Shown: positions 1-64,000 of the stretch, piece after piece
Numbering within the stretch: position 1 is the first letter of the stretch
Layout: each line of letters begins with the position of its first letter
NCBI GenBank assembly: GCA_964458775.1
Contig: CAYWLQ010000004.1
Location: forward strand, 15,526 to 79,525
Direction: 5' to 3'
Length of the DNA stretch: 64,000 nucleotides
From: an uncultured Myxococcales bacterium
Lineage (GTDB): Bacteria > Myxococcota_A > Polyangia > JAAYKL01
The notes under the pieces: generated by a model
Database searches by the model: none
Told to the model about the DNA's origin: nothing
Seen by the model: the letters and a program-made list of their open reading frames with translations, nothing else
Program-made: the position numbers and the translations under genes

Positions 1-875
1 TAAACAACGGGGCTTTTGGAGAGCGCTTGGCTCAAATAGCTGCAGTTTACAACATTGAAACCGTGGTAATAGAACTTCCATGGGGTGCAGAAGTTCCTCT
101 AGACCAAGTTGAAGCAGCATTTATAGAAAATCCGGACATAGCTATTGCTGCTATGATACATCACGAAACATCAGTGGGTATTTTAAATCCGGTTGTTGAA
201 GTTGCCGAAATAGCCCATCGTTACGGTGCAAAGATAGTGGTAGATGCTGTGTCCAGTATGGGCGGAGAAGATATCAGTGTGGAGCGAGACGGCATTGATG
301 TTTGTATTACCAGTGCAAATAAATGTATCCACGCCCTTTCCGGGCTTGCTTCTGTATGCATTCATCAAGACATGTGGAAAACCATAGAGGGGAATGCTCC
401 TCGAAACTTCTATCTCGACCTCAGACGTTATTTAAACTTCATGGTAGAAAAGCGCCAAACACCATTTACTCCTTCAGTAAACACTATGATGGCGCTTAAC
501 GCTGCGCTGGATGAGTTGCTTGAGGTCGGAGTAACTGCTCGCCAGAACCACTATCGCAAACTTAACGCTCATCTTAGAGAAGGGCTTATGGCCTTAGGGT
601 TGAAAATCCTTGTTGATGAAAACCGCTCTTCTCACAGTTTAACTATTGTTGAGGTACCCATCGGAATGGAGTTCTCTGATATTTATCAAGGCGTAAAAGA
701 GCGTGGTTTTATCGTTTACGAATGCAAAGGTGATCTTTCAAGCAGGTATTTTCAAATAGCAAACATGGGTGCATTGGAGATAACTCACGTCGATGAATTT
801 TTAGCTTCTTTGGCAGACGTTTTAGCAGGTCTTAGAAAAGAAGAATGGGTCAGATCTGCCGAATTACGTTGCTAA
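1..875 (+). CDS. Class V (PLP) aminotransferase, 5' partial (serine-pyruvate / 2-aminoethylphosphonate-pyruvate transaminase-like)
   Basis: The ORF frame is open to the window start (NNGAFGERLAQ... precedes the first Met). Motifs 'HHETSVG' and 'SANKC' (PLP-Lys) are typical of AGXT/PhnW-type class V aminotransferases. The gene continues upstream of the window. Confidence 0.6.
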   Translation, partial: NNGAFGERLAQIAAVYNIETVVIELPWGAEVPLDQVEAAFIENPDIAIAAMIHHETSVGILNPVVEVAEIAHRYGAKIVVDAVSSMGGEDISVERDGIDVCITSANKCIHALSGLASVCIHQDMWKTIEGNAPRNFYLDLRRYLNFMVEKRQTPFTPSVNTMMALNAALDELLEVGVTARQNHYRKLNAHLREGLMALGLKILVDENRSSHSLTIVEVPIGMEFSDIYQGVKERGFIVYECKGDLSSRYFQIANMGALEITHVDEFLASLADVLAGLRKEEWVRSAELRC

Positions 876-1035
876 ATCTAGATTTATAATTTTTGTTTAA
901 ATCTGACTGTTTTTGTTTGATAGAGCACAAATTCAGATAAGTTTACAATTGTATTTGGTTTTTATTTAGCAATGCAGCAAATTATGGAATTGGCATATCT
1001 AAACATGTCAGTTATTCTCTTTTTGGAGAGATCAA

Positions 1036-1776
1036 ATGAGTCGAGGAAGGTCGAAAATTTTGCTTGTTACCGGCGGAGCAAAACGGATTGGTAAGGCCAT
1101 TGCGATTTCTGCTGCCTCTCAAGGATTCGATGTTGTCATTCACTATCAAAATTCTAAAGCCGAAGCCGAAACAACTGCCGCAGAAATTATCGATCTTGGA
1201 CGGCGCGCATTTCTTGTCTATGGGGATCTAAACTGTCCGACAATTTCTGAAAATATTCTGAAAAGCGCCTTTGAACAAGCGGGCGGTCTAGATGTGTTGG
1301 TTTCAAATGCTTCGATTTTTAATTTTAGCAATCTACTCGACTTTAATATTGAAGAACTGGAAAATGAAATAAGGGTTAATGCTTTCTCTCCATTGATAAT
1401 GGCGAGAGCCTTCTCTCGTTTAGTAGATGGCGGTGTTATCATTCATCTGTTGGACTCTCGCATGACATCTTATGACAAGCTGCACGCAGCATATCACTTT
1501 TCAAAGCGAATGCTTTACGACATAACCAGATTACTGGCCATAGAACTGGCTCCCTCTTTTAGGGTTAACGCAGTTGCTCCCGGACTGATACTTCCTCCTC
1601 CAAGCGAGCCAATGTCCTATCTAGAGTCTCACCGTACCGACAATCTTCTACACAGATATGGATCACCGGAAGAAATAGCTTCGGCGGTTATGTTTTTGGT
1701 GAACAGTAAATTCATTACCGGTCAGGTAATCTATGTGGACGGCGGCAGAAATCTGAAAGGTTCAGTATACGGATGA
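1036..1776 (+). CDS. Short-chain dehydrogenase/reductase, pteridine reductase (PTR1/FolM-like)
   Basis: N-terminal 'LVTGGAKRIGKAIA...HYQNSKAEAE' matches the PTR1/FolM signature TGaAKRlG...HY..S. A YxxxK segment ('YHFSKRM') is present. It sits directly upstream of and overlaps folB. Confidence 0.6.
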   Translation: MSRGRSKILLVTGGAKRIGKAIAISAASQGFDVVIHYQNSKAEAETTAAEIIDLGRRAFLVYGDLNCPTISENILKSAFEQAGGLDVLVSNASIFNFSNLLDFNIEELENEIRVNAFSPLIMARAFSRLVDGGVIIHLLDSRMTSYDKLHAAYHFSKRMLYDITRLLAIELAPSFRVNAVAPGLILPPPSEPMSYLESHRTDNLLHRYGSPEEIASAVMFLVNSKFITGQVIYVDGGRNLKGSVYG

Positions 1777-2168
1777 TTGATAGAGAAAAAAATATTTGTC
1801 GCTCGACCCTGGATCGGATAACTATTAGAGAGTTAAAGGCCAGAACTTTTGTTGGTTTTAACGACTGGGAACAAGAAAAGAAACAAGAAGTGTCAATCAC
1901 AATAGCATTGCACGCTGACTTAACCGTTGCATGTCATAGTGATAAGGTGGAAGACACAATCGATTATAAAATAATTAAAAATCGTGTACTCACTTTTGTT
2001 GAAAACAACAGGTTCAATCTAATAGAAAAAATGTCCGAAGATATTGCTAAGTTGTGTTTGGAGAATACTCAAATTGAAATTGTGGAAGTTACGGTTAATA
2101 AAGGTTCTGCTTTACGTTTTGCCGATAGCGTTGAAACCAATATCATTCGTTATAAAAAGCATGTCTGA
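1773..2168 (+). CDS. folB: Dihydroneopterin aldolase
   Basis: 131 aa. 'ITIRELKARTFVGFNDWEQEKKQEVSITIAL' is a typical FolB core. There is a 4-nt overlap with the upstream SDR. Confidence 0.7.
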   Translation: MIDREKNICRSTLDRITIRELKARTFVGFNDWEQEKKQEVSITIALHADLTVACHSDKVEDTIDYKIIKNRVLTFVENNRFNLIEKMSEDIAKLCLENTQIEIVEVTVNKGSALRFADSVETNIIRYKKHV

Positions 2169-2709
2169 AAATAACATACTGACTGTTGCTTATATTTTAG
2201 CAGGATCTAATATAGATCCTATCCCAAATATTACTAACGGTCTTGTTATCCTGTCAGAATCTGTAACTGTTTTGGATATATCAACACATTATTCTTCTCG
2301 CCCGACTTTGCGAAAGAATCAACCCAACTTTGTCAACGGTGTTTGGAAAATTGAAACCGACCTTGACCCGGTATCGCTGCAATTCGGCTTGCTTCGTGAA
2401 ATAGAAAATCAGCGCGGAAGAGAGCGAACATCGGACAAACACGCTGCTCGCACTTTAGATTTGGATTTGCTGCTTTTCGGCAATACAATAATGAAAACTG
2501 AACAACTGATTCTTCCTGCAAAAGAAATCTATCAATACCTCCATGCAGCAATACCTTTGGCGGATATTGCGCCGAATTTGATTTTGCCGGATATAAACAA
2601 GAGAGTTTGTGATTTAAAAATGCCGCAAGATAAAAACGAGCTTGTGCCGATGCCGGAGCTGACTGTTTTTCTGAAAGGAAAAATACAAAATGAATTTGGA
2701 AAAAATTAG
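2161..2709 (+). CDS. folK: 2-amino-4-hydroxy-6-hydroxymethyldihydropteridine pyrophosphokinase (HPPK)
   Basis: An internal ATG at 2161 gives '[20 protein letters not shown]...', the HPPK N-terminal signature (ayialGSN). The upstream part of the track ORF 2044.. overlaps the folB 3' end and is probably not coding. 'LDLDLLLFG' is an HPPK motif. Confidence 0.7.
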
Positions 2710-3253
2710 TCAATTAGTTAGGGAGTTGTTAATTGAAATCGGAGAAGACCCTGATCGCGAGGGCTTACAAAAAACCCCGGAGCGAGTCGCTCGCGCATAT
2801 GCAGAGTTGACCAAAGGATACAGACAAATTCCCGAAGACATTATTAACAATGCTGTTTTTAAATCTGAATCAAACAACATGATTATTGCGAGAGACATAG
2901 AAGTATTCAGCATGTGTGAGCATCACATGTTACCGTTCTACGGCAAATGTCATGTAGGTTATATTGCCAATGACAAAGTTTTAGGGTTAAGCAAAATAGC
3001 TCGTATTGTTGACCTCTATTCAAGACGACTCCAAATTCAAGAGCGACTTACCGCTCAGATTGCCGAGCAAATCAAAGACGCTGTAAATGCAGAAGGAGTC
3101 GGCGTAGTAATGGAATGCCGCCATTTATGCATGATGATGCGCGGAGTAGAAAAACAAAACTCTGTCATGACCACATCATCGGTTCTAGGCTCAATCCACA
3201 ATGAACCGGAAGCACGCGCTGAATTTTTAACTCTTATTAATCGTTCTGTTTAG
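2690..3253 (+). CDS. folE: GTP cyclohydrolase I
   Basis: '[17 protein letters not shown]' and '[15 protein letters not shown]' are canonical FolE motifs. It overlaps the folK 3' end by 20 nt. Confidence 0.9.
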
Positions 3254-3299
3254 TATATATTTGAAAAATAAGTTCTATGAACATGCGCAAAAACCCAAT

Positions 3300-6200
3300 C
3301 TACTTTAGGTTCAAACGCCTCATCATTTTCTGCAAACCAAATCGGGATATTCCCAACATAGTTGCTGCTGCAGTTTGATTTCCTTTTGCGTCCCTTAGCG
3401 CTGCTGTTAACAGCCTTTTTTTGAGGCGATCCACCTGAAGATTAATGTCCAAATTTGTCTCTGCAACACTCATTTCTTCCAATTGTGTTACAATATCTTG
3501 AGATAGGTGTTCAGGGCCGATTTCTTTTTCCGAAAGCACAACAGATCTAATAATTTCATTTTCTAATTGGCGAACATTTCCGGGCCACGAATAATCAATC
3601 AATATTTCTGCTGCTGCTTTAGTAATTAATTTCTTTTGACTGCTGTGTTTGGCAATGAAATGTTCCGCCAAAAGAAGAATATCTTCTTTTCTTTTTCTAA
3701 GCGGCGGCAGTGTTATTTCAATAACATTTAGACGATAATATAAGTCTTCTCTAAAAGAACCCTCTTTTACGTGTGCTTTTAGGTCTGAATTTGTTGCAGC
3801 TAAAATTCTAACATTTACTGTGCGAGTTTTGGTTCCCCCGACAGGTCTAACTTCGTGATTTTGTAATACACGAAGTAACTTAGCTTGTATGGAAAGAGGC
3901 AGGTCTGCAATCTCATCTAAAAACAGAGTTCCGCCGTCAGCCTCTACAAATAAGCCTCGACTGTCAACCACAGCTCCAGTAAACGCTCCTTTTGCATGAC
4001 CAAAAAACACTGACTCCATTAAGGACTCAGGGATGGCAGCACAGTTTTCAGCAACAAATGATTTCTTCTTTCGAGCACTGTTAAAATGAATTGCACGGGC
4101 AACAAGTTCCTTTCCGGTTCCTGACTCTCCGCCGATTATTACCGGAAAATCAGCCGCTACTATTCTGTCCAATAGACGAAAGAGTTCGACCATCGGTTTT
4201 GAATGAGCAACAATTTCATCATATTTATATCTATTAATAAGCTCTGTTGTACGCTTTTCTAATTGCTCTTTTACTTCCTCAAGTTCTCCTTCACGGCGTT
4301 CAAGTTTTCCGGCCAAATCACGATTTAGACGCTCAATACGAGCTTGACGTCTATCCAACTCCAATCGCAATCTGGCATTAGTCAGAGCAATTGCCGCTTG
4401 GTCTGCCAGTGCTTCAAGAAGTGCTAATCTGGTTTCATCGAAACGACCCGGTTGCTTGCTGTCTAGATATATTGTTCCCTGAGCCTTTCCATCTACAAGC
4501 AAAGGTATTGCAGCAATATATCTAAGATTAAAACGAACTACGCTGATCATTTCGTTAAATCGATCATCATCACGTGCATCAGTAGTTAATAACGGCTCTT
4601 TCATCTCAAAGGCACGGAGAGCAGCGCCGCGAGAAAAGCCGGCTTCTTCCAAAGACAAAGACTCTTTGTCCATATTTCTTGCACACCTTATTTTAAGCTC
4701 TCCTTTGGGACTAGCAATAAGCAAGAATCCTCGTTCAGCGTGAGTAATATCAAGAGCTGCATCCATTATCATTTCTAATAATCGTCCTACACGAAACTCT
4801 GAATTGAGCCTGGTATTAATTCTGGCCAAGTGTTCCCATCCGTATGAAGATTCAAAAAGATGAGACGATGTTTCTTTGTTTATAATCATATTCATCTCCC
4901 TTAAATACGGAGCATCGGCCTTTTGATACAAGGATGGAATTTTTTTCTGCATTGAAGATGTAATTATAGATGCAGCTGTAGCCGCACGACAGGATTCTGC
5001 CTTTTGACCGGTTGCAAAAGCAGCACGGGCAACCTCAACAAAGGCTTTTAAATGCTCATCTCTGTAGTAAGCTTGGTCTGTAGGTAATAGGCGAAGTAAA
5101 TCTTTAAGTGTCAACGCAATGTCACCGTTTGATTTGGTTGTTAGTTTTAACAAGAGTCTTTGATATTCCAATTGCAGAGATGCGTTTTTATTATGCGCTG
5201 ACAAACTAATCTTGTTCAGATAGTGTGTAGCATTTTCAAAATCCCCTATATCAATAGCTAACTCCGCAAGATGAAGCCGTGCTGAATCTGAAGACAAATC
5301 GCTTTTTTCCACGCCCGACCGAGCCTCGGCTTCCTCAAACAGTAACCGAGCTTCATCATAACGGTTTAGGGCAACAAGAATATCTCCTCTGACACATAAA
5401 ATGGTGCCGGAAAATTGCGAATTTGAACATCGTGCATCCTCCAAAGCTAAACGAGATACAGTCTCCGCACCTGCCAAATCTCCGAGTCTAAACAGAAGCT
5501 CTGCATAATTTGCTCCAGCCAAAGACAGTTCGCCGGGTCGCCCGAACAGTCTGATTTGTGACAAGCCTTCTCTATAAGCTTCAAGTGATTCTGAAAATCT
5601 TCCCAACTCAGTCAATGCCGCCGCCAAGTTTAAAATGTGGGTGGCTGCACCGTGTCGATCTCCAGCTTTTTTTGCAAATTTTACAGCTTCTGAATAAAAG
5701 GCGGCGGCTTCTATAAAATTTGATGTTCGATGACGCTGCATACCCATAAGGCCGTTGAATCTGGCTAAGCTTTTGTAGTCATATCGAGATGATGCCTTTT
5801 CAATTCCTTGAGCAAAAATGAATAATGCACGATCATCATTACCGCTAGACAAAAAAACAAGACCTACAGACGCAGATATTTCACAGTAAACCTCTGATGA
5901 AAGTTGCTCAAAAGAAATTTGTTCAACCAGTTTTCTTGCAGATTCCAAATGTCCTCGTTCAAGTTCGATGCGGGCAATTGTCGATAAGGCTGCCCCTTTT
6001 ACATCATGATTATTTGATTCTTTAAGTACTTTCAGTATTTCAACTGCTGAGCTTGTTTCTCCCAACAGACGGAGAGATAATGCCTGTTCAAGATATGCAC
6101 TGTCGTTGTTGTTCGAAGCCGTTTCTAACGCCACGCTTACAGTATCAATAGCCAATCTATATTCACCTGTTTGACGATACAACCGCGCCAAGAGCACTCT

Positions 6201-8369
6201 TAATCTACCTTCTTCTTCAGTCGAAAATGCCTTAAGAGAAATCGCTCTTGATAAATAAATAGCACCTCCTGTCAAATCGCCGGCAGCGATCAAAACAATA
6301 TAGGCATCTTTTGCAGCTGTTTTTGCTCGTTCCCAATCCTCAGCAGCATATGCATGGTCTGCTATTTTCCAAGGAGCGGCTGTGCCTGTTTTGTCCAAAA
6401 GAATAATGGCTTTTTGATGAAGTTCTCTCAATCTCCTAGAAGAAATCATTGTTGTCAGACGTTTTGCCGAAAAGGTCTTTAAAGAGATACTACCGTTATC
6501 TATGTCAACCCAACCTTGCTTTTCGAGAGTTCTAAGGTATTCCACTAGAATTGCTTCGTTTTGAATATGGAAAGTTGATGTTAGACTCTCTAAGGATACC
6601 TGTTCCCCAATCACTGCCAAAAACTCTATTGTATTTTTAGCAAGCGGATCCAATCCTTCTAAGAAGCTCTTTATTGCAGCATCAAGCGGATCCGTTTGAA
6701 ATAGCAGTTTGTCAAGGTCTGTCTCTTCAAATTTACCGTTAGGACGAGTATCCAGAAGTGCTAAGAGAATTGCTTCGACAGCAAGCGGAATGCCGCCGGA
6801 CATGCGATGTATTTTCTTTTGAAACTCAACAGCAGCAGGACGCCCTAAAATCTGGGTTACCATGTCGCATTCTTCTTCTATAGAAAGGGGCGGAATTTCA
6901 AGGATTGGAATATCTACATCAACAGAAGTAACAGTCTTTGGAACCATGCCTCTGATTTCTACTGCAACAGTAACGGACGGTCCTAAAACCCTGCTCATTC
7001 GTCTTAGAAGATGAAGCACAGCTAACGCGATATGAGGATTGTTGTCCTCTATTAGAATAATTGCCGGATAATTCAGTTTCCAGAAAACTTCCGCTATTTC
7101 AGTTATTAAGCTAACTTCATTTGTGCATTCTCGGTTAGGTAATGAATCAATTCTTCCTTCAATCCAACACTGCAAAAGTTTACAGGTTTCACCGGATGCC
7201 CTTACAAGAGAGGTTAGTATGGATCTCAGCGAGCCGCATATCAATTCCGGTGGAGTATTACCTTTTTCGGCAGCACGAATTTGAGCAGTAACAACAGCTG
7301 TTTTGAAAAATCTTGATTTACCCACACCCGGCGGACCGCTTATTGCCAGAGTTTGCACTGAATTATTGGGTCTATCCTCAAATATACTAAGCAGCTTTTC
7401 CGTTTCTTTCAAGCGTCCCGACAATCGTATACTTCTCGCTTTGGTAACACGACCGCCTTTGTCACTTGTACTGTAAGTTTCACATATGATGTCAGACAAA
7501 CTGTATTGTTGTGTTGCACCTATATTGATTATTAATGAAAGTGCTTTTGAAACATCGCCGGCACAAAAGAATCTTCGTTCCGCTTTTTGGGATGTCATTC
7601 GCTCAATAATTGCGTTTAGGAGATCTGAATCTGTAGCTTTAACAACTGAATGCAAAACATTATTCGGGTATGGGGGGAAGAAAGCTCTAGGTTTTTTGTC
7701 GGTAAGCAACTCAATTAAGGTAATTCCCAAGCTATAAATATCAGATCGTTCCTCAGGAAAACCGTGAAGCGCTTCTTCTGCTGTATAGCCGATTGTACCC
7801 GCTTTTAAACCGTCTGAGACTTTTCCATCTACTGCCAATCCAAAATCAATTAGCCTTACAGTATGTCCTTCATCACCTACCAAAATATTGGACGGTTTGA
7901 TATCCCGATGCAGCAACCCATAACGGTGGACAAGATCGAGAGCAGAAGCAACCGCTGAGACAATTCTTACTGCAGCAGCTACTCTGCCTATTCCAGGCTC
8001 TGCAATTGTCTTAATCCACTGATTGGAAGCCGAGCCGTTAACAAATTCGGAGGTGAAAAACATCGTATCCAAAAGCGGTCCGTCGCGGCCTTCAACTTGG
8101 AAAACCTTTCCCAAATCAAACACTTTGACAAGATGAAGATGTTCCATTCTTTTAACCGCTTCAAACTCATATCGAAGTAAACTATTTAAGGTAGATTTTG
8201 ATAATGTTTTTAGTGCTTTTAGATTGTCATTTTCAAGTCGGTCAGATACCAGATAGACTGTTCCTTGTCCTCCCTTTCCCAAAATGTCGTGAATGATATA
8301 TCTATTGTTAACAACCGCCTTTTCGACGAGATTTAACCGTTCCGGTTTGTTACACATTTGCTCAAACAT
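3300..8369 (-). CDS. Multidomain regulator: Ser/Thr protein kinase, P-loop STAND/AAA NTPase, TPR repeats, GAF, sigma-54 interaction domain, Fis-type HTH
   Basis: Kinase motifs 'LGKGGQGTVY', 'HRDIKPSNILV', 'DFGLA'. A Walker A 'GPPGVGKSRF' follows the kinase. A long TPR-like helical repeat region is followed by a GAF-like region. The C-terminal sigma-54 AAA+ carries '[18 protein letters not shown]', 'GAFTGA' and 'ESVFFGHAKGAFTGA', then a C-terminal HTH. The first in-frame ATG with a GGAG RBS is at 8369. The track start at 8408 is a TTG. Confidence 0.8.
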   Translation of the reverse strand: MFEQMCNKPERLNLVEKAVVNNRYIIHDILGKGGQGTVYLVSDRLENDNLKALKTLSKSTLNSLLRYEFEAVKRMEHLHLVKVFDLGKVFQVEGRDGPLLDTMFFTSEFVNGSASNQWIKTIAEPGIGRVAAAVRIVSAVASALDLVHRYGLLHRDIKPSNILVGDEGHTVRLIDFGLAVDGKVSDGLKAGTIGYTAEEALHGFPEERSDIYSLGITLIELLTDKKPRAFFPPYPNNVLHSVVKATDSDLLNAIIERMTSQKAERRFFCAGDVSKALSLIINIGATQQYSLSDIICETYSTSDKGGRVTKARSIRLSGRLKETEKLLSIFEDRPNNSVQTLAISGPPGVGKSRFFKTAVVTAQIRAAEKGNTPPELICGSLRSILTSLVRASGETCKLLQCWIEGRIDSLPNRECTNEVSLITEIAEVFWKLNYPAIILIEDNNPHIALAVLHLLRRMSRVLGPSVTVAVEIRGMVPKTVTSVDVDIPILEIPPLSIEEECDMVTQILGRPAAVEFQKKIHRMSGGIPLAVEAILLALLDTRPNGKFEETDLDKLLFQTDPLDAAIKSFLEGLDPLAKNTIEFLAVIGEQVSLESLTSTFHIQNEAILVEYLRTLEKQGWVDIDNGSISLKTFSAKRLTTMISSRRLRELHQKAIILLDKTGTAAPWKIADHAYAAEDWERAKTAAKDAYIVLIAAGDLTGGAIYLSRAISLKAFSTEEEGRLRVLLARLYRQTGEYRLAIDTVSVALETASNNNDSAYLEQALSLRLLGETSSAVEILKVLKESNNHDVKGAALSTIARIELERGHLESARKLVEQISFEQLSSEVYCEISASVGLVFLSSGNDDRALFIFAQGIEKASSRYDYKSLARFNGLMGMQRHRTSNFIEAAAFYSEAVKFAKKAGDRHGAATHILNLAAALTELGRFSESLEAYREGLSQIRLFGRPGELSLAGANYAELLFRLGDLAGAETVSRLALEDARCSNSQFSGTILCVRGDILVALNRYDEARLLFEEAEARSGVEKSDLSSDSARLHLAELAIDIGDFENATHYLNKISLSAHNKNASLQLEYQRLLLKLTTKSNGDIALTLKDLLRLLPTDQAYYRDEHLKAFVEVARAAFATGQKAESCRAATAASIITSSMQKKIPSLYQKADAPYLREMNMIINKETSSHLFESSYGWEHLARINTRLNSEFRVGRLLEMIMDAALDITHAERGFLLIASPKGELKIRCARNMDKESLSLEEAGFSRGAALRAFEMKEPLLTTDARDDDRFNEMISVVRFNLRYIAAIPLLVDGKAQGTIYLDSKQPGRFDETRLALLEALADQAAIALTNARLRLELDRRQARIERLNRDLAGKLERREGELEEVKEQLEKRTTELINRYKYDEIVAHSKPMVELFRLLDRIVAADFPVIIGGESGTGKELVARAIHFNSARKKKSFVAENCAAIPESLMESVFFGHAKGAFTGAVVDSRGLFVEADGGTLFLDEIADLPLSIQAKLLRVLQNHEVRPVGGTKTRTVNVRILAATNSDLKAHVKEGSFREDLYYRLNVIEITLPPLRKRKEDILLLAEHFIAKHSSQKKLITKAAAEILIDYSWPGNVRQLENEIIRSVVLSEKEIGPEHLSQDIVTQLEEMSVAETNLDINLQVDRLKKRLLTAALRDAKGNQTAAATMLGISRFGLQKMMRRLNLK

Positions 8370-8725
8370 ATGACAACTCCGTTGTATTAATTGTACAAAC
8401 CAAAACAATCCTTCCTATCAATTAACCAGAAACAGCATAATTATTCCTGTTGCAATATGCTGTAAAAATGCATATTTCCAACCTATTAAAGAATTTGCAT
8501 TTGATAAATGTTACCAAAACCCCATGTCAACAAGGTTGACAAACCTAATTTTACCTGAATATTTTTGAACAAGTGTTGTATGTAAGAAAAATACTACACA
8601 AAAGAAGAGTTCTAAACACATGTCTATTCAACAAAGAAAAATTTTCTATCCTTAATACGCGCACCATGTGCTAAGGTCACGAAGGATATATTTTTTAATT
8701 AATACAATCGGTCATGGGAGTTGCT

Positions 8726-10708
8726 ATGGCTAGAGCCTCTTCAAACATTATACTTATTAGTACTTCAGAGGATACCAAAAGCTTCTTCTCATTTTTGTTT
8801 CGTCAACATTTCAAGAAGCACAATCTTATTATTGTTTCTTCACATAGAGATATTGTTACAGAAAAAGAAAAACTTCAGCTCGATGCAATAATTATTGATG
8901 AACCTGCATCTGAACTTGAAACAACCGCAAAAGAACTTTCAGATATGTTTTCTAATCTTTCGTTATCCTGCAAGGTCCCATTAATGGCTTTAATAGAGAG
9001 CGACGAAGTTTTAAACAAAGCAGACAGGCTACAGTCATTTGGCATTGATGATGTAGTTTTTCGACCCATCGATGATAGAGAACTTTTAGTTCGAATAAGA
9101 ATGATGCTGAGAATAAAAGCTGCTGAAGAAGAAAATAGAATCGCTCGACTTCGTATATTAGAAATGGAATCAGCACATCAATCTGAGTTGGTGGCAAAGG
9201 AAAAGCGTTATCAACGTTTGGTTGAAATATCACCTGATGCCATTTTGATTTGTAACGAAGGAAAAATTACTTTCATAAACAATTCTGGAAAGATGCTTCT
9301 TAGACTTAGCAATCCGGAAACCCTTATCGGGCGTCCTTTGATCGACATTATCCATCCGGAATCTATTTTCGCCATAAGAAGAATCTTACAAGATTCAGAA
9401 TCTGCAAAAACCCAAACACCGTTTTCTCTAATTAAGCTCAGGGCCGAAAACGGGTCAGTTGCAAATGCAGAAGCGGTTGCAGTACCCTTTGATGACAACG
9501 ACAACAAAAGTGTTATGTTGGTGTTTCGCGACATAGCAGGAAGACCGGCTATGACTGAAAGATTTCAACAATCACAAAGAATGGAAGCTGTCGGTCAACT
9601 TGCCGGCGGTGTTGCTCACGATTTTAATAATATTCTCACCACGATTAGAGGGTACTCCGATTTGCTGTTGGACACTCTTAAGAAAGAAGACCCGCTTGTC
9701 GAAGATGTTAAGGAAATTAAAAATGCAACTGAACGAGCCGCTTCTCTAACCAGACAATTATTGGCCTTCAGTAGAAGACAACAGATGGCACCGGCTCCTC
9801 TTGATATAAACAGAGTGGTGTCAGACATTCAAAGAATGTTAAAGCGAATGATAGGTGACCATATAGAACTGATTACTGACTTGGAGCCGGATTTGGGAAT
9901 CGTAAAGGCCGACAGAAGTCAAATTGAACAGGTAATAATGAATCTATGTGTCAACGCCAGAGATGCCATGCTTAATGGAGGCACAATAACAATTAGAACC
10001 TCCAATATCGAGATAAAAAATGAGAGACCGGAATCGGCTCCCGATATCAGTCCCGGAACCTATGCTTTGTTAGAAGTAAAGGATACCGGTGTTGGAATCA
10101 GTCAGGATATTATTTTTCATATTTTTGAGCCTTTCTTTACAACCAAACCCAAGGACATGGGAACCGGCTTGGGATTGTCAACAGTATACGGAATCGTAAA
10201 ACAAAGCGGAGGTGATATTTCTGTACAGAGCACTCCCAATAAAGGAACTGTCTTTAGGATTTATTTACCCATAGTGTCAGACTATGCTTCAGAAAATTTT
10301 ATAAAATTTGATCGAGGTCCTGCCGGCGGTTCCGAAACTATTTTATTAGTGGAAGACGATAAAACGGTAAGATATTTGGCTAAACGTCTTTTGGAAAGAG
10401 CCGGTTACAAAGTAATACCAACAGCCAACGGAGCCGAAGCCCTTTTTCTTGCTGAGCAACACAAAGGAGATATTCATTTAATACTTACAGATGTGGTAAT
10501 GCCGGAAATGGGCGGAACAGCGTTGGTAGAGAAACTGGCTAAGAAGCATCGTAATTTAAAAGCCATCTTGATGTCAGGATATTCTGACAAAGATGTTATT
10601 AAATTTGCTGAGCGGCACTCCGGTGTGGTTTTTCTCCCCAAACCGTTTAGTTATGAAGAGTTGACCCAAAAAGTACGATCTGTATTGGATTGTGAAGATA
10701 ATACTTAA
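8726..10708 (+). CDS. Hybrid sensor histidine kinase (degenerate N-terminal REC-like domain, PAS, HisKA, HATPase_c, C-terminal REC)
   Basis: PAS region 'ISPDAILICNEGKITFINN'. H-box 'VGQLAGGVAHDFNNILT'. ATPase motifs 'NLCVNARDA', 'DTGVGIS', 'GTGLGLS'. C-terminal receiver 'ILLVEDD...LILTDVVMPEMGG...LMSGY'. The ATG at 8726 has a GGGAG RBS. The alternative start is 8714. Confidence 0.8.
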   Translation: MARASSNIILISTSEDTKSFFSFLFRQHFKKHNLIIVSSHRDIVTEKEKLQLDAIIIDEPASELETTAKELSDMFSNLSLSCKVPLMALIESDEVLNKADRLQSFGIDDVVFRPIDDRELLVRIRMMLRIKAAEEENRIARLRILEMESAHQSELVAKEKRYQRLVEISPDAILICNEGKITFINNSGKMLLRLSNPETLIGRPLIDIIHPESIFAIRRILQDSESAKTQTPFSLIKLRAENGSVANAEAVAVPFDDNDNKSVMLVFRDIAGRPAMTERFQQSQRMEAVGQLAGGVAHDFNNILTTIRGYSDLLLDTLKKEDPLVEDVKEIKNATERAASLTRQLLAFSRRQQMAPAPLDINRVVSDIQRMLKRMIGDHIELITDLEPDLGIVKADRSQIEQVIMNLCVNARDAMLNGGTITIRTSNIEIKNERPESAPDISPGTYALLEVKDTGVGISQDIIFHIFEPFFTTKPKDMGTGLGLSTVYGIVKQSGGDISVQSTPNKGTVFRIYLPIVSDYASENFIKFDRGPAGGSETILLVEDDKTVRYLAKRLLERAGYKVIPTANGAEALFLAEQHKGDIHLILTDVVMPEMGGTALVEKLAKKHRNLKAILMSGYSDKDVIKFAERHSGVVFLPKPFSYEELTQKVRSVLDCEDNT

Positions 10709-10922
10709 TTCATGATTTATAGGAATTAACCGACCAATGTTCATTTTGAATATAGATACGTTTTTACATAAAAACAGTTACTTCTCACCAATCATTCATA
10801 CAAAGCATCCCATTTAAGGGACGCCAATATGTGATCCTCTCCTGTTTTATTTGTATCTATAGTGTTCCTCAAAACGGCAAAAAGCTCATTTAAAAAATTT
10901 TTTTCTTTTTTTAAATACAAAA

Positions 10923-11336
10923 TTAATTTTCTATTTTTTGCATAGAGCAGTGAAATGCTTCTATAATTGCCGATATTGAAGCATCTATTTCCCCCTGTTT
11001 GCCAATAATTCGGCAGCCGGCTCTTCCCACAGCTTCTGATGAACGAACAACAAACCCGGCTTCAGCAGCTACAGAATCAATATCAAATAATACTCTGTCA
11101 TCAGGATGAACCGTTATTTCAGCATTAGCAAAACCTTTTGATAATATTAATGCTTTAGAAAAAACTCTTTCAAGAATTATTGGATTCTTATCTATTTCGA
11201 TTCCAATGATGTTTTCAACCATACTACATGCCAATTCAATTGCACTTTTTTTTAGCCAAGACGGATCTGAACAAATATCATTATCATTTGAATGTGTAGA
11301 TTTTGTTATAATTCGTGCTTTGATTATTCTTCCCAA
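10923..11336 (-). CDS. FliH/YscL-like (type III secretion/flagellar ATPase regulator family) C-terminal domain protein
   Basis: 'AEITVHPDD...AVGRAGCRIIGKQGEIDASISAIIE' resembles the conserved FliH/YscL C-terminus (VHPDD...GGCrve...g.iDAslet). This is from memory, with no search run. Confidence 0.4.
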   Translation of the reverse strand: MGRIIKARIITKSTHSNDNDICSDPSWLKKSAIELACSMVENIIGIEIDKNPIILERVFSKALILSKGFANAEITVHPDDRVLFDIDSVAAEAGFVVRSSEAVGRAGCRIIGKQGEIDASISAIIEAFHCSMQKIEN

Positions 11337-11908
11337 GAGATTGTCCCCTTAAGTATTATTTTTATTCGATTACGAAAGTTAGAAGGAAAACTAGGTTCTG
11401 CTAAAACACCTGCTAACCTTCCCATTCTAATCAGCAAACTGCCTTCTTCTGAAGGTAGTCGGTAAGATAGAGTTAACAGTGTATCGTGTAATCTGCATAA
11501 GGCGATAGCGACTGCAGCAAGACCCTTTTCTCGATCTGAGGGATTGGAGCGCGAAACTCCTAATGCAATTTTTAAATCTGAAGTTTTCCAGTTTTGTCCA
11601 ATAACGGATAGTATATTTTCCTCTTGATAAACAGGAACAATCCATAAAGGTAATGATGTGTTGGGGTATTTTGAAAACGATGATTGCAGAGCTTGTTTTA
11701 GATCGAGGTGTGAAACTCCGAGTGACAAAACTTCCAATATTTCTTCAATTGCCGCTCGATTGGAAGGTGACAAAACACTCCATTGTTTTGGGGTGTTGGG
11801 TGTAATTCCCCTTGAGTATGCAGCTACTGCGGCAGCTAATATAGCTCCTCCTCTGGAAAGCAAGGCTTTTAAACTATCTTGTTTTGGTAATTTAGAATTT
11901 TCAGACAT
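11324..11908 (-). CDS. Hypothetical protein (co-oriented and overlapping with the FliH-like gene)
   Basis: 194-aa ORF with no recognisable motif. There is a 13-nt overlap with the downstream FliH-like ORF, suggesting an operon. Confidence 0.35.
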   Translation of the reverse strand: MSENSKLPKQDSLKALLSRGGAILAAAVAAYSRGITPNTPKQWSVLSPSNRAAIEEILEVLSLGVSHLDLKQALQSSFSKYPNTSLPLWIVPVYQEENILSVIGQNWKTSDLKIALGVSRSNPSDREKGLAAVAIALCRLHDTLLTLSYRLPSEEGSLLIRMGRLAGVLAEPSFPSNFRNRIKIILKGTISWEE

Positions 11909-12105
11909 AATTTTGTTCTAAAAATACGCATAACATACCAAATAAGAAGTTTGCAACACGTATATTCAACATGCCTTCTTAGCTGTAACTGTGATATTTT
12001 GTCTAAAAAAGATGTGTTTAAGCCGACAAACAAAAATATTGTCGTATATACTAGTTAAACAATTGTCCCTTTTTATCGAAAGCACCTCTATAGATGGAGA
12101 TAAAA

Positions 12106-13881
12106 ATGACTGGAAACCGCTTTTATGTAAATGAAGAGAGTCCCTGGCTAAAACCCGAATCAGGATGGCCGGACGAAGTTCCTCATCAATTTCAAACAGA
12201 TGAACGCTCTCTTTATGAAGTATTGTCTGATTCTTGCAAAGATTATGCTGACAGAAGAGTTATCTGGTTTGAACCTCTCAATACGGAAATAACTTATAGA
12301 GAACTAAAGTTAGCTGTAGATCGCTTTGCTTCAGGACTGTATCAACATAATATTAGAAAAGGTGATACGGTGGCACTTATGCTTCCCAATAGTCCGCAGT
12401 ATATTACTGCCTATTATGCATGTCATTGCATCGGCGCAGCGGTAACCGGTATTAATCCTCTCTATAAACCACAGGAGGTACTTCATCAACTGAAGACTAC
12501 AAAGGCCAAGGCTCTTATTGTTCTGGATATGCTTTATGAATCTCAGGTCTCGTCCATATGGGATAAATCAGGAGTCGAGTTATTGGTTACCACTAATATT
12601 GTAGATATGATTAAGGGGAATCATCTCAAAAAACTATTGGGAAAGCTTTTGGGAAAGATTCCGCAAGGCAGCGTACCCGCTTCTTCTCGTTATTTTAACA
12701 GTCTGCTTTCAACAAAAGAAAGCCTTCCCAAAATATCAATAGACTGCCATGAGCCGGCTGTCTATTTGATGACCGGAGGCACTACAGGTGTTCCCAAAGC
12801 AGCGGTTCTAACTCACTTTAATTGTGTTAACAATGCCAAGCAATGCACACATTGGATATACAACATCAAACCGGGGACGGCTTATATTGGGATTCTTCCT
12901 TTGTTTCACGCTTTTGCGATGACCACTTTCATGAACACTATGTTGCGTTCCGGAGGGTTTGCAATGCTGTTTCCCAAACCCCCTCCGACAGATGTTCTTG
13001 TTGAGAAAATCATTCAATTCGGACCTCCAGAGGGAACAATCTATTGCGGTGCAGAAGTATTGTTTAAGCGTATGGCTGATTTTTTGGAAGATGAAACCAA
13101 TAAAGCAAAATACAAAGATGCACTCCAGGGAAAACTGACCTTGTGCATTTCAGGAGCAAGTCCTCTTCATCGTCCCGTTCAGGAAGCCTTTGAGAAGAAT
13201 ACCGGTGCAAAACTCTCAGAGGGTTACGGTCTGACAGAGTCTTCACCGGTAGTCAGTTGTGCTCCGTTTTGGGGTAAAAGAAGTGTAGGAACAATCGGTC
13301 TACCCTTTCCTGGAACAGATTGGCGGATTGTGGATAAGATGGACTACAATAAAAAGATGGAGCAAGGAAGAGAAAATGTAGGAGAACTGGCAGTTGCCGG
13401 TCCGGGGGTAATGAAGGAATATTTAAATCGTTCTGAGGAAACGGCAGAAACACTAGTGGAAATAGACGGAAAGAAGTGGCTTCTTACCGGAGACATCGGA
13501 TACATGGATGAATTAGGTCGAGTGGTAATTCTTGATCGAAAAAAACAGCTGATAAAATTTAAGGGCATGTCAGTCTTTCCCAAAGAGGTTGAAGAGCTTA
13601 TCGCCGGACACGAAGCCGTTAATGAGGCAGCCGTAGCCGGTCTTCCTGACAGCACTTATGGAGAGATAATTAAAGCATGGATTGTTCTTAAGGAAGACAA
13701 GAAAAACAATATTACCGAAGATGAGATGAAGAATTGGTGCGAAGAAAACATGGCACATTACAAGGTGCCCAAACTGATTGAATTTAGAGATGAAATACCC
13801 AAAAACATTATCGGCAAAGTACTGAGAAGAGAACTGCAAGAAAAAGATCCCATATGGCTTAAGGCCCATCTTGAACCTTAA
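12106..13881 (+). CDS. Long-chain fatty-acid-CoA ligase (AMP-dependent synthetase/ligase, FadD-like)
   Basis: AMP-binding motif 'YLMTGGTTGVPKAAVLTH'. Also 'GYGLTE' and 'ITEDEMKNWCEENMAHYKVPKLIEF'. The ATG at 12106 follows a GGAG. The track start is 12094. Confidence 0.8.
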   Translation: MTGNRFYVNEESPWLKPESGWPDEVPHQFQTDERSLYEVLSDSCKDYADRRVIWFEPLNTEITYRELKLAVDRFASGLYQHNIRKGDTVALMLPNSPQYITAYYACHCIGAAVTGINPLYKPQEVLHQLKTTKAKALIVLDMLYESQVSSIWDKSGVELLVTTNIVDMIKGNHLKKLLGKLLGKIPQGSVPASSRYFNSLLSTKESLPKISIDCHEPAVYLMTGGTTGVPKAAVLTHFNCVNNAKQCTHWIYNIKPGTAYIGILPLFHAFAMTTFMNTMLRSGGFAMLFPKPPPTDVLVEKIIQFGPPEGTIYCGAEVLFKRMADFLEDETNKAKYKDALQGKLTLCISGASPLHRPVQEAFEKNTGAKLSEGYGLTESSPVVSCAPFWGKRSVGTIGLPFPGTDWRIVDKMDYNKKMEQGRENVGELAVAGPGVMKEYLNRSEETAETLVEIDGKKWLLTGDIGYMDELGRVVILDRKKQLIKFKGMSVFPKEVEELIAGHEAVNEAAVAGLPDSTYGEIIKAWIVLKEDKKNNITEDEMKNWCEENMAHYKVPKLIEFRDEIPKNIIGKVLRRELQEKDPIWLKAHLEP

Positions 13882-13921
13882 CTTTTCGTCGGAAATAGAC
13901 TCTGAGAGTCGTTCTAACCTT

Positions 13922-14662
13922 TTATTTATTTGTTAATATGTCTGAGTTTAGAGCTTCGTACATAATCTGTCTGGTTTCTTCCATCAAAGCAGTATCTGAC
14001 TTATTTGCAGAGACAATGGGAGAATGAATGACTAATTTTGCTTTACCGGGAAAAAGCATAAGGCTCTTTGTTTGAACAATTTCACGAGTACCGTGAATTG
14101 TTACCGGAAGTACAGGCAATCCAAGATCACAGGCCATTTTGAAAGCACCTTTTTTAAACTTTCCCAACTCTCCTGTTTTGCTGCGAGTGCCTTCAGGAAA
14201 TAGTATTACGGAGGTTCCGTTTACGATGATTTTTTGAGCAGACTCCAGTGATTCCAACGCCTTTTTTGTATTTGATCGGTCAATAAAAATATGTCCCAAA
14301 GCTTCGCAGGCAAACCCCAAAAAAGGGACTTTGCGCAGCTCTTTTTTCATTACCCACCTAAAATCAACACCCAACCATCCATAAAGAGCAACGATATCGT
14401 AGACGCTCTGGTGATTGGCAACAATAATATATGATTGATTTCTATCTATATTCTCCTTTCCTTGAGTCGTAACAAAAACGGGGGTCATATAACATATTAG
14501 TCGAGACCAAAGTCCTCCGCAGTATTTTCCCGCAACTCTCGGACCTGCCATCGGAGCAATAACAAGAGATAAGATTGCAAAAAACAGTGTAGATAATCCC
14601 AAATAAGGTGCAAACACCAACCATGCCCAAAGTTGATATGGGTATATTAATATTCTCTTCAT
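13922..14662 (-). CDS. 1-acyl-sn-glycerol-3-phosphate acyltransferase (PlsC/LPLAT family)
   Basis: HX4D motif 'ANHQSVYDIVAL' and 'FPEGTRS'. The N-terminus is hydrophobic. Confidence 0.75.
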   Translation of the reverse strand: MKRILIYPYQLWAWLVFAPYLGLSTLFFAILSLVIAPMAGPRVAGKYCGGLWSRLICYMTPVFVTTQGKENIDRNQSYIIVANHQSVYDIVALYGWLGVDFRWVMKKELRKVPFLGFACEALGHIFIDRSNTKKALESLESAQKIIVNGTSVILFPEGTRSKTGELGKFKKGAFKMACDLGLPVLPVTIHGTREIVQTKSLMLFPGKAKLVIHSPIVSANKSDTALMEETRQIMYEALNSDILTNK

Positions 14663-14853
14663 AAATCATCCAATCGCAAAACCTGAAATTTTATGTCAGT
14701 CATCAAAACGACGCAGGCGGGAGCCTACATTTATTTCAACGTCCAATCAACACCATCGACAATTCGTACTTGTTAAAGGCAATAGTTTTTTCCAGTTGAA
14801 TTATAGTTAAATATTTTATAGGTTTTCACACCTTGATAAGGGGGTTTTCCAAA

Positions 14854-15606
14854 ATGGGTAAACGAATTACATTAAGTGCACATCCCGCCGATGAACGTAT
14901 CGGAATGCTGTCAATGCATGATGAAGAATCTAAGAATACCTTTACAGATTCTTTTGTTGACGATTTTATGGAAATATTAAATCAACTTCAAAAAAACAAG
15001 ACCTATCGGGTAATAATATTATCCGGTCTTAAGGATGTATTTTGTGCAGGCGCCGCTAAAGAAGCCTTAATGTCTATTTTTGAAGGAGAATTGGAAGTAA
15101 AAGACTTGGCACTTTCTGAGCTTCTCCTCAATATCCCAATACCTGTGATCGCAGCCATGGAGGGCGCAGCTTTAGGCGGCGGTTTTGTAGTTGCCCTTTG
15201 TTGTGATATTGTTCTCATGAACGAAAAGAAAATGTACGGAACTAATTTTACTAACATGGGTTTTACACCCGGCATGGGAGCAACTAGGTTACTGCAAGGT
15301 TTAGTAGGCGATTTTGTTGCTAACGAAATGATGTTTCGCGGTAGATTGATGAAGGGACGAGAATATAAAGGAAGAAGCTTAATTAACTACATACTTCCCG
15401 GAGAAGAAATTCTGTCAAAAGCATTGGATATTGCTCTTGATATTGTTGACAAACCCATAAAGACTCTTCAAATCCTGAAGTACTCAGTTTCCTTGAATAA
15501 ACGTAAGCTTCTTCTTGATGCCAGGGTTCATGAAGATTTCATGCATAAGATCTCCTTCGGCAGTCCCGAAACACGGCAAATAATTGAACGTATGTACAAC
15601 GGTTGA
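14854..15606 (+). CDS. Enoyl-CoA hydratase/isomerase (crotonase) family, PksH/PksI (ECH)-like
   Basis: Crotonase oxyanion-hole segments 'VFCAGAAKEAL' and 'AAMEGAALGGGFVVALCCDIV'. The ATG at 14854 follows an 'AAGGGGG' RBS. The track start at 14833 is a TTG. Confidence 0.7.
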   Translation: MGKRITLSAHPADERIGMLSMHDEESKNTFTDSFVDDFMEILNQLQKNKTYRVIILSGLKDVFCAGAAKEALMSIFEGELEVKDLALSELLLNIPIPVIAAMEGAALGGGFVVALCCDIVLMNEKKMYGTNFTNMGFTPGMGATRLLQGLVGDFVANEMMFRGRLMKGREYKGRSLINYILPGEEILSKALDIALDIVDKPIKTLQILKYSVSLNKRKLLLDARVHEDFMHKISFGSPETRQIIERMYNG

Positions 15607-15837
15607 ATTTTAGAGCATACTGCGATATGGGCAAAGCAGTTGTTTAACCTTTGTATTGTCCGAATGAGGATTTTTCATCCGGATTGACAACGGCGGACAA
15701 AAATATTATAAGGCGCCTGTTTTTTTGAAATATGGAATTTAGGTTGTATAAACATATCGAAATAATTAAGGATTAATAACAATCAAACATCGGCTGTTAT
15801 AGCTGAAAACAAAATTACATCTGGAGGCAACAAGAAA

Positions 15838-16092
15838 ATGACCCACGACGAAGTATTTGCAATATTAAAGAAGCACATTATGGAACAGCTTGAAGATGAG
15901 GTAGAAGAAGATCAAATCGACATTGAGAAATCTATGGTCGACTTGGGTGCCAACAGCCTCGATATCGTTGAAATCGTAACCAACACAATGCGTGAGCTAA
16001 AAATAAAAATCCCAAGGGATGAACTTGCAGCAATTAATACTATGAAGGGCTTGGTCGCAGCGATGACTGAGTTCAAGAATAAAAGCAACTAA
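15838..16092 (+). CDS. Acyl carrier protein
   Basis: 84 aa with 'DLGANSLDIVEIV' (DSL phosphopantetheine-attachment motif). There is a GGAGG RBS. Confidence 0.8.
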   Translation: MTHDEVFAILKKHIMEQLEDEVEEDQIDIEKSMVDLGANSLDIVEIVTNTMRELKIKIPRDELAAINTMKGLVAAMTEFKNKSN

Positions 16093-16293
16093 TTAAAAGA
16101 TGCTTTGAGTACGCTTTTCACAGTACTGTGAACGGATCATGTTTCGGGCACGGGCATGTGTAGATTTTGAAATTTGTAATATAAGCTTGACTTGTATTTG
16201 TTTTCATTTTTACCAACACTGTTTATTTGCGTGCTGAGAGCATAACCGGCGGATTCAATATAGAATCTTCTGAGATAGATGTTTTTGTAAAAA

Positions 16294-16503
16294 ATGTTCG
16301 CGTGTGAGAAGCGAGTAAAAACCCCTATGTTGTTTTCAAAGGAAGTCTTGTTGTTCCTTCAAGAAATGGTCGGAGAGAAGAAGTGCATCTATAAGGTTGG
16401 TATTGAATATCTTGATGGACAACGTACTTCCATGTTAATTGACCATCACAAAGTGAACGATCTTTTTAAAGGGTTCACTTTTCAGGGCATTGGCAATCGG
16501 TGA
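16294..16503 (+). CDS. Small hypothetical ORF inside the cassette (possibly non-coding)
   Basis: 69-aa ORF ending 12 nt before the FabZ-like gene. No motif is recognisable. Confidence 0.15.
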   Translation: MFACEKRVKTPMLFSKEVLLFLQEMVGEKKCIYKVGIEYLDGQRTSMLIDHHKVNDLFKGFTFQGIGNR

Positions 16504-16515
16504 GGAATAAACATT

Positions 16516-17043
16516 TTGGATTACGAACAACTGGCAAAACAATACAGAAAAAAAGCAATTTTGGACGTAGATTCAGCTACATTATCCAAGGTTAATTACA
16601 GACGTTCTGATATTGAGAAATTGTTGCCCCATCGTCATCCATTTTTGTTGGTTGACGGGATAACGGGAATAGATCTTCAACAGCAAGGAATAGTGGGTTT
16701 TAGGAAAATTGATCCGCAAGATCCAATTTTTAAAGGCCATTTCCCAAACTATCCAATTCTGCCCGGGGTTTTGCAAATTGAGATGATAGGACAGCTTGCC
16801 ATTTGTTTTTATGATTTTCACAAGCGACAATGTGTCGACATGCCTGATGATACAGTAACATTGGGTGTAAGAGCGCTTAAAATCTATCATACATTGTTTC
16901 AACACGAAGTGCTTCCGAACGATGAAGTAACAATTTTAGCTAAGCTACTCGAAAAGGACGATTATACTTTTCGAGGTATCGGACAAATTCTAAACGGAAA
17001 CAAGGTTTGTACGATTGCTATTGCCGAGTTTTATATAGTATAG
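16516..17043 (+). CDS. 3-hydroxyacyl-ACP dehydratase (FabZ/FabA hot-dog fold)
   Basis: 'LLPHRHPFLLVDGI' and 'GHFPNYPILPGVLQIEMIGQLA' are FabZ signature segments. The start is a TTG at 16516 after a GGTGAGGA RBS. Confidence 0.7.
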   Translation: MDYEQLAKQYRKKAILDVDSATLSKVNYRRSDIEKLLPHRHPFLLVDGITGIDLQQQGIVGFRKIDPQDPIFKGHFPNYPILPGVLQIEMIGQLAICFYDFHKRQCVDMPDDTVTLGVRALKIYHTLFQHEVLPNDEVTILAKLLEKDDYTFRGIGQILNGNKVCTIAIAEFYIV

Positions 17044-17079
17044 AGCAAACCGGTCTTTTTAGAAGAAGAGGATCATACT

Positions 17080-18372
17080 ATGAGCGAAAAGAGAAGAGTT
17101 GTTGTTACAGGAATGGGAATCCTAACGCCGATTGGCGACAATTTGGATGATTACTATAAAAATCTAATTGCAGGTAAATCCGCAATTACCAACTGGCGCT
17201 ATCTTGATACTTCAAAAATTCGCTGTAAGGTTGGCGGAGATCTTGGAGACTATGATTACAAAAAGTATATGAACGAGTATCTTGCGCCAAGAATGCCCGC
17301 AGATGCATTTAAGCGAATGAAAAAGATTCTCAAAACTGCTCCTTTAGCTACCCGACTTACTGTGATTACGGTAGTTCAGGCATATATAGATGCAGGGCTT
17401 TTTGATGTTAAAGACCTAGATCCCACAAGAGTAAACGCTGTGCTGGGAGGTCATAATTTTAATAGCAATTACATCTACGAAAATTTCAAACAATTTCAGG
17501 ATGAGCCCGAATATATAAACGGAATGATGGGAATTTGTGTATATGACACAGATCTCATCGCCAGCGCAGCAGAAGTCTGTCAGATACTGGGAAGAGTTTA
17601 CAGTATCGGCGGTACTTGTACCAGTTCTACCGTAGCAATGATGCACGGCTTAAGAGAGATCCGTTCTGGAGATAATGACATTTCTGTAGTTACAGGCGGT
17701 GTTTTGGACTATTCGCCGCTTGATCTGCAAGCTCTTATTCTAGTTAGTGCGATTAGTTATAAAAGCTTTAACGATGCTCCGTCTAAATCTTCAAGACCCT
17801 ATGATATTGCAAGAGAGGGCTTTGTTCCGTCTCACGGCGGCGGAGTTCTTATTTTCGAGGAATTGGAGCATGCGAAAAAACGCAATGCTAAGATTTATGC
17901 CGAAGTACTTGAAGTCGATTGTAATTCGGACGGAAATCACCTGTCAAATCCATCAACAGACGGACAATCTCGCTTAATGAACGGTGTGCTGAAAAAGGCA
18001 GGGGTGAGACCCGAGCAAATTGATTATGTAAACGCTCATGCAACCTCTACACCTCTTGGAGATCGTGTAGAGATAGCAAGTATTAAAAGAGTATTCGGTG
18101 ACCATGTTAAAAAGCTAAAGGTCAACGCATCAAAATCAATGCTAGGGCATGCGGGTTGGTCGGCCGGCGCGGTGGAATCCATCGGCGCTATTTTGCAAAT
18201 GAATCATAACAGACTTCACCCCTCGATAAATATTGATAATATTGACCCTGAGATTGACATTGATGTCTGTGCAAATAAAGCTCAGGATTGGGAAATCAAT
18301 TATCTTATGAAGAACTCCTTCGGCTTCGGCGGTCTCAACGCCTGTGCAGTTTTTAAGAAGTTCAAAGAATAA
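17080..18372 (+). CDS. Beta-ketoacyl-ACP synthase (KAS I/II-like, Cys-His-His retained)
   Basis: Active-site Cys in 'GGTCTSSTVAMMHG'. His motifs 'VNAHATSTPLGD' and 'GHAGWSAGAVE'. It is 430 aa. Confidence 0.8.
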   Translation: MSEKRRVVVTGMGILTPIGDNLDDYYKNLIAGKSAITNWRYLDTSKIRCKVGGDLGDYDYKKYMNEYLAPRMPADAFKRMKKILKTAPLATRLTVITVVQAYIDAGLFDVKDLDPTRVNAVLGGHNFNSNYIYENFKQFQDEPEYINGMMGICVYDTDLIASAAEVCQILGRVYSIGGTCTSSTVAMMHGLREIRSGDNDISVVTGGVLDYSPLDLQALILVSAISYKSFNDAPSKSSRPYDIAREGFVPSHGGGVLIFEELEHAKKRNAKIYAEVLEVDCNSDGNHLSNPSTDGQSRLMNGVLKKAGVRPEQIDYVNAHATSTPLGDRVEIASIKRVFGDHVKKLKVNASKSMLGHAGWSAGAVESIGAILQMNHNRLHPSINIDNIDPEIDIDVCANKAQDWEINYLMKNSFGFGGLNACAVFKKFKE

Positions 18373-18376
18373 AGGA

Positions 18377-19513
18377 ATGCTCATGTCCAGCTCATTAGAT
18401 GCAGGACTGCTTGGTCGTTTGGTCGAAGACGCCGAAGCAGTGTGGCCGGATAATTTTGAAGATATTGAGACAATGTTTAACCGTTGTTGTTTTGCCATTT
18501 CATGGGATGCGGTAAAAAAACTCGGCCTATTCTCGCAAAAAGGCGATGTTGAAACATTGTCTTCGATCAGAGAAAAGATAGCTCTTTTTAAAGATGCGGA
18601 ATATGTCCTAAAACACGTTTTACGTATTTTATGTGATGAGCAGGTTTTGGCCGAAAAAGATGACGGCTATATTTGTATTGACAATGAACCCTATATCGAA
18701 ACTCCGGCTGAGTCTCTAGTTGCAGCTACCAGAGCTTTTCCCGAAGAAGGTGCTCCATTTCAATGGTTAGCCAGATCCGGTGACGGTCTTGTTCCTTTTA
18801 TTCAAGGAAAATTATTTGCCGAAGAAGTAATGTTTCCCGGCGGAAGTTTTAAATTGGTGGAAGAAGTATACAATACTTCCAATGTCTATAGTTTTTATTC
18901 AAAATTGGCCGGTAGAGCTGTAAAGCGTTTTGTGGAAGAGCACTTTTCAAAGCCTATTACTATGTTTGAAATTGGGGCGGGAACCGGAAACGGAACTGCC
19001 AATGTTTTAACTCAAACAAGTGATAAATTCGAAAAATATATTTTTACAGATGTAGGTAAAGCACTTGTTCAAATGGGGCAAAGGCGGTTTAAGAAGTCAG
19101 GATATGACTTTTTAGAGTACCGCACGTTTGATGCCTGTAAAAGCCTTGCTGAGCAGGATTTTTCTGAATCCTCAGTTGACCTAGCCTTAGCGGTTAACGT
19201 TATGCATGCGACCGACGATATTCTTGTCGGTCTTGAGAATACCAAAAAGCTTCTGAAAAACAACGGTGTGTTAATTCTATCTGAGATAGCCCCTCCCCAA
19301 GGAGGCATTTATCGGTATATGGAGTTAACTTTCGGTCTGCTTCCCAGCTACGGAGTTTACACGGATAGAATACTTCGTCCTACAGCTCCAATTATAAGAC
19401 CGGCAGAATGGGTAAGCGCTTTTAAGAAGGTCGGTTTTAGAGAAGTCGAAATTGTTCCGGGTGATCGCTCTTCGTCAATGGATAGGGGCGGAATCGTTAT
19501 CGGAATAAAATAG
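18377..19513 (+). CDS. SAM-dependent methyltransferase (class I; PKS-type MT-like) with N-terminal extra domain
   Basis: Motif I 'FEIGAGTGNGT'. The ATG at 18377 lies just after the KAS stop with an AAGGAA RBS. The track ORF start at 18344 overlaps the KAS gene. Confidence 0.6.
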   Translation: MLMSSSLDAGLLGRLVEDAEAVWPDNFEDIETMFNRCCFAISWDAVKKLGLFSQKGDVETLSSIREKIALFKDAEYVLKHVLRILCDEQVLAEKDDGYICIDNEPYIETPAESLVAATRAFPEEGAPFQWLARSGDGLVPFIQGKLFAEEVMFPGGSFKLVEEVYNTSNVYSFYSKLAGRAVKRFVEEHFSKPITMFEIGAGTGNGTANVLTQTSDKFEKYIFTDVGKALVQMGQRRFKKSGYDFLEYRTFDACKSLAEQDFSESSVDLALAVNVMHATDDILVGLENTKKLLKNNGVLILSEIAPPQGGIYRYMELTFGLLPSYGVYTDRILRPTAPIIRPAEWVSAFKKVGFREVEIVPGDRSSSMDRGGIVIGIK

Positions 19514-19530
19514 AAGTGAGGTTGATTGAT

Positions 19531-20292
19531 ATGCTGCTCGAAGGAAAAAATGTCTTTTTCACTGGCGGTTCAAGAGGTATCGGACATGATGCGGTTCTAG
19601 AGCTTGCCAAACACGGTGCCAATATTGCTTTTACCTATGTAAATAATGAAGCTTCTGCTGCTAAAACAGCCGAAGAGATAAAGGCAATAAATCCTAATGC
19701 AAAGGTTATGTTTTATCAGTTAAACGTGAAAGACTCTAAGCAAGTTGAGAAAGTTGCAGACAAAGCAATAGAGGACATGGGGTCTATTAATGTGGTTGTT
19801 AACAACGCAGGAAATCTTAACGATAATCTGGTTGTAAACATGTCTGATGAGCAGTGGTTTGATGTCATCAATACTCATCTGTCAGGAACTTTTTTTGTTT
19901 GCCGTTCATTCATAAATGAATTCTTATATAATAAGGGCGGTAAATTTATTAACACTTCTTCTATTACATATACAGGTTCAGCCGGACAGGCAAACTACTC
20001 TGCTGCCAAAGCAGGTATTATCGGTTTTTCTCGCGCTTTGGCTAAAGAGTGGGGCAAGAAAAACATTTATACAAATATAATAGTGCCGGGCTACTACGAC
20101 ACCGAACTGACCCGCGCCAATGCCACAGAGATAGTTGTGGACAATTTTGTTCGTATGTCATCTCTTAAACGTGCAGGTCAGGGATATGAGTACGGTCGCG
20201 CTATTGTGTTCTTCGCCTCAGATCTCTCCTCTTTTGTTAACGGTCATGTTCTTGAGGTGACAGGCGGTCTCGAAACCATTCCGCCCATCTGA
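19531..20292 (+). CDS. Short-chain dehydrogenase, 3-oxoacyl-ACP reductase (FabG-like)
   Basis: 'VFFTGGSRGIG', 'NNAG', 'YSAAKAG' (YxxxK). The ATG at 19531 follows an AGTGAGG RBS. Confidence 0.7.
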   Translation: MLLEGKNVFFTGGSRGIGHDAVLELAKHGANIAFTYVNNEASAAKTAEEIKAINPNAKVMFYQLNVKDSKQVEKVADKAIEDMGSINVVVNNAGNLNDNLVVNMSDEQWFDVINTHLSGTFFVCRSFINEFLYNKGGKFINTSSITYTGSAGQANYSAAKAGIIGFSRALAKEWGKKNIYTNIIVPGYYDTELTRANATEIVVDNFVRMSSLKRAGQGYEYGRAIVFFASDLSSFVNGHVLEVTGGLETIPPI

Positions 20293-20329
20293 TAATGACA
20301 AATTAGACCGTATAAGGAGAAAACAGCAA

Positions 20330-21559
20330 ATGGGAATCGGAATCGAAAAGATTAATGTCTATGCAGGTAGTTTGGTGTTGGATATTGAAAAACTGGCTAT
20401 AGCCAGAAACCGGGATGTAGAATACTTTAAAAATGAGCTTCTAATCGATAAAAAGTCTCAGCTAGTTGACTATGAAGATGTCATTACCATGGCGGTTAAC
20501 GCAGCCAAGCCGATTATTTCAGAGCAAGATAAAGAAGACATCGAACTTTGTATTTTTGCAACTGAGTCAGGTTTGGATTTTTGCAAAACCAACTCCAGCT
20601 ATGTGTGTCATTATTTGGGACTAAAAAACCAGGTTAGAAATTTTGAAATTAAAAATGCCTGCTATGCAGCAACCTGCGCTATACAGATGGCTGTTAGTTG
20701 GGTGGCATCGGGAGTAGCTCCAGGCAAAAAAGCGTTGATTGTTTCAAGCGATATTAACTACGACCACGAAGGAAGATCCGGTGAGGAAGTTCCTGCTGTA
20801 GGTGCTGTAGCTATGATTATTAGTGCGACACCCAAAGTTATTGAATACGAATTGGGAAAAACCGGTTACTTTACCTTTGAATGTACAGACTATGCACGTC
20901 CGACATCAACGTGGGATATTATAAATCCCCAAGAATCATTGTATGCATATCTCGATTGTTTTGAAGGTGCCTGGGCTCATTATAAGACAAAATTTGAAAA
21001 AGATTTTGATCTTAACGAACACTTCAAAAGAATTATTTACCACACGCCTTTCGGCGGTTTGGTAAAGATGGCTCATACTCGTATGTTGAAAGATATGTAT
21101 GAGGGTATCAAGAAAAAGGAAATAGCCGCTCACTTTGAAGAAAAAGTTGGAAAATCACTAAAAATACCAAGAGCTGTCGGTAACACATACTCCAGCACTG
21201 TTTATACCTGTCTTATGGGTCTTTTATTAGAAGATGATCAAGTCAATCCAGGTGATCGGATAGGAATATACTCATACGGCTCCGGTTCTTGTGCTGAGTT
21301 TTACAGCGCAATAGTTCTTCCTGGAGCTAGAGAATATATTAAATCTCTTGGAATAGATGAGCATTTAAACGCACGTTATGAACTCTCCATAGAAGAGTTT
21401 GATTCGCTGTGCAGAATGCGCTCTTCCCACGCAGAAAAACCGACCTTTGATACTAACTTGGAATACCCAAAGGGATGGTATGATAAATACTATAAAGGAA
21501 AAGGCTTCCTTACTCTTAAAGGTGTAAAAGACTGGATCCGTAAGTACGAATGGAGTTAA
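20330..21559 (+). CDS. HMG-CoA synthase family protein (PksG/HCS-like, ACP-dependent)
   Basis: N-terminal 'MGIGIEKINVYAGSLVLDIEKLAIARNRD'. Catalytic Cys in 'NACYAATCAIQMA'. There is a GGAGAA RBS. It sits with the ACP, KAS and ECH genes as an HMGS cassette. Confidence 0.8.
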   Translation: MGIGIEKINVYAGSLVLDIEKLAIARNRDVEYFKNELLIDKKSQLVDYEDVITMAVNAAKPIISEQDKEDIELCIFATESGLDFCKTNSSYVCHYLGLKNQVRNFEIKNACYAATCAIQMAVSWVASGVAPGKKALIVSSDINYDHEGRSGEEVPAVGAVAMIISATPKVIEYELGKTGYFTFECTDYARPTSTWDIINPQESLYAYLDCFEGAWAHYKTKFEKDFDLNEHFKRIIYHTPFGGLVKMAHTRMLKDMYEGIKKKEIAAHFEEKVGKSLKIPRAVGNTYSSTVYTCLMGLLLEDDQVNPGDRIGIYSYGSGSCAEFYSAIVLPGAREYIKSLGIDEHLNARYELSIEEFDSLCRMRSSHAEKPTFDTNLEYPKGWYDKYYKGKGFLTLKGVKDWIRKYEWS

Positions 21560-21569
21560 TCCCTCCTAT

Positions 21570-22049
21570 TCAATAGGGAGTTTTTCCTTCCATCTTATTC
21601 CAAAGCAACAAAGGCTTTTCCCCTTCTTCACTTTTAATATAAATCATAGGAATTTTACGTAGAGCAATATCTACGGAAACTTCTTTGTATAGGTCTGCAT
21701 CATCGAATCCTACAGCGGCAGCTTCGAATCTTGTAGACGCAAAATAAATCTTTTCAATTCGCGCCCAGTAGATTGCAGCCAAGCACATAGGACAAGGTTC
21801 GCATGTTGTATAGATTTCACAATTGCTAAGTCGAAAATCTCCCAGGTTTTGACATGCCTGTCTGATAGCGCATATTTCTGCATGAGCGGTAGGGTCATTA
21901 TCTCTCACAACTCTATTAGAGCCGACTCCGATAACTTTTCCATCTTTTACTACTACAGCCCCAAAAGGTCCTCCCTTACCGTCAGCCATGTTTTTGATAG
22001 CTTCTTCTGCAGCCAATTTCATCATTTCTTGTATAAAGAGTGATGTCAT
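21570..22049 (-). CDS. Nucleoside/nucleotide deaminase (CMP/dCMP-type zinc deaminase; TadA/guanine deaminase-like)
   Basis: Zinc motifs 'HAEICAI' and 'CEPCPMC'. The ATG at 22049 forms an ATGA overlap with the stop of the upstream lipoprotein gene. The track start at 22067 is a TTG. Confidence 0.7.
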   Translation of the reverse strand: MTSLFIQEMMKLAAEEAIKNMADGKGGPFGAVVVKDGKVIGVGSNRVVRDNDPTAHAEICAIRQACQNLGDFRLSNCEIYTTCEPCPMCLAAIYWARIEKIYFASTRFEAAAVGFDDADLYKEVSVDIALRKIPMIYIKSEEGEKPLLLWNKMEGKTPY

Positions 22050-23095
22050 ATTCCGATACCTATCCAAGTAAACCGCGGAATAGGCGGTGTTACTATTTTC
22101 CGGTTTTTAACTAAAGCCTGTCCGCAAGAATGCATAATTCCGTCCTCAACCATTTGTAACTCGCCGGCACCGCTATCATTCACGCAATCACCGAGTTCAT
22201 CCACATATATAAAACTTGGTTGGTCTAACAAATTCTCATCTCCCCAATAAGAGTCATAACCGCCCAATAAATAAATCGTTGCTGTGGTATTGTCCTCAAA
22301 GTCTTCCGGCGCATCTATTGTCAAAGAGACTCCCCCTCCTTTTAGTCGAGCCCATCTAGGGCTAATAAAATACAAAGCACTAAGCTTTTTGTCTACAAAC
22401 GGCGGTGTCCATATTTCCAAAGGAGCCTTGAATACACGAATTTCTTGTTCATGTTCAGGTGCAACCTCGCTACTTCCGTCAAATTTTACCAACACTCCCG
22501 GCTCTAATACTGTAGTTAAGCCCAGAGTTGAGATAACAGCGCCCTCAGACGGTTGATAAACAGTTGAATCAGATGGAAGCGCAAACAAAAAAAGCTCTCC
22601 AATATCCAAATCAAAATCGCTCTCGCCCTTGTCGCTGATAGTTTCTTTGGATGGAACACTGACAAAAGCATATTCAGCAAAAGCATTTGTATCGCTTAAA
22701 ACACGAAGGTCAATATGCAACGGCTTCTTGTTAAAATCATAGGGGACACAATCTATATCTTCGTCCATCGGATGATTCCAAACAAAGGTTCCGTCAAGAG
22801 AGGAGAAAACAGGGGCAAAACAACTTCCAATACAAACTATGACAGCAGCAGAGGTTGGTTCTGCATCCATAATTCTAATTTGTCCTGAAATAGAGGCAAG
22901 ACACGCCCCTCTATCCATATCAGAAGAACTAGATGTGTCGGAATCGTACATAACACTTACAGAATCGCTGTTGTCGTCAACAGGCGGCTTGTTGCAAAAC
23001 CCCGACAAAAGGCAAAGAATAACTATAACAATTGGAAGTTTTATAAACCTATAGCAGAGAATGGACAGAGTGGACATAGTAGACATAATGGACAT
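22046..23095 (-). CDS. Hypothetical secreted protein or lipoprotein
   Basis: Signal-like 'MSTLSILCYRFIKLPIVIVILCLLSGFC'. Candidate ATGs at 23095, 23086 and 23077 lie inside a palindromic repeat. The rest has no recognisable domain. Confidence 0.4.
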   Translation of the reverse strand: MSIMSTMSTLSILCYRFIKLPIVIVILCLLSGFCNKPPVDDNSDSVSVMYDSDTSSSSDMDRGACLASISGQIRIMDAEPTSAAVIVCIGSCFAPVFSSLDGTFVWNHPMDEDIDCVPYDFNKKPLHIDLRVLSDTNAFAEYAFVSVPSKETISDKGESDFDLDIGELFLFALPSDSTVYQPSEGAVISTLGLTTVLEPGVLVKFDGSSEVAPEHEQEIRVFKAPLEIWTPPFVDKKLSALYFISPRWARLKGGGVSLTIDAPEDFEDNTTATIYLLGGYDSYWGDENLLDQPSFIYVDELGDCVNDSGAGELQMVEDGIMHSCGQALVKNRKIVTPPIPRFTWIGIGI

Positions 23096-23170
23096 AGTGG
23101 ACTCCCGGAAGCGGATTAAGCAAGAGCGGTCCACAATGTCTACTCTGTCTACTGTGTCCACTGTGTCCAT
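23061..23170. repeat. Imperfect 42-bp inverted repeat (arms 23061-23102 and 23129-23170, 26-bp spacer) built from helically phased RTGGACA / TGTCCAY hexamers
   Basis: The left arm is atggacagagtggacatagtagacataatggacatagtggac. The right arm is gtccacaatgtctactctgtctactgtgtccactgtgtccat (about 35/42 complementary). Each arm has about 5 hexamer copies at 9-11 bp spacing. Confidence 0.7.
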
Positions 23171-23202
23171 TAAAACAGCGCTTTCTCTCCTTCTCCCGTC
23201 CA

Positions 23203-25617
23203 TCAATGCCTCACTCCCCTGGGCTCCCATTGCAAACCCGCAGCATAGCCGATTGAAAAGCCGTATTGATAGTCTGAAGAATTGCTTTGATAGACTATAA
23301 GTGGATCTATCATCTCTTTGTTTAAAGCATAGGTTGTAATAGCAATGTTCATAGTCGGACCGCAATAAAAAGAGAGTTGTTCTATTATTCGAATTCCCAA
23401 AACAGGTCTAAGTTTTAGTATGTAGCCTGTTGACTCAGAATCCCAATTATAATTTTGGAAAATTCGATTTGCAGTTAAATCCAGTTCTACCCATAAACGA
23501 GTAAAATTAATATGACCTCCAAGACCGCCTATGAGTGAATAGCGATCAAGCTCTCCAAAACCATGATATCCCGCACCTAATATACCGAACAAATATGGAC
23601 CGCCTATTTTCAAACCCGCATTTATTAACGAGGTATCGCTTGACCAAACAGTGGGAGCCAAAATTCCGTTGCCGGCATAGTTGATAAGACCAACCGCAGC
23701 ACCGTCCAGTCTTTTTGATGCTATATTTATAAGTCCTATCTGGGCCCCTTTTACTTCTTTGGCATAATTAATAAGTCCTATCTGAGTGCCGTTTATATGT
23801 TCTTTAACAATATTTACCACTGATGACATTTGAAGGCCGTTTAACGACCATGCATAGTTTGATACAAAAGACCCTTGATATCCATTGGAAATGTCTCCAG
23901 CACTAATATTGATAACTCCCGAACCCTGAAAACCGGCCATAGAGCTCTTATTGAAATTGAAAACAAAAGCCCCTTGAAAACCATAAGAACGTGCACCGTT
24001 TATATTACCGACTCCGGCAGCCTGAAAACCGCCTGCAGAAGCCTTATTCATATTGACGAAACCGGCCAGCTCAGCTCCGAGAAAGGGCCCCATTACGATA
24101 TTTGAACCGCCGGCCAAAGATACCCCCTTAAATGCTCCTCCTGAATAATTGCCAAAGCCGGCATATTTAAATCCCGTGCTTTCTTTTAGTATAAAATTTG
24201 CAAAACCTGCAAATTGTGCGCCCCTAAGGTTTTCCAGTGCAACATTCACTCCAAATGAAGCCTGCAGACCCCACACATTAAATCTTCTTATATTACCGAC
24301 AAGTCCGGCTTCTACACCGAAAAGTTCATGGCCGTATCCTATTATATTTAAGGATAGATTATTCATTTCTTTTTCTCGACGGCCGAAATTAAAAGGAATA
24401 TTTACCCCGGGAACCAATCCTAGTCGAAAGGCTGTATTTTTTTCACCGTTATACCATACCAATGGTCTTTCTTGAGATTTTTCAGAAGCTTTTCCAGCGG
24501 CAGGCAAAGTAAAATTATCAATTGGAGATGTTCCTCTCAAAATTGTATTCTCTGCTGACATACGCTTAAGCTCAGATCTAGTTACAATAGTGGTCCTACC
24601 CTTGTTCAGAGATACAGTTCCTTTGAGAGGAGCCTTACCCATGTCCATACTTATCTCGTACACACCAGGGTCCAGTCCTAAACTTATAGGACTGCCGCCA
24701 GGAGTATTGATTTCTGCAGTGAGTTGTCCTTTACGGTTTCTTATAAATACTCGACCTTCGATATCATCTCCAATTACCAACATGGCAGACGTGCCTCGAA
24801 GATCCGTGAGCACAAGATCTCCTGATCCTTTTAGACTAAAGTCATATCCCGCATGCTGCGGTCCTGCCTGGGTTAATTCTGTTCGAGCTAATGTTTCCGC
24901 GAAAGCATATTGATAAGCCTCATTTAGGGTTACCTTATTGTCTCGATTATGATCAGCAGCACCGCGCAGACCTGATACCAGATAATAGGTAAAAAAAGAT
25001 GCTGCAATCCGATCTGATTCTTGAGCAGCCTCGTTCTCTGAAGCAGATGTTAGGTAAGCATACCCCTCAACATCTACTGAGGTATCTAATAAGAAAGGAG
25101 TACGCTTGGTTCCGCCTTTGTTGCGAACAAGCGCACCTGATGAACAAGAATCTAGGATGGCAATTCGAACATCTGCCGGAAGACTTGATAGAGCATTTCT
25201 TATTTCTCGATAAGTTATAAGATCACCGCCAAGCATTAGACCATATTCATCAGAGTGACCCGAATAATAGAATACCAATTCCACACGCGTTGAAGCGACT
25301 TTTTTTTCTCGCTCTAAAAAAGCGCGCATTCTAGAAAGCCCTGCTTCAAATTCGAATCTGTCAGGCTCTAGAAGTATTACCATATCGGCTAATTGAACTC
25401 CTCCCAACTGCGTAAGCACTCCTGCCACCGATTTGGCATCCGAATGTGCAAATTTAAGAACGGTACGGTTGGGACCTCCGTCATTGGAGCCTGCAACAAA
25501 AGCAAATCGTTTTATTACTTCACGCGATTCAGAAGCATACAAGCCTACCGACAGAAAACAGACCGCCAAAAAAACTATTAATGATAGTCTTGTATTAAAA
25601 AGACATTTGTTTTTCAT
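23203..25617 (-). CDS. Secreted caspase-like peptidase (C14 family His-Cys dyad) with about 20-aa Gly/Asn-rich repeat region and C-terminal beta-rich domain
   Basis: Signal peptide 'MKNKCLFNTRLSLIVFLAVCFLSVGLYA'. C14 motifs 'LVFYYSGHSDEYG' (His) and 'RIAILDSCSSGALV' (Cys). Mid-protein degenerate repeats such as 'GAQIGLINIASKRLDGAAVGLINYAGNG'. Confidence 0.7.
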   Translation of the reverse strand: MKNKCLFNTRLSLIVFLAVCFLSVGLYASESREVIKRFAFVAGSNDGGPNRTVLKFAHSDAKSVAGVLTQLGGVQLADMVILLEPDRFEFEAGLSRMRAFLEREKKVASTRVELVFYYSGHSDEYGLMLGGDLITYREIRNALSSLPADVRIAILDSCSSGALVRNKGGTKRTPFLLDTSVDVEGYAYLTSASENEAAQESDRIAASFFTYYLVSGLRGAADHNRDNKVTLNEAYQYAFAETLARTELTQAGPQHAGYDFSLKGSGDLVLTDLRGTSAMLVIGDDIEGRVFIRNRKGQLTAEINTPGGSPISLGLDPGVYEISMDMGKAPLKGTVSLNKGRTTIVTRSELKRMSAENTILRGTSPIDNFTLPAAGKASEKSQERPLVWYNGEKNTAFRLGLVPGVNIPFNFGRREKEMNNLSLNIIGYGHELFGVEAGLVGNIRRFNVWGLQASFGVNVALENLRGAQFAGFANFILKESTGFKYAGFGNYSGGAFKGVSLAGGSNIVMGPFLGAELAGFVNMNKASAGGFQAAGVGNINGARSYGFQGAFVFNFNKSSMAGFQGSGVINISAGDISNGYQGSFVSNYAWSLNGLQMSSVVNIVKEHINGTQIGLINYAKEVKGAQIGLINIASKRLDGAAVGLINYAGNGILAPTVWSSDTSLINAGLKIGGPYLFGILGAGYHGFGELDRYSLIGGLGGHINFTRLWVELDLTANRIFQNYNWDSESTGYILKLRPVLGIRIIEQLSFYCGPTMNIAITTYALNKEMIDPLIVYQSNSSDYQYGFSIGYAAGLQWEPRGVRH

Positions 25618-25618
25618 G

Positions 25619-26422
25619 TCATTTCCGAACCTTCTTTAAAAGGAAATCGCATTGAGATAACGATGAGTCAAGAGGAAGACTTTTATCTATGCCTAGTTTG
25701 CTTCGTTTGGCCTTTTCAACTATTTCGGATGGTTCTATTGAGTTATTTGAGGTTACAAAAAAGAACCTTTCAAAATGAGGTGCATCGTCCAATTCGTAAG
25801 AAAAATCTAGTGTATGAATTCCCTTACCGTCAATCTTTGCAGAACGACTATCCGAACCCGGATAATGCAAGGTTGTAATTCCGTTTCCGTCAATCGAGAA
25901 GATGACACCATATTGTGCACCCTTAGCTGCAAATTTAAGTTGAATTACATCACCTGCTGTTGCTGATTGTCCTGACAACAGTCTTTCCTCTCCGACCTTG
26001 CCTTTTCGATAGACATAGAGTGTCGGCTCTGTAGGTCCCTTAATTCTGGTTTCTTCAGACAAGTTCCAAGCATTTGACTGTGTATTGTTTGCGAAGCGGT
26101 TATCGATCTTTTCATTTTTCGATATAAAAACCACTGTAAGAAAGACGGAAACCGTCGCAACCGCTGACACTGCAACTGCAAAGCTTATTATTCTTTTAGG
26201 ACTGGACTCAACCGATCTATTGGCGTCGGCAATTCTTGCGGCAATTTGATTAGGCGGATATTGAGCCAAAATCTCCTTGTCGGATTCAATGATCGCACAT
26301 ATCTCTTTGTTTAACGAGGGGTTCTCATCGCGCTGCCTTTCGATTTCGGCCATTCGATCGGCACTCAACTCGCGCAACACAAATCTTTCCATTTCAATTT
26401 GGGAAATCTTTGTTTTTTCCAT
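25619..26422 (-). CDS. Anti-sigma factor (single TM, periplasmic C-terminal domain)
   Basis: Its ATG is 1 nt after the ECF sigma stop. N-terminal 'MEKTKISQIEMERFVLRELSADRMAEIERQ', then a TM segment 'AVAVSAVATVSVFLTVVFI'. Confidence 0.55.
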   Translation of the reverse strand: MEKTKISQIEMERFVLRELSADRMAEIERQRDENPSLNKEICAIIESDKEILAQYPPNQIAARIADANRSVESSPKRIISFAVAVSAVATVSVFLTVVFISKNEKIDNRFANNTQSNAWNLSEETRIKGPTEPTLYVYRKGKVGEERLLSGQSATAGDVIQLKFAAKGAQYGVIFSIDGNGITTLHYPGSDSRSAKIDGKGIHTLDFSYELDDAPHFERFFFVTSNNSIEPSEIVEKAKRSKLGIDKSLPLDSSLSQCDFLLKKVRK

Positions 26423-26922
26423 TATAATGTCTCTCCTGCAAGCTCCCCAAGTTTTGAACGAAGAGGTCTGAGTCTCTTTCTTACACCGGATATGCTCATG
26501 CCTACTTCGGATGCAACTTCTTCTAAAGTCATACCGTCCACTAAATGCAATACGGCAATCGTTCCAGTTGACACTTTTTCATCCCCAAAAAGATGACCTA
26601 TAATATTCCTCGCAGAAATCTTCGATTCAACTTCTTGTGTTTCAGCAATTTTTAAAAGCAGTTCATCGCCAAGATGTTCAGGCCTTCTTTTTAATGACCG
26701 AATCTTGTTGAGACATATATTGGTGGCCATTCTATAAAGAAGCCCGGATGGTGCTTCTTCTGTAAGATTTTTTTTGTGCTTGATCAACTGCACAAATGTA
26801 TCCTGCATCGCCTCAACAGAGGTTTCTTCGTCGCAAAGAAGCTTACGACAACGCCGAAGAACCATAGGTCCGTATCTTCTGTACCAATCTTCAACATCAA
26901 CAGCCACTAAAATGCCTCCCAA
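26422..26922 (-). CDS. RNA polymerase ECF-type sigma-70 factor
   Basis: Sigma-70 region 2 'MQDTFVQLIKH...YRMATNICLNKIR'. Region 4 'GMTLEEVASEVGMSISGVRKRL'. 166 aa. Confidence 0.8.
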   Translation of the reverse strand: MGGILVAVDVEDWYRRYGPMVLRRCRKLLCDEETSVEAMQDTFVQLIKHKKNLTEEAPSGLLYRMATNICLNKIRSLKRRPEHLGDELLLKIAETQEVESKISARNIIGHLFGDEKVSTGTIAVLHLVDGMTLEEVASEVGMSISGVRKRLRPLRSKLGELAGETL

Positions 26923-26941
26923 CTCCTACTACAAAAACACC

Positions 26942-26975
26942 AAACCGAGGCAAAAGTGTTACCGCAGTTCGGTTT
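26942..26975 (-). terminator. Hairpin (AAACCGA / TCGGTTT, 20-nt loop) followed on the minus strand by GTGTTTTTG, a candidate ilvC terminator or attenuator
   Basis: Seen directly in the sequence. It lies only about 20 bp upstream of the ECF sigma start, so its role is ambiguous. Confidence 0.25.
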
Positions 26976-27130
26976 AGATCAAGGAAAAATCATAACCGCA
27001 GATAGTAAAAAGACAATTAATATTGGTGTAGTGTCGCAAATGCTTACCGGCATTGAGTCTTCCAATGATATTAACCCATAGACTACAGTCTGATCTGTTC
27101 AAAAGATGACTTATGAGATGGAAGCGAGTG

Positions 27131-28231
27131 TTAGTTTTTCCCTCTACCGGAAACACCCTTGGTAGCTTTGGTAACAACCTTTGCAGTTTCTTTAGGACGA
27201 AGAGCACGAGCTGATTTGCCGGCTTGCCAAATTTCAGAATTGCCCAAAGCAGCCAGTTCTTTGTCGAGTTGCTCTTTGTAGTTAACTTTGGAGCACGAAC
27301 TGAGCACGCGCTTGGTTTCTTTGCCTGTTTTTACAGATTGATACAGCTCGTTAAAAGTAGGTAGAACGGCTTTTTTAAATTTGGGACGCCAATCCAAAGC
27401 TCCGCGCTGTGCGGTTGCTGAACAATTGGCAAACATCCAGTCCATTCCGTTTTCGTCAACCAGACGAATAAGGCTTTGGGTGAGTTCCTCAACTGTCTCG
27501 TTAAAAGCCTCGCTGGGACTATGTCCGTTTTTGCGCAAAACTTCATATTGAGCGTCCATAATGCCGGCAAGAGCTCCCATTAAAACACCGCGCTCACCTG
27601 TTAAATCGCTGTGAACTTCTTTGTCAAAGGTTGTAGGGAACATATAACCTGAACCGACACCTATACCGAGAGCAAGACAGCGCTCTTTTGCTTTCCCTGT
27701 GTAATCTTGGAAAACCGCAAAGCTGGAATTAATGCCGGCACCGGAAAGGAAATTACGTCGTACTGAGGTGCCCGAACCCTTTGGAGCCACCATAATAACA
27801 TCTACATCTTCCGGCGGAATAACTTTGGTCTGGTCGCGGAATACTATAGAAAAACCGTGAGAGAAATAAAGTGCATCTCCCGGTTTCAAACATTTCTTAA
27901 TTGTCGGCCAAAGCGTTTTCTGGGCTGCATCTGAAACAAGATATTGAATGATCGTTCCGCGAGTAGCTGCTTCTTCAACATCGAAAAGGGTTTCACCCGG
28001 CACCCAACCGTCTTTTTTAGCTCGCTCCCAGTCTTTTTTAAACGCCTTGGATTGACCGATAATTACGTTGAAACCATTGTCTTTGAGGTTTAAAGCCTGC
28101 GCAGGTCCCTGTACACCGTAACCTATTACAGCGATAGTCTCCTTGGCTAACGTTTTACGCGCTTTTACCATGGGAAATTCCTTACGCATAATAACTTCTT
28201 CCTTCACACCTCCGAAATCGATAATTGCCAT
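27131..28231 (-). CDS. ilvC: Ketol-acid reductoisomerase (class I) with about 30-aa Lys-rich C-terminal extension
   Basis: 'IAVIGYGVQGPAQALNLKDNG', 'SHGFSI', 'GERGVLMGA'. The exact start is uncertain (M1 at 28231, M15 at 28189, M21 at 28171). Confidence 0.8.
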   Translation of the reverse strand: MAIIDFGGVKEEVIMRKEFPMVKARKTLAKETIAVIGYGVQGPAQALNLKDNGFNVIIGQSKAFKKDWERAKKDGWVPGETLFDVEEAATRGTIIQYLVSDAAQKTLWPTIKKCLKPGDALYFSHGFSIVFRDQTKVIPPEDVDVIMVAPKGSGTSVRRNFLSGAGINSSFAVFQDYTGKAKERCLALGIGVGSGYMFPTTFDKEVHSDLTGERGVLMGALAGIMDAQYEVLRKNGHSPSEAFNETVEELTQSLIRLVDENGMDWMFANCSATAQRGALDWRPKFKKAVLPTFNELYQSVKTGKETKRVLSSCSKVNYKEQLDKELAALGNSEIWQAGKSARALRPKETAKVVTKATKGVSGRGKN

Positions 28232-28556
28232 TTTTTCTCCTTTCGATCCAACCGCCGGCCAAAAACTGCTGAATGCCGCGGTAGAATTAGCTTTTTTCGG
28301 TTCTGCTTTTTCTAGCCCATATGGGCCAAATAAAACAGAAGTTATGACTCAAACTACAATGAAACAATATTATCAAGTTTTTTTAATAGATATCAATTAA
28401 TGAACTAATTGTTCGACTTTGACTTAGCAGTCGTTCTGATTGACACTCTAACATCCGATTGCTACGCTATGATTGTTTTGTTCGCACATGCTGACAGCTT
28501 TTGAATAGGAATTTTAACAAGTAAGCCGGTTTAAGCCGGAAAGGGAAATACAGGAA

Positions 28557-28931
28557 ATGGATAACACCGTAATCAGCGGTTCAATCAAGATCGAAGGCGA
28601 GCTTATTTGCAATGATGATTTAACTATTTCCGGATCTATAAAAGGTAAGGTTATATCTAAAGGCAATATTAAAGTTGAGGAATCCGGAGATGTTGATGCT
28701 TCAGTAGAAGCCGTTAATTTAGAGGTGGCCGGAAGAGTAATTGGAGATATGACTGTTGAAGAAAAAGTTGAAATTGTAACCGGCGGACATGCAGTTGGAG
28801 ATATCAGCGCCGAACGGATATTAATAGCGGACGGTGCTGTTTTTCGAGGAAACGTGGACATGAGCGCCTCCAAGAAAAATGCGCACGCAATATCAATTGC
28901 GCACGCTTCCTCAAATACAAAACAAAGATAA
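28557..28931 (+). CDS. Bactofilin (polymer-forming cytoskeletal protein, DUF583)
   Basis: Beta-helical repeats 'ISGSIKIEGELICNDDLTISGSIKGKV...VAGRVIGDMTV...ADGAVFRGNVDM'. Confidence 0.75.
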   Translation: MDNTVISGSIKIEGELICNDDLTISGSIKGKVISKGNIKVEESGDVDASVEAVNLEVAGRVIGDMTVEEKVEIVTGGHAVGDISAERILIADGAVFRGNVDMSASKKNAHAISIAHASSNTKQR

Positions 28932-28940
28932 AGGTTCAGT

Positions 28941-29603
28941 ATGAGCGACACAAAAACTATTATTGGTGAAACCTCTATTATTCGCGGAAGTGTGGAGGGT
29001 GATGAAGATCTTGTGATCCACGGAAGGGTCGAGGGCTCCATATCTCTTTCGGGGATGCTTATTGTTGAACAGCAAGGTATGGTCCATGCGGATATAAATG
29101 TACGAAGTGCATTTATACATGGAACTTTGCTAGGAAATATCGAAGCATCAGAAACGGTTTATATCACATCAGGAGGAAGAATGTCCGGTGATATACGTGC
29201 ACCTCGTGTAGTATTAGAGGAGGGAGCTGCCTTTAACGGCAATGTGGACATGGGCGAAATAGACTTCGAAGCCCCCGCTCTGTCGACTAGAAGCAAAGCT
29301 ATGCCGGTTTCCTCAAGGCAGATTGCTCATACCTCTGAACCGGAGCCGGCGGTTCGCACGTCGCGAACTTTTACTACTAAGCCCATTGTTGCTTCAAGAT
29401 CAGCATTGCCCTCCTCCAAGATTGCCGCTGCTGCTGTATCAGATTCTACTGTTCCGACAATTTCAAAAGCACCGGCAAGACCTCCTATGCCTGTTCCGTC
29501 AAGACCTGTAGGTCCCCCGTTTCCGGCAACACAACACGAAAAAAAAGGAGCGCCGGAACCTAAGGTTCGTCCTCTCGGCAGAGCAAAAGCTCGAAGGCCG
29601 TAA
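28941..29603 (+). CDS. Bactofilin paralog with Pro/Ala-rich C-terminal tail
   Basis: 'IRGSVEGDEDLVIHGRVEGSISLSGMLIVEQQGMVHADI...GAAFNGNVDM', followed by a low-complexity P/A/S-rich tail. Confidence 0.75.
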   Translation: MSDTKTIIGETSIIRGSVEGDEDLVIHGRVEGSISLSGMLIVEQQGMVHADINVRSAFIHGTLLGNIEASETVYITSGGRMSGDIRAPRVVLEEGAAFNGNVDMGEIDFEAPALSTRSKAMPVSSRQIAHTSEPEPAVRTSRTFTTKPIVASRSALPSSKIAAAAVSDSTVPTISKAPARPPMPVPSRPVGPPFPATQHEKKGAPEPKVRPLGRAKARRP

Positions 29604-29621
29604 TTGTAAACGAGTGTTTTA

Positions 29622-30260
29622 ATGATTAGACCATTTCGTCTATTTACGCTAATCGCTATTTTTTTATGTATTTCAGCGTGTGCAAACCCAAATGTTGATA
29701 TGGGAACAGATCCTGTAAAAACTCAACCCTCAGACTATTCAAAGCACTTTAAAACTTGGAGTAGAGAAATTCACGTACTGCCTATTGACGGTTTTGAAAA
29801 TGTTCTCACAGCTCGTGCTACGTATCTTAGCTATAGATTTAGAGAGGCCTATATAAGCAAAGTATCTCACGATCTCGATTATTCATTACGTGACAGAGAA
29901 TTGCTGACAACATCAGAAATCGAAGATCTTAATAAAGGTCACGAGTTTTTTATCTCCGTTATGAGTGCAGTAAAGAAGTGTGACAACCTCGATCCTAAAG
30001 ACGGTCCATGGACTATTAGACTGAAAAATGACAAAGGTTTGGAAGTTTCCGCGACATCTGTTACAAAAATAGAAAAACCCATGCCTGATCACATCAAATA
30101 CTTCTTTTTTAATCCGTCTTTCAGAAATGCCTATAGAATAGTTTTTCCATTTAAAACCGAAAAAGGCGAATTATTGATTTCCAATAATGCCAAATATTTC
30201 ATATTGTCGTTTGCAACTGCCTACGGACGAAGTTCAGCCCGTTGGAACATAGCAAACTGA
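29622..30260 (+). CDS. Hypothetical lipoprotein
   Basis: Signal peptide plus lipobox 'LIAIFLCISAC'. Confidence 0.45.
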   Translation: MIRPFRLFTLIAIFLCISACANPNVDMGTDPVKTQPSDYSKHFKTWSREIHVLPIDGFENVLTARATYLSYRFREAYISKVSHDLDYSLRDRELLTTSEIEDLNKGHEFFISVMSAVKKCDNLDPKDGPWTIRLKNDKGLEVSATSVTKIEKPMPDHIKYFFFNPSFRNAYRIVFPFKTEKGELLISNNAKYFILSFATAYGRSSARWNIAN

Positions 30261-30306
30261 AAATGCAAATTTTCAAAAATTTCGCTATTAGAAAATGGTT
30301 ATTAAC

Positions 30307-31380
30307 TTAGCGAGTTGAAGTTGTAATGCTCTTCTTATATTTGGAGAGTTTTACCTCTATGCCTAATGCGATAAACGAAAGCGGCCTAGCCAATATTGCA
30401 ATATTTCTGTCCAGCATTTTTACTACAGGTCTTTGAACTGCAAAACCAAGCAGCCAATCACCTCTGATACTGACCAAGTTGTTGAGTCTTACAGACAAAC
30501 CCAATGACATATTTGGCAATGCAACTAAAATATTTGCATCCTTGCTAATATAAGTTTGGGCAGCAGCTCCCCTCATTCTAAAAAATAGAGGTCCTGCTCC
30601 GATTCCCGTAAAAACTTGCACAGGGGTTTGTTGAGGAAGTAATAGCAAATCAAAACCCAATGACACCAATCCTGTTTTTATGTCAACCGACCCCTCAGGT
30701 TCAGATAGAGTTATGGGTATAGTCGGTATTATACCAGTTATATTAAGTGTAAAATGTTTTGATAGGGTCAATCTGAGAGATACACTTGCACACAAAGCAA
30801 CAGGAATATCTCTAAAATTAAAGCCTGCAGAGACAGCTGTATTCAAACTCAATCTAAGAAATGTCGGTTCCACGTTCTTGTTATTCGTATGGTCAATGTT
30901 AGAATCAACGATATCAGTGTCCTTTATATTGTTTTTTGCATTGTAAGTTAATAATGCTTTTTCGCTATCTGTTGACAAAAGGGCTGCTCGCATCATCTCA
31001 ACGCTTTTTAGAACAAGCAGAGTCTGCGCATCTTCGCGACTTTCAGAAACAGAAATTTCTTGCACTACAGTTAAGGCTGAGGTGTCATCAGCCAGAAGTG
31101 TTACACTATTGCTTAAAGATGAAACCTGCATTACTGCTGTTGCATCATAAATAAACCCTAAATTTCTCAATTGTTCATATTCAAGTAAAGAATCTGTTTC
31201 TACCATTAAAACAGAAAACCCTTGAGAACTTAGTTCTGCTCTGAGCTTGATCGACAGCTTGTCTTGTTGAGGTTGTACGATAACTACTGTTTGTAATGAG
31301 TCTGAAAAAACAGGAATCGTTGTTGTTAGAACAAAACAAACAACAAAAAACACAGACCCTTTGCAACTTATTGTGTTCAT
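30307..31380 (-). CDS. Hypothetical secreted / outer-membrane protein
   Basis: N-terminal signal 'MNTISCKGSVFFVVCFVLTTTIPVFS'. The C-terminal part is beta-rich. Confidence 0.4.
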   Translation of the reverse strand: MNTISCKGSVFFVVCFVLTTTIPVFSDSLQTVVIVQPQQDKLSIKLRAELSSQGFSVLMVETDSLLEYEQLRNLGFIYDATAVMQVSSLSNSVTLLADDTSALTVVQEISVSESREDAQTLLVLKSVEMMRAALLSTDSEKALLTYNAKNNIKDTDIVDSNIDHTNNKNVEPTFLRLSLNTAVSAGFNFRDIPVALCASVSLRLTLSKHFTLNITGIIPTIPITLSEPEGSVDIKTGLVSLGFDLLLLPQQTPVQVFTGIGAGPLFFRMRGAAAQTYISKDANILVALPNMSLGLSVRLNNLVSIRGDWLLGFAVQRPVVKMLDRNIAILARPLSFIALGIEVKLSKYKKSITTSTR

Positions 31381-31454
31381 AAACTGCAACTCATCTATCT
31401 AGATATACTATTTTGTATGTAAAAAAATAAAGATGAACCCCTAATAATTTAAAT

Positions 31455-32645
31455 TTACTGTTGATGTTGAGGGGCAAATTCAGGTCGAAGCTGATAACTT
31501 TCTCGCCACATGGGAGTAAAACCGAAACTGATAAGAGCACCCAAATTATCAGCTGAGGAATGTTTATTGGCAATCACAGGTATCCACATTTTAAGGCCGA
31601 CAGTAAATAATCTTGGAATAACGGTAACATCCAATCCCGGTTCCACTGCAAAAGTAAAATGCCTATATCTATCAGATCTTATTACTGTGCGTTCGCCTAC
31701 CAAGTAGCTAAAATCATCTTCTATTTCAGCATCATCGATTTCAGACCACAGATTTTCAGAGTCATATATATTCCAAGTTGCTTGAGCTACACTGTAACCG
31801 ACATGCAGATTTACAAAAGGCGTAAGACGTTGAAAGGGCCATTGAAATCGCAAAAATGCTCCCATGTTTCCGTAGTATTTGCTTCCTGTATATTTATAGT
31901 AGTTTTCATCATCGTCGGTACTGAAATACAATGATCTGTTTGATGCTCCTGTAAAAGCTGATTTTAGATTGATACCTATTCCCATGAATTTTAAGAACAA
32001 GTATCCGAATTGAATATCAAGCATTATTCCCAAATCCGGATCAAACGGAATATTGTATTGGTCTCCGTACTCACTAATCCAAAATGTTTCCATAGTGGGA
32101 AGACGAAAATTTGGAAATGCAACGCCGAAGCCGAAATTAAGAAACAAACCGGGAGCTTTATTGTTCGGCTCCGGTCTTTCGTACATTATTTGTCTACAAT
32201 ATGACGTTGTCTGACAGGACGGTTCATGGCAATCCACAAGACCGTCGCTATTATTATCAAGGCCGTCGCTACACTGCCATCTCATTTCCGGAATGAATAC
32301 AGGTTTTTCCTCAACAATCGTTTGATCCTGTTCAGCTTCGGATTCGACTTCGGTTTCAGTTTCCGGAAGCCGAACACAAATCGCAAAAATAAGACAATCT
32401 TGGTCATCACAATCTACATATCCGTCACCGTCATTATCAATGCCGTCTCTGCAAGATTCCAAAGTATTTTCAGCAGGCATAACAGTAGTAGATTCTTCTA
32501 CCGAAACTGTCTCAGCCGTCGCTTTGACAGGTTTAACAGTTATTGCAGGTGTTTTTTGAGAAGCTTTTTCCTGAGCATGAATCGAAGTAGTCATAATTGA
32601 AAGACCTACTAACGACAACCAAATAATTCTTCTGAAAAACATTGG
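31455..32645 (-). CDS. Secreted protein with two Cys/Asp-rich metal(Ca)-binding-type motifs and C-terminal outer-membrane beta-barrel-like domain
   Basis: Signal 'MPMFFRRIIWLSLVGLSIMTTSIHA'. Motifs 'CRDGIDNDGDGYVDCDDQDC' and 'CSDGLDNNSDGLVDCHEPSC'. The C-terminal half is aromatic-rich (FGFGVAF...YSVAQATW). Confidence 0.5.
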   Translation of the reverse strand, partial: PMFFRRIIWLSLVGLSIMTTSIHAQEKASQKTPAITVKPVKATAETVSVEESTTVMPAENTLESCRDGIDNDGDGYVDCDDQDCLIFAICVRLPETETEVESEAEQDQTIVEEKPVFIPEMRWQCSDGLDNNSDGLVDCHEPSCQTTSYCRQIMYERPEPNNKAPGLFLNFGFGVAFPNFRLPTMETFWISEYGDQYNIPFDPDLGIMLDIQFGYLFLKFMGIGINLKSAFTGASNRSLYFSTDDDENYYKYTGSKYYGNMGAFLRFQWPFQRLTPFVNLHVGYSVAQATWNIYDSENLWSEIDDAEIEDDFSYLVGERTVIRSDRYRHFTFAVEPGLDVTVIPRLFTVGLKMWIPVIANKHSSADNLGALISFGFTPMWRESYQLRPEFAPQHQQ

Positions 32646-32801
32646 CATTTTTTCTCCTTTTTTTGAAAACAACATTTTCATTCTACTAGAAACGCCGAAA
32701 TAATTGAAAGTTGTTCCTTTAAGAATTAAAAAAAGCCCGGCAAGGTTTATTTAGGTTTATTTTGTTGAACATTAGACAGAAATGCTAAAGGAGAAATAAC
32801 A

Positions 32802-34721
32802 ATGCCGACTGAAAATACTTTTTCATTTGAAGCCGAAACCGGAAGACTTCTTGAGCTAATGATTAGCTCTGTATATTCCGAAAAGGAAATATTCTTACGT
32901 GAGCTAATTTCCAATGCATCGGACGCATTGGACAAACTGAGATTCTCAGCGTTGACCGACCCCTCTCTTTTAGGAAGTGACGAGCTGGAGATTCTTATAG
33001 AGACAGATTCTGAGGCTCGTACTTTAACTATTCGTGATAACGGAATTGGAATGACCGAGGAAGAGGTCAAAGCAAATATCGGTACTATTGCTCGTTCCGG
33101 TACCAGAGAGCTGATAGCCGAGCTCCAGAAATCAGGCGATACAAATGTTCCCAAAGATTTCATCGGACAATTCGGTGTGGGCTTTTATTCCTCTTTTATT
33201 GTAGCGAAGAGAGTAATTTTAGAAACCAAACGAGCAGGAAACGAAGGTTCGGCTTGTCGCTGGGAATCAGAAGGAAAGGGAACCTACACACTAAGCAAGG
33301 GAAATATTGAAAAACCGGGCACTACAGTTACTCTTTATTTAAAAGAAAAAGACGAGGAAAATGGTGTTGACGATTTTACTATGGAGTATGTTTTAAAGCG
33401 CATTGTCAAAGAACATTCTGACTTTGTAAGATATCCAATAAAGCTTAAAGTTCGTCGTGAAGAAGGAGAGGGAGAAAATAAGACTGTTTCGTGGGAATAC
33501 GAAACCTTAAATTCTCAGAAAGCACTATGGTTAAAACCTGAAAAGGATATTACAGAAAACGAACTAAAAGAACTTTATCGTCAAATATCTCACGATTTCC
33601 ATCCCCCTCTTATCCATGTTTCAATGCAAGCCGAAGGACGTCTGGAATATCGTGCGTTGTTATTTATTCCGTCTCGCGCACCAAGAGATATTTTTGTGGG
33701 TAAATACCCTAAAGGACTACAGCTATACGTAAAAAGCGTAAAAATTATGGACAGATGCGAAGATCTTCTGCCTGATTTTTTAAGGTTTGCAAAAGGGGTA
33801 GTGGACTCAGACGATATTCCTCTAAATATCTCTAGGGAAATGATTCAATTTAGTCGTCAGACAAGTCAAATTAGAAGCGCTCTTACCAAAAAAATTCTTG
33901 ATACTTTAGAAAAGCAAAAAAGTGATAATCAAGAGAAATACGTAGAGTTTTTTAAAGATTTGGGGAGTGTGCTTAAAGAAGGTTTGGTGTCTGCCTCTGA
34001 ACATCGAGAAAAGATTCTCGATCTTTTAATGTTTGAATCCTCTGCAGACGAGAAGAAAATGACCTCTTTGGAAGAATATGTTTCAAGAATGAAACCCGAA
34101 CAAAAAGAGATTTATTATCTTTCAGGAGATTCGCGCAAAGCAGTGGAGGCGTCTCCTCATTTGGAAACAGCCTGTGCCAAAGGCTATGAAGTACTATACA
34201 TGATTGACCCGGTCGACGAATTTGTCATTCCATCTTTAGACGAATATAGAGGAAAATCCTTTAAATCAGTTGGAAAAGGGGAAGTTGAGTTCGGCTCTGA
34301 CCTTGAAAAAGAAGAAAACCGTCGTGCACTTGAAAATGTTACCAAGGACTTTGAACCTTTTTTGAAAGCTTTGCAGAAAGAACTAGATTCAGAAGTTTCA
34401 GAGGTTAAGGTATCAGGCAGACTTACGTCTTCAGCGGTCTGTTTGGTAGGCAGCGAGTTCGGTCTTAGTCCTCATGTTATAAAAATGATGGAACAAAACA
34501 AACTTTCTGTACCTAAACAAAAGAGAATTTTGGAAATAAATCCAAAGCATGAAGTAATAGAAAAGCTTCATGCCAGGTTTAAAGTAAGAGTTGATGATAC
34601 TGAACTTTCGGACAATGCAAAGCTGCTTTACAATATGGCGGTACTTGCTGAAGGTTCAACCCCGGAAAATCCGGCAGACTTCTCAAAACTGCTGACCAGA
34701 ATAATGGCACGCGGTCTTTAA
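32802..34721 (+). CDS. htpG: Molecular chaperone HtpG (Hsp90)
   Basis: 'FSFEAETGRLLELMISSVYSEKEIFLRELISNASDALDK' and 'IGQFGVGFYSSF' are canonical Hsp90 N-domain motifs. 639 aa. RBS AAAGGAG. Confidence 0.9.
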   Translation: MPTENTFSFEAETGRLLELMISSVYSEKEIFLRELISNASDALDKLRFSALTDPSLLGSDELEILIETDSEARTLTIRDNGIGMTEEEVKANIGTIARSGTRELIAELQKSGDTNVPKDFIGQFGVGFYSSFIVAKRVILETKRAGNEGSACRWESEGKGTYTLSKGNIEKPGTTVTLYLKEKDEENGVDDFTMEYVLKRIVKEHSDFVRYPIKLKVRREEGEGENKTVSWEYETLNSQKALWLKPEKDITENELKELYRQISHDFHPPLIHVSMQAEGRLEYRALLFIPSRAPRDIFVGKYPKGLQLYVKSVKIMDRCEDLLPDFLRFAKGVVDSDDIPLNISREMIQFSRQTSQIRSALTKKILDTLEKQKSDNQEKYVEFFKDLGSVLKEGLVSASEHREKILDLLMFESSADEKKMTSLEEYVSRMKPEQKEIYYLSGDSRKAVEASPHLETACAKGYEVLYMIDPVDEFVIPSLDEYRGKSFKSVGKGEVEFGSDLEKEENRRALENVTKDFEPFLKALQKELDSEVSEVKVSGRLTSSAVCLVGSEFGLSPHVIKMMEQNKLSVPKQKRILEINPKHEVIEKLHARFKVRVDDTELSDNAKLLYNMAVLAEGSTPENPADFSKLLTRIMARGL

Positions 34722-34871
34722 AAATGCTTCATTCCTGTTGAAAAACAAACGCCTCTATCGACAACTTTGTTGCTGTTTTTTGTCAACCTTGAGAAACAAT
34801 ACAAATCATACAAATTTTATTTACAATGACAACATGCTGAAATAATTTGTTATTAATAACAGCAGTTATTT

Positions 34872-34887
34872 TGGCACAGGCTTTGAT
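34872..34887 (+). promoter_or_regulatory. Candidate sigma-54 (-24/-12) promoter upstream of small lipoprotein gene
   Basis: TGGCACaggctTTGATc matches TGGCAC-N5-TTGCW except C to A at the -12 GC dinucleotide. It lies about 40 nt upstream of the ATG at 34928. Confidence 0.25.
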
Positions 34888-34927
34888 CTGTACAAAGTTT
34901 AAGGAATGTGTTTTTCACAATCGGAGG

Positions 34928-35287
34928 ATGAAGTTGAGCAGTAAAATTAAAGTATTTATATTATGCGCCTTGTCGTTAGTGCTTTCGCTTTCAATTGGGT
35001 GCATGGATACACCTACAGTTCCTCTTCCTCCTCCTGATCTTACTGTTATTAGCAGCACCTCTCCAGACACTGACGGATTTGTCACTGTAGTAGGGGGACA
35101 GACAGCGGCGGAGTCCAACAGCGTTATTCTTTTGTATAATAGTGATACAAAATCAGGTGTAATGGAAACCGCCACAGAAAACGGATCATTTACAGCAAAG
35201 CTTGCTGCATCAGAGGGTAATGTACTGATTTTACAGTATAAAATAGACACAACTGTGTCGTACGAAGAATACATTCTAATAAACTAA
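34928..35287 (+). CDS. Small hypothetical lipoprotein
   Basis: The ATG at 34928 follows a GGAGG RBS. Lipobox 'LSLSIGC'. Confidence 0.45.
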   Translation: MKLSSKIKVFILCALSLVLSLSIGCMDTPTVPLPPPDLTVISSTSPDTDGFVTVVGGQTAAESNSVILLYNSDTKSGVMETATENGSFTAKLAASEGNVLILQYKIDTTVSYEEYILIN

Positions 35288-35308
35288 AAACAGAATAGGA
35301 AAACTGAC

Positions 35309-35857
35309 TTGCTAGACGTTGATATTCACCTGTTCCTGTACCTAAATCGTGCTTTTTCCGGCGAATTTTCCACAGATTTTTTTATGAAAATTACGTATCT
35401 CGGAAACGGTCTTGTCCTTGCTGCTCTTATATTGCCTTTGTTATTTTTTTTTGACAGAACAAAATTTAAAATACACTTATGGCCGTTGGTTCTTTCAACA
35501 GCGCTTTCAGGTTTGATTGTAAATATTATCAAACCGATAGCAGATAGACCGAGGCCTAAAGATTTTTTTGCAAATACTGATGTTGAATTTCATATTCCGG
35601 ACGGTACGCCCTCTGACAAGTCTTTTCCTTCAGGACATACTCAAACTGCTTTTGGAGCTGCAACCTATCTTTCATTTGTATATCCGCCTGCTGCACCGCT
35701 TTTTATAAGCCTCGCAATTTTAACAGGTTTGTCGAGGATTGCTCTGGGGGTTCACTTTCCGCTTGATGTGGTGACAGGTGCATTATTTGGAATTTCAATC
35801 GCTATTTTAGGTTATACAACCTACGGCAATTATGGGACTAAAAAATCTAACGACTAG
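35309..35857 (+). CDS. PAP2-family phosphatase (undecaprenyl-diphosphatase/PgpB-like)
   Basis: PAP2 motifs 'KPIADRPRP', 'PSGHT', 'LGVHFPLDVV'. The apparent start is a TTG at 35309. Confidence 0.7.
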   Translation: MLDVDIHLFLYLNRAFSGEFSTDFFMKITYLGNGLVLAALILPLLFFFDRTKFKIHLWPLVLSTALSGLIVNIIKPIADRPRPKDFFANTDVEFHIPDGTPSDKSFPSGHTQTAFGAATYLSFVYPPAAPLFISLAILTGLSRIALGVHFPLDVVTGALFGISIAILGYTTYGNYGTKKSND

Positions 35858-35874
35858 TATTGAGGGGATTAACA

Positions 35875-36576
35875 ATGCTTTCTTGTGTTGTTCTTTTTGA
35901 CTTAGACGGAACACTAGTTGCCGGACCGCATGGAGAAGAAGGAGCGGGAGTTTATGCTATGAACGCGGCATCACTCGCAATTACCGGAAAGCCGGCTTCT
36001 TTTTTAGGTTCTGACTATGCCGGAAGAACTGATACTCAAATAGCTCGTATGCTCTTAATAGATGCAGGAGTTGAAGAACCGAACGGCAAGTTGATAGACG
36101 CTTTGATTGAATCCTATCTTTTGCATCTCGAATACCGAATACGTGATTTTCCTTCAAGATTATTGGGCAATCCGCGTGCAGCAATTGAAGATTTAAGAAA
36201 AAAGGGTGCAACGGTCGGCCTTGGAACCGGAAATGTTAGAAAAGGAGCTTATTTAAAGTTGGTCAGCGCCGGCATTGGTGATTTGTTTGACCTAAACGAG
36301 GGTGGGTTCGGCGAAGACGGACATACCAGAGCCGAACTGCTGAGAGCAGGCGCGCTAACGCTTAATCCAAACAGTTCTTTTCCTATAATTGTAGTAGGTG
36401 ATACGCCAAGAGATGTGGAAGGAGCTCATGAAATTGGTGCTTTTTGCATAGGCGTTCCTTTTAAGAAAAATGACCGAAAAGCACTTGAAGCTGCAGGAGC
36501 CGATGCAATAGTAGATTGTGTTGACGAAAACATAAGCTGCGTTGTCAAAAATCTGATAAATATTCCCAAAACCTAA
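35875..36576 (+). CDS. HAD-superfamily hydrolase (phosphoglycolate phosphatase-like)
   Basis: Motif I 'VLFDLDGTLV'. Also 'VVGDTPRDVEGA'. The ATG at 35875 follows a GAGGGGA RBS. Confidence 0.7.
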   Translation: MLSCVVLFDLDGTLVAGPHGEEGAGVYAMNAASLAITGKPASFLGSDYAGRTDTQIARMLLIDAGVEEPNGKLIDALIESYLLHLEYRIRDFPSRLLGNPRAAIEDLRKKGATVGLGTGNVRKGAYLKLVSAGIGDLFDLNEGGFGEDGHTRAELLRAGALTLNPNSSFPIIVVGDTPRDVEGAHEIGAFCIGVPFKKNDRKALEAAGADAIVDCVDENISCVVKNLINIPKT

Positions 36577-36595
36577 TTCATACTAACATGACAAC

Positions 36596-36660
36596 TGTCT
36601 CAACCCGGCATGATGAGACAATCTATAACAATTATGATACATAAATGTCTCAATGAGACA
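36596..36660. promoter_or_regulatory. Two palindromic operator-like sites TGTCTCA-N11-TGAGACA (36596-36620) and TGTCTCA-N1-TGAGACA (36646-36660) upstream of the sigma factor gene
   Basis: Perfect 7-bp inverted repeats read directly from the sequence. They lie 130-200 bp upstream of the ATG at 36794. Confidence 0.4.
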
Positions 36661-36793
36661 GATGTTTATTTGCATTATTCTCTACTCTAAATACTACTTT
36701 ACTAAAAACTACATTAATTCAGTAAATTAAGAAGCCGGCAAGCATATTGCTAATACAGAGCTTCGAGTAGTTATTTAACCGAGGAGATACACC

Positions 36794-37972
36794 ATGTCCA
36801 ATCTGACAGTTCAAAATAGGCAATACGGGGCAAAAATATTGAGCAGAGATAAAGATTTAAACAAAAAGACAAAGGTTATGAACAATAGCAATTTATCTTC
36901 ATATTTGATGAATTTTAAAGCGAAAAGAACCTTGAGTGCTCGTGAGGAATATGATGCAGCCAAACATCTGAATGAGTTGGAGCGAAAACTTTGGCTAACA
37001 ATCCTTGATGACGAAAAACATTCGGTGTCTTTATTGAAAACTGTAATAAACGCAATTAGAGAGAGAAATTCTGAAAAGATCAATATGTTGCCGTTAGCAG
37101 AAATAGAGGATCTCACAAAACAGTTTACCCTAAGCAGAACAGTTGATATTGCAGAACAATTGATTTCAAAGCTTTACGAGATTGATGAGGACAAAGAACT
37201 ACTTGAATATGCAACAGTAACAATTGCAAACAAAGACGTAACAGATTTGCATATGCATCTCAAACAAGCCAAGCATCGCTTTATAGAAGACAACATGGGC
37301 CTTGTTGTAAATATTGCAAAAAGGTTCCACGTGGATCAAATGTCGCCGGCAGATCTCATTCAAGAAGGTAACATTGGCCTTATGAGAGCGGTAGACAAAT
37401 TTGATTATAAGAAAGGCTTTAGGTTTAGCACCTATGCCGCTTGGTGGATTCGCAGTTACATCAGCAGAGCAATTGTATTGAAAGCAAATACCGTTCGCAT
37501 TCCTGAATATATGCTTAGGGATAAGAACAGAATGAAAAGAACAGAGGAAGCAAGTAGGGTAAAGTTTGGAAGAACGCTAAACGATGATGAACTTGCAGCA
37601 GAGCTTGGAGTAAGCAACAAAAGACTTTCAAGGACCAAAAAACATGATGTTGCCTATGTTGAATCTCTGGATAGAGACATGCCGGGCGGTGACAATCAAA
37701 AATACGTAGATTTTCTTGCGGACGAAGAAACAAAGAACCCATTTGAAGCTGCCACTTTAAATAGTTGGATAAGAAATCTTCCTGAACGATTGTCCTTACT
37801 CAGCTCGGTTGAACGATTTGTTATCAGTCGACGTTTCGGACTAATTGACGGTAATGAAATGACTTTGCAGGAAATAGGTGAATGTTTAAGTCTATCAAGA
37901 GAACGAGTAAGACAAATTCAAGAAGAAGCGTTGGGAAAGCTTAGATCAGAACTGCAGATCAACGCTGCTTAG
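36794..37972 (+). CDS. RNA polymerase sigma factor, sigma-70 family (RpoD/RpoS/group 2-like)
   Basis: Region 2 'FIEDNMGLVVNIAKRF...LIQEGNIGLMRAVDKFDYKKGFRFSTYAAWWIR'. Region 4 'MTLQEIGECLSLSRERVRQIQEEAL'. Confidence 0.8.
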   Translation: MSNLTVQNRQYGAKILSRDKDLNKKTKVMNNSNLSSYLMNFKAKRTLSAREEYDAAKHLNELERKLWLTILDDEKHSVSLLKTVINAIRERNSEKINMLPLAEIEDLTKQFTLSRTVDIAEQLISKLYEIDEDKELLEYATVTIANKDVTDLHMHLKQAKHRFIEDNMGLVVNIAKRFHVDQMSPADLIQEGNIGLMRAVDKFDYKKGFRFSTYAAWWIRSYISRAIVLKANTVRIPEYMLRDKNRMKRTEEASRVKFGRTLNDDELAAELGVSNKRLSRTKKHDVAYVESLDRDMPGGDNQKYVDFLADEETKNPFEAATLNSWIRNLPERLSLLSSVERFVISRRFGLIDGNEMTLQEIGECLSLSRERVRQIQEEALGKLRSELQINAA

Positions 37973-38073
37973 TATTAAACTAGTCTTAGGCAAATCCCAA
38001 AAATCACTACATAATAATAAACTTTTTTTTAACCAACCTTTTTAAGACGTTACCATTTTCGCTGAGTAAAAGC

Positions 38074-38757
38074 TCATTGACGAGAACCGAAGATAGCTGT
38101 TCCAACTCTAACAATTGTTGAACCCTCCTCAATTGCCTGCTCAAAACTGTCGCTCATACCCATAGATAACATTGGAAGACGAGTAGCCCCACCATGACAG
38201 TCTCTGATTTGCCTGAGTTTTTTAAAATACTTTCTGGATTCTTCGGGTTCAATATCCCAAGGAGGTATTATCATCAAACCTTTTAGCTGAAGATGAGAAG
38301 CACCTTCTATTGCTTGAAGCACCGATTCTACCGACTCAGCAGCGACACCTGACTTTTGGGATTCATTTCCGATATTGATTTGAACCAAGCATTCTATACA
38401 GTGTTGATTCTTTGCTGCTGAAATTTCCAATTCTTTTACCAGATCAATTGAATCAACAGTTTCTAAGACAGCATTTGCTCCGATTATATACTTAATTTTA
38501 TTCTTTTGGAGATTACCGATGTAGTGCCATACAATATCTTTAAGATCAGCAAGATCTAGGCTTTTATCCCTCAGATGTTGAGCATAGTTTTCTGCAAAAT
38601 GACGCTGACCGGCAACATAGGCATCGCGTATAGCATTTGAAGAATGAAATTTAGATACCGCAACCAATGTAATTTCTTTGGGATCTCTATTTGCGCGCAG
38701 AGCCGCTGCCTCAATGCGTTTTCTAATATCTCCTAGATTTTTCGCAACAGTACTCAT
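38074..38757 (-). CDS. yggS: YggS-family pyridoxal phosphate homeostasis protein
   Basis: 'ITLVAVSKFHSSNAIRDAYVAGQRHFAENYAQ' (PLP Lys in VSK). 227 aa. Confidence 0.8.
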   Translation of the reverse strand: MSTVAKNLGDIRKRIEAAALRANRDPKEITLVAVSKFHSSNAIRDAYVAGQRHFAENYAQHLRDKSLDLADLKDIVWHYIGNLQKNKIKYIIGANAVLETVDSIDLVKELEISAAKNQHCIECLVQINIGNESQKSGVAAESVESVLQAIEGASHLQLKGLMIIPPWDIEPEESRKYFKKLRQIRDCHGGATRLPMLSMGMSDSFEQAIEEGSTIVRVGTAIFGSRQ

Positions 38758-39371
38758 TACAATGGGAAATCCGGCAAAGCTCCTATTTCAATTAGATCTC
38801 TCACTACCAGAGAGACCGGTAAGCCGACAACATTGAAGTAATTTCCTTCTATTCTATCTACTAGAAAGGTTCCATAACCTTGTACGGCATAAGCACCGGC
38901 CTTATCCATACCTTCTTTGGTCATAGCATAGCGTTCTATTTGTGTTTCCGTAAGAGTGTGGAAAGTTACTTTTGTTTCACAATAACAAACCAAGGGCGGT
39001 CTTCCGGTTTTTGTAATAGCATATCCGGTAATTACTAAATGAGTTTTTCCGGCAAGCTGTCGAATCATGTTTTTTGCTTCAGAAAAATCTTTTGGTTTTA
39101 AAAGAACTTGGTCATCTAAAACGACAATAGTATCTGCACTTAAAATCCAAGGTGATTCGTTGTCCGCTTCCAGGCGAATTCTAACCTCTTCACCTTTCTC
39201 CTGAGCAGCGCGTTTTGCAAAATCTAAAGGGGACTCGTTAGCTTTTCTGACTTCATCTATATATGAAGGAACTTGAATGAACGGTATGTTCAAATCCTTG
39301 AGAAGCGTGTTCCTTCTTGGAGATGATGAAGCCAATACAATAGGTTCTATTAAAGATTTGTTTTTCATCAT
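38757..39371 (-). CDS. maf: Maf-like nucleoside triphosphate pyrophosphatase (septum formation protein)
   Basis: 'IVLASSSPRRNTLLKDLNIPF' and 'ILSADTIVVLD'. The start is probably at the internal Met (39371 or 39368). Confidence 0.8.
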   Translation of the reverse strand: MMKNKSLIEPIVLASSSPRRNTLLKDLNIPFIQVPSYIDEVRKANESPLDFAKRAAQEKGEEVRIRLEADNESPWILSADTIVVLDDQVLLKPKDFSEAKNMIRQLAGKTHLVITGYAITKTGRPPLVCYCETKVTFHTLTETQIERYAMTKEGMDKAGAYAVQGYGTFLVDRIEGNYFNVVGLPVSLVVRDLIEIGALPDFPL

Positions 39372-39384
39372 GATAATATTTCTT

Positions 39385-41157
39385 CTATTGAGAATCGGAT
39401 ATAGTTTTAACTGCTCTGTCACTTGAAACTATATATGCAATTCCTACAAAAAAAAGAACTCCCAAGATCAAAGCAAGAAGAATGGCTGCCCACATATGTT
39501 TATTTTCTTTGTGAGCAGGAGGTTGTGAATTTGGCAACAGACCGCTTATAGCGATCATTTGTGACTCAACTAACAATTTACTGGAGAGATCATTTTCAAT
39601 TCCTGAAGATATGTCACGAGAAGAAACGGGTTTTCTTCTTTTACTAGAATGAAACAATAATTCAGGTTCTACTACTTCAGTTGTACTGGATCTTGTTTCA
39701 CTATTAATGTCCTTGTCTTCTGTCGAAGCTACACTGCTTGAATTATTTGGTTTTTCAAGCTGAAGACGTAAAGGTCGACATTTAGCAGGTACTATACGTT
39801 CAGGAGCAACATCCTGAAGATGATAAGCTCCCTTAGCCGGCTTGCTTATACTTGATGGAGATTTTACTTCCACTATTGGAGACTGTGAAGCAGGCATTGA
39901 GCTTCTTATTGTTTTGGGAGCAAACGGATTATCTATAAGCGCTTTCAAAAGATGCACAACACTTGTTATTGAAGCATTTTCAGAGGCAGTACGATTTACA
40001 TTTGTCGGGTTTTCAACAAAGCGAACCGCTCCGCATCTAAATAGAGTATGAATGATACGTTCAATTTCAAAAAGATCATTCTTGGCACCAAAGAACTGTC
40101 GAAATCGATTTAAATCTGCACCTTTAGCAATCTCTGCCGCTATATCTATTGCATATGATGATACAGTTTCAGATGCAGTGCGCAAAAAGTTCGGCCTTAC
40201 GGATATGTGAGATTCCAACTGCTTAAAATCTTTAGTGCTTCGTCCGAAAAGGCGTGAAAAATTTTTGGTAATACGGTTAATGATTTCTTCGGTATCAAAT
40301 GATTTCCGATTTACGAACTCTTTTTTCTTTTCTGCAAAAGTCCATTTGCCGGAGTCACACAACATTAACTGCATTATTGCATCTATGTCCTCATCCGCTT
40401 CACCGTCTATACCTTTCCGATATGCCGAAGTTATTTTTCCGTCTGACAAATCAACAGTGAACATGTTCCACGTATCGTTAACAGACAGAGAACCGCTAAG
40501 TTTTGCTGATGACAACACACGTAACAAAACGGCAGGCCCGGTCATTTCAACTCGATCACTAAGCGGACGCCTTGCCAATATACGTTCCTCAAGAACTCGA
40601 ACAGGAGCCAGAAGCTCCTCAAGCTGATTTAGAACGTCATCAAGTAATACTCTTCCTTCATCTTCAGATGTTTCTTCCCACCAACGAAGTAAAATCACCG
40701 AACTCCATCTCAAAAGAGGATGTCGTCTCAAGTTCTGTATAAAGGCAAACCCCTCTTCACCAGGACGAACGAAATCAGAAATAACAGCATCAGGCAAAAA
40801 TTTTGCTGCTTGAGTATATCCGCTGACCGAATGATCGCCCACAGCAACTTTTGCACCAAGCGCTCTAAGATCAACCGCTAAGGCATCCACTTTTATAGGA
40901 TCGCTGTCAATAACCAAAAGACGCAATCCATTGACTCGAAATTTTGCAGGAGATGTAGGAGGAAGCGAAGGTCGAATTTTAATTAAACGCTCTTGTTCCT
41001 TTTTTGGTTTTTCCGGAATTTCAATTACGCCGGACAAATCCTCCCAAGAGTCTTCGCCTAAGGATTTTTTTGGTTTGTAAGGAGAATAACTGATTTTATT
41101 CCGGTCATTCATAATCGTTTTACCAAAATAGCATAGTTTTCTAGTTATTTCGAGCAA
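39385..41157 (-). CDS. Response-regulator receiver domain protein with DUF4388-like domain and C-terminal TM anchor
   Basis: REC-like 'RLLVIDSDPIKVDALAVDLRALGAKV...DAVISDF'. DUF4388-like 'LLRVLSSAKLSGSLSVND'. C-terminal TM 'MWAAILLALILGVLFFVGIAYIV'. The start is ambiguous (TTG at 41157 or ATG at 41112). Confidence 0.55.
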   Translation of the reverse strand: MLEITRKLCYFGKTIMNDRNKISYSPYKPKKSLGEDSWEDLSGVIEIPEKPKKEQERLIKIRPSLPPTSPAKFRVNGLRLLVIDSDPIKVDALAVDLRALGAKVAVGDHSVSGYTQAAKFLPDAVISDFVRPGEEGFAFIQNLRRHPLLRWSSVILLRWWEETSEDEGRVLLDDVLNQLEELLAPVRVLEERILARRPLSDRVEMTGPAVLLRVLSSAKLSGSLSVNDTWNMFTVDLSDGKITSAYRKGIDGEADEDIDAIMQLMLCDSGKWTFAEKKKEFVNRKSFDTEEIINRITKNFSRLFGRSTKDFKQLESHISVRPNFLRTASETVSSYAIDIAAEIAKGADLNRFRQFFGAKNDLFEIERIIHTLFRCGAVRFVENPTNVNRTASENASITSVVHLLKALIDNPFAPKTIRSSMPASQSPIVEVKSPSSISKPAKGAYHLQDVAPERIVPAKCRPLRLQLEKPNNSSSVASTEDKDINSETRSSTTEVVEPELLFHSSKRRKPVSSRDISSGIENDLSSKLLVESQMIAISGLLPNSQPPAHKENKHMWAAILLALILGVLFFVGIAYIVSSDRAVKTISDSQ

Positions 41158-41312
41158 AATGGCCTGTCATTAATGAACGGCCGTTATTATTTACATCCAA
41201 AAATATTGACGTTTTTTGTTTGATGTCAAAACATAAACTGGCAGTTTTCCATCGAGTCGCATTTTTAGCGTTATAAATTCTATGGTAATAATTGCTGTTG
41301 TGAGGTGATACC

Positions 41313-42764
41313 ATGGAAGACAATGTAAGTACTGAGAAAATTGATAGCCGACATGGTCAAGTTTCTGAACAAACATGGTCTTACCTTGTCGAACACGGTA
41401 TGGTTGAGGCGTTATTTGACCTTCTAGATGACGGAATTATTGTTCATGATGAACATAGAAATATTCTTTTAATAAATACAGCAGCCGAAGCGTTAACCGG
41501 TTTATCAAGAAAAGAAATATTAGGGCATGATTGTCACAGCTTGTTTCCCAAAACCGGCTTATGCGGTGCAGCCTGCGCCTTTAAAAATGAGAAAGAAATA
41601 AAAAACGAAGAACGCGAACATGAAGTGTATTTTCATCGTTCTGACGGAGAAACAAGATATGTTCGTATCAAATCTGTACCGATTTTCTTGGACAACAAGC
41701 ACAGAGGTGTACTTGCAGTGGTAAGGGACATTTCAGAGGTAGAAGACCTGAAATTTCGAAGAACCCATCATACAAAGTTTCATGGAATGATAGGAACATC
41801 TCACAGTATGTTGCAAGTGTTTGAAACAATTAGATCTGTAGGACCTTCTGATTATCCGGTTCTAATCATGGGAGAAAGCGGAACCGGCAAAGAGCTGGCC
41901 GCTGCAGCCATTCATCAAGAAAGCAGAAGAAAAGCCGGACCTTTTGTACCGGTTAATTGCGGTGCTTTACCGGAGAATATTCTTGAAAGCGAGTTATTTG
42001 GGCATGTTAGGGGTGCGTTTACCGGCGCAATTAGAGATAAAAAAGGTAGATTTGAACTTGCTGACGGAGGAACAATTTTTTTGGACGAAGTGGGAGAATT
42101 GCCGCTTCATATGCAAACCAAACTTTTGCGCGTACTTCAGGAAAGCAGTTTTGAGCGCGTTGGAGGAGAAAGATCTGTTAAAGTTGATATTAGGGTGGTT
42201 GCCGCTACCAATCGAGATCTTCGAGAAATGGTTGCAAGAGGTGCGTTTAGAGAAGATTTGTTTTATAGGCTATGCGTGGTCCCTGTTGAGTTACCCCCTC
42301 TAAGACAACGTATTGAGGACATTCCACATATTATTGCGGATATTTTGGATAATGTTAACACGGAAACGGGCAAGCAAATAGGTTCGGTTTCAGACGGTGC
42401 TATAAAGTTGTTGCTTGCACATTCATGGAGAGGAAATGTTCGAGAGCTTATAAACGCTCTACAATATGCTTCTGTAATATGCAAAGGAACAGTTATATTA
42501 GAAGAAAATCTACCATATGAAATACGCTTTCCTAATTCTGATTCTTACCTTCCGCCGTCCGGTTTGAATGACAGAAACGTATTTAAATCAAGTACTGCAG
42601 CAAATACTTCTGTCTTTGATGGAAGAAAGCGTTTAACAGTCCAAAATGTTCAAGATGCATTGACACAAACCGGCGGAAATCGGCTTAGAGCAGCAAAACT
42701 ACTAGGAATAGGTCGCGCAACCCTTTATAGATTTCTTTCGGAACACAAAGCCCACATATTATAA
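41313..42764 (+). CDS. Sigma-54-dependent transcriptional activator with N-terminal PAS domain and C-terminal Fis-type HTH
   Basis: '[18 protein letters not shown]', 'GAFTGA', '[15 protein letters not shown]'. HTH '[17 protein letters not shown]'. There is a GAGGTGA RBS. Confidence 0.85.
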
Positions 42765-42983
42765 TAATTGCCAATTATACCGTATTATCATTAATTAATA
42801 ACGCATGCCTCGATTAGCACTCATGATGGGTGATTGGTATAATACAAATATTTTTATTTAATTTTTATGGGAAAGTTTTACCCTTTCAGAACACATAATA
42901 AACTAGTGATGTTTATAATTGAGAAATGAACTTTATAAATCAATTAAGACCGACTTTATATTTTTTACGAAAGGTCATCTACA

Positions 42984-45900
42984 ATGAATATTAAAGAAGC
43001 AAAAATTAGACTAAACAAAAATGAACTATTTCTACGATTTTTATGTGCAGTTTTTTTGTTAGGACTTGCAGCGACAATGTCGTGTGAAGGAGACGGACCT
43101 AAAATCGGAAAAGACGGTTCAGATGCTGATGCAGATAGTGATTCGGACATTGATGCAGATGCAGATTCGGATATTGATGTAGATACGAATAACATTCCAG
43201 GCGATACCGACAATAACGGTTCTGATACTGCTATTTGTGTGGGATTGGAGGCAATAGGTGATCCAAGATGTAGAATGGAACCTTCCGGCCCGGCCTGCGG
43301 AGATGCGGAGATTAATCAAGAAAGTGAGGAATGTGACGACGGAAACACACTTCCAGGTGACGGTTGCAACGGAATTTGCAGAGTCGAACCAAACTGGGTT
43401 TGTCCTAAACCCGGTGAAAAATGTACCCTGCTTATTATTTGCGGTAACGGAAAAATAGAACCGGGTGAGGTATGTGATGACGGAAATAATATTGATGATG
43501 ACGGTTGCAACAATAAGTGTGAGCAGAGCCCCAATTATATTTGCCCAAGGCCTAATGAGGCTTGTCAAAGAGTGGTGGTGTGCAACGACGGACGAATTGG
43601 GGGTGATGAAACCTGTGAAGACGGTAACACAATTTCCGGAGACGGTTGTGATGAGAATTGCCACAGAGAAGACGGTTGGATATGTTTAATTCCGGGGCAA
43701 AAATGTGTTCCCAGAAATGTTTGCGGTGACAGCATTCTAAGCGCCGCTGACGGAGAAAAATGTGATGACGGCAATACAAGAGACGGTGATGGGTGTGCCG
43801 GAGATTGCAAGAGTATCGAATCAGGTTATGTTTGTCCTGAAGCCGGAAAACAATGTGTTAACACAACAGTATGCGGTGACGGCAGAGTTTCAGGATCGGA
43901 AACCTGCGATGATGCTAATGATGATCCGGCCGACGGATGTGATAACTGTGCATTACAGCCCGGCTATGAATGCCCTTTCCCCGGCGCCAAATGTCTTGCC
44001 AAATGCGGAGACGGAATAATATTGCTCAATGAAGAGTGTGACGACGGAAATACTCAGGACGGCGACGGATGTACAAGTACCTGCGAATGGGAAGACGGCT
44101 TTATCTGTACCGGCACACCTCCTAACTATGTGTGCCGAGAAACAGTTTGCGGAGACTCCAAAGTGGAAGGTACGGAGGCATGTGACGACGGAAATAACAA
44201 CATGGGAGACGGATGTACTCCATTCTGCGATAAAGAACCTATCTGTAATGGAGGTGCTTGCACTTCAACTTGCGGTGACAGTCTTTTGCTTACCAGCATG
44301 GGGGAAGAATGTGATGACGGTAATGCTCGTGACGGAGACGGTTGCTCTTCCAGTTGCAAAATAGAACCCGGATTTCAATGTGTACAACCGCCTATTGGCG
44401 ATAAAATGACTATTCCGTTAGTAGTTAGAGACTTTCCGGGCACTCACGCAGACTTTGAGAACGGGGTTACAGGCTCTGTTGATGCAACATTAGGTTTAGT
44501 AAAGGATACATTGGATGCTGACGGTAAACCGGTATTTGCCGGCGCAAACTCTACAGGACATATTGCAAGTGCAGCTTCTTTTGCTGAATGGTTTAGGGAT
44601 GCTTCATCCAATACAACCGTTGTAACTTCACTGACGCTCTATGATAACGGCAACGGTGGTTATGTTAACCGATGGGGACCTGACGGTGAGCCTTTTGCTT
44701 ATTACACTGATGCAGTATGGTGCGGAAACGGAGGAGCCGGTTGTACTGAATGTACGGAAGATCAATATGATGTTTGCTTAGACCCATGCACATATTGGGG
44801 TAACGGCAATACTTCGGCTTGTGGAGTTCAGGCAGTTTACATGGAGGGAAATCCTGTTTTCTTTCCCGCTGACGGTATAGCCGGTGCAACTCCTTTGTCT
44901 ATAGCTCAAATACCGCCGCCTTATGCTGACAGTTGGCCTGCTGAGTTTCCGGATCTTGATGTGGCGGACCAGCCTAAGCATAATTTCGCCTTTACCAGTG
45001 AAGTCAGATATTGGTTTCAGTATAATTCTGCACAAACCTACACACTTGACTTCTTGGGGGATGATGATGTTTGGGTTTTCCTAAACAATAAGTTGGCTGT
45101 TGATCTAGGAGGTATTCATACTCCTGTAGCCGGTAACCTAACAATTGCCGGTTTGGCAGACGGTACAGCCTACGGAATGGAAGACGGCAAGGTTTACGAA
45201 ATAGTGGTTTTCCAAGCTGAGCGTCAAACCACTTGCTCCTCCTATCAGCTAACTCTTAGCGGTTTTAATGCTGCAGAAACAAAATGCGGACCTATTTGCG
45301 GTGATGCCGTAATGTCTCCGGGAGAACAATGTGATAACGGAGATGCTGAAAACACCGGAGGTTACGGCAAGTGTCAACCTGATTGTACGAGAGGACCTTA
45401 TTGCGGTGACGGCAAAGTTCAAAATGATATTGATTCGGTAACCGGTGAACCGTACGAGCAATGTGACGACGGTGTGAACGTAAGCCCTTATAGCATAGAT
45501 ATGACCTCAGGCTGCTCTCCCGGATGCATCCAGCCTCCATATTGCGGTGACGGTATTGTTCAGGGAGCGTTTGGAGAGACCTGTGATGACGGAGTAAATG
45601 ACGGTTCTTATGGCGGATGTTCAAGCACTTGCGGATATGCCGCATGGTGCGGAGACGGAATTAAACAAGAGGCCTTTGGAGAAGAATGCGACGACGGTTT
45701 GAATGACGGAACCTATAATACATGTTCTCCGGGATGCAAAGCTCCTCCTCGTTGCGGTGACGGCATACTTCAAATAGAATGGGGTGAGCAATGTGAAATA
45801 GGAGAAGCAAACTGCAGCGACAAATGCAATTGGCTGGGAGTTTGCGGCGACGGTTCTGTTGATGACGGAGAAGAATGTGATGATGGAGTCAACGACGGCG

Positions 45901-46184
45901 GTTACGGAGAATGTGCTCCGGAATGCAAACTAGGTCCATATTGCGGTGACGGAGCAGTTGAAACATCTATTAATCCGGCCACGAGCAATCCTTACGAACT
46001 CTGTGATGATAGAAATAACAAAGGCGGCTATGGAGAATGTGCTCCGGGATGTGTACTTGGACCGAGATGCGGAGACGGAATCCCTCAGCCGGGATATGAA
46101 GAATGTGATGAAGGTGAAAAAAACGGAACTTCGCAATCCCTTTGTACCTCTGCTTGCAAGGAAATATTAATCATTCCTATTTGA
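42984..46184 (+). CDS. Giant secreted (lipoprotein-like) Cys-rich repeat protein with central fibro-slime domain
   Basis: Signal with Cys '[11 protein letters not shown]'. An Asp/Ser acidic linker follows. There are 12 or more N-terminal repeats 'CGxGxxExGExCDDGNxxxGDGC', a central '[28 protein letters not shown]...[14 protein letters not shown]' fibro-slime motif, and 8 or more C-terminal Cys repeats. Confidence 0.8.
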
Positions 46185-46321
46185 CATCGACTTGATCCTG
46201 TTTTTAGTTTAATTGAAATATTCTATTTCATTTGAGAGGCTTCCTAATCTCTGCTACCTTTTATTAATAGAGGACTTTTTGTTTAGAATTAACTTGTTTA
46301 TTAGAATGAAGGATTGAAATC

Positions 46322-49300
46322 ATGACAACAATTAGATTCTTAAATGGACTATGCTGTATGAAGGGGTTTGTTTTAATAATAGTCAGTTTGTTTGTCTTCG
46401 TTGCAACAACATCATGTGAAGGCGGCGGACCGGAAATAATTTCGGGCGGTGATGCGGATGCGGATTCTGACGCTGACGGGGATACCGACCGCGAAGGTGA
46501 TTCGGTAACGCCCGGCGATACAAGCGACAAAGAAAACAATACCGACAATAGTGGAGATACGGCTATCTGCGCAGGACCGGACGCAATAGGCGACCCAAGA
46601 TGTCGAATGGAACCTTCCGGACCGGCCTGCGGTGATGGGGAAATTAATCAAGAAAGCGAGACGTGTGACGACGGCAATACACTTCCTGGTGACGGTTGCA
46701 ACGGTATTTGTAGAGTTGAACCCAACTGGCAATGTCCGGTACCGGGAGAAAAATGTATTTTGTTGATTGTTTGCGGCAACGGAAAGATTGAACCCGGCGA
46801 AGTATGTGATGACGGTAACACTATTGATGACGACGGATGCAACAGCACTTGTACTATTCAGAGCGCTAATTTTATATGTCCTACTCCCGGTGAGAAATGC
46901 CAACGTGTTGAGTTTTGCGGAAACGGAAGAATAGGCGGAGATGAAACCTGTGAAGACGGAAATACTGTTTCAGGAGACGGGTGCGATGAGAATTGTAAAA
47001 GGGAAGAAGGCTGGCTTTGTCTTATACCCGGTGAAAAATGTGTAAAAAAGAACGTTTGCGGTGACGGTCGGTTAGCTGTTGCCGATGGTGAGATATGTGA
47101 CGACGGAAATACCGTTAACGGTGACGGATGCTCAGCAGATTGTAAATCCATTGAACCCGGTTATGTATGTCCTGATCCCGGTCGGCAGTGTATAAATACA
47201 ACTCTTTGCGGTGACGGTCGTGTTTCAGGAAATGAAACATGTGACGATGCTAACAATGATCCCAGTGACGGATGCGATAATTGCAAAATTCAAACAGGCT
47301 ATGAGTGTCCTTTCCCCGGAGCGAAATGCATACCCAAATGCGGAGACGGTTTAACAATTCTCAACGAAGAATGTGATGACAAAAATACTGACAACGGCGA
47401 CGGTTGTACAAGCACCTGTGAGTGGGAAGACGGTTTTGTCTGCTCGGGAACACCTCCCGATTATGTATGTAGAGCCACAAAATGCGGTGACGGAAAAGCC
47501 GAAGGAACAGAGGCATGTGATGACGGCAACAATATTCCCGGCGACGGTTGTTCTCCGACTTGTCGTTGGGAACCTGCATGTTCAGGCGGACAATGCAGCT
47601 CTCCATGCGGTGACGGTTTGGTTGTCAACGAGGAATGCGACGATGGTAATACTAATGATGGAGACGGTTGTTCGTCAGGTTGCAAGATAGAAGACGGTTT
47701 TGTTTGTAAACAAGCGCCCATGGGAGATTCTATGATGGTTCCGGTGGTATATAGGGATTTTACTACTTCCCATCCGGACTTTGAACCTAGTGCTACCGGT
47801 CTCAGTGCAGCTGCTACAGGTTTGGTTCAAGATAGATTAGATGCAGACGGCAAACCTGTTTTTGCGGGAGTGCCGGGAGGAGCAGGACTTGTTACAAGCG
47901 CATCCTCTTTTTCTCAGTGGTATAGGGATGTGACCGGAGTAAATGCAACTATTGTAGATACAATGACCCTATATGCAAATGGGAGCGGGGGTTTTGTTAA
48001 TAGATGGGGTACTGACGGAGAACAATGGGCATCCTATAAAGAAGTTTGGTGTGCGCCGGACAATCCGGACGAAATCACCGATCCTTGTGTATATATATAT
48101 AACGCTGATGATTGTGACGAGCTTCGGGATCAATTGGTAGATTGTGTAGTTCACGGAGGTGCACAATGGGGAGTTTATATTGATCAGGCTTATGACGGCA
48201 ATCCGACCTTTTTTCCATTAGACAATCACCCGGATGCCATAACGCCTCTATCCGAGTACTCTTATGCTCAAATACCTCCGGCATATGACACAAGTGAGAG
48301 CTGGCCGTCGGACGAAGGCAGCCATAATTTTCATTTTACCAGTGAAGTTCGCTATTGGTTTAAATATGAAGCAGATCAGGTTTTCACTTTGGACTTTACA
48401 GGGGATGATGACGTATGGGTTTTTGTAAACAATCGTTTGGCTGTTGATCTGGGAGGCATTCACACTCCGGTAGACGGCAGCTTGAGGCTTGCTTCTGCTG
48501 CCGACGGTGCAAAATACGATATGGAAGACGGAAAGGTATATGAGATAGTAGTCTTTCAGGCTGAACGTCAGATAACTTCATCCACCTACAAACTTACGCT
48601 CAGCGGATTTAATTCTTCTGAAAGCAAGTGCGGACCTGTTTGCGGAGACGCTATTTTGTCGCCGGGAGAACAATGTGACAACGGCAAAGAACAAAATGTC
48701 GGAGGATACGGCAAATGCGACCCCGAATGTACTAGAGGACCGTATTGCGGTGACGGTATTGTTGAAACAACTATTAATCCGGACAATGAGATGCCCTATG
48801 AGCAGTGTGATGACGGTGTAAATATAAGTCCATACGGAATGAAACAAACCGACGGATGTTCTCCAGGATGTGTTTTACCGCCGTATTGCGGCGATTCAAT
48901 AGTTCAAGGTGCTTTTGGAGAGACTTGTGACGACGGCATCAACGACGGAAGCTACGGCGGTTGTACTTCCCAGTGCGGTTTGGCACCATGGTGCGGTGAT
49001 GGAAATAAACAAGAAGAATTCGATGAAGAATGCGATGACGGTCTAAATGACGGAACCTATAATACCTGTTCTCCCGGATGCAAGCTTCCTCCTCGCTGCG
49101 GTGACGGCATACTTCAAATAGAATGGGGAGAACAGTGCGACAGTACAGATGATTGCGGACCCAACTGCAAATTTTTAGGAATATGCGGTGACGGTGTTGT
49201 GGATGATGACGAGCAATGCGATGACGGAATGAATATCGGCGGCTATGGAGAATGTGCACCGGGTTGTGTAATAGGACCTCATTGCGGTGACGGAGCAGTT

Positions 49301-49525
49301 GAAACATCTATTAACCCAGCTACAAATAATCCCTACGAGCTTTGTGATGACGGAAACAACAAGGGCGGCTATGGAGAGTGCGCACCGGGATGTGTTTTGG
49401 GACCGCGTTGCGGCGACGGAATAGTTCAGCCTCAATATGAAGAATGCGATGAAGGCGAAGCAAACGGGACTAACCAGGTTTTATGTACAGCTGCATGTAA
49501 GAATATTGTCATCGTTCCCGTCTGA
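46322..49525 (+). CDS. Giant secreted Cys-rich repeat / fibro-slime domain protein (tandem paralog)
   Basis: Same architecture as the upstream gene and about 70% identical by eye. It has stretches of near-identical DNA, for example around '[16 protein letters not shown]'. Confidence 0.8.
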   Translation: MTTIRFLNGLCCMKGFVLIIVSLFVFVATTSCEGGGPEIISGGDADADSDADGDTDREGDSVTPGDTSDKENNTDNSGDTAICAGPDAIGDPRCRMEPSGPACGDGEINQESETCDDGNTLPGDGCNGICRVEPNWQCPVPGEKCILLIVCGNGKIEPGEVCDDGNTIDDDGCNSTCTIQSANFICPTPGEKCQRVEFCGNGRIGGDETCEDGNTVSGDGCDENCKREEGWLCLIPGEKCVKKNVCGDGRLAVADGEICDDGNTVNGDGCSADCKSIEPGYVCPDPGRQCINTTLCGDGRVSGNETCDDANNDPSDGCDNCKIQTGYECPFPGAKCIPKCGDGLTILNEECDDKNTDNGDGCTSTCEWEDGFVCSGTPPDYVCRATKCGDGKAEGTEACDDGNNIPGDGCSPTCRWEPACSGGQCSSPCGDGLVVNEECDDGNTNDGDGCSSGCKIEDGFVCKQAPMGDSMMVPVVYRDFTTSHPDFEPSATGLSAAATGLVQDRLDADGKPVFAGVPGGAGLVTSASSFSQWYRDVTGVNATIVDTMTLYANGSGGFVNRWGTDGEQWASYKEVWCAPDNPDEITDPCVYIYNADDCDELRDQLVDCVVHGGAQWGVYIDQAYDGNPTFFPLDNHPDAITPLSEYSYAQIPPAYDTSESWPSDEGSHNFHFTSEVRYWFKYEADQVFTLDFTGDDDVWVFVNNRLAVDLGGIHTPVDGSLRLASAADGAKYDMEDGKVYEIVVFQAERQITSSTYKLTLSGFNSSESKCGPVCGDAILSPGEQCDNGKEQNVGGYGKCDPECTRGPYCGDGIVETTINPDNEMPYEQCDDGVNISPYGMKQTDGCSPGCVLPPYCGDSIVQGAFGETCDDGINDGSYGGCTSQCGLAPWCGDGNKQEEFDEECDDGLNDGTYNTCSPGCKLPPRCGDGILQIEWGEQCDSTDDCGPNCKFLGICGDGVVDDDEQCDDGMNIGGYGECAPGCVIGPHCGDGAVETSINPATNNPYELCDDGNNKGGYGECAPGCVLGPRCGDGIVQPQYEECDEGEANGTNQVLCTAACKNIVIVPV

Positions 49526-49814
49526 TAAACAGTTTCCCTATTAAAAGTCTTTTTCAGAACAAATAAGAATGAGGCCGATGGGTTAATCCCATAGTAAGAC
49601 TTAATCTCGGCGTGCGTTTAGGGAATGGGACAAATTCATGTTTTACATCGATTTGCCTAATTTGCTGCGTTTTGAGATGGATACTAATTGGGTCTGTAAC
49701 AGTTTTTGCGTTAATGCACGTTTATAAATATTAGCCTGTTAATATAAGACTCTCATGCTTGATAAAACCTCTGAAAGATATAATCTCTATTATTCAAGGA
49801 ACGAGGAGATGCTT

Positions 49815-51557
49815 ATGAATAAACAAGCTGAATTGTCAAATACACTAAAAGGACCGAAATGGATGGAGTCTTTTGCCGAAACCTGGACTGACGGTCGCAA
49901 ACGCATGTTCATTATGCACGGCAATGTATTTGATTTGGTTGAGTGTAAAAAAGTCGGTAATACAGAATATCTAACACTTCCAGAATTTATGGCGACGCGT
50001 GTTTTTGGCACTTTTGATTCAGTATTGTACTACGACCAGGTAAGAGGACCTCGAGTCATTGCACAATCAAAAACGAGACTTGAAAAAATAAATAGACATA
50101 TAGACCGATTTATCGGTCCATCCGAAAAGCTTCGCGATCTTAAACAATTGGGGTCTGTTTTTGAAATGTTAGACCGTTATTTGGAGCTGGCTTTGTTGCA
50201 TGACAACGATAAACCTTCCATAGCTTTGATTTTTGATTATGCACAATTTATGGCACCGGCATCCGGAGTATCACAAACTTCCAAAGAAACAGGAGCTGTC
50301 TTGGCTACCCTCCTAAACTGGGCCAGAAGTCCTTATTTTAAAAATGTTTCATTTGCCTTTTGTCTTATTTCAGAAAAACTAAGCGATCTTCATGATTCTC
50401 TTACGCGCTCAGTTCATACAGCCAGAATAGAAATTCCGTTTCCCGAAAAGGAGGATAGAATAGCTTTTATAACTCATACCATAGCAAATGTGGATTTTGC
50501 TGCTTTCTCAGAAATTGACGAATCATCTTTGGCGGGCCTCAGTGCAGGAATGACTTTGGTCCACTTACAGGGGTTGTTGCAAAGAGCTTTTTCAGGCAAA
50601 CGTAAAATTACACTTAAAGACCTCAAAAAATATAAAAAAGAAATGATAGAAGGTGAATGCCAGGGATTAATAGAATTTATCGAACCCTCTTGTACCTTGG
50701 ATTTGGTTGTAGGCCAGAACGAAGCAAAAATACGTTTGCAAGAGGACGCAGAGCTTATGGCATGCGGTCGACTTGATGCCGTACCTATGGGATATCTATT
50801 TTGCGGCCCGGTGGGAACAGGCAAAACCTTCTTGGCAGAATGCTATGCCGGATCTGTAGGTATTCCGTGTATAAAGCTGTTAAATTTTCGCTCAAAATAT
50901 GTGGGAGAGACCGAAGGTAATCTGGAAAAAGTGTTAAAAGTGTTGAGAGTTATGGGTCCGGTGGCCGTTGTTATAGATGAAGCTGATGCAATGTTGGGAG
51001 ACCGCAAAGGCGGCTCTGATAGCGGAACCTCAAGTCGCGTTTTCGGTTTGTTTGCAAGCCAAATGGGCAATACTGCATACAGAGGAAAGATTGTTTGGTT
51101 TTTGCTGACCTGCCGCCCTGATCTTTTGCCGATTGATCTAAAAAGACAAGGTAGATGTGAAGTGCACATTCCGCTCTTTTATCCTGAAACCGAAGCCGAT
51201 ATTCAGGAAATGTTTGTGGTAATGGGAAAGAAAAACAAAATTGTGATCGACCTTGACGAAATTCCAAAGATTCCCTCAAAAGTATCTCTATCGGGTGCTG
51301 ATATTGAGGGAATAGTAATGAGAGCAAAACGTGCCTCTTTGCTACAAAAGGCCGAAGATGTTACAAAAGAGCATTTGGAAGCTGCTATCAGAGACTTTGT
51401 TCCTTCTGCCGAAACAGCTGAAAAAGATTTGCAGATTGCAGCAGCAATTATTGAATCTACTAGTATAAAATTTCTTCCCGATAGTGTTTTATCTGATCCA
51501 AACTGGAGAGATGTCGCTCATGAAAAATATAGGATACTAAAACCGACATTGACTTAG
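49815..51557 (+). CDS. AAA+ ATPase with uncharacterised N-terminal domain
   Basis: Walker A 'CGPVGTGKTFLAECYAG'. Walker B 'VVIDEADAML'. The ATG at 49815 follows a GAGGAG RBS. The track start is 49755. Confidence 0.65.
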   Translation: MNKQAELSNTLKGPKWMESFAETWTDGRKRMFIMHGNVFDLVECKKVGNTEYLTLPEFMATRVFGTFDSVLYYDQVRGPRVIAQSKTRLEKINRHIDRFIGPSEKLRDLKQLGSVFEMLDRYLELALLHDNDKPSIALIFDYAQFMAPASGVSQTSKETGAVLATLLNWARSPYFKNVSFAFCLISEKLSDLHDSLTRSVHTARIEIPFPEKEDRIAFITHTIANVDFAAFSEIDESSLAGLSAGMTLVHLQGLLQRAFSGKRKITLKDLKKYKKEMIEGECQGLIEFIEPSCTLDLVVGQNEAKIRLQEDAELMACGRLDAVPMGYLFCGPVGTGKTFLAECYAGSVGIPCIKLLNFRSKYVGETEGNLEKVLKVLRVMGPVAVVIDEADAMLGDRKGGSDSGTSSRVFGLFASQMGNTAYRGKIVWFLLTCRPDLLPIDLKRQGRCEVHIPLFYPETEADIQEMFVVMGKKNKIVIDLDEIPKIPSKVSLSGADIEGIVMRAKRASLLQKAEDVTKEHLEAAIRDFVPSAETAEKDLQIAAAIIESTSIKFLPDSVLSDPNWRDVAHEKYRILKPTLT

Positions 51558-51650
51558 GAATAAAATCTGCCAAAAAATATTGCCGAAAACTTGATTTTCA
51601 CTGTTTCTGCATACACTATCCTACATGTAAGGTATGTAGGAGCGACAACA

Positions 51651-52295
51651 ATGGAAGACCTAAGCAGATACACTAAAAAGAAAAGCATCGAAATTGAAAC
51701 AAAGTACATATCTTTTCTGGCAACAGTTTTCATAGCGCTGATCGGATTGGTCTTTGCTCTTGGGGTTCTAATAGGAAGCAAAAGCCAAAAGGTCGACACA
51801 AAATCTAAGTATGATGCTCTTGAAACGTTGGATAAGAGTTCAGGTGAACCTCCCATATCTTCTGTTGAAACCTCAAAATTCTCATTTCATGATACACTAA
51901 AAAGACCGCCGCCTTCTGTTCCGACTCCGGCATCTCTGTTGCTTTCCAATGAAGAGAATGAAAATGACTCTCAAAATACAATTACTGCAACAAACTTTAG
52001 ACCGCGAGCTGAAGAGCCGCCTATTGTAGAAAATCTAGGTGCTGACGAACCCGGTTTTTATTCTTTGCAAGTAGGATCGTTTCAAGAAAAATCAGATGCC
52101 GACGAAATGATAAGAAAGCTTGGTAAAGCCGGCTACAACGCTTTTATGGTAAGCGTAACTATGCCGAACAGAGGAGGAGTCTGGTATCGAGTAAGAGTCG
52201 GTCCCTATAAGGATCGCCAGGAAATTTGGAACAAGAAAAAAGAATTCGAAGAAAAAGAACGAATACCTGCCTTTATTGTTAAACGCAAAGTCTGA
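51651..52295 (+). CDS. SPOR-domain (peptidoglycan-binding) membrane protein
   Basis: TM 'ISFLATVFIALIGLVFALGVLIG'. C-terminal SPOR-like 'FYSLQVGSFQEKSDADEMIRKLGKAGYNAFMV...VWYRVRVGPYKDRQEI'. The ATG at 51651 follows an AGGAG RBS. Confidence 0.65.
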   Translation: MEDLSRYTKKKSIEIETKYISFLATVFIALIGLVFALGVLIGSKSQKVDTKSKYDALETLDKSSGEPPISSVETSKFSFHDTLKRPPPSVPTPASLLLSNEENENDSQNTITATNFRPRAEEPPIVENLGADEPGFYSLQVGSFQEKSDADEMIRKLGKAGYNAFMVSVTMPNRGGVWYRVRVGPYKDRQEIWNKKKEFEEKERIPAFIVKRKV

Positions 52296-52318
52296 GCAAA
52301 TTCAATTTTACTGAATAT

Positions 52319-53329
52319 CTATAAAGGTTTAACGGGAATACAAAGTTCAGCCACGCATTTTTTTTCCGGATGTTTATTGCAATCGTTTAAGTATATTTCA
52401 AAAGATAATCTGTCATCAAATTGATATCCGCTTTCCGGCAGCCATCCTCCAATCAACATGTCCCATGCATCCGAATATTGGTTTTGCAAAAGCTCAAATC
52501 GGGCGACAGCAAACTTTCCGCCGGGAATTACCATCGTTCCGATATCTGCATCAACCTTGGTTCCCTCGGGAACAGAAATGCAAGCATCTGTTCGAAGCTT
52601 ATCTTCTTCACAAATCGAGGGGTCATCATGATACACAGACATAACCTCAGTATTCGGCCCGATTAGCCCTCTTGAGCCTGCATAGGAATAAAGTTTTTTG
52701 AATAGTTCTTCAAATACTTGAGAGAGTCCGGCATAGGGACCGACATGTCGTACATAAATCACATTTTTGGGGTTCAAGTCCTTTACAGTTACGGTTGCGG
52801 TTAGTTTGTTTTTCAGCATTGTCTCATTCATTTCAATCCTCCATGTAGGTATCGAAGTTGTCATGAGACCGTTATGCAAAATTGAGATGCCTTCGGCTTT
52901 CCCCATGTTGCGATATGCTTGACCGATTTTGCGTTCTACTTTGCATTTATTGCGTTCATCCTCAGGCATATTCTGCCATTCAATAGCAGTAACGCCGAAT
53001 ATCTCCTTAAAAGTTCGAGCAAAAACCGAAGGGCTCGAAAATCCGCAATCAAGAGCAATCTCGGTTACAGTTTTTCCGGGATTGACAAGAAGCTGACTTG
53101 CCGCCCTCTCCGTTCTAAGTCTTCGTACAAAAATATTTAAAGTTTCTCCAGTCGTAGCGGCAAAAATACGATGAAAATGAAATGAAGAAAAACATGCAAC
53201 CTTAGCAAGTACCTCCAGTGACAAGTCTTCATCAATATGTCTCTCTATATAATCCATTACTCTATTAATTCGTGCGACATACTCAGCTCGCTGTTGCTTG
53301 TTTTTTTGATTTAGATAATTCGAATCCAC
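52319..53329 (-). CDS. AraC-family transcriptional regulator with GyrI-like effector-binding C-terminal domain
   Basis: AraC HTH 'LEVLAKVACFSSFHFHRIFAATTGETLNIFVRRLRTERAASQLL...ITEIALDCGFSSPSVFARTFKEIFG'. The C-terminal about 150 aa are GyrI-like. Confidence 0.7.
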   Translation of the reverse strand: MDSNYLNQKNKQQRAEYVARINRVMDYIERHIDEDLSLEVLAKVACFSSFHFHRIFAATTGETLNIFVRRLRTERAASQLLVNPGKTVTEIALDCGFSSPSVFARTFKEIFGVTAIEWQNMPEDERNKCKVERKIGQAYRNMGKAEGISILHNGLMTTSIPTWRIEMNETMLKNKLTATVTVKDLNPKNVIYVRHVGPYAGLSQVFEELFKKLYSYAGSRGLIGPNTEVMSVYHDDPSICEEDKLRTDACISVPEGTKVDADIGTMVIPGGKFAVARFELLQNQYSDAWDMLIGGWLPESGYQFDDRLSFEIYLNDCNKHPEKKCVAELCIPVKPL

Positions 53330-53370
53330 AAATCACCTCAAATTCCAGCAATTTTTAATTAAACAGACTA

Positions 53371-53832
53371 TTATAGATTCGGCTCGAAGGTTCTTAGCGC
53401 TGCAGAAATCTCAGCTTCAACTTTTTGATATCTATCAAAAGGTCCTGCAGCTTCCACTATTACTATGACATCATTTACAACAAAGATCGTTTGCGAAAAT
53501 GTCCAATCCTCAGTTCCGTAAGGCAGTACAAAAGTAACGGTACAACCGTCTTGTCGGTTTTTTGTTTTAAAGCATTCCTTTGTCTTTTTTAGATAGCCTC
53601 GCTCAATAAGATGCTTTTCCATAGCATCTGTCCAAAATTGCAAACTTCCCTTCGGATAATTATCGGTTTGTCTGGCTTTCAGCATTACTCCGTCAGCTGT
53701 AATCATTTTAAAATCTCTACTCTTTTCATATTTTTTAAATGACTGAGGTGTTTCCATGGTATACGGAGGCTTGCATGAGACAACAGACAAAACTATGATT
53801 GAAAGTGTTAACGTTAATACTTTTTTATACAT
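53371..53832 (-). CDS. Hypothetical lipoprotein
   Basis: Lipobox 'IVLSVVSC'. 153 aa. Confidence 0.45.
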   Translation of the reverse strand: MYKKVLTLTLSIIVLSVVSCKPPYTMETPQSFKKYEKSRDFKMITADGVMLKARQTDNYPKGSLQFWTDAMEKHLIERGYLKKTKECFKTKNRQDGCTVTFVLPYGTEDWTFSQTIFVVNDVIVIVEAAGPFDRYQKVEAEISAALRTFEPNL

Positions 53833-53834
53833 AA

Positions 53835-54611
53835 CTAGAATCCCTCCACAAAACTTCCGAGGTCAATTGAGTTGAGCCATTCAAATGTTGAACGAATATA
53901 AACAATTCGATCTCTTTCACGAAAATCAAACGAAATCTCTGCTACCGCAAAAGATGAACGGTCAGTTAATACTCTAAGATTTCCTTTAAATCGTTCTATT
54001 TCGAGTACAAGATCTGTCATCGTTCTTTCAATATCAATTGTTGATGCAACATCAGCGTCATCCAAAAATTTACGTGTTCGCTCTAAAATATCCTCCCTAG
54101 ATTTTATTCGCCCCTTTAGTTCTGCTATTCTCAAAGTCAAATCCTCACTACTAAGATTTTTTTCTAATAGTATTCCAAAGTCTGCAATTTGATCTGCAAA
54201 AGAGGAAAGCTGTTCCGGCGGTAACTTAACTTTAATGGAGCCTTTAGCAAAATGAACCAGAAAGCCTCCAAAGCTCTTTGCTGATTGTTCTATTTGTGTT
54301 CTTGCTTCGTCAGGACTAAGAACTTTCATCGTTGCCCGCCAAACCATTGCTTTTTGTCCAAAATGTAGAGAAGAATTTTTATTTTCAGTGTTAACGTTAA
54401 GAGAATCGGTTTCCACCGACGATTTAGCTGCTTTACCGGGCACATCAGATGTAACAGAAGCATCGCTACTTGATATTGCATCAGTTTTTTGTGACTTGTC
54501 AGATGTTAACTCTTTGGATATTTCAGGTTTAATACTTTCCGCAGAAAACGATTCGGTTGTATTTATCGATATATAAGTAAAAATAGTTGCTAAAAAAATT
54601 AACGCTTTCAT
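53835..54611 (-). CDS. Secreted coiled-coil protein, DUF4349-like
   Basis: Signal peptide, then 'MVWRATMKVLSPDEARTQIEQSAKSFGGFLV' and a C-terminal coiled-coil. It is homologous to the upstream 438-aa protein. Confidence 0.45.
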   Translation of the reverse strand: MKALIFLATIFTYISINTTESFSAESIKPEISKELTSDKSQKTDAISSSDASVTSDVPGKAAKSSVETDSLNVNTENKNSSLHFGQKAMVWRATMKVLSPDEARTQIEQSAKSFGGFLVHFAKGSIKVKLPPEQLSSFADQIADFGILLEKNLSSEDLTLRIAELKGRIKSREDILERTRKFLDDADVASTIDIERTMTDLVLEIERFKGNLRVLTDRSSFAVAEISFDFRERDRIVYIRSTFEWLNSIDLGSFVEGF

Positions 54612-55897
54612 TATATTACCTCCACAGATTTCAGCATTTCTATTATCGACGGATAATGCAAGTTCTTGGAATCAACGTTTGGGAAAAACGCTTCTACGAC
54701 ATAAATCTTTAAATCTGAGGTGTGAACAGCAATCAAATAGAATCTTGGATTGATATCTCTATTTTCATAAAGTCGATATACAAATGAGCCCTGTTTTCCT
54801 TTGTCAACAAGGTTTTCCTGCCTTGATGCCATCTCAAAATCTATGGCGTTACTCCAAAATTCGTTGTTTCCGCTGGGCTCGTTTTCGACAACCGAAGCTC
54901 TTATAATAGAAGTATCAGCAGATTGAGCCTTAAATGCGTCTTCTTTGTCAAACAGTACAAAACCTTTGGGTAACTTAATAAGAAAGGATTTCTTGTCTTT
55001 TCTAGATGAATCAATGGTTTGCAAATGAGGTTTTAAACCTCTCACCCAAGGAAACGGCGACAATCCTCTATCTATATTGTCGACTTCCAAGACGGGAACA
55101 AGTTCAATTGTTATCGTAAAAAAATCCGTTAGGTTTTTTATTGCCGCTAAGCTTGCATCAATGGTGTCAATAAGTTCTGAAAGTCGTTTTATTTCGTTTA
55201 ATATACGTAGTCGCTCTGTTGTATTCGGTGTTTTCTTTAGAAGCAATGTAAGGCGTTCTCTTGCCTGCAAAGCAACATCCAATCTGGCTCGCAAGTCAGT
55301 AAATTGTTCTGTTACATCCTCCGCTTGAACCCATTTATCCAAGAGATCTCCTAATGCTGATAGCTCTTTCATTGCTTCTTCAAACTTTTTGCCTGGAATT
55401 CTAACAATAACAACTGAGCCCGTTAACGCTTCAATATAGCCGCCTCTTTTGTTTACAAACGCAGTTATTTGGTCTTGAGCTTCAATTATACGTCTTACTC
55501 TCAGTTGCAGGTATCCTGTATATATTACCATTGGGTCTGCGTGCTCAACCTTAACTTCATTTGTAAGAGGTGCCGTAGATACTGAAGCAGAGGACTCAAC
55601 GCTATCACTTACAGTCGGGTAAACAGAATCTACCCCTTGTCCTGCTCCGCCTGTATTCCCTGACCTGCTATCTGCTTCCGGCATTTTTTTTGCGGAATAG
55701 TCGTTATAACTGTAACTCTCCTCCATGACGGCACTTGCTGATTCCGGCGGGTAAGCATAGTTGTCATAGTCTGCATTTCCTGCTTTCATTGATGAAGGGG
55801 GAGCAGGCGGTTCTCCATATGCCTTATCTCTGTTAGATAATGAAGCTCCGCAACCCAAAACCATAATTGATATTACCCCCCAAAACAATATTCTCAT
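54611..55897 (-). CDS. DUF4349-like lipoprotein with low-complexity N-terminal linker and extra C-terminal domain
   Basis: Lipobox 'IMVLGCGAS'. Also 'MVIYTGYLQLRVRRIIEAQDQITAFVNKRGGYIEAL'. It is a paralog of the downstream gene. Confidence 0.45.
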   Translation of the reverse strand: MRILFWGVISIMVLGCGASLSNRDKAYGEPPAPPSSMKAGNADYDNYAYPPESASAVMEESYSYNDYSAKKMPEADSRSGNTGGAGQGVDSVYPTVSDSVESSASVSTAPLTNEVKVEHADPMVIYTGYLQLRVRRIIEAQDQITAFVNKRGGYIEALTGSVVIVRIPGKKFEEAMKELSALGDLLDKWVQAEDVTEQFTDLRARLDVALQARERLTLLLKKTPNTTERLRILNEIKRLSELIDTIDASLAAIKNLTDFFTITIELVPVLEVDNIDRGLSPFPWVRGLKPHLQTIDSSRKDKKSFLIKLPKGFVLFDKEDAFKAQSADTSIIRASVVENEPSGNNEFWSNAIDFEMASRQENLVDKGKQGSFVYRLYENRDINPRFYLIAVHTSDLKIYVVEAFFPNVDSKNLHYPSIIEMLKSVEVI

Positions 55898-55959
55898 GTC
55901 GCTTCTCCTATTCAACGGTTCTTTCATTGTATAGCATCTTGCAATAAATACCTATGCTA

Positions 55960-58047
55960 TTATCTTTCTATTCCTGTATCTTCTACTGCAGGAAGAACCA
56001 CTGTAAAAACAGCACCTTGTCCGAGAGTACTTTGTACTTCAATTTCTCCTCCTGCATCTCTAATGATACGTAAAGAAATTGACAATCCCAATCCTGACCC
56101 GCTTTCTTTGGTAGTATAAAATGGAATAAAAATGTTTTCTATTACCTTTGGCGGAAAACCTGTTCCGTTATCAGCAAACCTTATTTCAACAAATCTATTG
56201 TCAATATTTTTTTCAGCAATGATCAACTGAGGACGAACGGTTCTGACACGAGTAGAAATAATAATTCTCTTCTCGGTTTGATCTGCTGCCGCTTGTACTC
56301 CGTTAAGCATTAGATTTAAAAAAACTTGATGCAGTCGTTCTCCGTCAACTTTAACCAAGGGCAATTCTTTCGCAAGGTCGGTCTCAATAACAGCATCCGT
56401 ATCGAGTCTTGTTCTAAATACTGATACACTACGATTGATAATCTGATTTACATCCAATATTGAAGGTTTTCCCGAAGTCGGTCTGGCATAAGCTAAAAAG
56501 TCTGCAACCACACGATCCAGTCGATCTACTTCTTCGACCACCACATCAAGAAGATCTCTGTAAGCTTCAGGGTCTACACCCTTTAACACCATTTCATCAA
56601 CCACCTGCGCTGCACCCTTTATTGATCCCAAGGGATTTCGTATTTCGTGTGCCAATCCCGCCGCCATTCTGCCCAAAGCTGCCAATCGGTCTCGCTCCTT
56701 GGCTTGTTGATACAAACGCGAATTTTCAACTGTTATCGCTAATTGACCTGCAAGTCCTCTCAACAAATCTACATCTTCGGGCGAAAAAGGATCTTTTTTT
56801 CGCTCATCTCGCATAGTCAATAATCCTATTGGTTGGTCTTCGCCTTCAACTACCAATAAAACATCTGATTGCAACGCTCCCATTAAATCGATGGTTTCTC
56901 TAATATCCCGAGCCTTTTCTCTAAGTCCGGCCTGAAGCAGACGTTCTCTATAAGCAGATAATGCGGCAGCGGATAGCGCACCGTGAGTAACATATGGAAG
57001 AATGTGCATACGTACTGTAGCCGTATCAATACTGTCAAGATTTGCAGGGGGACCTACAGAAACCCTAAGGTCATATCCGCGGCCGTGAGCGTCAATCAGA
57101 AACAAGCCGGCGTGTGTAATGCGTTTTGAATGTTCTAAAGCATACTTTAAAACCTCTATCATAGCCTCCATATCAATAACGTGAGCCAGCTTTTTTCGAA
57201 GTGATGAAAATGCCCCTTCTAATTCGTATCGCTCGCGAAAGAAAAACTCTGCTATTTTTTGTTCTACAAGATCCCTAAGAGGATTGAGCAAAATTAGAAT
57301 TACAAGAGAAGCCAAAAATGCATTGACAGAAAATCCCGTTTCAACCCACGAAACCATGGCCGCATAAATAGCGGCAAGCGCTATACCCATAAGAAAAAGC
57401 ACTGCAAAACGACCCATTGTTTCGTGCAAATCCAAAATTCTATACAACACAAGAGTTTGTGAAATTACGTAAAGATAAATAACAGTCATCGCAAGACCGA
57501 TGGGAGGAAGATCAATTGCAAACACATGGTCCAAACGGTCGATTACCTGGAAAAACAAAGTTAAAAGTCCAAGAGTAACCAAATATCTAATTCGAGCTGC
57601 ATCAATTCTTGTCGGCGCTTCTTTGGCTCGTACATTTAAATTAAGAATCGCCGCCAACATAAAACCTACAACATAGGCAAGAACAGCAGGCCCCACAGCC
57701 GGGCGAGGCGCCGTCGGATGTAGAACAGCGACAAGCAAAATAAAACCCAAAACCGCTGCAATGCCTCCAAGTCTGCCCATGCCTCTGGCTCCGCTCGAAA
57801 AAGCACGAAAAAATCGAAGACCGCCTTGCGGAATAAGAACTGCTACAACCAGGGCAATACGCTCAAACCAGGGTTCCCCTCTCCAGTCGTAGAGAAAGGA
57901 AAAGAAATAATAAACCGTGATGTTTCCGCAAAACAAAATGAAGAGTTTTTGTCGTAAATCTTTTTTTCTGCGTAATAAAATAGAAATCGTAATTGCCAGA
58001 GGCAATATCCAACCGAGCAGAGTACTTTGTACACGAGTCTCATCCAT
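55960..58047 (-). CDS. Sensor histidine kinase: polytopic membrane N-terminal domain, GAF, HisKA, HATPase_c
   Basis: Eight or more hydrophobic segments at the N-terminus. H-box 'LGRMAAGLAHEIRNPL'. ATPase 'LNLMLNGVQA', 'DNGTGF', 'GSGLGLS'. Confidence 0.8.
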   Translation of the reverse strand: MDETRVQSTLLGWILPLAITISILLRRKKDLRQKLFILFCGNITVYYFFSFLYDWRGEPWFERIALVVAVLIPQGGLRFFRAFSSGARGMGRLGGIAAVLGFILLVAVLHPTAPRPAVGPAVLAYVVGFMLAAILNLNVRAKEAPTRIDAARIRYLVTLGLLTLFFQVIDRLDHVFAIDLPPIGLAMTVIYLYVISQTLVLYRILDLHETMGRFAVLFLMGIALAAIYAAMVSWVETGFSVNAFLASLVILILLNPLRDLVEQKIAEFFFRERYELEGAFSSLRKKLAHVIDMEAMIEVLKYALEHSKRITHAGLFLIDAHGRGYDLRVSVGPPANLDSIDTATVRMHILPYVTHGALSAAALSAYRERLLQAGLREKARDIRETIDLMGALQSDVLLVVEGEDQPIGLLTMRDERKKDPFSPEDVDLLRGLAGQLAITVENSRLYQQAKERDRLAALGRMAAGLAHEIRNPLGSIKGAAQVVDEMVLKGVDPEAYRDLLDVVVEEVDRLDRVVADFLAYARPTSGKPSILDVNQIINRSVSVFRTRLDTDAVIETDLAKELPLVKVDGERLHQVFLNLMLNGVQAAADQTEKRIIISTRVRTVRPQLIIAEKNIDNRFVEIRFADNGTGFPPKVIENIFIPFYTTKESGSGLGLSISLRIIRDAGGEIEVQSTLGQGAVFTVVLPAVEDTGIER

Positions 58048-58189
58048 CAGAGCAGTAGAATAAAACGATTCTTAATATGAAACAGCATTTTTCTTTTATT
58101 AACAGACCTTACATATGAATTGGATAGTGACAAGAAAGTGCGGGATAGTAGTATTTAGAACACTGCTTACCAAATCAAAAAGCAAAAGA

Positions 58190-58939
58190 TTATATTTTCA
58201 TGTTGGCGATAATAGATAGAATTCTTTCTTGGGATAGATCTGAGGAAAAGGCGTAGGCCATATCTCCATTTAATAATACTGCTACATTGAAGCCGTTTCT
58301 TCTTCCCAGCAACACATCTTTGTCATTTACTTTTACTTGTCGACCTCCTTCAAAGGAGGTGTCTTTTCGATTAAAAATCATCAGCGTAACTCTATGTCCG
58401 TCAACATTGTAAGACATATGAGCTGCTTGATGCTCTCTAACATTTGAAAGCCTGGCACCTTCAAAACTTGCCTGTCTCAGGTTAAGGCTGGGTGCGTGCA
58501 CCGGAAAATCTACTTTACCTCTAAACCATGATGCCGCTTTTATCGGATCTGCGTCTGTTACCTCCATCGGAAGTTCAACCGCATGCCTGGCAACCAAATC
58601 GCCTACTACTTCTTCTATATTTTCTCCTTTTTTGCCTGCGCCGGGTAAAGCGAAAAACAGCAAAAAGGATGCAGCGGCGGCCATCGGAAAAGCAACAGCG
58701 GCAACTGTTCTCCAATTTGTACTATTTCCCCTTAATTTCTCAATTCTTCGCCGCAGATGTTCCGGAGCTTTTATGTCTCTAAATTTTGACAGCTCTATTA
58801 TTAATCTTCTCTTAACAAGAACTAAAGACTGACAGCTGTCACATGCCTCCAAATGACTTTCAACTTCCAGCATGCGACTCGGTTCCAGTTCGCCGTCCAC
58901 ATACGCGTCGAGATACTTTCGATTCTCTTTGCAGTTCAT
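58190..58939 (-). CDS. Anti-sigma factor, zinc-binding (ZAS-like HxxxCxxC) with TM segment
   Basis: 'HLEACDSCQ'. TM 'VAAVAFPMAAAASFLLFFALP'. Its start is 6 nt after the ECF sigma stop. Confidence 0.55.
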   Translation of the reverse strand: MNCKENRKYLDAYVDGELEPSRMLEVESHLEACDSCQSLVLVKRRLIIELSKFRDIKAPEHLRRRIEKLRGNSTNWRTVAAVAFPMAAAASFLLFFALPGAGKKGENIEEVVGDLVARHAVELPMEVTDADPIKAASWFRGKVDFPVHAPSLNLRQASFEGARLSNVREHQAAHMSYNVDGHRVTLMIFNRKDTSFEGGRQVKVNDKDVLLGRRNGFNVAVLLNGDMAYAFSSDLSQERILSIIANMKI

Positions 58940-58944
58940 GGGTA

Positions 58945-59640
58945 CTATCCTTCCGACTTCTTTTTGGTTCTAAATTCTGCCAGGCTTGCAAGACCGGCAT
59001 CGTTTTCTGCTTCTTCCATATCTTTTTTTGCCGATATTCCTACATCCACTGCAAAATCCACAAGTTCACGCTGTAGAATCCGGCGACCCCTGTGAAGTCT
59101 GGACATTACTGTGCCGATAGGACAACCAATAATATCAGCAACTTCCTTGTATGAAAAACCCTGAATATCTGCCAAAACGATAACAGTTTTAAAATCATCA
59201 GGTAGAATATCGAGAGCTCGGTCCATCTCCTGCTTTAAAAAGGCATTAAAGATATGTGTTTCGGGATTTGCTGCATAGGCTCGCGATTCGGAATCTAATA
59301 CTTGATCATAAATTGATTCAGTTGCAGCACGTTCAATGTATTTTCGTTCATGTCCTCTATGTCGATAATCATTTATAAACGTATTTGACTGAATTCTAAA
59401 CAACCATGCCTTAAGATTGGTTCCCCACTCAAATTTATGAGCAAACCTAAATGCTTTGAGATAGGTATCTTGCACAAGTTCTTCAGCATCAGCATTTGAT
59501 CTAGTCAATTTCACAGCTGATGCGTAAAGAGCATCTAGATGCGCCAGACATGCCTCTTCAAATTCGCGTTTGGCTTTATTTTTATTTTTGTTAAACACCA
59601 AACTTACCTTTCTTCTGTGTGCGATAACAACGATGTTCAA
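58945..59640 (-). CDS. RNA polymerase ECF-type sigma factor
   Basis: Region 2 'ELVQDTYLKAFRF...WLFRIQSNTFINDYR'. Region 4 'GFSYKEVADIIGCPIGTVMSRLHRGR'. Confidence 0.75.
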   Translation of the reverse strand: MNIVVIAHRRKVSLVFNKNKNKAKREFEEACLAHLDALYASAVKLTRSNADAEELVQDTYLKAFRFAHKFEWGTNLKAWLFRIQSNTFINDYRHRGHERKYIERAATESIYDQVLDSESRAYAANPETHIFNAFLKQEMDRALDILPDDFKTVIVLADIQGFSYKEVADIIGCPIGTVMSRLHRGRRILQRELVDFAVDVGISAKKDMEEAENDAGLASLAEFRTKKKSEG

Positions 59641-59819
59641 ATGATTATTCCCGATATTTTGGCAGGATTTTGTTGAAAAATGCTTTTTTTATTTCAGCAC
59701 TCTTTGTAGACAAACTTTTGCGACATTGTAAATAAAGATATTACGAAACGAAAAACAGCTCTGTTTTTATAATAATAGTGTCATATAATGATTAGCTTAA
59801 GGCTGAAGGGATAGTGACT

Positions 59820-61142
59820 ATGAACAAACAAGACTCGGAAAACCAGGCAATTCTCAAGAGGCAAACAACTTTTCTCAAGACAATTGATCAGAAACTGGAG
59901 GGTTTGCGGAGAGAAAACGAACGATTAATGCGTCTGGCTTCAAATCCGCGAGTTGTTTTCAGCCGGAGCTCTCTTGCCGGATTGTATCGCATAGTCAATA
60001 GTCTTTTAAGCGCCGGACCTATGTACGGTCTTCTTTCAATTGAACAATGGGCAAAACAAACAAGGGATTGGCTTGTCGTATTGGGAAAACGAGGAGCAGG
60101 ACTGAAAGAAGAAGAACTCAATCTATTGCAGGATGCAATAAATGATCTGGCAAAGCTGCGGGATGAAGCACTTGCGGACATCTCATCCAAGCTTCAAGAC
60201 GTTGAGCCGACTTTCATTACTGACGAAGCTGTTGATAACAATCTTGGCACCGATATCAATATTGAACCTGCCTTAGAAGAAAATAGAACAGAGAAACTTG
60301 ATGTCTTGATCGAAGTTGAAGAGAACGGTTTGGAGATAACAACTTCAGAAAACAAGGATAATCAATTACCGTTTCAAGATGAACCCAAAGCTCAATCAAT
60401 AAAAGAGGCAAACCAAAAAAATGCAGCTTCTCTTTCTAAAAGTAGAAAAGTAAAACACAAGATAAACAAAGATACACATTTTAGAGATCGAACGAGTACA
60501 ATCCCCCTTGCCATTGATGACCTGGCTATTATAAATGCAGCATCAAAAGCGCCGTCTCCTTTACACACAGAAAAAAAACCGACTTTTTGGAAAGTATTAG
60601 CGTTATTTTCAACTATGGGATTTGTAGTTGTGACAGGGTTATATTTACTGCGTCCCCCTTGCCAAAGCACACCCTGTTCTACAACACCATTTGAACCTCA
60701 ACCTTGTACATCAGTAGTCCCTACAAGCGTAATACAGCCTTCGTCATCATCTGAAGAAAATACCAAAAATATTGAAGAAGATAAAAAGACAGTCAGCGGC
60801 GTCGAAAATACTGATGCTGTTGCAAAAGAAAATTCAGATATTAATGGCGACAATAAATCTATATCAAAACCGCTGACCGGAACATCAGCATCCGTTCCTT
60901 CTCGTTCCAAACCCGGAAAAACACAGAATCCTGAAGGCGGAACCCTTATTATAAAAGCTCCCGCAGAGGGGGGTGATGTTAGTGTTTTGATTAACGGTGT
61001 TCCAAAAGGAAAAGCCCCACTGAAACTCTCTCTTTCTTCCGGATTACACGAGGTAACCTTTATCTCAGGAGGAAAACGAGCTATTAGAATGGTGCCTATA
61101 AAAAAAGAACAAACAAGAACAATGGAAGCGATTAGTCCATAA
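59820..61142 (+). CDS. PEGA-domain protein with N-terminal coiled-coil and central TM
   Basis: TM 'FWKVLALFSTMGFVVVTGLYLL'. C-terminal PEGA-like 'GTLIIKAPAEGGDVSVLINGVPKGKAPLKLSLSSGLHEVTF'. The ATG at 59820 is preferred to the GTG at 59814. Confidence 0.5.
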   Translation: MNKQDSENQAILKRQTTFLKTIDQKLEGLRRENERLMRLASNPRVVFSRSSLAGLYRIVNSLLSAGPMYGLLSIEQWAKQTRDWLVVLGKRGAGLKEEELNLLQDAINDLAKLRDEALADISSKLQDVEPTFITDEAVDNNLGTDINIEPALEENRTEKLDVLIEVEENGLEITTSENKDNQLPFQDEPKAQSIKEANQKNAASLSKSRKVKHKINKDTHFRDRTSTIPLAIDDLAIINAASKAPSPLHTEKKPTFWKVLALFSTMGFVVVTGLYLLRPPCQSTPCSTTPFEPQPCTSVVPTSVIQPSSSSEENTKNIEEDKKTVSGVENTDAVAKENSDINGDNKSISKPLTGTSASVPSRSKPGKTQNPEGGTLIIKAPAEGGDVSVLINGVPKGKAPLKLSLSSGLHEVTFISGGKRAIRMVPIKKEQTRTMEAISP

Positions 61143-61158
61143 TCGTTGATAACGGTTT

Positions 61159-63573
61159 CTACGGAGTATAATACGGCACCGTCTTTTTCATCAGAGCCAT
61201 GGCGTTTTCATCTAATCTTTCGATCGATGCCAATTTCTTATAATATGGTGTATACGAAGGGTCTATTTGCGGTACTTCCGCCAAGAACCTTAGTCCCACT
61301 CGTTCTCCGCCTCCGTGAATATTATCCACTCCTAGCCAGTAAGACATTCTTGGATCGCTGATTGATTCGTTCTTCAAGGTTCTTATAACAACCAAGGCAC
61401 GGTTCTTGAATTTTCCAGTTCGCGGCATATTTTGTTCTACCTGTACCATAAAGGTATCAAAAGCCTCTCCTGCACCGCCAGTTACCAATGCCTGTCTGGC
61501 AATTCTCTGAACAAATTTCTCTGACTCGTTTTTTTCTTCGAGATTCCACAACGCTTTAAAGCCCAATTCTGTTAGTTCAGAAGTCCATTGTCCCATTGCT
61601 CCAACTTGGCTTTCATCCATCCAAGTTCGAACAGCGCCAGGGTCTGAACTCAGCTGTTTTCTTAGAGCAAGAAACTTAAGCGCAGGGTGAGAGGATTGCT
61701 TACTTGCTGCCACAGCTTCATCTATAAGCTTTTCGGCCTGGTCTTTTTTGTTCATCATTTCCAAAGAAAAAATATGTAATGCCAAAAGTTCGGGGCGGCT
61801 ATTATTTTTTACCAAGTTTTCTGTTTTTTCCGGAAGATTCATTTCTAAATACGCCCGGGCTAAACGTTCCAGAAGAGGAACACCGTCAGGATTAAGAGCT
61901 GCGATACTATCTAAAATACGTAATCCGGCCTCATATCCGTTCATAAACCAAACAGCCAATGCTCTGTCTACTTCAAAAATAAGATTGCCGCTGCTTTGTC
62001 GACGCAGCTCTTCTGCATACTGTGCTAAAATTTCCACAGAAAGATGTTTTCGCATAAGCCTGGGTGCTAAAAGTGGTGCGCAGTCAATTCGTTCATTCTC
62101 AAATTGTCGAACAGCCCTTCCTATACTTTTGCTGTGCCATGCTCGGATTACTTGAGCGCAGGAGGGCATATTGGCTGACATTGCATCGGTCAACTTATTG
62201 ATAGTTTTGTGGTCACCTGCCGACAACAGCAGAAAATAATACTCCAATGCAGTCCATTTTTCATTTAACTCAATTGATTTCGGCATGAGCAAATCAGCCG
62301 CCTTTAAGTCTCCTTTTCTTACAGCAAGTTGCCAATCCAGAAATTTAACCTGAGGAGAAAAGACACCGGTTTTTTTTAGAGATTCAAGAGTTGTTTCCGC
62401 CGACCTTATATGATGGTGCTGAAGATAACATCTAGTGCGTAACTCCATTATTTTTGGACAATTCAAGTCAGAATGTTTATCCAACAAAGCAAGCGCGTCC
62501 ACAGGTCCGCTTTTTGTATAAACAGCGGATGCCAAATAGGACAGTATATCCGCGTTTTTCTTTTTTTCTAAAGCTGAAGACAAGTATGACACAGCTTCGT
62601 CAATACGTCCTAATGTCAATGCTCCCCTCCCCAACAAATAAAGACCGATCACGGCGGGATTAAGCGGAGATGACATGATTCTTTCTTTTAATGCGCTTAG
62701 CTGTTTATCCAATATATCAAGCTGAGCCTTAGCCGGTGCAGGTTCATTCCAATCGGGAAGTGCTGCCAACAGAACAAACATAGTTCCCAGAAAATGTGCC
62801 GGAGATAATGTCAGAAGCATCTCAGAATATTTCAACATGGCCGATTTATCATTGTCTGATGAAGCTTCCTGAACAGCCAGAACAATCAAAGGTGTGTAAG
62901 AAGAGCCCGCTGAAATAACCGAGTCAAGAAGTTCACGAGCCTTTTTTCTTTCACCCGATGCACTATAAGCTGCTGCCTTAACCAAATTCAAACGAGCATT
63001 TGTCGGTGTTGCTCCAAGGATTGATAGAGCCTCATCCGATTTTCCTTCGATGACAGAAATACCTGCGCGAACCGCAATAGAGATATCACTCTCGTCCAGC
63101 TTTAATTTTGTAACAACCTGTTTAACTTCTTCTAAAAGCGGTTTGCCCCACAAAATAGATTGCAACACCGATTGCCATGCCCATGCTCTAGCGGCCCTTT
63201 CTTCTTCCGAATACTTTTCATAAAGTGTTCTCAGAGTCTTTTCCGCAGCTTCTGTTTGCTCCAAAGTTCCGGCAGCTTCCAAAGCTTCTGCATCCTTAAC
63301 GGTATTATCTATTGTAGATGCCACTACCGCACTTCTTGTTACAAAACCGATAGTAAGTAAAAGTATCAGTACAATTCCAATGAAGAGAGGAAGTCTTACA
63401 CGCCGCCAGATTCGCTGAGATTTAGGCATTTCAAGCAATGGCATTGTTTCAGCAGTAGGCCTTCGTGATAGATTTTGTAGATTTTCAACTCTGCGAATTG
63501 CAGACGGTGTATCATCCCGTCTTTTTTTACTTTTTGCTTTTATTATCCCGTCGTCCTTGTTGTCCATATTCAC
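61159..63573 (-). CDS. TPR-repeat membrane-anchored protein
   Basis: N-terminal TM 'LPLFIGIVLILLLTIGFV', followed by about 700 aa of TPR-like helical repeats. Confidence 0.55.
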   Translation of the reverse strand: MNMDNKDDGIIKAKSKKRRDDTPSAIRRVENLQNLSRRPTAETMPLLEMPKSQRIWRRVRLPLFIGIVLILLLTIGFVTRSAVVASTIDNTVKDAEALEAAGTLEQTEAAEKTLRTLYEKYSEEERAARAWAWQSVLQSILWGKPLLEEVKQVVTKLKLDESDISIAVRAGISVIEGKSDEALSILGATPTNARLNLVKAAAYSASGERKKARELLDSVISAGSSYTPLIVLAVQEASSDNDKSAMLKYSEMLLTLSPAHFLGTMFVLLAALPDWNEPAPAKAQLDILDKQLSALKERIMSSPLNPAVIGLYLLGRGALTLGRIDEAVSYLSSALEKKKNADILSYLASAVYTKSGPVDALALLDKHSDLNCPKIMELRTRCYLQHHHIRSAETTLESLKKTGVFSPQVKFLDWQLAVRKGDLKAADLLMPKSIELNEKWTALEYYFLLLSAGDHKTINKLTDAMSANMPSCAQVIRAWHSKSIGRAVRQFENERIDCAPLLAPRLMRKHLSVEILAQYAEELRRQSSGNLIFEVDRALAVWFMNGYEAGLRILDSIAALNPDGVPLLERLARAYLEMNLPEKTENLVKNNSRPELLALHIFSLEMMNKKDQAEKLIDEAVAASKQSSHPALKFLALRKQLSSDPGAVRTWMDESQVGAMGQWTSELTELGFKALWNLEEKNESEKFVQRIARQALVTGGAGEAFDTFMVQVEQNMPRTGKFKNRALVVIRTLKNESISDPRMSYWLGVDNIHGGGERVGLRFLAEVPQIDPSYTPYYKKLASIERLDENAMALMKKTVPYYTP

Positions 63574-63922
63574 TCCCCAACTACAAAATTACTCAGACAT
63601 ATCTAATAAGCGGCACTATTTTTTACTTTTTTTACAACAATGAATATTCAATCTTCTCTATTTGTTTTCCAAGCTGCTTTTTATAATCTCTAATTTCAAT
63701 TACAAAAACTCATAGCACAACTTGGTAACATATGTACATTACTAGCTAAAATTGACCCAAAATGTGCATCCAAGTTAGTAAAACGGCTGTTCTTAAGTTC
63801 AGTACTATCAATACATTTGTAAATCTCACGTTTTGCTTTTAATGTCATATCTCAGTTTGGAAATTACAAAATTTAAGAGGAATACTAAATTAATGTCCTT
63901 TTAACGAAGAAAGCAAACTGTC

Positions 63923-64000
63923 ATGAGTAAAGATGTTACCACTACTAAAATTACAATTTTAATCGACAACAAAGGTCAGAATACACTTTTCGTTGAGCAC
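63923..64000 (+). CDS. 3' partial ORF (possible metallo-beta-lactamase-fold protein start 'MSKDVTTTKITILIDN')
   Basis: Open frame running off the window end. The RBS is weak. Confidence 0.2.
   Translation, partial: MSKDVTTTKITILIDNKGQNTLFVEH

What the first reader, a model, noticed from the sequence alone, without database searches (positions are those of the whole stretch)
42984..49525. Tandem about 1067-aa paralogs: lipoprotein-like giants with Cys-rich 'CDDGN..GDGC' repeat arrays flanking a fibro-slime domain
The two genes are adjacent, co-oriented and about 70% identical in protein by eye, with long near-identical DNA stretches. Each has a signal peptide ending '..TSCEG', an acidic DADSD linker, 12 or more disulfide-type repeats, a central fibro-slime/PA14-like domain ([23 protein letters not shown]...[12 protein letters not shown]) and 8 or more further Cys repeats. 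They sit between a PAS sigma-54 activator with a REC-DUF4388 protein upstream and an AAA+ ATPase with a novel N-domain downstream. The repeat arrays give a substrate for recombination and variation between the copies. The function of this family is unknown, possibly surface adhesion or matrix.
Basis: seen in the sequence. Interest (0 to 1): 0.6.

Follow-up and report, generated by a model that had tools for sequence, protein, structure and literature searches.

The report
Paired lectin-headed surface lipoproteins of myxobacteria
Two neighbouring genes encode large, lipid-anchored, disulfide-rich proteins with a sugar-binding-type (PA14) head between two stiff repeat arms; in relatives the head differs sharply between near-identical strains, as expected of a recognition receptor.

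Summary
The two ORFs are real: 42984-46184 (1066 aa) and 46322-49525 (1067 aa), 67-70% identical. Each has a lipoprotein-type signal, a disordered acidic tether, 8 six-Cys DUF4215/TIGR02232 repeats, a ~300-aa fibro-slime/PA14 head, 8 shorter four-Cys repeats and an 8-residue tail.

Two first-reader details fail. There are 16 repeats per protein, not 20 or more. There are no long near-identical DNA stretches: 70% nt identity, longest exact run 34 nt, dS saturated.

The pair is an old duplication, not an assembly artefact, and its order is kept in the closest relative. It is mosaic. The repeat arms of A and B are sisters (92-94% bootstrap). The heads belong to different clades (99-100%). So the arms were homogenised while two head classes were kept.

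The architecture is conserved end to end across Myxococcota and is only auto-annotated. Neighbours are not syntenic and no sigma-54 promoter was found.

New here: among close relatives the head is hypervariable. One syntenic locus has ~100% identical flanks but a 72-78% identical head.

Best reading: surface-anchored, probably Ca2+-dependent lectin receptors with exchangeable heads. They resemble TraA and yeast flocculins but are not TraA members. Function is inferred; polymorphism could not be tested in this lineage.

The parts
42814..42843 (+). sigma-70-like promoter candidate upstream of gene A (TTAGCA-18-TATAAT with TG)
   Evidence: Consensus scan, 10 of 12 matches. The number of such sites equals the shuffle expectation, so this is a candidate only. 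No sigma-54 -24/-12 element lies in 42765-42983 or 46185-46321.
42984..46184 (+). gene A: 1066-aa lipoprotein-type DUF4215/fibro-slime protein ('type A' head)
   Evidence: ORF, translation, HMM hits. Its head clusters with P0013/P0014/P0016 at 99% bootstrap.
42984..43085 (+). gene A signal peptide and lipobox Cys34 (..LAATMS-C-EG)
   Evidence: Read from the sequence. The Cys is invariant in alignment A1 and nearly invariant (at least 90%) in the 86-sequence alignment A3. Coordinates.
43086..43295 (+). gene A acidic low-complexity tether (residues 35-104)
   Evidence: [21 protein letters not shown] run; a 12/24-nt tandem repeat at 43127-43186. The equivalent region of B is disordered in the model.
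43296..44381 (+). gene A N-terminal arm: 8 six-Cys DUF4215/TIGR02232 repeats
   Evidence: Repeat parsing; coordinates.
44382..45269 (+). gene A head: extended fibro-slime/PA14 domain (residues 467-762; GDDD at 45057-45068)
   Evidence: TIGR02148 78.5 bits; PA14 23.9 bits against a cutoff of 24. Coordinates.
45285..46181 (+). gene A C-terminal arm: 8 four-Cys divergent repeats plus hydrophobic tail (..CKEILIIPI)
46185..46321 (+). 137-nt AT-rich intergenic spacer; AAGGA ribosome-binding site 8 nt before the gene B ATG
   Evidence: Sequence. No terminator-like or promoter-like site was found in it.
46322..49525 (+). gene B: 1067-aa paralog ('type B' head)
   Evidence: ORF, translation, HMM hits. 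Its head clusters with P0002 at 100% bootstrap.
46322..46417 (+). gene B signal peptide and lipobox Cys32 (..FVATTS-C-EG)
46418..46627 (+). gene B acidic tether (residues 33-102)
   Evidence: pLDDT below 50 for residues 22-80 of the full-length model.
46628..47707 (+). gene B N-terminal arm: 8 six-Cys repeats (starts at residues 103, 151, 199, 246, 296, 340, 388, 429)
   Evidence: TIGR02232 316 bits in 8 stretches; DUF4215 202 bits in 8 stretches.
47708..48613 (+). gene B head (residues 463-764); the PA14/fibro-slime core is 48323-48613, with invariant GDDD at 48401-48412
   Evidence: TIGR02148 84.5 bits and PA14 30 bits on the isolated head. AlphaFold pLDDT 89.6. All Foldseek hits at E <= 0.001 (37) are PA14-containing structures.
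48059..48190 (+). main variable segment of the head (residues 580-623, a Cys-containing insert)
   Evidence: Lowest family-wide conservation with many indels. It is the region where A and B, and alleles in relatives, differ most.
48479..48514 (+). second variable loop of the head (residues 720-731, after GGIHTPV)
   Evidence: It is expanded by up to about 30 residues in many homologs.
48629..49522 (+). gene B C-terminal arm: 8 four-Cys repeats (starts at residues 774, 809, 856, 891, 926, 955, 988, 1030) plus tail ..CKNIVIVPV
   Evidence: TIGR02232 only 72 bits in 8 stretches; DUF4215 84 bits in 5 stretches, so this is a divergent repeat variant. The tail is 8 residues after the last Cys in 66/90 homologs.

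Best explanation
Genes A and B encode two paralogous envelope lipoproteins of one conserved Myxococcota family. Proposed working, step by step:

1. Export by Sec and lipidation at the invariant Cys. There is no Lys at +2, so the protein probably leaves the inner membrane for the outer membrane or cell surface. Inferred.
2. A ~70-residue acidic disordered tether follows. Shown by the model.
3. Eight six-Cys, Asp-rich DUF4215 units form a disulfide-locked, probably Ca2+-binding rod. The fold is modelled with confidence; Ca2+ binding is inferred.
4. A ~300-aa extended PA14/fibro-slime beta-sandwich acts as a ligand-binding head. Its core is invariant (HNFxFT...GDDDVWVF...D.GGIH) and its surface loops vary. 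The ligand is most likely a glycan bound through the Asp cluster, as in Flo5, Epa1, MpIBP and as proposed for TraA. Fold shown; ligand inferred.
5. Eight shorter four-Cys units and a fixed 8-residue tail form a second arm. Its length co-varies with the first arm across the family.

The tandem pair is an old duplication carrying two head classes. Gene conversion has partly homogenised the arms while the heads stayed distinct, so the cell would display two specificities on one scaffold.

In related lineages the head behaves as an exchangeable, highly polymorphic cassette between near-identical strains. That points to a recognition function under balancing or frequency-dependent selection. Candidates are variable glycan ligands, self/non-self recognition, or escape from something that targets the head.
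For: Architecture: HMM hits; 8+8 repeats with 89-91 Cys and D+E 190 versus K+R 57.

Conservation: the family is conserved end to end, with every repeat Cys invariant and 50-62% identity in hundreds of ~1030-1090-aa homologs. 557 of 600 scanned genome loci were confirmed, from Polyangia, Sorangium, Myxococcus, Bradymonadaceae, Nannocystaceae and Kofleriaceae.

Lipoprotein: a lipobox was found in at least 98/120 homologs, and +2 is never K or D. In M. xanthus, Lys at +2 marks inner-membrane lipoproteins (PMC3222651).

Head: model pLDDT 89.6. All 37 Foldseek PDB hits at E <= 0.001 carry PA14 domains: RsgI 6qe7, Flo1/Flo5 4lhn/2xjp, Epa1/6/9, MpIBP 6x8a/5j6y, and the PA14 inserts of GH31 and GH3 enzymes.

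Both genes are under purifying selection, dN/dS 0.06-0.17.

Mosaic pair: bootstrap NJ gives A+B 92-94% in the arms. In the head it gives A+B 0%, B+P0002 100% and A+(P0013, P0014, P0016) 99%. The closest relative, L081, keeps the tandem order type A then type B.

Head polymorphism: within 90%-identity clusters, aa diversity is 0.070-0.109 in the head parts versus 0.042 in the arms. L084 and L085 share one syntenic locus with ~100% identical DNA for 8 kb on each side, but the head region is 72-78% identical. Head dS is 0.75 versus 0.12-0.25 in the arms, and head dN/dS is 0.21. A second syntenic set, L086-L088, has flanks at 93-97% and head windows down to 0.63. The P0316 head is 92% identical to heads at a different locus, while its arm is 98% identical to its allele. 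Among 234 pairs with N arms at least 94% identical, median head identity is 85% and the lower quartile is 76%.

Arm lengths co-vary, r = 0.85.
Against: No experiment exists on any member; literature searches found none.

Surface exposure is not shown. The lipoboxes of these two genes are non-canonical at -3 (T-M-S-C and T-T-S-C), and no signal-peptide predictor was available.

Glycan and Ca2+ binding rest on fold and motif analogy. No PA14 structure matches at sequence level, and model coordinates could not be inspected to check where the Asp cluster sits relative to the variable loops.

Head polymorphism was shown only in relatives at 55-58% identity. The window's own genes are singletons in the protein collection, and no close relative was found in metagenomes.

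Some mosaic contigs could be metagenome assembly chimeras between paralogs with similar arms. However, two allele combinations recur on 20-22 contigs each.

The arm-length correlation rests on about a dozen long variants that may share ancestry.
Confidence: 0.55

Rival explanations
1. Matrix or structural protein. The proteins are released or shed into the extracellular matrix. There the very acidic, Ca2+-binding repeat arms and the lectin head cross-link exopolysaccharide. They would be scaffold rather than receptor.
For: Net charge is about -130, and there are 16 Cys-rich acidic repeats. M. xanthus exports some lipoproteins to the matrix (PMC3222651). DUF4215 repeats occur in a diatom adhesive-trail protein. 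The head sits between two arms rather than at one end.
Against: The matrix-sorting Ala at +7 found in M. xanthus is absent: A has K and B has E at +7. A purely structural cross-linker does not predict allelic head hypervariability on conserved arms.
Confidence: 0.18
2. Substrate-capture protein for insoluble polysaccharide such as cellulose or chitin, like the fibro-slime outer-membrane proteins of Fibrobacter succinogenes.
For: It shares the TIGR02148 fibro-slime domain at 78-85 bits. Fibrobacter fibro-slime proteins are described as cellulose-binding surface proteins (PMC4668043 and others). Members occur in cellulolytic Sorangium.
Against: The family spans predatory, non-cellulolytic Myxococcota. 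No glycoside hydrolase or transporter is consistently adjacent. An invariant polymer ligand would not favour many head alleles.
Confidence: 0.1
3. The head varies because it is a target, not because of its own ligand. The exposed head would be a receptor for phages, toxins or predators, and negative frequency-dependent selection diversifies it. Its native role could be anything.
For: The alleles are old (head dS 0.75) in otherwise identical genomes. Changes are confined to loops around a fully conserved core. Each allele is under purifying selection, dN/dS 0.21.
Against: No phage or toxin is known to use it. The pattern is equally expected for self-recognition or ligand-matching receptors such as TraA. 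This rival overlaps the best explanation rather than excluding it.
Confidence: 0.12
4. The two genes form a sigma-54-controlled operon or system with the flanking PAS-sigma54 activator, the REC-like protein and the AAA ATPase.
For: They are physically adjacent in this window.
Against: No -24/-12 element lies in either intergenic region; hits at up to 2 mismatches equal chance, 29 observed versus 29.6 expected. The neighbours are not syntenic with the family: the sigma-54 activator sits at varying positions in 8/80 loci, the AAA in 1/80, the REC-like protein in 0/80. Other loci have unrelated neighbours.
Confidence: 0.04
5. Assembly duplication artefact or decaying pseudogene copy.
For: None beyond adjacency and similarity.
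Against: The copies differ by 30% in nucleotides, and both are intact with dN/dS 0.06-0.17. Each head has its own orthologs in other genomes. The tandem pair is also present in L081.
Confidence: 0.01

Closest known systems
TraA of Myxococcus xanthus, the polymorphic outer-membrane-exchange / kin-recognition receptor (PMC3325183)
   Same: Same phylum. A secreted envelope protein with a distant PA14-type lectin-like domain, a long Cys-rich repeat 'stalk' and a lipid-type anchor. The PA14 region is the polymorphic part; here that was shown in relatives. A conserved pair of Asp residues is proposed as the Ca2+ site in TraA.
   Different: TraA has a type I signal, its PA14 domain at the N-terminus, TIGR04201 repeats, a C-terminal MYXO-CTERM tag and an adjacent traB. 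These proteins have an N-terminal lipobox and the head in the middle between two arms. Their repeats are TIGR02232/DUF4215. They have no MYXO-CTERM and no TraB-like neighbour. They are not TraA members.
Fibro-slime domain proteins of Fibrobacter succinogenes (TIGR02148 founders; proposed cellulose-binding outer-membrane proteins)
   Same: They share the ~90-aa fibro-slime signature (HNF.FT...GDDDVWVF...GG.H) well above cutoff and a proposed surface, carbohydrate-binding role.
   Different: Different phylum and lifestyle. The double-arm lipoprotein layout with DUF4215 arrays was seen here only in Myxococcota-type genomes. No direct sequence comparison with a Fibrobacter protein was run.
Yeast flocculins and epithelial adhesins (Flo1/Flo5, Epa1/6/9): PA14 lectin head on a repeat stalk with a lipid (GPI) anchor
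   Same: The PA14 fold is among the top structural matches (4lhn, 2xjp, 4a3x and others; probability 0.9-1.0). Both have a head, repeat stalk and lipid anchor, and both have specificity loops around a conserved core. The families diversify by recombination among paralogs.
   Different: Sequence identity is only 9-18%. The stalks are Ser/Thr-rich and glycosylated rather than disulfide-rich. The head is terminal. The host is eukaryotic.
Dictyostelium PsiA / DicA1 (PA14 plus Cys-rich repeats; secreted developmental signals)
   Same: They combine PA14 with Cys-rich repeats in a social, aggregating soil organism (discussed in PMC3325183). Slime-mould proteins are co-founders of the fibro-slime model.
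   Different: No hit to the Dictyostelium repeat family was reported. They are secreted factors, not lipoproteins.
MpIBP / RTX-adhesin PA14 sugar-binding domains (5j6y, 6x8a, 6m8m)
   Same: They give the best-superposing PA14 cores: rmsd about 4 A over about 111 residues, probability 1.0. They are Ca2+-dependent sugar binding modules embedded in very long repeat adhesins.
   Different: Those are type I-secreted RTX adhesins with Ig-like repeats, and their PA14 domain lacks the ~200-aa N-terminal extension seen here.

Membership tests
Fibro-slime domain-containing proteins (NCBIfam TIGR02148) | Match to the TIGR02148 HMM at or above the curated cutoff of 45 bits | tested here: met
   78.5 bits for A and 81.8 bits for B; 84.5 bits for the isolated head of B.
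DUF4215 / Myxococcus cysteine-rich acidic repeat proteins (PF13948, TIGR02232) | Multiple repeats matching the models above cutoff (27 and 20.8 bits) | tested here: met
   DUF4215 scores 236/257 bits and TIGR02232 scores 318/352 bits. The N arm has 8 strong repeats (316 bits). The C arm has 8 weak, shortened repeats (72 bits).
PA14 domain (PF07691) | HMM match above the 24-bit gathering score | tested here: inconclusive
   B scores 28.8 bits, or 30 bits for the head alone, and passes. A scores 23.9 bits, just below the cutoff.
PA14 domain (PF07691) | PA14 beta-sandwich fold | tested here: met
PA14 lectins (Flo5/Epa1/MpIBP type) | Ca2+-coordinating adjacent Asp pair and bound sugar | not testable with these tools
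   An invariant GDDD lies at B residues 694-697. Its equivalence to the lectin Asp pair could not be checked, because no coordinates were accessible and no sequence-level match to solved PA14 structures exists.
Bacterial lipoproteins (signal peptidase II substrates) | N-terminal signal peptide ending in a lipobox with an invariant Cys | tested here: inconclusive
   The Cys is invariant in A1 and nearly invariant in A3, and homologs have canonical L-x-G/A/S-C boxes in at least 98/120. The two window genes have T at -3 (ATMS-C and ATTS-C). No dedicated predictor was available.
TraA outer-membrane-exchange receptor family | TIGR04201 Cys-rich repeats | tested here: not met
   No TIGR04201 hit, even at E <= 1 on the isolated arms.
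TraA outer-membrane-exchange receptor family | C-terminal MYXO-CTERM sorting tag (TIGR03901) | tested here: not met
   No hit. The proteins end 8 residues after the last Cys, with no transmembrane helix or Arg-rich tail.
TraA outer-membrane-exchange receptor family | PA14 variable domain directly after a type I signal peptide, and an adjacent traB (OmpA-like) gene | tested here: not met
   The head starts at residue ~463, after 8 repeats. The neighbours are a sigma-54 activator, an AAA ATPase and a SPOR protein.
TraA outer-membrane-exchange receptor family | Polymorphic recognition domain among closely related strains | tested here: inconclusive
   Met in relatives of the same family. Not testable for the window lineage, which has singleton clusters and no close metagenome relatives.
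Fibrobacter-type cellulose-binding fibro-slime proteins | Binding to cellulose; outer-membrane location | not testable with these tools
   Both are experimental properties. Only the shared domain was tested.

The most novel reading that the evidence does not exclude
This conserved Myxococcota family is a second, TraA-independent polymorphic cell-surface recognition system. It would be a lipid-anchored double-arm stalk carrying a PA14 head, whose specificity loops exist as many ancient allele classes. The heads would be exchanged as cassettes between paralogs (such as this tandem pair) and between strains, using the conserved Cys-repeat arms as homology arms. It would set who adheres to or recognises whom (kin, prey or matrix type).
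Probability: 0.2. Interest if true: 0.8.

Novelty: new variant of a known kind. Interest (0 to 1): 0.5.

Why it matters
Myxobacteria are the main bacterial model for multicellular cooperation. TraA, a PA14 head on a Cys-rich stalk, is their best-understood kin-recognition receptor.

This family uses similar kinds of building blocks in a different layout: an N-terminal lipid anchor, the head between two arms, and a different repeat family. It is far more widespread in the phylum and is conserved end to end. In at least two lineages it shows the hallmark of a recognition locus: old, sharply divergent head alleles in otherwise near-identical genomes.

If the inference holds, it offers a new and easily testable candidate for strain-specific adhesion or recognition, by head swaps on a constant scaffold. 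It would also give a function to the widespread but uncharacterised DUF4215 and fibro-slime domains.

For this window alone the result is more modest. It holds two intact, old paralogs with different heads and partly homogenised arms.

Tried and rejected
1. Sigma-54 control by the upstream activator. Searching TGGCAC-N5-TTGCW with up to 2 mismatches gave 29 hits against 29.6 expected, none in the two intergenic regions. Rejected.

2. Conserved gene neighbourhood or partner gene. tblastn of 10 neighbours against 80 related loci found no synteny. Other loci have unrelated neighbours.

3. Recent gene conversion or near-identical tracts. None found.

4. Assembly artefact. Rejected.

5. Repeat-number variation as the source of diversity. 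The 8+8 layout, with 47+33 Cys, is fixed in most homologs.

6. A diversity-generating retroelement or phase-variation repeats as the source of head variation. No reverse transcriptase or template repeat lies in the loci. Differences include indels and have high dS. The only tandem DNA repeats are in the acidic linker.

7. Sequence-level match of the family to any solved structure. None at E <= 1 for the full profile, and only a chance hit for the PA14-region profile.

8. The repeats have no significant structural neighbour in the PDB; the full-length search returned only PA14 hits.

10. Naming the organism. HtpG places the contig nearest Myxococcota / 'Deltaproteobacteria' MAGs at 54-60% identity, with unnamed relatives at 72-73%.

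11. Close relatives of the window genes in metagenomes. None; the best match was 51% identical.

12. Rfam families anywhere in the window. None.

13. Literature on fibro-slime, DUF4215 or TIGR02232 in myxobacteria. None beyond TraA analogies and a diatom trail protein.

Full report
OBSERVATION

Two co-oriented ORFs sit exactly where stated: gene A at 42984-46184 (1066 aa) and gene B at 46322-49525 (1067 aa). They align over their full length at 67% identity by BLASTP. A global alignment gives 70% aa and 70% nt identity.

- TIGR02232 'cysteine-rich acidic repeat': 318 and 352 bits (cutoff 20.8).
- DUF4215: 236 and 257 bits.
- TIGR02148 fibro-slime: 78.5 and 81.8 bits (cutoff 45).
- PA14: weak, 28.8 bits for B and 23.9 bits for A against a cutoff of 24.

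Two details do not hold.
- Each protein has 8 N-terminal units (41-50 aa, six Cys) and 8 C-terminal units (29-47 aa, four Cys). That is 16, not 20 or more. The C-terminal units are a degenerate version of the same repeat: 72 bits over 8 stretches versus 316 bits for the N arm.
- There are no long near-identical DNA stretches. The longest exact run is 34 nt and the best ungapped segment is 289 nt at 82%. Third-codon identity is 0.50 and dS is 1.7-2.8.

Both copies are intact and under purifying selection (dN/dS 0.06-0.17). An assembly artefact is excluded.

ANATOMY (gene B numbering; window coordinates)

- Residues 1-32: signal ending FVATTS-C.
- 33-102: acidic tether, disordered in the full-length model (pLDDT below 50 for residues 22-80).
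- 103-462: eight six-Cys repeats.
- 463-764: head.
- 770-1067: eight four-Cys repeats, then a tail of 8 residues after the last Cys (..CKNIVIVPV). That tail length is kept in 66/90 homologs.

The proteins have 89-91 Cys, and 190 Asp+Glu against 57 Lys+Arg.

A model of residues 425-810 built on an 86-sequence alignment is confident (pLDDT 89.6, pTM 0.80). Every Foldseek PDB hit at E <= 0.001 (37 hits) carries a PA14 domain. These include RsgI anti-sigma PA14 (6qe7), yeast Flo1/Flo5 (4lhn, 2xjp), Candida Epa1/6/9, the Marinomonas ice-adhesin PA14 (5j6y, 6x8a) and the PA14 inserts of GH31 and GH3 enzymes. The full-length model gave the same hits.

The PA14 core corresponds to residues ~668-764. 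The preceding ~200 residues match no family and belong to the same compact module. The repeats have no solved structural or sequence relative.

THE FAMILY

The architecture is not idiosyncratic.
- More than 6600 database proteins match. Hundreds of ~1030-1090-aa proteins are 50-62% identical to gene B from end to end.
- In alignments of 24 and 86 members every repeat Cys is invariant, as are the head motifs HNF.FT, GDDD.W, D.GG.H and E.R.
- The modal form has 47 Cys in the N arm and 33 in the C arm, in 53/80 parsed members.
- A lipobox with an aligned Cys is present in at least 98/120 members. Residue +2 is never Lys or Asp. In M. xanthus, Lys at +2 marks inner-membrane lipoproteins and Ala at +7 marks matrix ones (PMC3222651). 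A and B have Glu at +2, and Lys or Glu at +7.
All came from Myxococcota-type genomes: Polyangiaceae, Sorangium So ce56/26/134, Nannocystaceae, Kofleriaceae, Sandaracinaceae, Bradymonadaceae and Myxococcus.
- Myxococcus vastator has a reduced 584-aa version with 5+2 repeats.

Sources name these proteins only 'fibro-slime domain-containing' or 'DUF4215 domain-containing'. I found no paper on any member.

The window itself is about 40% G+C. Its HtpG is nearest to Myxococcota and 'Deltaproteobacteria' MAGs at 54-60% identity, with unnamed relatives at 72-73%. So it comes from a poorly sampled, low-GC branch.

SURROUNDINGS

- The upstream PAS-sigma54 activator and the downstream AAA protein are as described. 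The 'REC-DUF4388' protein has only sub-threshold hits.
- None of these neighbours is linked to the family elsewhere. Sigma-54 activators lie within 10 kb in 8/80 loci, at varying positions. The AAA occurs in 1/80 and the REC-like and SPOR proteins in 0/80. Five other loci examined in detail have unrelated neighbours.
- No sigma-54 -24/-12 element lies in the two AT-rich intergenic regions. A sigma-70-like site at 42814-42843 is a candidate only.
- No Rfam family is present.
- Antisense ORFs inside the genes are probably by-products of skewed repeat DNA.

HISTORY OF THE PAIR

Region by region, A and B are each other's best match in both repeat arms (78%). In the head, B's best match is P0002 (76-85%) and A's best matches are P0014, P0013 and P0016 (68-80%).

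Bootstrapped distance trees make this formal.
- In the arms, A+B are sisters in 92-94% of replicates.
- In the head, A+B never group. B+P0002 is found in 100% of replicates and A+(P0013, P0014, P0016) in 99%.

The contig of P0002 (L081, 57% G+C) carries the same tandem arrangement. Its truncated upstream copy has type-A affinities (77% to P0016), and P0002 lies downstream. In another genome the two types are unlinked: P0014 and P0012 come from one assembly. A second copy within 10 kb occurs in 7/80 loci.

So the pair is an old duplication with two head classes. In this lineage the arms have been partly homogenised by gene conversion, long enough ago that synonymous sites are saturated again. 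But recombination made the arms alike and left the heads different. Present-day repeats, at 60-77% DNA identity, are poor recombination substrates.

HEAD POLYMORPHISM IN RELATIVES (the main new result)

I listed members of eight 90%-identity clusters of family proteins and compared regions.
- Amino-acid diversity is 0.042 in each arm. In the three parts of the head it is 0.105, 0.109 and 0.070.
- In several clusters, proteins with 95-98% identical arms have heads only 70-80% identical.

Two cases are demonstrably allelic.
- P0316 and P0318 lie in the same syntenic locus in two metagenomes. The DNA is ~100% identical for 8 kb on either side. Across the head it is 72-78% identical, grading to 94-98% in the N arm and 91-94% in the C arm. 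Head dS is 0.75 and dN/dS 0.21, against dS of 0.12-0.25 in the arms. The beta-core from HNF to GGIHTP is unchanged, and the differences fall in loops.
- A second locus, in three populations (L086-L088), has flanking genes at 93-97% and head windows down to 0.63-0.69.

Heads also move between backgrounds. The P0316 head is 92% identical to heads at that second locus, while its arm is 98% identical to its own allele.

Over 234 pairs with N arms at least 94% identical, median head identity is 85% and the lower quartile is 76%. One arm cluster of 16 proteins carries six head types.

Family-wide, the variable segments map to B residues 580-623 and 720-731, plus smaller loops. These are the places where A and B differ most.

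Caveats.
- These are metagenome assemblies, and paralogs with similar arms could cause chimeras. However, two allele combinations recur on 20-22 contigs each.
- The window's own genes are singletons with no close relatives available. Polymorphism is therefore inferred for the family, not shown for this lineage.

MECHANISM, AND WHAT IS SHOWN VERSUS INFERRED

Shown:
- the domain order;
- the PA14 fold of the head;
- the disordered tether;
- strict conservation of all Cys and of the head core;
- purifying selection on both copies;
- the mosaic history of the pair;
- head hypervariability in relatives.

Inferred:
- lipidation and export to the outer membrane or surface, from the invariant lipobox Cys and absence of an inner-membrane retention residue;
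- disulfide-locked, Ca2+-binding rods, from the Cys pattern and the DDGN/GDGC acidic loops;
- Ca2+-dependent glycan binding by the head. This rests on analogy with Flo5, Epa1 and MpIBP, and with TraA, where an adjacent Asp pair is the proposed Ca2+ site (PMC3325183).

Speculative: the two arms may work as a pair. Their lengths co-vary across the family (r = 0.85), but few independent events underlie this.

The pattern of old, functional, loop-restricted head alleles on a constant scaffold is what recognition loci under balancing or frequency-dependent selection look like. It cannot say whether the selective agent is a variable ligand, self-recognition or an enemy that targets the head.

COMPARISON WITH KNOWN SYSTEMS

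The closest characterised analogue is TraA: signal peptide, PA14 variable domain, Cys-rich stalk, lipid-type anchor and a polymorphic head. Membership fails on every defining feature that could be tested.
- No TIGR04201 repeats.
- No MYXO-CTERM tag.
- The head is not N-terminal.
- No traB neighbour.

The genes are true members of the fibro-slime (TIGR02148) and DUF4215/TIGR02232 families. Functionally they resemble the head-on-a-stalk adhesins of yeast (Flo, Epa). They also echo the PA14 plus Cys-repeat proteins of Dictyostelium.

VERDICT

For this window alone they are new members of an auto-annotated but unstudied family.

The family is best described as a new variant of the PA14-head, Cys-rich-stalk surface-receptor theme, with an unexpected and strong head polymorphism. 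Interest is moderate (0.5). The layout and the polymorphism are worth a specialist's attention. But function is inferred only, and the key population signal comes from relatives rather than from this locus.

Noticed in passing
window 3300-8408 (-): A 1702-aa single ORF fuses a Ser/Thr protein kinase, AAA_16, TPR, GAF, a sigma-54 activator domain and an HTH_8 domain. This is a very large one-protein signalling chain ending in an enhancer-binding module.
   Followed up: no
window 23203-25617 (-): An 804-aa protein with an N-terminal caspase (Peptidase_C14) domain. The remaining ~570 residues match no Pfam family.
   Followed up: no
window 53835-54611 (-) and 54611-55927 (-): Two adjacent DUF4349 paralogs of 258 and 438 aa whose coordinates share base 54611. 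This is another tandem pair in the window.
   Followed up: no
window 49755-51557 (+): A 600-aa AAA ATPase with its AAA domain at residues 348-473. The ~340-residue N-terminal region has no Pfam match. It is not syntenic with the family elsewhere, occurring in 1/80 loci.
   Followed up: partly
window 39385-41157 (-): A 590-aa protein with only sub-threshold receiver (20.7 bits) and DUF4388 (19.4 bits) matches. Most of the protein is unassigned.
   Followed up: partly
window 59814-61142 (+): A 442-aa ORF with no Pfam family apart from a weak PEGA match at 20 bits.
   Followed up: no
window 43119-43664 (-), 46412-46903 (-), 48939-49307 (-): Long antisense ORFs of 122-181 aa lie inside genes A and B. 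They are probably spurious products of strongly GC-skewed, codon-biased repeat DNA; GC skew there is +0.15 to +0.20.
   Followed up: no
window 42001-50000: The two genes are 45-48% G+C in a ~40% G+C contig. This probably reflects their Gly/Asp/Cys-rich composition rather than foreign origin, but it was not tested.
   Followed up: no
L075:9908-11662 (Myxococcus vastator): A reduced 584-aa family member: lipobox LVAC, 5 N-type repeats, a head lacking the Cys-rich insert, and only 2 C-type repeats. The family is shortened in at least this one cultured Myxococcus.
   Followed up: partly
L084/L085 positions ~3594-4193: A second, smaller island of divergence (89-95% identity) lies in otherwise identical DNA. 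It spans the end of the deoxynucleoside-kinase-like gene and the start of the pantoate transferase gene.
   Followed up: no
L084:6124-7800 (+) and L084:11220-13094 (-): Two ORFs of 558 and 624 aa with no Pfam hits flank the polymorphic family gene. The second abuts its stop codon. Both are conserved in L085. Whether they are partners was not examined.
   Followed up: no
family-wide (alignments A1, A3): N-arm and C-arm lengths expand together in the long variants of 1235-1640 aa (r = 0.85). Cys counts there are 55/47, 61/49-51, 67/49 and 77/61-65, against the modal 47/33. This hints that the two arms act as a pair.
   Followed up: partly
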